NCBI GenBank assembly: GCA_964360965.1
Contig: CAYHYM010000007.1
Span: 1 to 25,022 of the forward strand
DNA length: 25,022 bases
Source: an uncultured Gammaproteobacteria bacterium
GTDB taxonomy: Bacteria; Patescibacteriota; Microgenomatia; Daviesbacterales; UBA10151
Direction: 5' to 3'
The notes beneath the pieces are model-generated. The model was not told the DNA's origin, made no database searches, and saw only the letters and a list, made by a program, of their open reading frames with translations. The position numbers were made by a program, and so were the translations under genes. Positions 1 to 25,022 of this stretch are shown here, piece by piece. Positions within the stretch are counted from its first letter, which is position 1, and every line of letters begins with the position of its first letter.

Positions 1-223
1 AATTTTCTAAAGAAGGAGTAAAGTATCCCTGATGATTTGTCAGGGCTTTGGTAAGTTCTTCATACAGATTTGTTCGACGTTCGTTACTTAATTTCACATC
101 TGATGTTGTACTAAATACCTCCTGGAAACAGAAAATATCCGTAGTTTGAGAATTTTTCTTGATAAAATTCATTAGAGGTTGATAGATTTTCCCGCCCCAG
201 GTGTTTAAAGAGATTAGTTTCAT
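1..223 (-). CDS. Endonuclease/exonuclease/phosphatase (EEP) family protein, N-terminal part; the gene runs off the left edge
   Basis: Hand translation from the minus-strand ATG at 223 gives MKLISLNTWGGKIYQPLMNFIKKNSQTTDIFCFQEVFSTTSDVKLSNERRTNLYEELTKALTNHQGYFTPSLEN..., open to the window edge. LNTWGG and DIxCxQEV resemble the first two conserved strands of EEP-fold enzymes. It is not in the ORF track because it is truncated. No SD is visible, and the start lies 7 nt after the tRNA 3' end. Confidence 0.55.
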   Translation of the reverse strand, partial: MKLISLNTWGGKIYQPLMNFIKKNSQTTDIFCFQEVFSTTSDVKLSNERRTNLYEELTKALTNHQGYFTPSLEN

Positions 224-230
224 AAATCTG

Positions 231-301
231 TCGGGGAGGGGAGAATCGAACTCCCGATGCCGCACCCCCAGCGCGGCGTGTTACCACTATACTACTCCCC
301 G
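231..301 (-). tRNA. tRNA-Pro, anticodon GGG, with no encoded CCA
   Basis: Minus strand reads CGGGGAG TA GTAT AGTGGTA ACAC G CCGCG CTGGGGG TGCGG CATC GGGAG TTCGATT CTCCC CTCCCCG A. The acceptor stem has 7 bp with C1-G72 and discriminator A73. The anticodon loop is CU-GGG-GG with G37, and the T-loop is TTCGATT. The D-stem has one A-C mismatch. The next bases are CAG, so CCA is not encoded. Confidence 0.85.
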
Positions 302-509
302 GGAGTTAAAATTTTACTTTATAACCTTATTTACTGCCAGGTTTCTTCTTTTATCTCTTATCTTGCGAGGCTCCTTGTGTAAACCTGCCGGAGGTTTTGG
401 TCCCACAACCATCCTATGCTCATCTGCCTCTTGAACACGACGTCTATTCTTTTTAGTTATCAACTGTTCCACTTCTATTCTTACCTAGTAATATTGTATC
501 ATTTATCAT

Positions 510-989
510 ATGCTGAATAAATTTTGGAGTTGGTATGAGAGCCATCTTACTTTTCACACGACCCTTGCTGCTAGTCTTTTTGCCTTACAACTTATCCACC
601 TGTACTGGCTAACAACTCACGTTGTAACATTTAGACTATTTGGTCTTAATCTATTTTCTCCTCCCCCTTTTTGGGAACTGATGATTATTTTGGTAGATTA
701 TACGGAAATCCCAGCTCTTATTACTGTTTCTTTGGTTTATATTAATAACCAGCGGAAAAAACGCAGCTTTAAAAATTTATTATATCTTAGCTTTTTAAAT
801 ATTCAGTTTTTACATATCTTTTGGATTACAGATGAATTTGTGATTGACACTTTTACCAGAACCACTAGTGCAACCGTTTTCCCCAGTTGGCTGGCCTGGA
901 TAGCCATTTTTATAGATTATCTGGAACTGCCGGTAATTTTTGAAACAGTTAAAAAAACCATTTCTGATATTTCGAAGAAATTAAAATAA
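510..989 (+). CDS. Small integral membrane protein with an internal 2 x 2-TM duplication; function unknown
   Basis: 159-aa ORF with about four hydrophobic segments. The two halves align: LQLIHLYWLTTHVV vs IQFLHIFWITDEFV, and LMIILVDYTEIPALI vs WIAIFIDYLELPVIF, with equal spacing (34 vs 35 residues from H to DY). It is one of only two plus-strand genes I accept. Its stop, TAA at 987-989, directly abuts the rpsI stop at 990-992. Confidence 0.6.
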   Translation: MLNKFWSWYESHLTFHTTLAASLFALQLIHLYWLTTHVVTFRLFGLNLFSPPPFWELMIILVDYTEIPALITVSLVYINNQRKKRSFKNLLYLSFLNIQFLHIFWITDEFVIDTFTRTTSATVFPSWLAWIAIFIDYLELPVIFETVKKTISDISKKLK

Positions 990-1376
990 TTATCTTTTGG
1001 GAGATTGTTTTCTTTTTCTGGCTTTTTGGGCATGGCCATATTTTCTTCTCTCTTTAACTCTGGCATCTCGAGTTAGCAGTCCTGCCTTTTTAAGTTGGGG
1101 TCTATATTTTTTTTCATCAATCTTTGCCAGAGCCCGGGAAAATCCATGTACTACTGCCTGAAGTTGTGAGGAAAATCCTCCTCCCAAAACTTTAACCGAA
1201 GCGCTAAATTTTTTTACACCATCTATTACCTCAAATGGTTTTAGGTATTTTCTTTCAGCTACAACTCCAGGAAAATACTGCTCAATTGCTTTCCCATTAA
1301 CTGTTATCTGACCTGGTTTATCAGCCAGTCTAACTCTGGCAACAGCTTCTTTGCGACGACCTAAAGAACTAATCAT
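990..1376 (-). CDS. rpsI: 30S ribosomal protein uS9
   Basis: 128 aa. [12 protein letters not shown] near the N-terminus and the C-terminal [11 protein letters not shown] are typical of uS9. It follows rplM with an 8-nt overlap. Confidence 0.95.
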
Positions 1377-1764
1377 TTATTTCCCCTCTATAAACTTTTA
1401 ATTTTTTAAACATTTTTCTGCCCAATTTATTTTTAGGGAGCATCCCAAAAACTGCATGCTCTATTATTTTTTCCGGTCTTCTGACTGCCAATTTTTCATA
1501 AGTTTCAGTTTTTAATCCTCCAGGATATCCGCTGTGGCTGAAATATTTTTTTTGGAAAGATTTTTTACCTGTAATTCTAACTTTTTGGGCATTGGACACC
1601 ACCACAAAATCACCGGTATCCAAATAGGGAACAAACATCGGCTTGACTTTCCCCATCAATAATTTTGCCACCTCTGTTGCCAACCTCCCCAATATTTTGC
1701 CGCTGGCATCAATAAGTTGTTTTTCTCTTTTGATATCCTTAATTGATAAAATATTTGTGCTCAT
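1369..1764 (-). CDS. rplM: 50S ribosomal protein uL13
   Basis: 131 aa. [22 protein letters not shown] and HSGYPGGLK are uL13-like. It forms the conserved rplM-rpsI pair. Confidence 0.95.
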
Positions 1765-2150
1765 TTTTGTGTATTTTTTTCTTTTTTATCTTTATTATGG
1801 TTTTCTAACAGTAAGCTCATTCTAACCATGGAAGCACCATCTCCTAATCTTTTACCAATTCTCACTAAAGAAGTATATCCGGAGTTTCTTTTACCAAGAC
1901 GCGGAACTAAATCTTTAAATAATTTTTCAGTAATATTTTTATTTATTAAAAATTGGCTAACCAATCTTTTGGTGGATGGATTTTTTGCCTGATTGATTAT
2001 TTTATCTATCAACCCTTTAACAGATTTTGCTTTGCCCTCCGTAGTATCAATTGTTTCAGATATTAAAAGAGAGCTAATTAAACTTTTAAAAAGTGCTTTT
2101 CTTTGATTTTTATCTCTACCCAATCCTCTGCCATAAACTCTATGTCTCAC
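1761..2150 (-). CDS. rplQ: 50S ribosomal protein bL17
   Basis: 129 aa. [24 protein letters not shown] and [16 protein letters not shown] match bL17. It sits downstream of rpoA as expected. Confidence 0.95.
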
Positions 2151-3042
2151 GCAATCTCAGCCCCCTCTCCAAAAGCTTCTCTGAAATCAAAGATAAAGAT
2201 TTTTGCCCTAAATTTTTAGCTTTTAAAAGCTGTACTCTTGAGGCATTTATCAAATCTTCCAGGGTATTTATATCAACAGCTTTTAAAGCATTTGTCACAC
2301 GCACAGGTAAATCCAACTCATCAACTGTCAGTTGTAAAACTTCCTCAGAAATAACATTTTTTTTAGGTTCCTCCTCTGCAAAAGGTATAGGTTCATAAAT
2401 CTGTTTAAAATTATCCGATAAGGCTTTAGCTGCCTCATCAAGCGCCTCCTTGGGTTTAATAGTTCCATCAGTAGTAATCTCCAGAGTTAAACTGTCAAAA
2501 TCTCCTCTTCTTCCCACTCTTGTTGGCTGGACACTATAATTTGCAGCAACAACCGGAGAAAATAGTGCATCAATTGGGATCATTCCAATTTCTCCGCTTT
2601 TTCTTTCTTCAGCTGTCGAATATCCCCTACCTTGCTCTGCCACCATATCTATCTTAAGCTTTGAGTCGTTTTTAGTTAATGTGGCAATATGTTGCTCCAA
2701 TGTAACAATCTCACCGTTTCCTTCAATCTCAATATCTTTGGCTTTAATTTCTTTTTTCCCGGAAACTTTTATATAAAGTTTAATCGGATCTGAAAACACT
2801 TTTACCCTGACTTTTTTAAGGTTTAAAATTATCTCAATCACATCCTCCAGCACTCCGTCTATTGCAGAAAACTGGTGAGACACTCCTTCAATTTTAATCA
2901 ATGAAATTGCGCTTCCTTGAAGAGAAGTCAAAAGAGTTCGTCTTAAAGAATTACCCAAGGTGTGGCCAAAACCTCCTTCAAGCGGCTCCAGCACAAACTT
3001 GGCAAAGTTATCTTTTTCTTGTTCTATTATAATTTTAAACAT
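2140..3042 (-). CDS. rpoA: DNA-directed RNA polymerase alpha subunit
   Basis: 300 aa. LEPLEGGFGHTLGNSLRRTLLTSLQG matches the alpha N-terminal domain. The C-terminal domain has a helix-hairpin-helix-like LDLPVRVTNALKAVDINTLEDL. Gene order is rpsD-rpoA-rplQ. Confidence 0.95.
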   Translation of the reverse strand: MFKIIIEQEKDNFAKFVLEPLEGGFGHTLGNSLRRTLLTSLQGSAISLIKIEGVSHQFSAIDGVLEDVIEIILNLKKVRVKVFSDPIKLYIKVSGKKEIKAKDIEIEGNGEIVTLEQHIATLTKNDSKLKIDMVAEQGRGYSTAEERKSGEIGMIPIDALFSPVVAANYSVQPTRVGRRGDFDSLTLEITTDGTIKPKEALDEAAKALSDNFKQIYEPIPFAEEEPKKNVISEEVLQLTVDELDLPVRVTNALKAVDINTLEDLINASRVQLLKAKNLGQKSLSLISEKLLERGLRLRET

Positions 3043-3056
3043 AAGATTTAAAAATT

Positions 3057-3659
3057 TTAACGGGAATAATATTCCACAATTAAATGTTCATTAATCGATT
3101 TTTCCATTTCCTCTCTGCTTGGCAATCTTAAAACCTTGCCCAAAGTAGCTTTTCTCTCAAGCCATGGTGGAATACTATCCATCCCTTGTAAACTTTTTTT
3201 TACCTGGGTATTATCCACTAATTTTTGAGAAATTTCAACAACTTGATCAACTTTAACCTTAAATGAAGGAATAGTTGTCTTTTTTCCATCAACAAGAATA
3301 TGACCATGTGACACAAGTTGCCTTGCCCCAGCTCTGCTTGAGGCAAATCCTAATCTATAAACTATATTATCAATCCTGCTCTCTAAAAATTCAAGCAGGA
3401 TTAAACCGCTATTCCCCCTTGATCTGCTTGCTGTCTCAAAATATCTCCTAAATTGTTTCTCTAAAAGACCATACATTCTTTTGGCTTTTTGTTTTTCTCT
3501 AAGCTGAAGTCCATACTCGGAAAATCTTCTTCTTGACCTACCCATATGTTGTCTGGTCGGAACTGCTCCTTTTCGTTCTAGCGCTTTAATATCTTTAGTA
3601 AAAAGGGCCACTCCTTCTCTTCTGGATAATTTTCTTTTAGGGCCCGTGTATCTGGCCAT
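3057..3659 (-). CDS. rpsD: 30S ribosomal protein uS4
   Basis: 200 aa. MARYTGPKRKLSRREG N-terminus plus an S4 RNA-binding domain (RIDNIVYRLGFASSRAGARQLVSHGHILVDG). It has a TAATG one-nt overlap with the rpsK stop. Confidence 0.96.
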   Translation of the reverse strand: MARYTGPKRKLSRREGVALFTKDIKALERKGAVPTRQHMGRSRRRFSEYGLQLREKQKAKRMYGLLEKQFRRYFETASRSRGNSGLILLEFLESRIDNIVYRLGFASSRAGARQLVSHGHILVDGKKTTIPSFKVKVDQVVEISQKLVDNTQVKKSLQGMDSIPPWLERKATLGKVLRLPSREEMEKSINEHLIVEYYSR

Positions 3660-4054
3660 TACACTCTTCTCCTTTTCTTCTGTCTGGGACCATTGTGAGG
3701 CATTGGCGTAACATCGGCAATCATGATGATATTTACTCCAGCGCCTCTTAAAGCTTTAATGGCTCCATCTCTACCAGGGCCGGGACCTTTTATATATACT
3801 TCACAACTTGATAAACCCATACTCTTTGCTTTTTGGGCAATACCATCAACTGCAGTGATGGCAGCATAGGGAGTAGCCTTTCTCGCTCCTTTAAAACCTA
3901 CACCTCCTGCTGACCCCCAAGCAAGCGTATTACCATTTGTATCAGTCAGTGTTACCACAGTATTATTAAAGGTGGCAGTAACATAAACCCTACCATGACT
4001 TATCGGCTGTTTTGTTATAGTTTTTTTTAAAGCTTGCTTTTTTACTTTGGCCAT
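3659..4054 (-). CDS. rpsK: 30S ribosomal protein uS11
   Basis: Start taken at MAKVKKQ (ATG at 4054), one nt after the rpsM stop. GRVYVTATFNNTVVTLTD and KGPGPGRDGAIKAL are uS11 motifs. The longer ORF-track N-extension overlaps rpsM and was rejected. Confidence 0.93.
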   Translation of the reverse strand: MAKVKKQALKKTITKQPISHGRVYVTATFNNTVVTLTDTNGNTLAWGSAGGVGFKGARKATPYAAITAVDGIAQKAKSMGLSSCEVYIKGPGPGRDGAIKALRGAGVNIIMIADVTPMPHNGPRQKKRRRV

Positions 4055-4055
4055 A

Positions 4056-4460
4056 TTATTTTTTATTAGATGTCTGCCCGGTTCTGACTGTTGTTTCTTT
4101 GCGTATAGCTCCCACTGTTTTTCTTTTTCCTCTTCTTGTCCTGGCATTGGACCTAGTCCGCTGCCCTCTCACCGGCAAACCCCTGCGATGCCTTAATCCC
4201 CGATAACTGCCAATTTCCTCCAGCCTTTTAATATTTTGCTCCACCTCTATTTTTAAATCTCCTTCTGTTTTAAATTTATCTACAGCTTTTTGTAATTTAT
4301 TCACTTCTTCTTCTGTTAAATCTTTAACTTTCTTTGTTCCATCAACTCCGGCATCTTTAATAACCAAAAGGTTATTAGACCTGCCTATACCAAAAATATA
4401 GGCTAAGCCAATATCCAATCTTTTATTTTCCGGCAAATCAACTCCTGCAATTCTAGCCAT
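4056..4460 (-). CDS. rpsM: 30S ribosomal protein uS13
   Basis: Start taken at [14 protein letters not shown] (ATG at 4460). [25 protein letters not shown] is typical uS13. The upstream ORF extension runs into rpmJ. Confidence 0.94.
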
Positions 4461-4470
4461 AATTTTTAAT

Positions 4471-4587
4471 TTATCCTTGTCTTTGTTTGTGTCTTGGGTC
4501 ACGAGGGCAGATCACATATAAAATGCCCTCTCTTTTAACCACCTTACAAAATTTACATCTTACTTTAATACTGGCTTGTACTTTCAT
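4471..4587 (-). CDS. rpmJ: 50S ribosomal protein bL36
   Basis: Hand-translated 38 aa: [38 protein letters not shown]. It has the CxxC...CxxxxH zinc pattern and the conserved position between infA and rpsM. It is too short for the ORF track. Confidence 0.93.
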
Positions 4588-4590
4588 GGT

Positions 4591-4614
4591 TAGTAAGTAG
4601 TTCGCTACTAACTA
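4591..4614 (-). promoter_or_regulatory. Hairpin filling the infA-rpmJ spacer
   Basis: Plus strand ttagtaagtag ttcg ctactaacta forms 9 bp with one internal A-A mismatch around a 4-nt loop. It occupies nearly all of the 30-nt spacer and ends 3 nt from the rpmJ ATG. No SD is visible for rpmJ. Confidence 0.4.
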
Positions 4615-4617
4615 CGA

Positions 4618-4860
4618 CTATTTAAGTCTAAATGTTATCCTTCCTTTATCCAAATCATACTTGGGGCTCATCTCTATTTTTACCCTATCTCCCACCATCA
4701 GCCTGATATAATGCATCCTCATCTTACCAGAAATATGACACAAAATAATCCTTCCCAAAAGTTCTGCAATATCAGGACTATTATCTACTCTCACCCTAAA
4801 TAGGGTATTGGGTAAAACTTCTGTGACAGTACCTTCAATTTCTATAACATCACTATTCAT
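4618..4860 (-). CDS. infA: Translation initiation factor IF-1
   Basis: 80 aa. [19 protein letters not shown] ... [36 protein letters not shown]-like S1/OB motif. It carries about 8 extra residues (SPDIAELL) relative to E. coli IF-1. Confidence 0.95.
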
Positions 4861-4886
4861 AAATTAAATTTGTTTAAAACTTTCAA

Positions 4887-4915
4887 ATTGTAGCAAATTA
4901 AATCCAATTAGTCAA
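4887..4915 (-). promoter_or_regulatory. Sigma70-type promoter upstream of infA
   Basis: Minus strand reads TTGACT (4915-4910), a 17-nt spacer, then TGC-TACAAT (-10 at 4892-4887, with an extended TG). The -35 abuts the map stop codon, and the -10 lies about 27 nt upstream of the infA ATG. Confidence 0.5.
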
Positions 4916-5692
4916 CTATGGGATATACCTCAGAGCTGTCAAAATTTCCGCCTTTAACTTACCTATTGCCACGGTCATTTCAAAAAGAGCTGACAGTGAA
5001 CCATCAGCTGTAGATATAGTCCAACCATCACTTTCCAAAATTACATCAGCTGAACCCTGAGCATAAATTACTTCTATTGCCAAAGTCATTCCTGATTGCA
5101 GTATTAAACCTGTATTTTTCTTGCCACACCCCGGTACCTGAGGATCTTCATGCAACTTTAGCCCTATTCCATGACCGACTAAACTTCTAACAATACTATA
5201 ACCTGCTTCTTCAACTTTCTTTTGAATGGCAAAGGAAATGTCACCTACCCTATTACCCTCAGTTGCCTGATCTATTCCTTCCCGTAAAGCTTCCTCCCCA
5301 ATTTTAATAAATTTCTCCTTTTCCTGCTGTACCCTGCCCTCTACCCCCTGCCCCCTCACTAATACTGTCCAGGAAGCATCTGTATGCCAACCTTTATATA
5401 CTGCTCCCAAATCCACACTTACCACATCTCCTTCTTCTATTTTTCTTTCAGTTGGTATTCCATGAACTACCTGTTCATTAACTGTGATACAGGTGGTGAA
5501 AAGATACCCGGGCACTGTCTTGAAAGAAGATTCACCTCCTAATTTTTTAATTTCTTCCTCAGAAATTTGATTAAGGTCTAAACTGCTTATGCCAACTTTT
5601 ACATTCTCCAGCACTTTTTTTAAAACTAAAGCGGTAATCCTGCCGCTTTCTCTCATTAATCTTAATTCCTTTCGGGTACGCGGCTTAACCAT
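4916..5692 (-). CDS. map: Methionine aminopeptidase, type I
   Basis: 258 aa. It has the pita-bread fold pattern (VVSVDLGAVYKGWHTD, GHGIGLKLHEDP, LAIEV) and the conserved adk-map-infA position. Confidence 0.93.
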   Translation of the reverse strand: MVKPRTRKELRLMRESGRITALVLKKVLENVKVGISSLDLNQISEEEIKKLGGESSFKTVPGYLFTTCITVNEQVVHGIPTERKIEEGDVVSVDLGAVYKGWHTDASWTVLVRGQGVEGRVQQEKEKFIKIGEEALREGIDQATEGNRVGDISFAIQKKVEEAGYSIVRSLVGHGIGLKLHEDPQVPGCGKKNTGLILQSGMTLAIEVIYAQGSADVILESDGWTISTADGSLSALFEMTVAIGKLKAEILTALRYIP

Positions 5693-6236
5693 TCTTGATA
5701 TATCCTCTAATCTCTTCCTGGATCTTTTCTATTGTAGCCACACCATCAATTCTGCATAAAATCCCCTGATCTTGATAAAAATTAAGCACTGGCTCAGTCA
5801 GTCGGTGATAGATTTTAAGTCTTTCTTGAATCAAATCCTGGGTGTCATCTTCTCTCCCTCTTTTTACCAACCTCCCCACCACCACATCATCTGGCACATC
5901 TAAATAAAATACCTTATTATACTGGGGATCAAAATATTTAAGTTGATCCAAAGACCTTGGATATCCATCCATGACAAATCCCAAACTGCAGTCCGTTTGA
6001 TCTAATCTATCCTTAACATACTTTGCGATGACATCATCAGGAGTAAATTTCCCTTGAGCAAGCAATTGTTTTACCCTTTTACCTTCCTTACTGTCTTGCT
6101 CAGCCAACTCTCTGCTAATATCTCCGGTACTGACATAAGGTATTTCCAAAACTTTAGCCAGTAATTTCCCCTGAGTGCTTTTACCAGAACCCTGGGGCCC
6201 TCCGATTAATATTCTGTTCTCGTTTCCTTCAATCAT
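5685..6236 (-). CDS. adk: Adenylate kinase, short-LID type
   Basis: 183 aa. P-loop GGPQGSGKSTQ, NMP-binding STGDISR, DGYPRS. The LID region is only GRLVKRGREDDTQDL, with no roughly 27-aa insertion or Cys motif. It sits in the secY-adk-map position. Confidence 0.88.
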   Translation of the reverse strand: MIEGNENRILIGGPQGSGKSTQGKLLAKVLEIPYVSTGDISRELAEQDSKEGKRVKQLLAQGKFTPDDVIAKYVKDRLDQTDCSLGFVMDGYPRSLDQLKYFDPQYNKVFYLDVPDDVVVGRLVKRGREDDTQDLIQERLKIYHRLTEPVLNFYQDQGILCRIDGVATIEKIQEEIRGYIKNG

Positions 6237-6238
6237 CT

Positions 6239-7528
6239 TTATCTCCTTAAAAATACATTATAGTTTCTCTCAATCAATTTGCTCTCAAACTGTTTAGCCG
6301 TATCCATAATTACCGAAACAACTATCAGAAGCCCTGTCCCCCCTAAAATAAGGGTGGTTATTCCTGTTAGTTGCGAGGCAATTGACGGCAGGATGGCAAT
6401 TGTCCCTAAAAATAGGGCGCCAAAAAAGGTAATCCTCACTAAAATATAATTTAAAAAAGCGGCAGTGGCACCACCCGGTCTGATACCTGGAATAAAAGCG
6501 CCAACTTTTTTGATCTCGTCGGCAATTTTTTGGGGATTAAAAATAACCGCTGTATAAAAATAAGTAAAACCAACCACCAGTAAAAAATATGTAACATTAT
6601 AGAAAATGCCCTCTGGTTGAAAATGTATAGTCAACCATCTGCCCAAAAATGACAACTGAGGTTGAGAAACCCCGGCCAGAAATTGGCTGGCAAAAGACGG
6701 TAAAAGTACCAAAGATATGGCAAAGATGATAGGAATCACTCCGGCCTGGTTTACTCTTAAGGGCAGATAGGTTGTTGTCCCTCCTGTTTGTCTGCCTCCC
6801 AAATATCTTCTGGCATACTCAACAGTAATTTGCCGTCTGGCCTCATTCACAAACACCACACCCCCTATCACCAAAACAGCTAACCCTAAAAAAATCAGTA
6901 TGTTAAAAAGTTGCCCGACATCAAAAATACTGATGGTCTGTGTTAAAACAACAGGTAGCCGCGCCACAATCCCTGCAAATATCAGGATAGATATACCCTG
7001 GCCAATACCATATTCTGTAATAAGTTCCCCAAGCCACATTAAAAATATTGTCCCTGCGCTCATCCCCACTATAATTGCAACAATTTGGATAGGAGTTATA
7101 TTTAGAATAATTCCTTGATTTTTAAGCAGTACAAACATACCAACTGCTTGTAGAAGTGCAAGCGGCATAGTCAAATATCTTGTATACTGATTGATTATTT
7201 GCCTCCCCATTTCCCCTTCTTTTGATAAAACTTCCAACTTATGACTAATCATTGTTAAAAGCTGCATAATAATGGAGGCATTAATATAGGGATTAAGTCC
7301 CAGCGATATCAGAGAAAAATTGGCCAGCGTTCCTCCTGAAAAAATATCCAGCAATCCCAAAAGTTGATTGCTGGCAAAAAGATTTTGAAGTGCCACAAGA
7401 TCTACTCCCCCCACCGGAACATGAGCAACAATTCGAGAGATGACTATTAAAAAAAGGGTAAGCAAAATTTTTCGTCTTAGATCAACAATCTTAAAAGCAT
7501 TTATAATGGGTGAAAAAATATCCATCAT
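6239..7528 (-). CDS. secY: Preprotein translocase subunit SecY
   Basis: 429 aa with about 10 hydrophobic segments. The N-terminus [28 protein letters not shown] is typical of SecY. Its start has an ATGA overlap with the rplO stop. Confidence 0.96.
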
Positions 7529-7713
7529 AAACCTCGTCTTCTGGGCAACTTTTTATATAGCGCCATTGCGCCTGTAAAATTTAAGGGTATTTTTCCTCTT
7601 GCTTTCTGACCTTTTGTACCCCTGCCTGAGGTTTTTCCTCTACCAGAACCAACTCCTCTCCCCAATCTTCTTAAGCCTTTTGTTTTAATTTTTAATAACT
7701 GGCTCAAATTCAT
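7525..7713 (-). CDS. rplO: 50S ribosomal protein uL15, N-terminal extension only (62 aa)
   Basis: [62 protein letters not shown] matches the Gly/Arg/Lys-rich N-terminal third of uL15 up to the LPKRGF motif. A TGA stop then overlaps the secY ATG. No sequence remains for the roughly 80-aa globular domain. Confidence 0.85.
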
Positions 7714-7714
7714 G

Positions 7715-8173
7715 TTAATGCCTTACCCTTTCTTTGAGCAGTGTCAGAGCTTTTAAAGTGGCATAGACATTGGAGGCCTTATTCTTAGTCCCCAAAATCT
7801 TTGAAACAACATCTGTAATTCCTGCTGCTTCCACCACCACTCTAACTGCCCCACCCGCCACCACACCAATACCATTTCTTGCAGGTTTGAGTAAAACTTT
7901 GGCAGCTCCACTTTTTACTAAAATAGGATGAGGGATGGTGCCGTTTTTAATCAAAACCTTTATTAAATGCTTCTTGGCAAAAGTGGTAGCTTTTCTCACA
8001 GCTGATTGTACGTCTTGAGCTTTTCCCAATCCCACACCCACTTGCCCTTTTTTATCGCCAACCACTACCAGCACAGACAGAGATCTTTTGTTTCCTCCTT
8101 TTGTTTTCTTAGACACTCTGTTTACCTGCACCACTCTTTCAAAAAATTCAGGTTGAATATTTTCTGGATTCAT
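7715..8173 (-). CDS. rpsE: 30S ribosomal protein uS5
   Basis: 152 aa. [40 protein letters not shown] and [19 protein letters not shown] are uS5 motifs. rplO follows directly, with no rpmD in between. Confidence 0.95.
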
Positions 8174-8448
8174 TAAAATTTTAGTCCTCCTTCTCTGGCG
8201 CCTCTGGCAAGTTCTGCTATTCTACCATGGTATAAAAAATTACCTCTGTCAAAAACTACCTCAGTAATTTTTTTTCTACTTGCTTTTTGGGCTATTTTTT
8301 TACCTACCTCATAAGCCTTTTCTTTGTTTAAACTTTTAGCCACATTTAAATCTGATTCAGATACCAAAATTATACCTTTACTATCATCTATTATTTGAGC
8401 ATATATATGCTTACTGGATTTAAATACAGACAGTCTTAGACGATTCAT
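8173..8448 (-). CDS. rplR: 50S ribosomal protein uL18, N-terminally short
   Basis: 91 aa. RLSVFKSSKHIYAQIIDD ... VFDRGNFLYHGRIAELARGAREGGLKF is uL18. It begins at the point equivalent to roughly residue 25 of typical uL18. The ATG overlaps the rplF stop (ATGA), and the ORF cannot be extended upstream. Confidence 0.92.
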   Translation of the reverse strand: MNRLRLSVFKSSKHIYAQIIDDSKGIILVSESDLNVAKSLNKEKAYEVGKKIAQKASRKKITEVVFDRGNFLYHGRIAELARGAREGGLKF

Positions 8449-9005
8449 AACCCTCCTCCCACCCCGCTCATTTTACCTGCTTTGCCGGGTTTTTTCCTGA
8501 CATACTCACCTTCATACCTGACACCTTTACCTTTGTAAGGATCGGGCGGTCTTATTTTTCGAATATTTGCTGCCACCTGACCTACCAAATACTTATCAAT
8601 GCCAAAAATGGCAATTTTAGTATTATCTAAAATATCAAACTGAATCCCTTCAGGAGCTGATATTTCAATAGGGTGAGAAAAACCCAAAGACAACGTCAAT
8701 TTTTCACCACTTTTTACTACTCTAAAACCCACACCCTGAAGTTCGACTGTTTTAGACCAACCCTGATCAACTCCTGTCACCATGTTGGCAATAAGAGCGC
8801 GCATTAAACCATGCAAACCCTCACTTTTTTTGGTAATCTCCTTTATCTTTAAAAAAATTTTATCTTCTCTAACCTCCACCTCAATGGCGGGGTGCACATT
8901 CAAAGACAGACTGCCTTTTGGCCCTGAAACCACCAAATTATTAATCTTTTTCTCAACCTTAACACTATTTGGTATGGATATTGGTAAGTTTCCTATACGA
9001 CTCAT
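8445..9005 (-). CDS. rplF: 50S ribosomal protein uL6
   Basis: Start taken at MSRIGNLPISIP (ATG at 9005), 5 nt after the rpsH stop. It has the two-domain uL6 pattern and a PYKGKGVRYEGEYVRKK C-terminus. Confidence 0.94.
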   Translation of the reverse strand: MSRIGNLPISIPNSVKVEKKINNLVVSGPKGSLSLNVHPAIEVEVREDKIFLKIKEITKKSEGLHGLMRALIANMVTGVDQGWSKTVELQGVGFRVVKSGEKLTLSLGFSHPIEISAPEGIQFDILDNTKIAIFGIDKYLVGQVAANIRKIRPPDPYKGKGVRYEGEYVRKKPGKAGKMSGVGGGL

Positions 9006-9010
9006 TTTAT

Positions 9011-9388
9011 TTACCAAACCTCCGCCAGTACCTCTCCCCCAAGGCGAAGTTTGGCAGCCTTTCGATCTGACATAATTCCTTTAGGTGTGGATATTATTCT
9101 TATTCCTAAATTTGAAAAATATTTTGATAAGGCTGTCGCTTTTTTATAAATTCTCGCAGAGGGTTTAGATACTCTTTTCACCCCGGACAATGCCGGAGCA
9201 TGCTGATTATATTTTAATATAACCAATATTTGTCTATCTTTTTTGGTAGCATCCTCTATAAAATTTTCCTGTTTTAGAAGTTTGCATATTCTCATAACAG
9301 AATTTGAATGCTCAAGTGATACTTGAGGCTTTGAAGCCATATAACCGTTTTTAATTCTTATTAGTGCATCAGAAACAAAATCTTGCAT
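9011..9388 (-). CDS. rpsH: 30S ribosomal protein uS8
   Basis: 125 aa. DALIRIKNGYMA and GIRIISTPKGIMSDRKAAKLRLGGEVLAEVW are uS8 motifs. Confidence 0.95.
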   Translation of the reverse strand: MQDFVSDALIRIKNGYMASKPQVSLEHSNSVMRICKLLKQENFIEDATKKDRQILVILKYNQHAPALSGVKRVSKPSARIYKKATALSKYFSNLGIRIISTPKGIMSDRKAAKLRLGGEVLAEVW

Positions 9389-9389
9389 A

Positions 9390-9569
9390 TTACCAACTCG
9401 CTTTCTTGACTCCCGGCAAGAATCCCTGATGCGCTAAGTTTCTAAAACAAAGCCTGCAAAGATCAAACCTGCGTAAATACCCCCTTGACCTGCCACATTT
9501 TAAACATCTATTTCTTATCTGCACCTGATATTTAAATTTCTTTTTAACAATATTTGACACCTTAGCCAT
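9390..9569 (-). CDS. rpsN: 30S ribosomal protein uS14, zinc-binding type Z
   Basis: Hand-translated 59 aa: [59 protein letters not shown]. It has the CxxC...CxxC motif and the KASW C-terminus, and lies between rplE and rpsH. It is below the ORF-track length cut-off. Confidence 0.93.
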
Positions 9570-9572
9570 ATA

Positions 9573-10115
9573 TTACTTCCTAAAAGGCATGCCTAAAAGT
9601 TCCAATAGCATTTTTGCCTGATCATTATTTTGGGCGGTTGTAACAATGGTAATTTCCAAACCCCTGATCTTATCAATTGTTTTATAATCAACCTCTTGAA
9701 AGATAGTCTGTTCCCGAATTCCAATACTTAAATTTCCTCTCCCGTCAAAAGATTTCACAGATATGCCTTTGAAATCTCTTACTTTTGGCAGTGCCATATT
9801 GACCAGTCTATCAAAAAAAGCATACATTCTTTCCCCCCTTAAGGTTAATTTCATGCCAATGGGCTGTCCGGCGCTCACTTTAAAAGAAGATATTGATTTT
9901 TTGGCCAAAGTTACCACAGGCATCTGACCGGCAATAGAGCTTAGGTATTTCTTTACTATTTCCAAAACTGCCTGATTATCTTTTGCCTCACCCAAACCAA
10001 TACTGATAATAATTTTTTCCAGTTTTGGAATTGCCAATTTATTTTTTAAAGCATACTCTTGCTGTATTTTGGGTAGTATCTCTTGCTGATATTTTATTTT
10101 TAACCGATTTATCAT
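9573..10115 (-). CDS. rplE: 50S ribosomal protein uL5
   Basis: Start taken at MINRLKIKYQQEI (ATG at 10115), which forms an ATGA overlap with the rplX stop. GQMPVVTLAKKSISSFKV and FDGRGNLSIGIREQTIFQE are uL5 motifs. Confidence 0.93.
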   Translation of the reverse strand: MINRLKIKYQQEILPKIQQEYALKNKLAIPKLEKIIISIGLGEAKDNQAVLEIVKKYLSSIAGQMPVVTLAKKSISSFKVSAGQPIGMKLTLRGERMYAFFDRLVNMALPKVRDFKGISVKSFDGRGNLSIGIREQTIFQEVDYKTIDKIRGLEITIVTTAQNNDQAKMLLELLGMPFRK

Positions 10116-10423
10116 AACTGATTGATCTCCTTTTTGCATTTTTTACAAATTCTTATCTTACTGGCCCCTTTTAACACAAATCCAACTCTGGTAGGTTTCT
10201 GACAAGTAGGACATATCAACATCACATTGGAAATATTAATTGGCTTTACAATATTAATAATTCCTCCCTCTCTATCTCCCTGTTTTCTCACATGCCTTTT
10301 ATAGGTATTCACAGAAGTTACCATAATTTTCCTTTCCTTACTTAAGACATACTCAATACTCCCTATTTTACCGCGATCCTTACCTAATAATACTTTGACT
10401 TTATCGCCTTTTTTAATCTTCAT
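10112..10423 (-). CDS. rplX: 50S ribosomal protein uL24, Cys4 variant
   Basis: Start taken at MKIKKGDKVKVLLGKDRGK (KOW motif; ATG at 10423, 8 nt after the rplN stop). It contains CPTC...CKKC, a probable zinc-ribbon variant of uL24. Confidence 0.92.
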   Translation of the reverse strand: MKIKKGDKVKVLLGKDRGKIGSIEYVLSKERKIMVTSVNTYKRHVRKQGDREGGIINIVKPINISNVMLICPTCQKPTRVGFVLKGASKIRICKKCKKEINQL

Positions 10424-10431
10424 ACAATTTC

Positions 10432-10800
10432 CTACCACACCTCCTGAGCAAGTGAAATAATCTTGGTAAATCCTTTATCTCTTACTTCGCGGGCTACGGG
10501 TCCAAAAATTCTGGTGGCCCTTAAATTGCCGTCTTGATCAACAATTACTCCTGCATTATCATCAAATTTTATATATGATCCATCATCACGCCTGACTTCT
10601 TTCTTGGTCCTAACTATCACACTTTTGACAATTTCATGATCTTTAACTTGACCATTTGGATCTGCTCCTTTAACAACAGCCACCACAATTTCACCTAAAG
10701 ATGCTTTTCTTTTGCCGGAACCTCCTAAAGGTTGGATTACTTGTAATATCTTTGCCCCGCTATTATCTGCCACTTTTAACATTGATCTATGTTGTACCAT
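10432..10800 (-). CDS. rplN: 50S ribosomal protein uL14
   Basis: 122 aa. [23 protein letters not shown] ... [26 protein letters not shown] is classic uL14. Confidence 0.97.
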
Positions 10801-10801
10801 A

Positions 10802-11218
10802 TTACTTAACCTCTTTCTGTTTTTTAACTTTTATCTTTTTTGTTGTTTTTGTCGGAGTTTCAGCAGCATCAGTTTTTATTTGACCTGCTGATTCACTGAC
10901 ACTCTGACCCACTGACTCTTCCGGCTTCTCTGGCATCACCTCTGCAATGATTTCTTCCGCTGCTACTTTTAGTTTTTCTTTTGCAATTTCTGACAAATTC
11001 TTTCCCACTACTTTGGCGATCCGCCAGTGTTTATTTTTAGAAATAGGAGCAATTTTGATAATTTCCACCAAATCACCATCTTTAACACCGATTGGATCAT
11101 CTACTAAATACTTTTTGCTTCTTTTAAATGTTTTCTTATATATCGGATGCCTGGCAACTCTTTCGATCAAAACCACCGCCGTTTTTTGCATCTTGGTTGA
11201 TGTAACTCTGCCTATCAT
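10802..11218 (-). CDS. rpsQ: 30S ribosomal protein uS17 with a roughly 55-aa C-terminal tail
   Basis: 138 aa. [39 protein letters not shown] is the uS17 core. The tail is [59 protein letters not shown]. Confidence 0.93.
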
Positions 11219-11526
11219 TTTGTTTTGGACAATTCTGTCCTACCTCTCTTTCTTGATGGAGGTTTTTTTGTGGAATTGTCCACTACGACCACTTTCTCGG
11301 AATTTTCAGTTTTTGGAGTTAATTCTTCTAAAAGTTGTTTTTGTCTTACCACTGTTAAAATTTGCGCTAAATCTTTTCTTTTTTTAGAAATCATCTTCAA
11401 ATCTTTTAATTTTTTCATATTTTTTTCCATGGTTAATTCGCCAATTTCACCTTTGAGAGATTTTGCCTTATCTTTCAACTCTTTAACATCTAAATTTTTA
11501 ATTTGTGCAAATTCGTTTTTCTTCAT
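11215..11526 (-). CDS. rpmC: 50S ribosomal protein uL29 with a C-terminal tail
   Basis: 103 aa. The helical uL29 core (LDVKELKDKAKSLKGEIGELTMEK ... KKRKDLAQILTVVRQK) is followed by about 38 extra residues. It lies between rplP and rpsQ. Confidence 0.9.
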   Translation of the reverse strand: MKKNEFAQIKNLDVKELKDKAKSLKGEIGELTMEKNMKKLKDLKMISKKRKDLAQILTVVRQKQLLEELTPKTENSEKVVVVDNSTKKPPSRKRGRTELSKTK

Positions 11527-11530
11527 AATA

Positions 11531-11947
11531 TTAATTTTCTCTTTTTACAAATTTTGTTTGTATAGGCAATTTATGAGAGGCCAGTCTTAAGGCTTCTTGC
11601 GCCATTTGAAAGGGAACTGCACCCACCTCAAAAATCAGCTGTCCAGGTTTAACAACTGCCACATACCCTTCTACATCCCCTTTGCCAGAACCCATCCTCG
11701 ATTCTGCAGGATGGCGAGTTATGGGTTTATCCGGAAATATCCTTATCCAAATACGACCACCTCTTTTTGTATAGTTGGTCATTGATCTTCTGGCCGCCTC
11801 AATCTGACGGGAGGTCAACCACCCTGCTGCCATAGATTTTAATCCATACTGTCCAAAAGAAAGCATACTTCCCCGAGTGGCGATTCCTCTTCTTTTACCT
11901 CTGAAAGCTTTACGATATTTTGTTCTTCTTGGTTGAAGTAATGCCAT
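11531..11947 (-). CDS. rplP: 50S ribosomal protein uL16
   Basis: 138 aa. [21 protein letters not shown] and [19 protein letters not shown] are uL16 motifs. Confidence 0.97.
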
Positions 11948-11948
11948 A

Positions 11949-12587
11949 TTAAATTTCTTCTCCTTTATGTATCCAAACTTTTACTCCCACATAACCTGAT
12001 TTTGTTAAAGCAGGGTATATAGCAAAATCTATATTTGCACGTAATGTATGCAGCGGCAAGCTACCGGAAGTTTTGCTTTCACGTCTGGCAATTTCTGCCC
12101 CGCCAATCCTGCCGGACAAAACTATTCTTACTCCCTTTGCCCCGGCATTTCTTACCCTTTCCACTGCCTGATTCATCACTCTTTGTGCAGGTAATCTTTT
12201 GAGAAGTTGGTCGGCAATACCAAGTGCTACAAGATAAGCCGAAAGATCAGCTGATTTTAACTCTTTTGGAACAATTTCCAATGTATTATCACTTTTGATA
12301 TTTAAGTTTTGCATTAACAATTTCTTTAGTTCTATCAAACCTGTGCCACCCCGGCCAATCAGCACTCCCGGCCTTGCTACACTGATAATGATTTTTAATT
12401 TATTAATTGATCTTTCAATTTCTACGGATGCTACTCCGGCCGGCCTTAACTTTTTCATCAGTAATTCTCTTATTTTTATATCTTCTATAACCAACTGGCG
12501 ATATTTGTTTTTATTGGCAAACCATCTAGATTGCCAATCCACCCCTACCCCAATTCTAAAACCAATTGGATGAATTTTTTGACCCAT
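11949..12587 (-). CDS. rpsC: 30S ribosomal protein uS3
   Basis: Start taken at ATG 12587 ([13 protein letters not shown]), which has a TGATG overlap with the rplV stop. The ORF-track start at 12590 is a GTG one codon upstream. KH domain and [10 protein letters not shown] motif are present. Confidence 0.96.
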
Positions 12588-12925
12588 CACTTACTCCCTT
12601 CATCACTCAAAACTATTTTTATATGGCTAATTCTTTTTTTATATGGACTCACTCTTCCTCTGGGAGCGGGTCGCATTCTTTTAAGCCTCGGTCCTTCATT
12701 AACTTCTATTTTTTTAAAAAAAACTTGATCCTGATCCAAACCTTTTTGTCTAGTATTGGCCAGGGCCACTTTTACAGCCTTGGCTAAATGAAGCCCGGCA
12801 ACCTGAGGTGTAAACTTGAGTATTTCCAGGGCTTTTGCTGGTGTCATTTTGCGAATTAAACCTGCCACCAACCGTAGTTTCCTAGGACTTATGTGTATAT
12901 ATTTTTGATTTGTTATAACTTCCAT
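12587..12925 (-). CDS. rplV: 50S ribosomal protein uL22
   Basis: Start taken at MEVITNQKYIHISPRKLRLVAGLIR (ATG at 12925), one nt after the rpsS stop. The long ORF-track N-extension overlaps rpsS and was rejected. Confidence 0.93.
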   Translation of the reverse strand: MEVITNQKYIHISPRKLRLVAGLIRKMTPAKALEILKFTPQVAGLHLAKAVKVALANTRQKGLDQDQVFFKKIEVNEGPRLKRMRPAPRGRVSPYKKRISHIKIVLSDEGSK

Positions 12926-12926
12926 A

Positions 12927-13229
12927 TTAGGTTTTCTCCAATACCCTTTTGGCAATTGTTCCATGGGATCTAAAAATTCTTGTTGGCGCAAACTCTCCCA
13001 ATTTATGTCCCACCATACTCTCTGAAACAAAAACATTTACAAAGTTTTTCCCTTGATGAACCAAAAATGTATGACCCACAAACTCTGGTGGGATTTGTGA
13101 TCTTCTGGCCCAAGTTTTAATTGGAGTCTTCGTGCCGGAGGCACCCCCTATTCCACCCTCTTTTTGCTTGAGAACTTTTTTCATTAATTTCTCGTCAATA
13201 TACGGTCCTTTTTTACTAGATCTGGACAT
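12927..13229 (-). CDS. rpsS: 30S ribosomal protein uS19
   Basis: Start at ATG 13229 ([12 protein letters not shown]), with a TGATG overlap on the rplB stop. [12 protein letters not shown] is the uS19 signature. There is a small Gly-rich insertion ([11 protein letters not shown]). Confidence 0.95.
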
Positions 13230-13963
13230 CACTTTCTCCTTTTCAAAATATATTTATTCGTCCACTTAGTCTTTTTCCTGGTTTTGCCAACTGCCGGTTT
13301 TCCATAAACCGTCATTGGTTTTTTACGACCAACGCCGGATCGACCCTCTCCTCCACCGTGTGGATGAGAGTCAGGATCCATAGCCACTCCTCTTACCTGT
13401 GGTCTAATCCCCATGTGCCGCGATCTTCCTGCTTTGCCAATTACTCTTTGTTTCATATTTTCATTACCTAAACTGCCAATTGTAGCCATTGCCTCCAAAG
13501 GCACCATTCTTGCCTCACCTGATGGCATCTTCAGATGCGCAAACCCCGCTTCTTTGGCCAGCAGTTGGATGGCAACTCCTGCTGATCTTGCCAACTGTCC
13601 GCCTCTGCCGGGTATAAGTTCAACGTTGTGTAAAAGCGTACCCACGGTAATATTTTTAAGTTTCATGGCATTGCCGGATTTTACTTCCATCTTATCCCCG
13701 GCAGACACTTTATCTCCAATTTTTATCCCCTTTGGCGAAAGAATATAGCGATATTCCCCATCAGGATATTTAATTAAAGCAACATCCACATTTCTATTTG
13801 GATCATATTCTAAACCAATAACCTCACCCTCCACCCCAAATTTATCTCTTTTGAAATCTATCTCACGATAGTATCTTTTATGCCGACCTCCTTGACCGCG
13901 TACCGTCACCCTGCCATGAGACCTGCCGGAATGTTTTTTTAATATAGTTTTTAAATTTTTCAT
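13229..13963 (-). CDS. rplB: 50S ribosomal protein uL2, N-terminally short
   Basis: 244 aa. [23 protein letters not shown] ... [15 protein letters not shown] is uL2. About 30 residues normally found before the GR.T.R..GGGHK motif are absent. Only 9 nt separate it from rplW. Confidence 0.95.
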
Positions 13964-13972
13964 GTATCCTCC

Positions 13973-14398
13973 CTACGTTGGAATCACCTTTCTTTGTGTT
14001 GTAGGTGCAGCTCCTGTAGCCCCTCTCTCAACTCTCACATTAGTTCTTCTAAAAATATCTTTCCTTTCCTTAATTACCTGCGGTTCACCCTCCGGGGTGG
14101 TTACCAAAGCTTCATCTTTTGGCGTTTCAAAAATGGCAATTTTCTGCCCATTTTTAACCTTGACTATGGCTTTTTTAAATCCGGGGATTTCATAAGATTT
14201 CCTCGCTCTTTTTTGCATTTTTTTCTTTGGTTTGATATTTATGATTTTAACCTGAACTATATCTACTCCAAATTTATTTTTAACAGAATGAGCAATTTGT
14301 TTTTTATTAGCTTTATTGTCAACTAAAAAAATGTACTCTCCTAAAGAGGCTAATCTTGTTGATTTTTCCGTAATAATAGGTTTTATCAAAATTATCAT
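13973..14398 (-). CDS. rplW: 50S ribosomal protein uL23 with a roughly 50-aa C-terminal tail
   Basis: 141 aa. The core is IKPIITEKSTRLASLGEYIFLVDNKANKKQIAHSVKNKFGVDIVQVKIIN ... KKAIVKVKNGQKI. The extra tail is TPKDEALVTTPEGEPQVIKERKDIFRRTNVRVERGATGAAPTTQRKVIPT. Confidence 0.9.
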   Translation of the reverse strand: MIILIKPIITEKSTRLASLGEYIFLVDNKANKKQIAHSVKNKFGVDIVQVKIINIKPKKKMQKRARKSYEIPGFKKAIVKVKNGQKIAIFETPKDEALVTTPEGEPQVIKERKDIFRRTNVRVERGATGAAPTTQRKVIPT

Positions 14399-15054
14399 TT
14401 TAAATTCTCCAGCGCGTCCTTGGTAACAAGTAACTTTTGATGCCGTAAAATTTCATAGGTATTAATTAAATTAATAGGCAAAATATCCACTCCAGGGATA
14501 TTCCTGACAGCTCTTAAGGCATTATCTTGTTTTTTACCTGTAACAATCAGAGCATTTTTAATATTTAATTTTGCGAGTAAATTTGCCATTTGTTTTGTTT
14601 TACCGGTTGATTTTTCCAGTCCGGAAATTGCCAAAATGTCTTTTTCTACAAACTTACTGGATAAAGCATTAATTAGTGCTTTTCTTTTCATCTTTTTGGG
14701 TAAGGCAAGCCTTACTTTTCTTGGTCTTGGCCCGAAAACCACTCCTCCTCCCACAAAAATTGGGGCAGTCCTAGCTCCATGTCTGGCCCTACCTGTTCCT
14801 TTTTGTTTCCATATCTTGGCAGTTGAACCCCTTACTTCACCTCTGGTTTTGGTTGAGGCTGTAAAAGTTTTTAGGTTTGTCATATACACCCTAATTGCTT
14901 GAGCAAGCAACTTTTCATTCACCTTTGCTCCAAATACTTCTTTTGGTAAGACATAAGTTCCGGAAGCTCTACCTGCTAGAGAATACACTGGCACTGACAA
15001 GCTTCCTCTTTTAGGCTTGTCATCCTGAGTGGTAACTTTTTTAACTCTGGGCAT
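14395..15054 (-). CDS. rplD: 50S ribosomal protein uL4
   Basis: 219 aa. KTRGEVRGSTAKIWKQKGTGRARHGARTAPIFVGGGVVFGPRPR is the uL4 signature. It has an ATGA overlap with rplW. Confidence 0.96.
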   Translation of the reverse strand: MPRVKKVTTQDDKPKRGSLSVPVYSLAGRASGTYVLPKEVFGAKVNEKLLAQAIRVYMTNLKTFTASTKTRGEVRGSTAKIWKQKGTGRARHGARTAPIFVGGGVVFGPRPRKVRLALPKKMKRKALINALSSKFVEKDILAISGLEKSTGKTKQMANLLAKLNIKNALIVTGKKQDNALRAVRNIPGVDILPINLINTYEILRHQKLLVTKDALENLK

Positions 15055-15835
15055 CTTTTATTTCCTCCTTTTGTGGTTCTGTCTTTTCCACCTTCTGTTC
15101 TCCAGAGTCTTCACTTGATTCTTGATTCTTGTCGCTTGCTTCTTCCTCTTCCTCTATCTTTTCCTCTGGCGGAGGAGTGTAACCTTTAATTCTTCCTAAG
15201 TTTGCCACCATAACCAAACCATTTGTTGAACCAGGTACAGCACCTTTAATAGTTAACAGATTCTTTTCTTTATCCACACCAACCACCTCTAGTCCCTTAG
15301 TGGAAACCTTAACATTTCCCATATGCCCTGCCATTTTCTTACCTTTGTAAACTCTGCCCGGAGTTGTGCCTGAACCAATGGAACCGGGTGCGCGATGTCT
15401 ATCTGATTGGCCGTGAGTTTTTGGTCCTCCATGAAAGCCGTGACGTCTGACACCACCTTGAAACCCCTTTCCTTTGGAAGTACCTGTCACTTTAACCACA
15501 TCTCCAATAGAAAAAACCCGATCAACTGTGATTTGCTGACCAGGTTTCAAATCTCCCCAATCTCCCTGATTTCCCTTATCATCCCTAATCTCCCTAAAGT
15601 GGCGGATCGGTTGCTCTACCCCTGCTTTTTTACCATGTCCAATTTGAGGTTTTTTCACTGACTTCTTACTACCATACCCAATTTGTATCCCGTTATATCC
15701 ATCTTTTCCCTCAGCAGTTTTTAATTGTGTTACAAAATTTGGACCAATTTCTACCATAGTTGCCCCCACCCTTCTTCCCCTAGAGTCGTAAGTGCTAATC
15801 ATTTGTTTTTTTATACCCAATAACGTGTTAATCAT
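15041..15835 (-). CDS. rplC: 50S ribosomal protein uL3 with an acidic C-terminal tail
   Basis: Start taken at ATG 15835 (MINTLLGIKKQMISTYD); the ORF-track start at 15847 is a TTG inside the upstream U-tract. FQGGVRRHGFHGGPKTHGQSDRHRAPGSIG is uL3. The last roughly 44 aa are PPPEEKIEEEEEASDKNQESSEDSGEQKVEKTEPQKEEIKDAQS. Confidence 0.94.
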   Translation of the reverse strand: MINTLLGIKKQMISTYDSRGRRVGATMVEIGPNFVTQLKTAEGKDGYNGIQIGYGSKKSVKKPQIGHGKKAGVEQPIRHFREIRDDKGNQGDWGDLKPGQQITVDRVFSIGDVVKVTGTSKGKGFQGGVRRHGFHGGPKTHGQSDRHRAPGSIGSGTTPGRVYKGKKMAGHMGNVKVSTKGLEVVGVDKEKNLLTIKGAVPGSTNGLVMVANLGRIKGYTPPPEEKIEEEEEASDKNQESSEDSGEQKVEKTEPQKEEIKDAQS

Positions 15836-15845
15836 AAAAATCCAC

Positions 15846-15886
15846 AAAAAAGAGTGAGCCCTTCGACTTTGCTCAGGGTCTCACTC
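15846..15886 (-). terminator. Intrinsic-terminator-like hairpin plus U-tract 10 nt upstream of the rplC start (candidate attenuator)
   Basis: Minus strand reads GAGTGAG-A-CCC TGAGCAAAGTCGAA GGG CTCACTC TTTTTT GTGGATTTTT ATG. The stem is 10 bp with one bulged A, the loop is 14 nt, and six T follow. Confidence 0.5.
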
Positions 15887-15963
15887 AGTAAATGTGCTTA
15901 CACAAATTACTGAAATTTATTTATTTTTATATTTAATTTTTACCATCTGCATGGTATGGGAAA

Positions 15964-15992
15964 ATTGTAACAGAGGCTGAAGCTAATTGCAA
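15964..15992 (-). promoter_or_regulatory. Sigma70-type promoter between rpsJ and rplC
   Basis: Minus strand reads TTGCAA (15992-15987), a 17-nt spacer, then TGT-TACAAT (-10 at 15969-15964, extended TG). It lies 23 nt after the rpsJ stop and about 120 nt upstream of the rplC ATG. Confidence 0.5.
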
Positions 15993-16014
15993 GGAACCGT
16001 GAAACTGTTATAAT
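15987..16014 (+). promoter_or_regulatory. Possible oppositely oriented promoter sharing the palindromic -35 (would drive antisense to rpsJ)
   Basis: Plus strand reads TTGCAA (15987-15992), a 16-nt spacer, then TGT-TATAAT (-10 at 16009-16014). TTGCAA is its own reverse complement and is the same hexamer used by the minus-strand promoter. Confidence 0.25.
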
Positions 16015-16015
16015 A

Positions 16016-16324
16016 TCATATCTTAACTTCAATATCAACTCCTGCAGGGAGTTCCAGATGCGTTAGGGAATCAATTGTTTTTTGGGTTGGTTCTATGATA
16101 TCCAACATTCTTTTGTGAGTTTTTATTTCAAAAGCTTCTCTTGCGTCTTTATCTGTATGTGGAGAAGTCAAAACTGTAATTCTCTCTGTTTTGGTGGGGA
16201 GGGGAATAGGACCAATTACCTTGGCTCCGGTTCTTAAAGCTGTTTCCAGTAAAGACTCACAGGTTTGATCCAAAACCTTATGATCATAACTTTTGAGTCT
16301 AACACGAATTCTACCTTTCGGCAT
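16016..16324 (-). CDS. rpsJ: 30S ribosomal protein uS10
   Basis: 102 aa. [15 protein letters not shown] ... [27 protein letters not shown] is uS10. SD AAGGGG lies upstream. Confidence 0.97.
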
Positions 16325-16362
16325 AAATTATATTTCCCCTTTCAATGTGCTAATTATACTGC

Positions 16363-17547
16363 TTAGGCAATTATTTTGGTAATAACTCCTGCTCCAACGG
16401 TTTTTCCACCTTCACGGATAGCAAATCTCAAACCCTCTTCCATGGCAACAGGGGTAATCAGTTTTCCGGTAATTTTAACAGTATCACCCGGCATGGCCAT
16501 TTCTACACCTTCCGGCAATTGTACTTCACCAGTCACATCTGTAGTTCGAATATAAAACTGCGGTCTGTAGCCTTTGAAAAATGGTGTGTGCCTTCCGCCT
16601 TCTTCTTTGGATAAAACATAAACCTCTGCTTCAAATTCTGCATGTGGGGTAATTGATCCGGGTTTTGCTAAAACTTGACCTCTTTCCACATCATCTTTTT
16701 CAATTCCACGAAGAAGAACCCCTGCATTATCTCCTGCCTGACCCTCATCCAAAAGTTTATGGAACATCTCAATTCCCGTAACCACACTTTTTTTGGTAGG
16801 CCTTATTCCCACAATCTCCACCTCTTCATTTACTTTAACTTTGCCTCTTTCAATTCTGCCTGTGACCACAGTTCCCCTACCTTTAATGGAGAAAACATCC
16901 TCAACTGCCATCAAAAATGGCTTATCCACATCCCGAACAGGAGTGGGAATCCACTCATCAACTTTGGCCATCAGCTCTTCAATTGATTTGACAGCTTCCG
17001 CATCACCATCCAAAGCTTTCTTGGCTGATCCTCGAATAATTGGGGACTGGGGGTCATATTCATATTTTTTAAGTAAATCCCGAATTTCCTCTTCCACCAA
17101 ATCCAAAAGCTCAGGATCATCCACCATATCTACTTTATTAAGATAAACCACAATAGCAGGAACGCCTACCTGACGAGCCAACAGCAAATGTTCACGAGTC
17201 TGCGGCATTGGGCCGTCTGGCGCGGAAACTACCAAAATTGCCCCATCGGTTTGAGCAGCGCCGGTGATCATATTTTTGATATAATCCGCGTGACCGGGCA
17301 TGTCTATGTGAGCGTAGTGTCTTTTTTCTGTCTCATATTCCTGGTGGGAAATGTTAATGGTGATACCGCGGGCTTTTTCCTCAGGGGCGTTGTCAATCTG
17401 ATCTACAGTACGGACCTCGGCCATGCCTTTCGCAGCTAAAACTTTGGTGATTGCTGCAGTTAAGGTAGTTTTACCATGGTCAACATGACCCATGGTACCG
17501 ATATTGACGTGTGGTTTGCTTCTGTCAAACTTTTTCTGTTCAGCCAT
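16363..17547 (-). CDS. tuf: Elongation factor Tu
   Basis: Start taken at [29 protein letters not shown] (ATG at 17547, with AAAGGAG 2 nt upstream). G1-G4 motifs are present ([20 protein letters not shown]). The 23-codon ORF-track extension lies in a GC-rich hairpin and was rejected. Confidence 0.96.
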
Positions 17548-17560
17548 AACTCCTTTGTCA

Positions 17561-17611
17561 TTCCCGCGAAGGTCATCGACTCCGAGGTCGCTCAGACTCG
17601 AGGAGCGGGAA
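17561..17611 (-). repeat. GC-rich palindromic element in the tuf 5' leader
   Basis: Minus strand reads TTCCCGC-(37 nt: TCCTCGAGTCTGAGCGACCTCGGAGTCGATGACCTTC)-GCGGGAA. The closing stem is 7 bp, and the element is markedly GC-rich against AT-rich surroundings. It ends 4 nt before the tuf SD. Confidence 0.45.
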
Positions 17612-17623
17612 TCCATTTAAAAT

Positions 17624-17640
17624 CCAGCTTACTTAGCTGG
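17624..17640 (-). promoter_or_regulatory. Short hairpin CCAGCT-AAGTA-AGCTGG followed by ATTTT (weak terminator or 5' leader stem)
   Basis: Perfect 6-bp stem with a 5-nt loop. It lies downstream of the candidate tuf promoter and upstream of the GC-rich element. Confidence 0.35.
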
Positions 17641-17650
17641 AACATATGAA

Positions 17651-17679
17651 AATATACAATAATTTCCCTGATAATGCAA
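17651..17679 (-). promoter_or_regulatory. Sigma70-type promoter for tuf-rpsJ
   Basis: Minus strand reads TTGCAT (17679-17674), a 17-nt spacer, then TATATT (17656-17651). It lies about 100 nt upstream of the tuf ATG and 24 nt after the stop of the 42-aa peptide gene. Confidence 0.4.
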
Positions 17680-17703
17680 TAGTTAAATTATAAAATGGAT
17701 CAA

Positions 17704-17832
17704 TTAAGAATTTTTTGAACGTTTACTGGGAGAATCTTTTTTACCAAAAGCAATATAAACCAAAGCAAAGGCTATAATAAGCAGTAGATACATCACACCT
17801 ATATTATTAGTAATTTCTCTAAAATCCATCAT
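17704..17832 (-). CDS. 42-aa single-TM mini protein (P3), paralog of P1
   Basis: Hand translation: MMDFREITNNIGVMYLLLIIAFALVYIAFGKKDSPSKRSKNS. AAGGAG lies 3 nt (first ATG) or 6 nt (second ATG) upstream. There is an ATGA overlap with the stop of the 65-aa ORF. 17 of 28 residues are identical to P1 across the TM segment. It is below the ORF-track cut-off. Confidence 0.6.
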   Translation of the reverse strand: MMDFREITNNIGVMYLLLIIAFALVYIAFGKKDSPSKRSKNS

Positions 17833-18026
17833 TTTCTCCTTGATTTTTCCCTCAAATACTTTGCTGCAAACAAAGCTAGTATACCATTTAGAATCTTAAA
17901 TAACAATAAAAAGATGTCCTCCTGACTCCGAAGAGAATAGAACTGAGTCTCAACAAGTGCAGCTATAAACCAAGCTGCGCCGAAGTTGACCAGAAATTCA
18001 GATATAATTTCATACCAAATTCGCAT
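17829..18026 (-). CDS. 65-aa two-TM mini membrane protein with a basic C-terminus
   Basis: MRIWYEIISEFLVNFGAAWFIAALVETQFYSLRSQEDIFLLLFKILNGILALFAAKYLREKSRRK has two hydrophobic helices and ends KSRRK. Its ATG shares one nt with the P1 stop (TAATG). The N-terminal half weakly resembles P1/P3, with E-I, V, I, L-V and F at matching positions. Confidence 0.55.
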   Translation of the reverse strand: MRIWYEIISEFLVNFGAAWFIAALVETQFYSLRSQEDIFLLLFKILNGILALFAAKYLREKSRRK

Positions 18027-18136
18027 TAGGAACGATTTTTAAAGAAAATTATATATACTAGAGGAAAAATTATTAAAACTATTAGATATTCAACAGCGAT
18101 GGCATTAGTAATCTCAGTAAAACTTCTTCCATTCAT
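18026..18136 (-). CDS. 36-aa single-TM mini protein (P1), paralog of P3
   Basis: Hand translation: MNGRSFTEITNAIAVEYLIVLIIFPLVYIIFFKNRS. No SD is visible; a TATACT box ends 6 nt upstream of the ATG, so a leaderless start is possible. DNA-level similarity to P3 is also visible (GARATTACTAAT ... TATCTA ... GTNTATAT). Confidence 0.5.
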   Translation of the reverse strand: MNGRSFTEITNAIAVEYLIVLIIFPLVYIIFFKNRS

Positions 18137-18163
18137 AAGGGTAGTATATCAGATGACAAAATG

Positions 18164-18183
18164 TTCTCGACCGAGAATATAAT
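18164..18183 (+). promoter_or_regulatory. Palindrome TTCTCG-AC-CGAGAA abutting a TATAAT box (candidate operator and -10 for ORF180)
   Basis: 6+6 perfect inverted repeat at 18164-18177 (8 of 10 matches per arm when extended to 18161-18180). TATAAT follows at 18178-18183, and ATGACA lies at 18153-18158 with a 19-nt spacer. It sits in the 111-nt divergent region between P1 and ORF180. Confidence 0.35.
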
Positions 18184-18247
18184 GAATACTGCACCCTAAA
18201 AGCTATGATAGGTGGAAAGCTAAACTAGGTTGTGGTATACATAAACC

Positions 18248-18790
18248 ATGGATTCAGAAGAAACAACTAGTCCAGAACTAGAAACAATGCGTGCTCAAGT
18301 ATGGCAGGAAGTTGAAGACAACTGGCAAAAAGAAGTTAAAAGAAATCCAAAATTAGCAGCAGATGATCCAAAAGTTGTTTATGAAGGAATAGACGAAGCA
18401 GAGATTAATCCAGAATTAAGAGCTAATTATGAGGCTGGGTTTAAGGCTAGAAAAATTGCTAATTTCCTTTATAATTTTCGATCAGATATGCCTAGTAAGT
18501 ATAATCATTTTGTAGAAGTTCTAGGACCAGACTATGTCTACACTGATACTCATACTTCTTATTCTTCTCTTCAATATGGAAAAACAATTGAGCAATATTA
18601 TGGTGAAATTGCAGAGGCTATGAAACAAGCTGGAATCTCTGTAGAAGATTGGCAAAGAATTGAAGAAGAAAGGGATAAAAAAACCTACGGTTTGACTGAA
18701 CTTAAATTTCAAGAAACCTTATTAGATATTTATACTAGACTTAGGCTGATAAATCCTAATGCCCCTAAATTTGATCAGGAACCCATCTAA
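18248..18790 (+). CDS. Acidic 180-aa hypothetical protein (ORF180); no family recognised
   Basis: ORF-track protein MDSEETTSPELETMRAQVWQEVEDNWQKEV.... The plus strand here is purine-rich, matching the coding-strand bias of the other genes in the window. No SD is visible, and no TM segment or motif is recognised. The last 69 nt overlap the 3' end of ORF115 on the other strand. Confidence 0.55.
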   Translation: MDSEETTSPELETMRAQVWQEVEDNWQKEVKRNPKLAADDPKVVYEGIDEAEINPELRANYEAGFKARKIANFLYNFRSDMPSKYNHFVEVLGPDYVYTDTHTSYSSLQYGKTIEQYYGEIAEAMKQAGISVEDWQRIEEERDKKTYGLTELKFQETLLDIYTRLRLINPNAPKFDQEPI

Positions 18791-19069
18791 CTTTACTACT
18801 AGCACCTGCCCCCAATACCAATCACTTAATTCCATTCCATGTCTAAGATTAGTCATGGCTTTATGGATACAGTGGTCATCTCCATAGAAGGTAAACACGA
18901 CAAATCTATTTGGATCTACAATCCTTACGCATCTCCCTTTGATTTCTCCTGTTTCGAGTTTCACCCTTGAGAGCTCAACATGAGCACCAAGTTCAAGAGG
19001 ACTCTTATCCTTATGGCCAATTTCTAAAGGACCAACTTTCCATCTTGGTTCTAATTCATAGAAACCCAT
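18722..19069 (-). CDS. 115-aa hypothetical protein (ORF115), start-stop coupled to fusA
   Basis: Start taken at ATG 19069 (MGFYELEPRWKVGPLEIGHKDK...), one nt after the fusA TAA (TAAcATG). The ORF-track start at 19111 lies inside fusA. The plus strand is pyrimidine-rich, consistent with minus-strand coding. No family is recognised. Confidence 0.55.
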   Translation of the reverse strand: MGFYELEPRWKVGPLEIGHKDKSPLELGAHVELSRVKLETGEIKGRCVRIVDPNRFVVFTFYGDDHCIHKAMTNLRHGMELSDWYWGQVLVVKLDGFLIKFRGIRIYQPKSSINI

Positions 19070-19070
19070 G

Positions 19071-21182
19071 TTAGTGTTCCACTCTTCCTGTAAATCCTGA
19101 GGATTCAACAATTTTGGCAGTTATATTTTGGGGTACAGGTTCATAGTGATCTGCTTCCATGTAGTAAGAAGCTCGTCCTTGTGACATACTGCGCAAAGTG
19201 GTGGCATATCCATGCATCTCTGCCAGAGGTACCAGGGAATTAATAATAGTATAATTTCCTCTTTTTTCCGTTCCCAGGATTTGAGCCCGTTTTTTTGATA
19301 AATCACCAATAATATCTCCCATAAACTCATCAGGCGTTGTCACCTCCACCTTCATAATAGGCTCAAGTAAAATCAATCCTGCTCTTTTGGCCGCATCGGA
19401 AAGGCCCAATGATCCGGCAATTTTAAAGGCAATCTCAGATGAGTCAACCTCATGATAAGAACCATCATAAACAGTCACTTGAATATCAGTCAAAGGATAT
19501 CCTGCCAAAATACCCGTATCTTCTTTCTCAATCACTCCTTTCTCAATAGCCGGAATATACTCTCTTGGTATTGCTCCTCCCACCACTTCTGAGACAAACT
19601 CACGACCCTGACCCCTTGGCAATGACTCTATCTTGATCAAACAATGCCCATATTGCCCTCTGCCCCCAGTTTGCCTAATATATTTTCCTTCACCTTGAGC
19701 ATTTACGGTAATTGTTTCTTTATAGGCAACTTGCGGCTGTCCAACATTGGCCTCAACCTTAAATTCCCTTTTCATCCTCTCCACTAAAAGCTCCAGCTGG
19801 AACTCCCCCATGCCGGCAATAATAGTCTGTCCTGTTTCAGGATCGGATTTTACTCTAAAAGTAGGGTCTTCCTCAGCCAGTCTTCCCAGAGCATAACCCA
19901 ACCTCTCCTGATCGCTTTTGGTTTTTGGCTCAATAGCCAAAGATATGACCGGATCCGGAAATAAGATAGATTCCAAAATAATTGGATAGCTTTCATCACA
20001 TAATGTATTCCCGGTGATGGTGTCTTTGAGCCCCACAGCTGCCACAATTTCACCTGAGAAGGCTTCATCTATTTCTTCCCTGTCATTGGCATACATCAGT
20101 AAGATTCTACCCACTCTTTCTTTGATCTGTTTTGAGCAGTTATAAACATAAGATCCGCTCTTTAGGGTTCCCGAATAAACCCTGATATAGGTCAGTTTCC
20201 CCACATGTGGATCAACCTGGATTTTAAAAACCAGGGCAGAAAGAGGGGCTTGAGGGTCTGCTTTTCTTTGCTCTGACTCTTGCGTTTGCGGATTTTGGCC
20301 GGAGACTTCTGCAATATCTTGGGGAGAAGGCAAAAAATCTACCACAGCATCCAACACTTTCTGAACTCCCTTATTTCGCAAAGATGATCCTGAGAGAACC
20401 GGCACAATTTTACTTTCAATTACAGCCTTTCTTAAAACTCTTTTTAACTCATCTACAGCAATCTCCTGTACCGCCAAATATTTTTCCATCAGTACATCAT
20501 CGCATCCAGCAATTTCCTCTACCAGTTTTTCCCTAGCTTCTTTTACTTCCCGGGCCATATCAGAGGGAATCTCAACCTCACTAAATTCTGCACCGGTGGA
20601 ATCACTTTCCCAAATAAAAGCTTTTTGGGTCAGTAAATCAACAACTCCCTTGAATTCATTTTCCCGTCCTATGGGAATATTATATGCAACTGCATTTGCG
20701 CCCAACTTTTCCCTAGCAGATTTTATTGTTCCCATAAAATCTGCTCCCACCACATCCATTTTATTGGCAAAGGCAATCAGGGGAACCCTGTATTTATTGG
20801 CCTGCCTCCAGACAGTTTCAGTCTGGGATTGCACTCCTGAGGCTGCATCCAAAACTATCACTGCCCCATCCAAAACTCTCAGAGACCGCTCCACCTCTGC
20901 TGTAAAATCAACATGGCCGGGAGTATCAATTAAATTAATCCTGACATCTTTCCAAAAAGTGGTGATGGCAGCAGACATAATAGTCACACCATGCTCTTTT
21001 TCCAGCTCCATCCAGTCAGTCACAGTGGTTCCCTCATCAATATTGCCGATTTTATAAGTTCTGCCTGTGTAAAAAAGGATTCGCTCAGTGGTGGTAGTTT
21101 TACCGGCATCAATATGGGCAATAATGCCAATATTTCTAATTTTATCAAGAGGAAAATCCCTTTTGGTTTTTTGAACAGCCAT
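19071..21182 (-). CDS. fusA: Elongation factor G
   Basis: 703 aa. [47 protein letters not shown] and NKMD match EF-G, and all five EF-G domains are recognisable by length and motifs. Confidence 0.97.
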
Positions 21183-21183
21183 A

Positions 21184-21408
21184 TTATATATCCTTTTCCA
21201 GCTCTCTGATCATTTTTTGCATCTGAGCCAGTCTGACCGAAATCATCTCTTGCTGCTCAGTAAACATTTTATAATCAGCATTTTCGGACAAATCTCCTTC
21301 TTGAGCGGCAGTGCCTCTTTTTACCATCACCTCAACCAGCTGCTTTTGCAGCTCCTGTTCCTGTTTTTTCCACATATTCAGTTTCTTTTTTTTAAAATTT
21401 TTATTCAT
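21184..21408 (-). CDS. GreA/GreB N-terminal coiled-coil domain protein, with no C-terminal domain
   Basis: Start taken at ATG 21408 with GGAG 5 nt upstream. [74 protein letters not shown], 74 aa. GDLSENADY...EQQ matches the Gre coiled-coil tip (E. coli GreA GDLKENAEYHAAREQQ). The stop lies one nt before the fusA ATG. Confidence 0.6.
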
Positions 21409-21420
21409 CTCAACTCCAAA

Positions 21421-21450
21421 ATAAAAAAGCCCCCTCAAACACAGGAGGCT
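21421..21450 (-). terminator. Intrinsic-terminator-like hairpin plus U-tract between rpsG and the Gre-like ORF
   Basis: Minus strand reads AGCCTCCT GTGTTTG AGGGGGCT TTTTTATTTT. The stem is 8 bp (one G-U pair, 5 G-C pairs) with a 7-nt loop and a T-rich tail, followed by the SD GGAG and the ATG at 21408. Confidence 0.55.
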
Positions 21451-21458
21451 ATATCAAT

Positions 21459-21486
21459 ATTATACCTTCTTAAACCTAAAAGTCAA
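21459..21486 (-). promoter_or_regulatory. Near-consensus sigma70-type promoter immediately after the rpsG stop
   Basis: Minus strand reads TTGACT (21486-21481), a 16-nt spacer, then TATAAT (21464-21459). The predicted start lies only a few nt upstream of the terminator-like hairpin. Confidence 0.45.
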
Positions 21487-21489
21487 ATT

Positions 21490-21963
21490 TCACCATCTAA
21501 AATGGGCAAACGCCCTATTGGATTGAGCCATTTTCTGCACATCTTCCTTTTTCTTTACAGCTCCACCTGTATTTGCAGCTGCGTCTAAAAGTTCTTGAGC
21601 CAATTTTAAATCAAAGCTATGATACGCTGAATTAGACCTTGATATTGCCGCCATAATAATCCATCTAATAGCCAACGCCTCACGCCTATCACCTCTCACC
21701 TCAACCGGCACCAGATATGAAGCCCCTCCCACCCGTCTAGGTCTGACCTCCATTTTAGGAACCACATTTTGGATGGCTTGTTCAAAAATTTGCAGTGGGT
21801 CTTGTTTTTGCTGTTTGATTTGATCAAGAGCCCGATAAACTAACTTTTGGGCCAAAGTTTTTTTACCGTCTCTCATCACCCGATTGATCAATCGGTTAAG
21901 CAATATTGAGTTGTAAATAGAGTCAGGGCTTAAAATTCTTTTTGAAGCTTTCTTGCTTCTCAT
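21490..21963 (-). CDS. rpsG: 30S ribosomal protein uS7
   Basis: 157 aa. [22 protein letters not shown] and [21 protein letters not shown] are uS7 motifs. It has an ATGA overlap with the rpsL stop. Confidence 0.96.
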
Positions 21964-22442
21964 GATACAGCCGTCTCCCCTCCGACCGGTGCTGCTGGCG
22001 GTACAGCCTGAACTACGGGCCGTACAGGTACCATACCACTTCTCTTTGTACCATATTTACTGCGCCCTTTTTTCCGTCCGGATACTCCCTCCATATCCAG
22101 TTTCCCGCGGATGATGTGATATTTTACTCCCGGCAGATCTTTGACTCTGCCACCCCTCACAAGAACAATTCCATGCTCTGCTAAATTGTGACCAATGCCG
22201 GGAATATAAGCTGTAACTTCAGTTCTATTTGACAACCTTACCCTAGCCACTTTTCGAAGAGCCGAGTTTGGTTTTTTAGGCGTCATAGTTTTAACTAAAG
22301 TGACAACACCCCGCTTTTGAGGGTTAAAAAATTGGCTGAAACGTCGATCTTTGGCATTAAAATTACGCCGCAAGGCCCCTGCCTTGACTTTTTTGACAAC
22401 CTTTTTTCTACCTTTTCTTAAAAGTTGATTAACTGTAGGCAT
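21960..22442 (-). CDS. rpsL: 30S ribosomal protein uS12 with a Pro/Ala/Val-rich C-terminal tail
   Basis: 160 aa. [31 protein letters not shown] and [19 protein letters not shown] are uS12 motifs. About 24 extra C-terminal residues follow ([24 protein letters not shown]), encoded by a locally GC-rich stretch. Confidence 0.95.
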
Positions 22443-22443
22443 T

Positions 22444-25022
22444 TTAACTTTCTAGTTTAGCCCTTTCAGGACTTGTTGGTATTAAACGTCCAATTATAAC
22501 ATTTTCTTTAAGTCCAATTAACTTATCCACCTTCCCTTGCATCGCAGCATCTGATAACACTGATGTTGTTTCTTGAAATGAGGCAGCAGAAAGGAAACTC
22601 TCAGTTTGAAGTGAAGCCCTGGTGATGCCCAAAATTACTATCTCTGCTGTTGACGGTTCTCCTCCGCCTGCCAAAACCCTTTCGTTTTCTTCCTCAAATC
22701 TTAATTTATCAACTGTCTCCCCAGGCAGTAAATTAGTATCTCCGGCTGATTCAATCCTGACCTTATCCGACATTTTTTTAACAATCACTTCAAAATGCTT
22801 CTCATGAATTGATACCCCCTGTGACACATAAATATTTCTTACCTCATCTATAATATAGCATTGTGACATTCGAAGTCCTTTAACTCTTAAAAGCTCCTTA
22901 ACATCCAAATGGCCGGAGGCCAGTATTTGACCGGCCTGAATCAACTGTCCATCCTCCACCAGTAAAGAAGCAGAGATTGGCACTAAATATTCACGTTCCT
23001 CGTGAGGTTTTTGGGTTGTTCTGACCTTAATTTTTATTCCTGCATCTGCTGTTTCCTCAATAGTCACCTTGCCTGCAATCTCTGATAGGGGAGCAGTAAT
23101 TTTTGGTGTTCGCGCCTCAAACAGCTCTTCTACTCTGGGAAGACCTTGGGTAATATCAACACCGACAATTCCTCCAGTATGGAACGTGCGCATTGTTAAT
23201 TGTGTTCCCGGCTCACCTATTGCCTGCGCCGCCACAACACCTACCGGAATACCGATTTCAACCGGTTGCCTGGTGGTTAAATCAAAACCATAACAAAAAG
23301 AACAAACACCATATTTTGCCTGACAAGTTAGCGGGCTTCGCACCAAAATTTTCTCCACCCCTCCCTTCATTATCTGTTCAATTTGTTCTTCCCTCAGATA
23401 ATCACCTTCTTTTGCTATCACGTTTTTGGTCTTTTGGTCTATTATTTTCTCTAAAGTCCTTCTACCCAAAAATCTGTTTACCATTGTTTGGAACTTTTCA
23501 TGGCTTACTTCCAGAGTAATTCCCTCAGGAGTTTTACAATCTTCGCTTCTGATGATCACATCATGAACCACATCCACCAAACGCCTTGTTAAATACCCCG
23601 CGTCTGCTGTTTTTAAAGCCTTGTCAGCCACGCCCTTTCTGGCACCCCTGGCTGAGGTAAAATACTCAAACACAGAAAGACCTTGTCTGTAATTTGATTT
23701 GGTAGGAAGTTCAACAATCTTACCTGTAGGATCAACTGAAAAACCTCTCATACCTGAAAGTTGTTTAATCTGTTCAGAAGAAGCTCTGGCACTACCTGAA
23801 TCAGCAATGATTTTCACCGGATTGTCACTCTCCAGCAGTTGCCAAGTCAATTTGTAAATTTCTTCTGTAATTTTAATCCACACTTCTTGAGTTAGCATTC
23901 TCTTTTCATCCTCAGTAATTAAACCTCTCTTCAAATTATTTTCAATCCCTGAAACTTCTTTATCGGCTGCGGCGATTAATTTATCTTTTTCTTCCGCAAT
24001 CTTATTGTCGAAAATGCCTACGGAAATGCCGGAAATGGTTGCGCCCCAAAAACCCAAATCTTTAATATCATCAATTAGTGATATTACAATCTGGCGATCA
24101 AATTTATTAAAAGCATCCATGGTAATTTTTTTTATAAAGGCAGCGTTGACATTCTCATTAATAAATCTTAGCTTAAGCGGTAAAATATTGTTAAAGATTA
24201 GCCTCCCTGCCGAAGATATAATAATTTGGTTGTCCATTTTTATTTTTATCCTCTGCCTTAATTTCAATTTGTTATTATAGAAAGCAAGCAATGCTTCTTC
24301 TGGCAAGAAGATTTTCTCTTGAGGATCTATACTTTCATCAATTGAGGTAATATAGTATATCCCCAGCGCCATCTCTCTGTTGGGAAGTGTCACAGGTGAA
24401 CCGTCCGCAGGTTTTAGGATATTTTCCTGAGCCATCATCAATTTTTTAGCTTCTTCCTGAGCCTTTTGGGACAGTGGCACATGAACCGCCATTTGGTCAC
24501 CGTCAAAATCAGCATTAAAACCTGCGCAAATACAAGGATGTATGGCAATGACATTGCTATCCACCAGAACCGGATAAAAGGCTTGTATACCCAGTCTATG
24601 CAGTGTGGGGGCACGGTTAATAAGAATCGGGTGATTTTCTATAATCTCCTCTAAAATATCCCAAACTTCTGCTGATCTATGATCCAGCACATTTTTAGCT
24701 CCTTTAACATTTGAAGACAAACCTCTGGCAATAATCTCTCTTAGTACAAAAGGCTTAAACATCTCCAGCGCCATCTCCTTGGGTAAACCCACCTGATTAA
24801 GGCGAAGTTTAGGTCCAACCACAATCACAGATCTTCCTGAATAATCAACTCTTTTGCCCAAAAGATTTTGTCTAAATCTGCCCTGCTTACCTCCTAGCAT
24901 ATCCGATAAGGAGCGGAGATTGCGTGCTGCTGCCCTTCTGGTGGTGGGTTTTGAAGATGTATCTATTAAACTATCTACTGCCTCCTGCAACATCCTCTTT
25001 TCATTTCTTAAAATTATTTCCG
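22444..25022 (-). CDS. rpoC: DNA-directed RNA polymerase beta' subunit, C-terminal roughly 859 codons; the 5' end lies beyond the right edge
   Basis: The frame is open to the window edge. It contains the catalytic [16 protein letters not shown], the bridge helix ([25 protein letters not shown]) and the trigger-loop region ([17 protein letters not shown]). The stop lies one nt before the rpsL ATG. Confidence 0.97.

Follow-up and report, generated by a model that had tools for sequence, protein, structure and literature searches.

In the canonical str operon, rpsL, rpsG, fusA and tuf are contiguous, and tuf starts ~30–220 nt past the fusA stop codon with no intervening gene. Interrupted translation-gene arrays are known in which small sets of unrelated genes have been inserted in some lineages while the core order and orientation are kept. 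The fusA–tuf interval of Parcubacteria-type CPR bacteria contains a lineage-specific extra gene, the small ‘pre-tuf’ gene, which has weak Phd/YefM-like similarity at its N-terminus and in 18 loci immediately precedes tuf in the same orientation. Holins and type I toxins are familiar as small proteins with one or two helices in the membrane and a basic tail at the C-terminus, features that are generic and not diagnostic. Accessory subunits of the CydX and TatA types are very short single-helix proteins that are conserved between species and the translation of which is coupled to that of a partner gene.

We analyzed a 25,022-nt stretch of DNA (hereafter, the window) from a groundwater CPR (Microgenomates) bacterium, the fusA of which best matches Candidatus Daviesbacteria (75%) and Curtissbacteria (68%). 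In the window, fusA (19071–21182, minus strand) and tuf (16363–17547, minus strand) are separated by 1523 nt. The longest tuf ORF extends to 17616; we chose the start (MAEQKKF) at which homologs begin. The initial annotation had placed five ORFs in this interval, and all five are confirmed at the coordinates given below: ORF115, ORF180, and the small membrane-protein genes mini36, mini65, and mini42. ORF180 had been described as the lone opposite-strand gene of the array, which is borne out within 990–24993, where it is the sole plus-strand gene and every other array gene is on the minus strand. We also agree that the five products lack recognizable motifs, as profile scans with Pfam, NCBIfam, PHROGs, and PADLOC gave no significant match for any of them. 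PDB sequence searches gave no meaningful match, tblastn searches of phage and plasmid collections gave no match, and neither did Rfam and tRNA scans of the fusA–tuf interval. A literature search found no description of ORF180 or of the mini families.

A chimera joining fusA and tuf to foreign DNA during assembly was a concern raised by the initial annotation. Three replicate samples and two Logan runs yielded five independent contigs that are 99.6–100% identical to the window. The three shortest are identical to the window throughout, and none of the five has a mismatch inside the insert. The junctions with fusA, tuf, or both are spanned by contigs L003 (window positions 15184–21397), L002 (17435–24360), and L004 (17584–19367). 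Independent assemblies thus reproduce both junctions, which excludes misassembly for practical purposes, and we give a chimera next to no probability.

We next compared the fusA–tuf junction across bacteria. Among 25 CPR-labelled loci, the distance from fusA to tuf has a median of 534 nt and a maximum of 4.5 kb, with a gap of at least 300 nt in 17 loci and at least 1 kb in six. The corresponding median in 20 non-CPR loci is 131 nt (maximum 219 nt). All 20 non-CPR loci thus have the close fusA–tuf spacing of the canonical str operon, and the window and most CPR-labelled relatives lack it. In the closest reference genome, a Daviesbacteria genome (L007), fusA is followed by a histidine kinase, a toxin-antitoxin pair, and a transposase, and tuf does not occur within 8 kb after fusA. 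Given the CPR median and this tuf-less neighborhood, the premise that the junction is ‘normally contiguous’ fails here: in the lineage of the window, fusA and tuf are not as a rule contiguous. Because splits of this junction are common among CPR genomes, the setting of the locus is not exceptional. The CPR str operon is often broken past fusA, with tuf carrying its own leader.

Like the known interrupted arrays, the window thus carries a small gene set between core translation genes. It differs from them in that the break lies inside the classical str operon and not between operons, in that the host is a CPR bacterium in which this break is frequent, and in that the inserted genes are all uncharacterized. 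The pre-tuf gene likewise indicates that the interval regularly hosts extra genes in CPR genomes; its conserved linkage to tuf sets it apart from the ORFs of the window. We considered whether ORF115 or ORF180 could be a diverged pre-tuf gene and rejected this, as none of the five ORFs is a homolog of the pre-tuf gene (profile scores negative or near zero).

The close relatives are all short contigs of 1.2–2 kb, a span that limits the view of the wider ORF180 context and of the tuf position, and their gene content differs, in keeping with the initial view of the region as accessory. Contig L001, in which the C-terminus of fusA is 88% identical to that of the window, has the order fusA, convergent ORF180, mini42 alone, and then a gene other than tuf. 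It lacks ORF115, mini36, mini65, and a downstream tuf, and the stop codons of fusA and ORF180 overlap directly with nothing in between. Contig L094 has mini65 and mini42 without ORF180 or tuf. ORF180 homologs occur without mini genes in two contigs (L087 and L088), and five others (L089–L093) have the mini pair but neither ORF180 nor fusA or tuf, the neighbors of the pair being purine, MurJ, rpe, or ppa-type genes; these families were searched with word-indexed or pattern-based tools, which may underestimate their distribution. The parts thus differ in distribution, and the five ORFs do not form the single module that had been proposed for them. We consider it probable that the 1.5-kb interval is a loose patchwork of three unrelated sets of small uncharacterized genes and is mostly ordinary. 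The three pieces would represent a lineage-specific build-up at an insertion-tolerant seam. CPR junctions are often broken and filled in a lineage-specific manner, so position beside fusA or tuf carries little functional information. If the patchwork reading holds, it would be wrong to take the locus for a new system linked to translation.

The best conserved piece is a pair of mini genes. mini65 (17829–18026, minus strand) opens the pair and encodes a 65-aa two-helix membrane protein with two hydrophobic segments and a basic tail; its start forms a TAATG overlap with mini36. mini42 (17704–17832, minus strand) has an AGGAG ribosome-binding site and an ATGA overlap with the mini65 stop codon. 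It encodes a 41–42-aa single-pass membrane peptide, the sequence of which includes the motif ..ALVYIAFGKK and a basic tail. We identified the pair in six other metagenome contigs (L089–L094) in unrelated contexts, including one (L091) in which it directly follows rpe. In these contigs, mini42 homologs (50–88% identity) always lie directly behind a gene encoding a 65–73-aa two-helix protein, and the spacing within the pair ranges from −8 to +6 nt across the seven loci, the window included. The window and L089–L094 thus share a provisional pair architecture: a 65–73-aa two-helix protein and, at this spacing, a 37–42-aa one-helix peptide that ends in an ..LVYIAFGKK motif and a basic tail. mini65 homologs are found in L094 (75%), L089 (44%, E = 5e-18), and L091, and hhalign links a distant subgroup from L090, L092, and L093 at 89% probability. 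The mini65 of the window has no family match and no Holin_9 match; Pfam searches with both mini families and PHROGs searches with the mini65 family returned sub-threshold noise only (PsbN, Holin_9, and TetR). An IMG/VR scan with the mini42-family profile gave no match.

mini36 (18026–18136, minus strand) encodes a 36-aa single-pass peptide with one hydrophobic segment that is 56–58% identical to mini42 over 31 aa. Judged by this similarity, mini36 is an extra paralog of mini42. It is missing from L001 and L094, and L089 has, in its stead, a second copy placed after the pair. We thus regard mini65 followed by mini42 as a probable two-gene cassette, to which mini36 would be added as a duplicate.

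Sequence comparison with L001 indicates purifying selection on mini42 (90% identity, dN/dS 0.06) and ORF180 (dN/dS 0.22), with fusA at 0.04. mini65, with its clear homologs, is likewise conserved by sequence. The conservation that the initial annotation had sought in relatives is therefore found for ORF180, mini42, and mini65 and fails for ORF115, a singleton that is absent from L001. Tight coupling suggests that mini65 and mini42 are made together and may assemble in the membrane into a small hetero-oligomeric complex unconnected with translation. The FGKK motif that follows the mini42 helix resembles the hinge of TatA, a resemblance that we treat as a lead only; a weak match to a TatA model in the profile scan is not significant (E = 0.14). 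mini42 shares the small size, single helix, coupling to a partner gene, and conservation of CydX-type and TatA-type subunits but differs from them in having no adjacent partner enzyme or TatC gene and no amphipathic helix. The mini65/mini42 genes represent a small family of paired tiny membrane proteins, present in several groundwater and other metagenomes, that gene callers often miss.

ORF180 (18248–18790, plus strand) encodes a 180-aa acidic protein (pI 4.7) that is predicted to be all-helical and cytoplasmic. We identified a family of four sequences, comprising the window protein and three homologs (P0003, 62% identity; P0004, 53%; and P0005), with 60 invariant columns in their alignment, family profile E-values of 1e-37 to 1e-110, and a conserved core (LYNF..MP..Y / TDTHT.YS.L..GKT). 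The family can be provisionally defined as proteins of ~180 aa with the LYNF..MP..Y, TDTHT.YS.L..GKT, and ELK.QETLL motifs, all of which the window protein has. The value of dN/dS identifies ORF180 as a real gene. Structure prediction, which had been proposed as a check on both soluble proteins, was informative for ORF180 in part: AF2 gives a helical model (pLDDT 71, pTM 0.70), and fold searches of PDB and BFVD with this model found no match (all E > 0.5, TM ~0.2). For ORF115, a single-sequence AF2 model has a pLDDT of 36 and is thus unusable for fold search. ORF180 has no phage or plasmid match, and its profile gave no match in JGI metagenome or IMG/VR scans.

ORF180 homologs elsewhere are not beside fusA or tuf. 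Their neighbors in L087 and L088 include an HTH_17 (excisionase-like) gene and a DUF433 and DUF5615/PIN toxin-antitoxin pair. These excisionase-type and toxin-antitoxin neighbors suggest that ORF180, a member of a rare family of helical proteins, is accessory and probably moves horizontally. Both the ORF180 and the mini families are candidates for the large set of uncharacterized CPR genes, and nothing about them points to a new mechanism.

ORF180 is probably transcribed divergently from the mini genes. The two are separated by a 111-nt region (18137–18247) with two extended −10-like boxes set back to back, TGgTATACA on the side of the ORF180 ATG and TGaTATACT on that of the mini36 ATG, each of which stops 6 nt short of its start codon. 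Both boxes are kept in L001; the ORF180-side box is also kept in L087 and the mini-side stretch in L094. A promoter scan listed the minus-strand TATACT site. The position of the boxes suggests that they are promoters that give rise to leaderless mRNAs. As a point against the patchwork reading, two related genomes (the window and L001) have ORF180 and mini42 side by side in divergent orientation, an arrangement that could reflect a functional link in addition to shared descent.

The third piece, ORF115 (18722–19069, minus strand), begins with an ATG 1 nt past the fusA TAA, and its last 69 nt are antisense to the 3′ end of ORF180. The predicted product is a soluble, basic protein of 115 aa (pI 9.0). 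It matched only itself in a search of 5.8 billion clusters and in an exhaustive search of 1.84 billion representative proteins, and it has no match in a PDB sequence search or an IMG/VR scan. Most of ORF115 lies on a segment bracketed by an imperfect direct repeat, the copies of which are spaced 283 nt apart and identical at 17 of 24 positions. The distal copy (19060–19083) includes the fusA stop region, the proximal copy (18777–18800) is at the ORF180 stop codon, and their core is ATGGGTT(T/C)C on the minus strand. We found no terminal inverted repeats around the 283-nt segment of the kind that a MITE would have. ORF115 is a singleton on a repeat-bounded 283-nt indel, and it would be either a very young or fast-evolving gene expressed by re-initiation after fusA or no gene.

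The coding signal of ORF115 is weak. Its codon-usage log-odds score of 0.12 lies below those of all known genes in the window (0.27–0.56) and overlaps the top of the range of spurious antisense ORFs (−0.66 to 0.13). ORF115 may therefore be a chance open frame over a non-coding 283-nt insertion that reads into the antisense of ORF180, a serious possibility to which we give somewhat less than even weight. The lack of homologs among the 1.84 billion representatives, the absence from L001, and the antisense placement of the final 23 codons against a conserved gene all fit this explanation. So does the missing Shine-Dalgarno motif, although such a motif is present in about half of the known genes of the window (15 of 28) and is thus uninformative for ORF115. 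Other features argue for a gene. An open stretch of at least 115 codons arose in only 33 of 5000 shuffles of the region (0.7%; p ~0.007), the coding frame outscores the other five frames, the sequence is free of low complexity and has a high predicted content of beta-strands, and the start codon is well placed for re-initiation past fusA. If ORF115 is expressed, it would probably be by this route.

We considered three functional or evolutionary alternatives to a patchwork. One, put forward in the initial annotation, is a translation-associated accessory module in which ORF115 is coupled to translation of EF-G and the other products act with EF-G or EF-Tu. The start of ORF115 directly behind fusA, the location of the segment between two GTPase genes, and the greater-than-chance length of ORF115 are compatible with such a module. 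The reading takes its ground from position, however, and that position is not conserved: ORF115 has no homologs and is missing from L001, where fusA abuts ORF180; homologs of ORF180 and of the mini pair occur in contexts without nearby translation genes; and all five ORFs are missing from each of 80 related fusA loci. In addition, ORF180 is encoded on the other strand, and the mini genes are preceded by a conserved putative promoter region of their own. Lack of conserved synteny thus contradicts a translation-associated role, which we consider very improbable. The initial annotation also suggested a toxin-, holin-, or toxin-antitoxin-like module, in which the hydrophobic peptides harm or permeabilize the membrane and the soluble proteins are their partners. 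The mini peptides do share the one or two helices and basic C-terminus that are generic to holins and type I toxins, ORF180 relatives adjoin toxin-antitoxin genes, and one member of the mini65 family weakly matches Holin_9 (E = 0.007). This match, however, covers 23 residues in one of six members and scores 17 bits against a cutoff of 25.3, and the five ORFs have no PADLOC or PHROG match. The mini pair also differs from holins and type I toxins in its setting: it is absent from phage contigs (IMG/VR, mini42-family profile), no endolysin, lysis, or phage genes are found near it in seven loci, and it is kept as a conserved coupled unit in varied, ordinary chromosomal contexts under strong purifying selection. 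ORF115 and ORF180 are convergent and not a co-directional toxin-antitoxin pair. With the single Holin_9 match below threshold, this suggestion gained no positive evidence, and we regard it as improbable. A type II toxin-antitoxin pair formed by ORF115 and ORF180 was considered separately and rejected, given their convergence, the lack of a Pfam, NCBIfam, or PADLOC match, and the absence of ORF115 where ORF180 is conserved.

The remaining alternative sees the interval as what is left of a small integrative or mobile element with the fusA 3′ end as its target. ORF180 and the mini cassette would be the cargo, brought in by recombination at the fusA tail with duplication of the target sequence. 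In L094, the last 10 fusA codons and the stop codon directly follow the mini42 homolog on the same strand, and this copy is identical to the fusA end of L001 at 31 of 35 nt. The direct repeat that bounds the ORF115 segment takes in the fusA stop region, ORF180 relatives adjoin an excisionase-type HTH_17 gene and a toxin-antitoxin pair that are typical of mobile DNA, and gene content varies between close relatives. Against a mobile remnant, the 1.5 kb contains no integrase, transposase, or terminal inverted repeat, and 17617–19070 contains no recombinase-like ORF; IMG/VR, phage, and plasmid collections gave no matches; and five loci have the mini pair without a trace of fusA. Duplication of the target end at the borders is limited to the fusA-tail copy in L094, a contig of 1.2 kb in which the junction falls on a TCTTAA/TCTTCA microhomology and may have arisen as a chimera during assembly. 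The window has just the 10–24-nt imperfect repeat of the ORF115 segment, and in both the window and L001, aligning the fusA tail to the sequence behind mini42 gave scores that did not exceed those of shuffles. We therefore view a mobile remnant as unlikely and prefer the patchwork described above. A more specific proposal, to which we assign an outside chance, is that small gene cassettes of this Microgenomates lineage land specifically at the fusA 3′ end, that the L094 tail and the repeat-bounded ORF115 segment are scars of such events, and that ORF115 is a newborn protein produced by re-initiation behind EF-G. If so, a core translation gene would serve as both the attachment site and the expression driver for new genes.

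As a further point against the patchwork reading, the 10-codon copy of the fusA tail in L094 hints at a specific relation between the mini cassette and the fusA 3′ end.

Downstream of the mini genes, a hairpin with terminator-like features (17623–17641, minus strand; UCCAGCU-AAGUA-AGCUGGA followed by UUUU) was identified by terminator scan and RNA folding between mini42 and the tuf leader, and it may act as a terminator. The tuf leader itself contains a G+C-rich stem-loop (17562–17610, minus strand) just ahead of an AAGGAG ribosome-binding site and of position 17547, the likely tuf start. This stem-loop matches no Rfam family, and the RNA fold of 17540–17705 has a free energy of −46.8 kcal/mol (z = −2.4). 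A spacer and hairpin likewise precede tuf in a Curtissbacteria genome (L008).

The minus-strand array in the window comprises rpoC, rpsL, rpsG, a mini-gene encoding only a GreA N-terminal domain, fusA, the fusA-tuf interval, tuf, rpsJ, and the S10/spc/alpha genes. fusA (encoding EF-G) ends at 19071 and tuf (encoding EF-Tu) most likely starts at 17547 (MAEQKKF), the point where homolog alignments begin, leaving an interval of 1523 nt. As the initial annotation claimed, this interval holds exactly five ORFs: ORF115 (18722-19069, minus strand), whose ATG lies 1 nt past the fusA TAA; ORF180 (18248-18790, plus strand), which overlaps ORF115 by 69 nt; and the minus-strand genes mini36 (18026-18136), mini65 (17829-18026), and mini42 (17704-17832), linked by TAATG and ATGA overlaps. 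The further proposal that these ORFs constitute a five-gene module is not borne out, as the parts have separate histories.

By exact-protein look-ups, the sequence traces to the 0.1-um fraction of Hainich groundwater well H51. Contigs from three replicate and two Logan assemblies are 99.6-100% identical to the window, with zero mismatches within the insert, and independent contigs span the junctions (L003, 15184-21397; L002, 17435-24360; L004, 17584-19367). A chimeric assembly at the fusA or tuf junction is thus excluded. Among closest species representatives, the EF-G proteins most similar to that of the window come from Candidatus Daviesbacteria (75%) and Curtissbacteria (68%), and the organism is thus a Microgenomates-type CPR bacterium. 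In rpoC, L002 and the window differ by a 20-nt indel (22938-22957), with two genes called in L002 and one 849-aa ORF in the window; this difference reflects strain variation or else a misassembly of L002 or the window.

We measured fusA-to-tuf distances in 80 loci fetched with EF-G. In non-CPR-labelled bacteria (20 loci), the distance is 31-219 nt (median 131), whereas CPR-labelled loci (n = 25) have a median of 534 nt and a maximum of 4.5 kb, with gaps of at least 300 nt in 17 and at least 1 kb in 6. In the closest Daviesbacteria genome (L007), the genes after fusA encode a histidine kinase and a large secreted protein, then a toxin-antitoxin pair and an IS200-type transposase, and tuf was not found within 8 kb. 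The premise that fusA and tuf are normally contiguous thus does not hold for CPR bacteria.

In eighteen Parcubacteria-type CPR loci, a small conserved gene lies immediately ahead of tuf (L013 10124-10432, L020 10081-10413, L021 3897-4319, L027 4447-4893, L028 12797-13075, L045 13002-13283, L047 14143-14499, L079 9767-10108, and 10 further loci). Its product combines an N-terminal ..KKTGDRIIIFD..YVVMSLEEYEKL pattern, a central LTEDELLDKINRDIAIWK stretch, and an acidic end (..EEDRQYFEPV), and shows weak, sub-threshold similarity to Phd/YefM antitoxins (E = 6e-4 to 6e-3). This gene is unrelated to the window's five ORFs and, in contrast to them, appears to be a CPR gene genuinely linked to tuf. 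Together with the long gaps and L007, it shows that the junction is variable in the CPR radiation and that added genes are common there. The suggestion of a translation-associated module is not supported; the fusA-tuf site is known to be prone to interruption in CPR genomes. Among described phenomena, the nearest match is the lineage-specific insertions that interrupt the transcription/translation operon supercluster (PMC6735719). New here are only two small, uncharacterised protein families and a single orphan ORF.

The orphan, ORF115, matched only itself, both among 5.8 billion clusters (word-indexed search) and among 1.84 billion representatives (exhaustive HMMER search). Searches of PDB, phage, and IMG/VR sequences gave no match, and a single-sequence structure model was unusable (pLDDT 36). 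The nearest relative, L001 (EF-G C-terminus 88% identical), is missing ORF115, and its fusA stop overlaps the ORF180 stop by 4 nt. The window has 283 additional nt at this site, flanked by an imperfect direct repeat (core ATGGGTT(T/C)C) and lacking inverted termini. ORF115 is longer than expected by chance (its length was reached in 33 of 5000 shuffles) and its reading frame scores highest of the six. Its codon-usage score (0.12) is intermediate, as compared with 0.27-0.56 for real genes and -0.66 to 0.13 for spurious antisense ORFs, and there is a real chance that ORF115 is not a gene.

A profile search identified three relatives of ORF180 (62%, 53%, and one 5'-truncated), all in Logan assemblies. 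Its dN/dS relative to L001 (0.22) shows it to be a real gene. The predicted structure (two-sequence alignment) is all-helical (pLDDT 71, pTM 0.70) and matches no fold in PDB or BFVD; the best-conserved stretch, LYNF..MP..Y....TDTHT.YS.L..GKT, falls in its low-confidence part. The neighbours of ORF180 vary: in the window and L001 the neighbour is fusA, in L087 it is an HTH_17 (excisionase-type) gene, and in L088 a DUF433 and DUF5615/PIN pair. Such variation is typical of an accessory gene rather than of a translation-factor partner. The L088 homolog (1264-1783) lacks the first ~24 codons and begins just past the toxin-antitoxin pair (DUF433 and PIN-like DUF5615), as though its 5' end had been interrupted or replaced by these two genes.

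The paralogs mini36 and mini42 share 56-58% identity; between mini42 and its L001 homolog, identity is 90% and dN/dS is 0.06. Six further loci (L089-L094), found by pattern-scanning JGI metagenomes and by a cluster look-up, each encode a two-helix protein of 65-73 aa followed directly, at -8 to +6 nt, by a mini42-like protein of 37-41 aa (..ALVYIAFGKK and a basic tail). mini65 shares 75% identity with its L094 counterpart and 44% with that of L089 (E = 5e-18), and profile-profile comparison ties it to the L090, L092, and L093 partners (89% probability). The extra one-helix copy follows the pair in L089 and precedes it in the window. Contexts are mutually unrelated (purine, MurJ, and S20 genes in L089; rpe in L091; ppa in L093), with no ORF180, tuf, or intact fusA near the pair in any of the six loci. 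No phage or defence link was found for the mini genes; a single Holin_9 match, to one mini65-family member, is at noise level (17 bits, cutoff 25.3). The mini products are best read as components of a putative small hetero-oligomeric membrane complex.

In L094 (529-564), a copy of the fusA end (its final 10 codons plus the stop) begins right where the mini42 homolog stops, on the same strand and in frame, with unrelated DNA beyond. This copy differs from the window's fusA end at synonymous positions only. It could be an assembly chimera formed at a short microhomology or a displaced duplicate of the fusA end, left behind by recombination there; in the window and L001, no remnant of this kind could be detected. 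Because of this copy, we retain preferential insertion at the fusA 3' end as a hypothesis, though an improbable one.

The 111-nt spacer between mini36 and ORF180 (18137-18247) contains a back-to-back pair of extended -10-like boxes, both of which end 6 nt ahead of a start codon. Their conservation in L001, and partly in L087 and L094, suggests that ORF180 and the mini genes may be expressed as divergent, possibly leaderless, transcripts. A terminator-like hairpin (17641-17623) follows mini42, and upstream of the tuf ribosome-binding site lies a stable G+C-rich stem-loop (17610-17562); the region matches no Rfam family. Of the separate promoter and leader initially proposed for tuf, the leader is plausible; a scan detected no sigma-70-type promoter. 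Curtissbacteria L008 likewise has a spacer and hairpin ahead of tuf.

The longest tuf ORF starts 69 nt upstream of MAEQKKF (extension 17548-17616). Its 23 extra codons overlie the leader stem-loop, and the 417-aa EF-Tu in public gene calls is thus probably over-extended. Between rpsG and fusA, the GreA-type mini-gene (21184-21438, minus strand; 84 aa as the longest ORF, 63 aa in public calls) encodes only the GreA/GreB N-terminal coiled-coil domain (Pfam GreA_GreB_N, E = 1e-9), without the C-terminal RNA-polymerase-binding domain, and L007 has a 76-aa equivalent in the corresponding place (5255-5485). Past rplQ, downstream of the ribosomal array, a tRNA-Pro(GGG) gene (230-301, minus strand) and a 159-aa ORF (510-989, plus strand) mark the limit of the single-strand gene array.

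What the first reader, a model, noticed from the sequence alone, without database searches (positions are those of the whole stretch)
17704..18136. Three start-stop-coupled mini membrane proteins, two of them clear paralogs
Hand translation of the minus strand gives P1 (36 aa), a 65-aa two-TM protein and P3 (42 aa) in tandem. P1 and the 65-aa ORF are joined by TAATG, and the 65-aa ORF and P3 by ATGA. P1 FTEITNAIAVEYLIVLIIFPLVYIIFFK and P3 FREITNNIGVMYLLLIIAFALVYIAFGK share 17 of 28 residues, and the similarity is also visible at DNA level. The first helix of the 65-aa protein (WYEIISEFLVNFGAAWFIAALVETQF) keeps the same E-I...V...I..L-V...F register. This suggests a family of duplicated or fused TM modules. 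Two of the three genes are too short for the ORF track and would be missed by routine annotation. Tandem small hydrophobic peptides with basic tails recall type I toxins, holin/antiholin pairs or small regulators of membrane complexes.
Basis: seen in the sequence. Interest (0 to 1): 0.7.

Follow-up and report, generated by a model that had tools for sequence, protein, structure and literature searches.

The report
Conserved tiny membrane-protein pair plus extra copy
The three mini-genes are real, but the core is an unannotated, widely conserved pair of tiny membrane proteins (65 aa with two helices, about 41 aa with one helix) found in groundwater 'Microgenomates' bacteria, and this strain has added a diverged extra copy of the short one; what the pair does is still unknown.

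Summary
Observation confirmed. On the minus strand lie P1 (18026-18136, 36 aa), P2 (17829-18026, 65 aa) and P3 (17704-17832, 42 aa; more likely 41 aa from the ATG at 17829). They are joined by TAATG and ATGA/TGATG. P1 and P3 are paralogs (18/32 identical, E 2e-10).

The real unit is P2+P3. In all 24 distinct related loci a P2-like hairpin gene (about 61-84 aa) is followed by an overlapping P3-like gene of 35-43 aa. The P2 family has 464 clusters at 50% identity and matches no Pfam, NCBIfam, PHROGs, PADLOC or PDB entry. The two named members are Candidatus Roizmanbacteria and Gottesmanbacteria. dN/dS against the closest relative is 0.10 (P2) and 0.13 (P3).

Of 17 stand-alone modules, 16 carry a -10 box 6-8 nt before the start codon and no Shine-Dalgarno sequence, so the mRNA is probably leaderless.

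P1 occurs only in this strain. It is a diverged P3 duplicate placed between the promoter and P2.

P2 helix 1 is not related to P1/P3 (hhalign probability 1%). Nothing supports the toxin, holin or phage readings.

Most likely P2 and P3 form a small heteromeric inner-membrane complex that acts as an accessory subunit. That function is inferred. Interest is moderate.

The parts
18143..18170 (-). Promoter of the module. It has a weak -35-like TCGAGA (18170-18165), TG (18151-18150) and a -10 TATACT (18148-18143). Only 6 nt separate the -10 from the P1 ATG and there is no Shine-Dalgarno sequence, so a leaderless mRNA is predicted.
   Evidence: Promoter scan and sequence. The same block, tcgagaa..tgtcatcTGaTATACT, lies directly before P2 in L004. 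In 16 of 17 stand-alone modules a TANNNT hexamer lies 6-8 nt before the start codon, binomial P 2e-14. No transcription start data exist, so this is an inference.
18026..18136 (-). P1, 36 aa, one transmembrane helix. It is a diverged, strain-specific paralog of P3. It has lost the family-invariant A21, A28, G30 and K32, has gained Glu and Pro in the helix, and its tail is cut to NRS.
   Evidence: It is absent from 23 other loci. dN/dS against P3 is 0.32. The chance of the ORF staying open is about 5%, and the Fisher test of synonymous against nonsynonymous changes gives P 0.024. It was not called by the public gene callers.
17829..18026 (-). P2, 65 aa, a two-helix membrane hairpin. It carries the family signature S9-x4-N14-x4-W19 in helix 1 and L41, G48, L52, A55 in helix 2. 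The loop is acidic and the C-tail is basic (KYLREKSRRK). Its start overlaps the P1 stop (TAATG).
   Evidence: Family of 37 and 464 clusters. Conservation table. AlphaFold2 hairpin, pLDDT 92.5. dN/dS 0.096 against L004. Charge distribution.
17836..17841 (-). Shine-Dalgarno sequence AAGGAG for P3. It lies inside the end of P2, 6 nt before the second ATG (17829).
   Evidence: Sequence. It is conserved in L004, L011 and L013.
17704..17832 (-). P3, 42 aa (probably 41 aa from the ATG at 17829). It is a single-pass membrane peptide with an acidic N-terminus, the near-invariant motif IAFALVYIAFGKK, and a Ser/Lys/Arg-rich tail.
   Evidence: dN/dS 0.127 against L004. A P3-like gene overlaps the end of a P2-like gene in all 24 distinct loci.
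17878..17906 (-). Possible internal promoter inside P2 (TTGTTA-17-TGgTATACT). It could give a transcript carrying P3 alone. This is a consensus match only.
   Evidence: It repeats the -10 block of the main promoter (D2). It lies in highly conserved coding sequence, so its conservation says nothing about promoter function.
17623..17676 (-). Downstream boundary. This is the tuf promoter (TTGCAT-17-TATATT) plus the hairpin CCAGCT-loop-AGCTGG and a U-run. It belongs to tuf, not to the module, but it may also terminate the P1-P2-P3 transcript.
   Evidence: Terminator scan and fold. The same block lies upstream of tuf in L017, L019 and L023, whatever gene precedes it. Homology with L004 ends at the P3 stop codon.

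Best explanation
Core unit. The locus is a self-contained small operon. Its conserved core is a two-gene module, P2 plus P3, specific so far to Microgenomates-type CPR bacteria.

P2 is a 65-aa two-helix hairpin. Its N- and C-termini face the cytoplasm, its acidic loop faces outward and its C-tail is basic. P3 is a roughly 41-aa single-pass peptide with an acidic N-terminus outside and a basic Ser/Lys tail inside.

Expression. Both are made from one transcript, probably leaderless. The P3 start overlaps the P2 stop, so the two are co-produced.

Proposed function. They most likely assemble into one three-helix heteromeric unit in the cytoplasmic membrane. The unit would be held together by the invariant polar and small residues: S9, N14 and W19 of P2, and Y26, A21, A28 and G30 of P3. 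The most likely role is a non-toxic accessory or stabilising subunit of a larger membrane machine, or a membrane-homeostasis factor.

P1. In this strain a duplicate of P3 was inserted between the promoter and P2. It now takes the leaderless start, and P2 translation is coupled to it through TAATG. P1 has lost several family-invariant residues and most of the tail. It is therefore either an alternative or competing partner for P2, or a slowly decaying copy.

Shown: coding status, paralogy, family size, obligate P2-P3 adjacency and overlap, promoter geometry, purifying selection.

Inferred: physical complex, topology, leaderless translation, accessory-subunit role.
For: Adjacency:
- All 24 distinct loci carry a P2-like gene followed by an overlapping P3-like gene, in different neighbourhoods. 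These include after leuS, after recX, near rpsO, dnaA|P2-P3-rpmH-rnpA-yidC, and between fusA and tuf in five genomes.

Selection:
- Window against L004: P2 dN/dS 0.096 (Fisher P 1.6e-10) and P3 dN/dS 0.127 (P 1.8e-4).
- Other locus pairs give dN/dS of 0.12-0.57.

Family:
- 464 clusters at E<=1e-3. Almost all of the 150 listed are 54-104 aa.
- S9, W19 and L41 are each conserved in 96% of members and N14 in 91%.
- P3 has the invariant motif Y-I-A-F-(G)-K-K.
- The AlphaFold2 model of P2 is a hairpin with pLDDT 92.5.

Topology: the charge distribution fits a positive-inside arrangement for both proteins.

Promoter: in 16 of 17 stand-alone modules a -10 box lies 6-8 nt before the start codon and no Shine-Dalgarno sequence is present.

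Other hints:
- A read-through fusion of P2 and P3 exists as P0177.
- P3 was duplicated independently in L024, giving P2-P3-P3'.
- No phage or plasmid association was found.
Against: - No partner machine has been identified, and no neighbouring gene is conserved across loci.
- P2 is disrupted in 3 of 24 loci, always in or near the loop. L025 has an in-frame TGA, L026 a frameshift, and L011 a deletion plus frameshift. The pair is therefore dispensable in some lineages, or those assemblies contain errors.
- Many loci sit in variable gene pockets next to toxin-antitoxin or nuclease genes: PemK, HicAB, PIN, Phd, GIY-YIG and NYN. That would also fit a selfish or immunity module.
- The P0177 fusion may be an assembly artefact. 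Its single-sequence model is only pLDDT 72.
- No transcription, translation or interaction data exist.
- P1 is known from one population only, with no variation between samples, and it is under relaxed constraint.
Confidence: 0.55

Rival explanations
1. P2 and P3 assemble into an autonomous small pore or ion channel (viroporin-, pinholin- or holin-like, or a cation leak channel). The conserved Ser, Asn and Glu/Gln of P2 helix 1 would line the pore.
For: Helix 1 of P2 is only moderately hydrophobic and carries conserved S9, E/D10, N14 and E26/Q28. The architecture of two helices plus a charged C-tail resembles class II holins (own knowledge). The module is self-contained with no conserved neighbour.
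Against: There is no lysis cassette, endolysin or phage context, and no hit in PHROGs, IMG/VR or INPHARED. The basic C-tail of P2 is absent in the short-loop subfamily. A consensus constitutive promoter on a leaderless mRNA is an odd choice for a lethal pore. Conserved Asn and Ser in helices are explained equally well by helix-helix packing.
Confidence: 0.15
2. The module is a membrane toxin plus its protector, either type I-like, a toxin with an immunity protein, or a leaderless bacteriocin with an immunity protein. P3 (and P1) would be the hydrophobic cationic toxin and P2 the co-translated immunity protein. On this reading the module is selfish and mobile.
For: P3 and P1 resemble type I toxins or leaderless bacteriocins in size, hydrophobic core and basic tail. 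The module occurs in many unrelated contexts and often beside toxin-antitoxin genes in variable pockets. The peptide gene has been duplicated twice independently. P2 is broken in L011 while P3 is intact.
Against: P3 is very strongly conserved, with IAFALVYIAFGKK retained across loci whose P2 proteins are only about 20% identical. Purifying selection acts on both genes. No antisense promoter is linked to the module. The conserved block after P3 is the tuf promoter and is absent in L004. None of the 24 loci has an ABC exporter or peptidase. PADLOC gives no hit and there are no plasmid or phage copies. The position between fusA and tuf is syntenic in five genomes whose P2 proteins are about 50% identical, which argues for vertical inheritance.
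Confidence: 0.12
3. P1 is not a functional gene. It would be a decaying duplicate of P3 whose frame happens to stay open, and only P2-P3 would be expressed, for example from the internal TTAATA-17-TATAAT site at 18076-18048.
For: P1 is found in one population only. It has lost the invariant A21, A28, G30 and K32 and the tail. Its HMM score is 29 bits against 88 for P3. The chance of the ORF staying open is about 5%, which is not negligible. A promoter-like site lies inside P1.
Against: P1 sits exactly at the conserved leaderless start position behind the conserved promoter. Its stop overlaps the P2 start (TAATG) and P2 has no Shine-Dalgarno sequence of its own. Synonymous changes exceed nonsynonymous ones (dN/dS 0.32, P 0.024). 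The hydrophobic helix and the F-x-E-I-T-N and L-V-Y-I motifs are retained.
Confidence: 0.3

Closest known systems
Small accessory membrane subunits encoded with, or translationally coupled to, a partner gene (for example SecG/SecE/YajC of the Sec translocon, AcrZ, KdpF, CydX). This comparison rests on my own knowledge.
   Same: Size (30-70 aa), one or two helices, positive-inside tails, strong sequence conservation and co-translation with a partner gene.
   Different: No sequence relation to any of them. The P2 and P3 profiles found nothing in PDB at E<=10 apart from spurious hits, and Pfam and NCBIfam gave nothing. The pair is not encoded beside a large membrane-machine gene.
TatA/TatE (Pfam PF02416)
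   Same: P3 has an N-out single helix followed by F-G-K-K, like the L-F-G-T-K-K hinge of TatA. NCBIfam gives a weak TatA hit (E 0.14).
   Different: There is no amphipathic helix after the hinge, since the tail is only about 5-13 residues. There is no Pfam match. No tatC gene is seen in any locus.
Type I toxins (Hok, Fst/Ldr, TxpA, BsrG classes)
   Same: Peptides of 35-45 aa with one hydrophobic helix and a charged tail, easily missed in annotation.
   Different: An obligate protein partner gene is present, the family is broad and under purifying selection, the promoter looks constitutive, and no antisense RNA element is conserved with the module.
Class II holins and pinholins (for example S21)
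   Same: P2 is about 65 aa with two helices and, in the window subfamily, a basic C-terminus.
   Different: There is no phage or lysis context, no PHROGs hit and no viral contigs. The C-terminus is acidic or neutral in the short-loop subfamily.
Asterix (PAT complex, PF03669) and PsbN (PF02468)
   Same: A few P2 members score up to 21.5 bits on ASTER, against a cut-off of 22.7. Ten of 13 P3 members hit PsbN weakly, with a best E of 0.0026.
   Different: All scores are below the curated cut-offs. The phyletic distributions do not overlap. These are best read as chance resemblance between membrane helices.

Membership tests
P2-P3 small membrane module (the uncharacterised family defined here) | A P2-type hairpin of roughly 54-90 aa with S-x4-N-x4-W in helix 1 and L..G I..L..A in helix 2 | tested here: met
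   Window P2 scores 95 bits on the family HMM. S9, N14, W19, L41, G48, L52 and A55 are all present.
P2-P3 small membrane module (the uncharacterised family defined here) | A P3-type peptide of 35-43 aa with ..IAxxLxYIAFGKK and a basic tail, whose start overlaps or abuts the P2 stop | tested here: met
   Window P3 scores 88 bits. The junction is ATGA/TGATG. The same arrangement is seen in 24 of 24 loci.
P2-P3 small membrane module (the uncharacterised family defined here) | A -10 hexamer 6-8 nt before the first start codon and no Shine-Dalgarno sequence (leaderless design) | tested here: met
   TGaTATACT ends 6 nt before the P1 ATG. The pattern holds in 16 of 17 modules. The transcription start itself has not been measured.
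Type I toxin-antitoxin | A small hydrophobic toxin peptide of 60 aa or less | tested here: met
   P1 is 36 aa and P3 is 41-42 aa, each with one hydrophobic helix.
Type I toxin-antitoxin | An antisense or divergent small-RNA antitoxin with its own promoter, conserved together with the toxin | tested here: not met
   The opposite-strand promoter-like sites at 17646-17696 lie in a block that is the conserved tuf promoter and hairpin. Homology with L004 stops at the P3 stop codon. Rfam gives nothing.
Type I toxin-antitoxin | Toxicity on overexpression | not testable with these tools
   This needs inducible expression in a surrogate host.
Holin/antiholin | Encoded in a phage or prophage lysis cassette next to an endolysin | tested here: not met
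   The neighbours are fusA, tuf and unknown ORFs. PHROGs gives no hit. IMG/VR and INPHARED give no relatives.
TatA/E (PF02416) | Match to the family model, and an amphipathic helix after the F-G hinge | tested here: not met
   There is no Pfam hit. hhalign probability is 8.8%. The tail after GKK is about 5-13 residues.
Asterix/PAT complex (PF03669) | Score above the Pfam gathering threshold, supported at family level | tested here: not met
   The best member scores 21.5 bits against a cut-off of 22.7, and the window protein has no hit. hhalign probability is 3.4%. The PDB profile search gives no hit.
Class II or leaderless bacteriocin plus immunity protein | A dedicated exporter or processing genes adjacent, and strain-variable peptide sequence | tested here: not met
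   None of the 24 loci has an ABC transporter or peptidase neighbour. The P3 motif is near-invariant.

The most novel reading that the evidence does not exclude
P2-P3 is a lineage-wide, previously unrecognised core membrane complex of Microgenomates. It would be a minimal three-helix heteromer expressed from a leaderless mRNA that substitutes for, or modulates, a missing small subunit of an essential membrane machine. Candidates are protein translocation or insertion, or ion homeostasis in these reduced cells. P1-type duplicates would act as exchangeable subunits that tune it.
Probability: 0.3. Interest if true: 0.7.

Novelty: new variant of a known kind. Interest (0 to 1): 0.5.

Why it matters
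CPR/Patescibacteria genomes are small, and a large share of their lineage-enriched protein families are membrane-located hypothetical proteins. PMC6744442 reports 35 families enriched in Microgenomates, of which 14 are predicted to be membrane proteins.

This work defines one such family pair precisely. It gives a signature (S-x4-N-x4-W in P2 and YIAFGKK in P3), an obligate gene order with overlapping stop and start codons, a size of at least 464 clusters at 50% identity, and a consistent promoter geometry that points to a leaderless mRNA. These features give annotators a usable model for two genes that are unnamed or, like P1, missed altogether.

The work also provides one of the clearer sequence-based indications that leaderless expression is used in this group. 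It supplies a small, tractable target of three helices and 106 residues for multimer modelling and heterologous expression. If the partner machine can be found, the pair could reveal how these reduced cells organise their membrane.

Tried and rejected
- Pfam, NCBIfam, PHROGs and PADLOC scans of P1, P2, P3 and their neighbours gave nothing above the cut-offs.
- PDB sequence-profile searches with both families gave only spurious hits.
- A Foldseek search of the P2 hairpin model against PDB gave no match at E<=0.001. This was expected for a two-helix hairpin.
- hhalign against TatA and Asterix rejected both.
- An Rfam scan of 17300-19300 gave nothing real.
- The genome-contig scan with the full alignment failed because no conserved stretch was long enough. 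A narrower alignment gave one Gottesmanbacteria locus.
- Viral contigs, INPHARED phages and PLSDB plasmids held no relatives.
- P0003, the NCBI copy of P3, could not be located as a contig.
- Cluster look-ups gave no organism names.
- Literature searches for leaderless mRNAs in CPR and for small membrane proteins in Microgenomates found nothing specific.
- The single-sequence AlphaFold model of the natural P2-P3 fusion P0177 shows three helices, but pLDDT is only 72 and pTM 0.43, too weak to support packing claims.
- The visual resemblance of ORF129 to small ORFs after fusA in L017 and L021 did not pass BLASTP at 1e-3.
Full report
**1. Setting**

The window is the ribosomal-protein superoperon on the minus strand. 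It runs from the end of rpoC through rpsL, rpsG, fusA (19071-21182), tuf (the ORF is 16363-17616, but the real ATG is at 17547) and rpsJ into the S10, spc and alpha operons. Identical DNA occurs on contigs from Hainich groundwater 0.1-µm filtrates (99.6-100% identity). GC content is about 39%.

The finding lies in the 1.5-kb interval between fusA and tuf. This interval also holds two unknown ORFs: ORF129 (18722-19111, minus strand) and ORF180 (18248-18790, plus strand).

**2.

| ORF | Coordinates | Length |
|---|---|---|
| P1 | 18026-18136 | 36 aa |
| P2 | 17829-18026 | 65 aa |
| P3 | 17704-17832 | 42 aa |

- The junctions are TAATG (P1/P2) and ATGA (P2/P3).
- P3 more likely starts at its second ATG (17829, giving a TGATG junction). 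That start matches the one used by homologs and lies 6 nt after the AAGGAG at 17841-17836.
- P1 and P3 share 18/32 residues (BLASTP E 2e-10). The other two frames of the same DNA give 8/31 and 11/31 matches with several stops. The repeat is therefore a coding duplication, not a DNA repeat.
- Hydropathy and charge profiles show two hydrophobic segments in P2 and one each in P1 and P3.

**3. The frames are conserved elsewhere and are under purifying selection**

The closest relative is a 1.2-kb JGI contig (L004). It carries P2 at 75% and P3 at about 90% identity.
- dN/dS there is 0.096 for P2 and 0.127 for P3. Fisher tests of synonymous against nonsynonymous changes give P 1.6e-10 and 1.8e-4.
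- More distant locus pairs give dN/dS of 0.12-0.57, with synonymous sites saturated.

**4. The conserved unit is the P2-P3 pair, not the trio**

- A search with a P1/P3 profile found 12 peptides of 36-42 aa. They share the motif ...IAFALVYIAFGKK followed by a Ser/Lys/Arg-rich tail.
- In every locus retrieved, such a gene is preceded by a two-helix gene of 61-84 aa whose stop overlaps or abuts its start.
- A search with a P2 profile found 37 proteins.
- An exhaustive HMMER scan of 1.84 billion representative proteins found 464 clusters at E<=1e-3. Almost all of the 150 best are 54-104 aa.
- HMMs of both families, run over all ORFs of every fetched locus, show P2 followed by P3 in all 24 distinct loci.
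- The only named members are from Candidatus Roizmanbacteria (P0033) and Candidatus Gottesmanbacteria (L014). Both belong to Microgenomates.
- Neither family matches Pfam, NCBIfam, PHROGs, PADLOC or any PDB sequence.

**5. Anatomy of the two proteins**

*P2*
- AlphaFold2 predicts a helical hairpin (helices 2-29 and 35-64, pLDDT 92.5).
- Across 171 representatives, S9, W19 and L41 are each conserved at 96% and N14 at 91%. L52 is at 84%, A55 at 79%, I49 at 76% and A17 at 74%.
- On average the loop is acidic (net -1.3) and the C-tail basic (net +3).

*P3*
- The N-terminus is acidic (net -1.1) and the tail strongly basic (net +4.4).

By the positive-inside rule, both tails face the cytoplasm while the P2 loop and the P3 N-terminus face outward. 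This topology is an inference.

*Is P2 helix 1 related to P1/P3?* No. hhalign of the two family profiles gives probability 1%.

**6. Expression signals**

- In the window, a TG-extended -10 box (TGaTATACT, 18151-18143) ends 6 nt before the P1 ATG. No Shine-Dalgarno sequence is present.
- The same promoter block lies directly before the GTG start of P2 in L004.
- Across 17 stand-alone modules, 16 have a TANNNT hexamer 6-8 nt before the start codon. About 2 would be expected by chance (binomial P 2e-14). None has a Shine-Dalgarno motif within 20 nt.
- This geometry is the hallmark of leaderless mRNAs (established knowledge). No transcription start data exist.
- Where the module follows another gene (leuS in L005, recX in L012), the P2 start overlaps that gene's stop instead.
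- P3 has its own AAGGAG. In the window, P2 has no Shine-Dalgarno sequence, so it must depend on termination-reinitiation after P1 (inference).

**7. P1 is a strain-specific extra copy of P3**

- P1 is absent from the other 23 loci. In L004 the promoter abuts P2 directly.
- P1 retains the motifs F-x-E-I-T-N and L-V-Y-I. It has replaced the family-invariant A21, A28, G30 and K32, has acquired Glu and Pro in the helix, and has lost most of the tail.
- Its HMM score is 29 bits, against 88 for P3.
- dN/dS against P3 is 0.32 (Fisher P 0.024). The chance of the frame staying open is about 5%.
- An independent duplication exists in L024, arranged as P2-P3-P3'.

P1 is therefore either a variant partner for P2 or a slowly decaying copy. 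I put the second possibility at about 0.3.

**8. Boundaries and neighbourhood**

- Homology with L004 ends at the P3 stop codon.
- The sequence between P3 and tuf (17676-17623) is a conserved tuf promoter (TTGCAT-17-TATATT) followed by a hairpin and a U-run. It lies upstream of tuf in L017, L019 and L023, whatever gene precedes it. The terminator-like hairpin therefore belongs to tuf.
- This also disposes of the opposite-strand promoter-like hits at 17646-17696 as a possible antisense-RNA promoter tied to P3.
- The module lies between fusA and tuf in five genomes whose P2 proteins are only about 50% identical: the window, L017, L019, L021/L023 and L030. This position is old within that subfamily.
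- The interval itself is a variable pocket. It also accumulates GIY-YIG, NYN, DUF5674, HTH/PIN and unknown ORFs.

**9. What it probably does**

The following features all point to a stoichiometric heteromeric complex of three membrane helices, made constitutively:
- obligate adjacency with overlapping stop and start codons;
- strong conservation of polar (Ser, Asn, Tyr, Trp) and small (Ala, Gly) residues within the helices;
- matched topology of the two proteins;
- a read-through fusion (P0177);
- the leaderless consensus promoter.

The function of that complex cannot be read from the gene context. I favour an accessory or stabilising subunit of a larger membrane machine, or a membrane-homeostasis factor.

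Rivals:
- *An autonomous pore.* The polar face of helix 1 fits this. There is no lysis or phage context.
- *A toxin/immunity pair.* Peptide shape, mobility and toxin-antitoxin-rich neighbourhoods fit this. Against it stand the near-invariant P3, vertical synteny, the absence of an exporter or antisense RNA, and the absence of plasmid or phage copies.

One caution applies to any claim of essentiality. P2 is interrupted in the loop region in 3 of 24 loci.

**10. Comparison with known families**

- The TatA-like hinge of P3 (F-G-K-K) and the weak PsbN hits of the P3 family, like the weak Asterix hits of some P2 members, all fall below the curated thresholds. They also fail profile-profile tests.
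- The defining context features of type I toxins and holins were tested and not met.
- The module is best described as a new, unannotated small-membrane-protein family pair of Microgenomates. It would be a new variant of the familiar class of tiny co-translated membrane subunits.

**11. Verdict**

- Novelty lies in defining the family and its leaderless, overlapping two-gene design, not in a new principle.
- Interest is 0.5.

Noticed in passing
window 17623-17676 (minus); L017 3329-3420; L019 about 1400-1523; L023 about 3960-4065: A conserved tuf promoter (TTGCAT-N17-TATATT) is followed by the hairpin CCAGCT-loop-AGCTGG and a U-run. It lies directly upstream of tuf in four different genomes, whatever gene precedes it. 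The hairpin may both terminate upstream transcripts and cap the tuf mRNA.
   Followed up: partly
window 17568-17612 (minus): A GC-rich imperfect palindrome of about 45 nt (tcccgctcctcgagtctgagcgacctcggagtcgatgaccttcgcggga) lies between the tuf leader hairpin and the tuf Shine-Dalgarno sequence. It is absent from the same position in L017, L019 and L023. It creates a spurious 23-aa N-terminal extension of the tuf ORF. It may be a small mobile or REP-like insertion.
   Followed up: partly
window 17617-19070; L017, L019, L021/L023, L030: The fusA-tuf interval of this clade is a variable gene pocket. The window has ORF129 and ORF180, both of unknown family. L017 has GIY-YIG plus three unknown ORFs. 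L021/L023 has NYN, DUF5674, a 93-aa ORF, P2-P3, then 94-aa and 97-aa ORFs. L030 has a 162-aa ORF, P2-P3, a 120-aa ORF and an HTH/PIN pair.
   Followed up: partly
window 18722-19111 (minus) and 18248-18790 (plus): ORF129 probably starts at its internal Met-15 (about 19069), one base after the fusA stop codon. It overlaps the 3' end of the convergent ORF180 by 69 nt. Neither ORF matches any Pfam, NCBIfam, PHROGs or PADLOC family.
   Followed up: partly
L019 688-1424; L021/L023 2333-2940; L025 3489-4114: A DUF5674 protein (109-133 aa) with an overlapping partner of about 93-112 aa recurs right next to the P2-P3 module in three genomes, sometimes upstream and sometimes downstream.
   Followed up: partly
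L029 2989-4882 (AMFJ01007061.1): In a distant member, P2-P3 sits at the replication-origin gene cluster. dnaN and dnaA lie on the opposite strand upstream, followed on the same strand as the module by P2-P3, rpmH, rnpA, yidC and jag. In this subtype P3 carries its basic cluster at the N-terminus (MKKKTKK) and has no C-tail, and the P2 loop is basic. This suggests that both proteins may be inverted in the membrane together.
   Followed up: partly
L025 3091-3093; L026 about 3100-3120; L011 1919-2139: P2 is interrupted in or near the inter-helix loop in three loci: an in-frame TGA, a 1-nt frameshift, and a deletion plus frameshift. P3 stays intact in all three. The cause could be a tolerated split into two single-helix peptides, pseudogenisation or assembly error.
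   Followed up: partly
window 17878-17906 (minus): A promoter-like site (TTGTTA-17-TGgTATACT) lies inside the P2 coding sequence. Its -10 block repeats that of the main promoter (direct repeat D2). It could yield a transcript carrying P3 alone.
   Followed up: no
L004 773-1111 (minus): The closest relative of the module is followed within the 1.2-kb contig not by tuf but by an unknown 112-aa ORF on the opposite strand. The contig is too short to show whether tuf lies further on.
   Followed up: no

Follow-up and report, generated by a model that had tools for sequence, protein, structure and literature searches.

What is a gene for the coiled coil of a Gre factor, and for nothing else, doing directly ahead of the gene for elongation factor G? 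The window, i.e. the whole stretch of 25,022 nucleotides that was analysed, carries on its minus strand the gene order rpoC (22444-24993), rpsL (21960-22442), rpsG (21490-21963), greN and fusA (19071-21182), where greN is our name for a 74-aa ORF at 21184-21408 and mini-Gre that for its product. An earlier note on this DNA had these greN coordinates right, and the strand is minus. As read from the sequence, greN opens with ATG at 21408-21406 and closes with TAA at 21186-21184, and a single T at 21183 lies between this stop and the fusA ATG (21182-21180). The fusA ORF encodes a 703-aa EF-G, whose Pfam domains were found on an identical contig, and its nearest relatives are from Candidatus Daviesbacteria (75%) and Curtissbacteria (68%). 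The rpsG ORF encodes ribosomal protein S7, which is the upstream neighbour of greN in the window and not a conserved one across the relatives. Sequence-identical contigs are present in Hainich groundwater 0.1-um-filter metagenomes.

The 74-aa start is the best supported of the possible starts, because in the members of the family the median number of residues ahead of an invariant lysine (Lys9 in mini-Gre) is 8. A Shine-Dalgarno-like GGAG, read directly from the sequence at 21414-21417 on the minus strand, lies 5 nt before this ATG, and AAGGA, which resembles a Shine-Dalgarno sequence for fusA, sits within the 3' end of greN. Two other starts were rejected: a TTG at 21438 (84 aa) falls inside the leader hairpin described below and disagrees with the N-termini of the family, and the second ATG, adopted in the ENA gene call (P0001, 63 aa), would cost conserved residues. 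A programmed frameshift joining greN to EF-G was also considered and rejected, since the spacing between the two genes is variable, ranging from -20 to +127 nt.

The product of greN matches the Pfam model GreA_GreB_N (PF03449) with 39.3 bits (E 7.6e-10) over profile positions 9-69 of 71, well above the gathering cut-off of 24.5 bits, and the Pfam search of the same 74 residues gave no match to the Gre C-domain, PF01272. The NCBIfam models of full-length GreA/GreB match only the N part of the protein and score far under their cut-offs, as in TIGR01462 with 38.5 against a cut-off of 139. AlphaFold2, with the family alignment as input, predicts a hairpin composed of a helix at residues 3-35, a tip loop at 36-43 and a second helix at 44-73 with a mean pLDDT of 94, where the tip loop contains G38, D39, L40, S41, E42 and N43. 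The best three matches of this model in the PDB by Foldseek are GreA (1grj), GreA (9a7t_B) and GreB (2p4v_A). The rmsd over 60 columns is 1.1 A for 9a7t_B and 1.3 A for 2p4v_A, implying a coiled coil of canonical length, and the Foldseek E-values are weak, as is expected of a plain helical hairpin. When the family profile was aligned to E. coli GreA (1GRJ), residues 29-66 were covered and GDLrENaaY fell over GDLKENAEY, so that Asp39 and Glu42 of mini-Gre are the counterparts of Asp41 and Glu44 of GreA. Mini-Gre ends about where the N-domain of GreA ends and the C-domain would begin. The proposal in the earlier note of a stand-alone Gre N-terminal coiled coil that keeps the acidic D and E of the tip, lacks the C-domain and stops one nucleotide short of the fusA ATG is thus borne out by the profile search, the predicted fold and the nucleotide sequence.

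Mini-Gre shares with GreA and GreB (PF03449 plus PF01272) a homologous N-terminal antiparallel coiled coil of equal length and the catalytic tip GDLxENAxY with both acidic residues. It differs from them in the loss of the entire C-terminal globular PF01272 domain, their means of docking on the beta' rim helices, in Lys9 and Trp13, two family-specific invariants located at the hairpin's open end, and in the fixed position of its gene upstream of fusA with a leader of its own. The other factors that reach into the secondary channel with a coiled coil, Gfh1, Rv3788, DksA and Rnk, of which some have an acidic tip (PMC4598747), each possess a globular RNAP-binding domain, and none of them is a bare hairpin; the two-domain Gre fold of the Gfh1/Rv3788 type, in which binding is governed by how the C-domain is oriented, is not that of mini-Gre, in which the C-domain is absent. 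DksA is further set apart by its zinc finger and different tip (DxxDxA), and Rnk by its short coiled coil. Accordingly, the DksA/TraR Pfam models gave no match to the greN product at E <= 1, the tip is of the Gre type, and DksA2 appears among the Foldseek PDB matches only weakly, at rank 16 with E 1.8. The N-terminal arm of HelD is, according to PMC7749165, a Gre-like coiled coil that occupies the secondary channel and is not accompanied by a Gre C-domain; that arm is, however, anchored by a large helicase-like body, whereas mini-Gre has no further domain.

This architecture is not peculiar to one contig. A HMMER search of 1.84 billion cluster representatives at 50% identity yielded 15 matches under E 1e-5, all of 48-126 aa and all consisting of the N-domain only, and two-domain GreA appeared in the same search with weaker E-values only. 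The profile search of the 90%-identity clusters yielded 915 matches, the best 120 of which are all 72-126 aa long; PF03449 is the only Pfam domain in 115 of these 120, five have no Pfam match on record, and PF01272 occurs in none. The family comprises at least 113 sequence clusters with the N-domain only, and the lengths in the 113-member alignment run from 72 to 95 aa with a median of 79. The tip GDL[RS]ENAA[YF] is present in all 113 sequences, in which K9, W13, A34, G38, D39, L40, E42 and N43 are invariant and many more positions on both helices, exposed charged ones included, are conserved in more than 90%. The family was seen only in Daviesbacteria-like Microgenomates (CPR/Patescibacteria), which are ultra-small bacteria of groundwater, and its members are deposited as "hypothetical protein [Candidatus Daviesbacteria bacterium]", "GreA/GreB family factor" or "GreA/GreB N-terminal domain-containing protein".

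To assess selection, dN/dS was taken from the closest greN pairs with unsaturated synonymous sites, as these sites are saturated in most pairs, and it amounts to 0.04-0.18; the family means are 0.38 for pN and 0.79 for pS. A longer or full-length gre gene was not found at the position of greN in any relative examined. We therefore conclude that greN is a real gene, and probably an expressed one, of a conserved family under purifying selection. The earlier note had allowed for a decayed remnant, and this option is refuted by the selection, the uniform length, the invariant tip and the absence of a full-length gene at the site. The other two options of the note, a weak or competitive ligand of the channel and a partner of another anchoring protein, both retain some probability.

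A few deviating copies were observed beside the main family. In a contig of Candidatus Curtissbacteria (MFAZ01000043.1), a divergent short gene (L006:5716-5973) precedes fusA by 6 nt; with SGAAWNENAAW at its tip it has lost the first acidic residue, Trp13 is absent, and it is not preceded by the TTGACTTT promoter and hairpin leader. Judged from its sequence, this copy may be degenerating or re-purposed. Tandem or nearby duplicates of mini-Gre occur at L085:366-804, L091:417-855 and L111:171-1503. The second copies score much lower and have altered tips, namely GDWNENAEF in L085 and L091 and GYLSEN, with the Asp replaced, in L111.

The closest full-length relatives found are two-domain GreA proteins of 149 aa from other Microgenomates, named Candidatus Shapirobacteria or Patescibacteria group (P0155-P0274; L116:513-959 and L117:1598-2044). 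They resemble mini-Gre in the tip region, RGEAAxEGDLxENSAY(IF), and in a similarly short helix 1. Unlike mini-Gre, they contain PF01272, lack Trp13 and are encoded in unrelated gene contexts, and unlike greN their genes have no TTGACTTT promoter and hairpin leader. Among the few proteins with organism names, the short form belongs to Daviesbacteria and the full-length form to Shapirobacteria, and no contig is common to carriers of greN and carriers of the 149-aa GreA among the best 120 of 1414 GreA matches. Since the 149-aa proteins have the closest tip region among the full-length forms found, a protein of this kind that lost its C-domain is a likely origin of mini-Gre.

The position next to fusA is conserved as well. 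We gathered 30 distinct greN loci, 29 of which include downstream sequence; in 28 of these 29, the gene that follows on the same strand is fusA. The sole locus without a visible fusA (L111) is on a 2.3-kb contig. The distance from the greN stop to the fusA start, which depends on heuristic choices of start codons, is -20 to +13 nt in 18 of the 28 loci, with 1 nt in the window and, in several further loci, -1 or 0, and in two loci something intervenes, an opposite-strand ORF (L094) and a 1.1-kb gap (L098). The upstream side is much less constant. The distance from the S7 gene to greN is 29-145 nt in six loci and 0.6-3.6 kb in others, with unrelated genes inserted, and S7 is replaced altogether by a histidine kinase gene in one locus (L089) and by a divergent mannose-phosphate isomerase gene in another (L001). 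In CPR relatives outside the greN clade (Parcubacteria and others, some at 62-66% EF-G identity), rpsG is followed directly by fusA without any greN-like ORF. As the upstream side varies and the junction with fusA is kept, the conserved unit is greN-fusA rather than an insert between rpsG and fusA. The earlier note had described an insertion between rpsG and fusA near rpoC, which is correct as to the position in the window but does not hold as the conserved framing, because fusA alone is the constant partner and the pair brings its own promoter and hairpin leader.

Several other features of the window were recorded along with this locus. Between fusA and tuf (17704-19111), the str operon is broken up by ORFs that gave no Pfam match where checked: on the minus strand, one of 129 aa (18722-19111), whose overlap with the 3' end of fusA is 41 nt, and three small hydrophobic ones of 36, 65 and 42 aa (17704-18136), and on the opposite strand one of 180 aa (18248-18790). 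The relatives carry different cargo in the same interval, such as Band_7 proteins and uncharacterised ones, and the fusA-tuf gap therefore looks like a hot spot for insertions in the greN clade. Ribosomal protein S12 (21960-22442, minus) has 160 aa with a Pfam match at residues 40-132 only; it is extended at the N-terminus and has a C-terminal tail rich in Pro, Val and Ala. The S12 of one relative (L086) has 144 aa. The EF-Tu ORF (16363-17616, minus) amounts to 417 aa from its first ATG, about 23 residues above the typical length, and its true start is probably an internal position, the gene calls in relatives giving 392 aa. rpoC is one continuous ORF of 849 aa in the window (22444-24993), while its 3' part is split into two gene calls of 487 and 141 aa on an otherwise identical ENA contig (L003:1-1907), a discrepancy between the two records that may lie in the assembly or in a frameshift. 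The remainder of the window consists of the S10-spc-alpha ribosomal protein cluster and a methionine aminopeptidase-type M24 gene (4916-5692), and a tRNA gene lies at 231-301 on the minus strand (Rfam RF00005, 54.3 bits).

The greN-fusA pair has its own predicted transcription signals. A sigma-70-type promoter-like site, TTGACT-16 nt-TATAAT (21486-21459, minus strand; 11/12), follows directly after the rpsG stop and is the top match of the promoter scan in 5100-25022. The stricter pattern TTGACTTT-N14-16-TANNAT has a single match in the window, at this very site, with 0.04 expected by chance, and across 121 loci (1.27 Mb) 31 of its 41 plus-strand matches fall in greN loci. About 8 nt past the -10 hexamer begins a terminator-like hairpin, AGCCUCC-UGUGUUU-GAGGGGGCU (21450-21428, minus), found by the terminator scan and followed by a U-run (21427-21418), so that the leader element as a whole extends over 21418-21450; its predicted fold has -13.3 kcal/mol with z = -3.1. 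The promoter, the terminator-like leader and the Shine-Dalgarno sequence that the earlier note had assigned to greN are therefore all found in place.

The same arrangement of promoter, 5' hairpin and U-run is found at the same place upstream of greN in 25 related loci. There the promoter consists of TTGACT (usually TTGACTTT), a spacer of 17 nt (16-18) and TAnnAT, the hairpin has 7-11 bp and is rich in G+C, and the U-run lies 7-59 nt ahead of the ATG. The hairpin starts 7-15 nt after the -10 element in 22 of the 25 loci (full range 1-38 nt), and at this short distance it would coincide with, or lie close to, the 5' end predicted for the transcript. Conservation of the stem was judged from folds of single sequences against shuffled controls and from visible compensatory stems, MAFFT having aligned the 3' arm only, as the loops vary in length. 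All 20 leaders that were folded singly gave a single hairpin, with z mostly between -2 and -4.8 relative to dinucleotide shuffles, and the stems vary in a compensatory manner (GCCUCC/GGAGGC, ACCCCC/GGGGGU, CCUCGCCUC/GAGGCGGGG and AACCUCU/AGAGGUU). Since the leader is present also where the upstream gene is divergent (L001), it is not merely the terminator of the upstream operon. The Rfam search of the greN leader gave no significant match at the gathering or at a permissive threshold.

The anatomy of a promoter, a terminator-like hairpin and a U-run before a gre start recalls the leader of E. coli greA, whose terminator (GraL) stops two-thirds of the transcripts and has a part in the autoregulation of GreA (PMC2836576, PMC6829880). 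In the 25 loci, the likeness is one of anatomy alone: both are promoter-proximal hairpins resembling intrinsic terminators in the leader of a gre gene, but there is no sequence relationship, and the greN hairpin is CCUCC/GGAGG-rich, lies where the transcript is predicted to begin and precedes a greN-fusA pair. By analogy with the E. coli greA leader, the simplest reading is that the 5' hairpin and U-run would constitute a promoter-proximal attenuator or feedback point, and an attenuator that is sensitive to Gre and sets the output of fusA as well is plausible. Instead of acting as an attenuator, the hairpin could stabilise the 5' end of the mRNA or sequester the Shine-Dalgarno sequence. The GGAGG of its 3' arm is the only candidate Shine-Dalgarno sequence in about seven loci, where the stem ends 7-12 nt from the ATG; it is for this reason that we suppose the hairpin could also gate translation.

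What mini-Gre does has to be considered against the division of labour in known Gre factors. As summarised in PMC3132773, which cites Koulich 1997 and 1998, cleavage and anti-arrest activity reside in the N-domain, and binding to the beta' coiled coil is the task of the C-domain (see also PMC4598747). In M. tuberculosis Gre, one mutation in the C-domain abolished both binding and activity (PMC3132773), and according to PMC4598747 every bacterial secondary-channel factor combines a coiled coil with a globular domain for RNAP binding. The E. coli GreA N-domain fragment of Koulich et al. (cited in PMC3132773) corresponds to the same part of the protein as mini-Gre; the fragment is, however, a laboratory construct, whereas mini-Gre is naturally encoded and selected across a clade. 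Our literature searches found no paper on GreA in CPR/Patescibacteria and nothing relevant on natural Gre proteins with the N-domain only.

We consider it probable that mini-Gre is an anchor-less ligand of the RNAP secondary channel that is made in step with EF-G, and that it most likely stimulates cleavage. The unchanged tip, the canonical length of the coiled coil and the conservation along the entire hairpin favour the RNAP active site or its channel as the target. Mini-Gre would enter the secondary channel as the Gre N-domain does and place the invariant Asp39 and Glu42 at the active site, where they would stimulate the cutting of backtracked RNA or, at the least, modulate catalysis. Without a C-domain docked on the beta' rim helices, the binding would presumably be weak or transient. 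The isolated N-domain fragment of E. coli GreA is said to have shown, in 1998, weak activity and poor binding. It is possible that mini-Gre makes up for weak binding by dosage: EF-G is among the most abundant bacterial proteins, and greN, which precedes fusA in their two-cistron unit, has a near-consensus promoter and an arrangement usually suited to translational coupling, through which the hairpin could reach sufficient abundance. The conserved base of the hairpin, with K9, M12, W13, K16 and L17 facing I66, I67 and L70, may stabilise the hairpin or provide a substitute contact.

Some points weigh against an anchor-less factor of this kind. In canonical Gre factors binding depends on the C-domain, and an acidic tip is no guarantee of cleavage activity, as Gfh1 and Rv3788 show (PMC4598747). 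The invariant partner, fusA, is a gene of a translation factor and not of RNAP. In addition, the comparison of beta' between relatives with and without greN revealed no clade-specific indel that would offer a new docking site.

A bolder version of the same proposal is that these reduced genomes have no Gre factor besides mini-Gre and that the bare hairpin is enough for cleavage and proofreading in vivo. Its obligatory co-translation with EF-G would then make a stoichiometric link between transcription rescue and translation elongation, with the 5' hairpin and U-tract as a Gre-sensitive attenuator that sets the output of EF-G. We put this version forward tentatively, as a possibility that we would not yet favour.

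The alternative that survives best, although we regard it as unlikely, is a regulatory or competitive channel ligand without cleavage activity, which would exist beside a normal two-domain GreA and tune RNAP to the output of the translation apparatus in the manner of Gfh1, Rv3788 or DksA. Such factors are known, as Gfh1 and Rv3788 keep an acidic tip and yet are inhibitory, competing for the channel (PMC4598747). The 149-aa GreA of Shapirobacteria, which are also Microgenomates, provides a canonical factor with a very similar tip within the lineage, and the altered tips of the tandem second copies, as in GDWNENAEF and GYLSEN, would also suit a role other than catalysis. On the other hand, the family preserves the exact catalytic Gre tip in 113 of 113 sequences, and all known inhibitors retain the C-domain that mini-Gre has lost.

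It seems improbable that the hairpin has been recruited to translation, where it would bind EF-G or the ribosome and might, for instance, modulate or chaperone EF-G or tie RNAP physically to the ribosome. Such a role would agree with the greN-fusA junction being kept in 28 of 29 loci while the upstream side changes, with the frequent overlap of the stop and start codons, with a median net charge of -3 in the family and with exposed residues that are conserved on both helices. However, a complete Gre tip kept over deep divergence is hard to explain unless the RNAP active site is the target, co-expression accounts for the tight linkage to fusA equally well, and no precedent was found in the literature.

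We give still less weight to a split Gre factor, in which a separate C-domain-like or other RNAP-bound protein would supply the anchor in trans. The conserved base of the hairpin described above is a possible protein-protein interface that such a partner could use, but within 8 kb on either side of greN no locus contains a PF01272-type ORF or a conserved partner other than fusA, and no Gre C-domain was detected among the uncharacterised ORFs of the window, which have no Pfam match. Finally, greN is very short, abuts fusA and contains the fusA Shine-Dalgarno sequence, as a truncated pseudogene, a chance ORF or a leader peptide that loads ribosomes onto fusA might, yet the uniform length and invariant motif in at least 113 clusters, a dN/dS far below 1, the confident fold and the absence of a longer gene at this site in any relative make such an origin extremely improbable.

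With the anchor-less channel ligand as the preferred reading, part of the picture is familiar, since the Gre N-domain itself is already known and members of the family are in the databases under generic labels. What is new is a conserved and selected Gre family devoid of the C-domain, its fixed coupling to fusA, and a promoter and hairpin leader dedicated to the pair. A naturally selected coiled coil without a globular domain offers a test of whether the anchor is essential or merely raises the affinity, and mini-Gre, a small, soluble protein, would define the smallest unit that can reach the active site of RNAP. The greN family may thus show that the domain by which these factors usually anchor themselves to the polymerase is dispensable. 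Moreover, the fixed pairing with fusA and the conserved leader of its own point to an unnoticed regulatory link between the supply of EF-G and the rescue of RNAP in the genome-reduced CPR bacteria.
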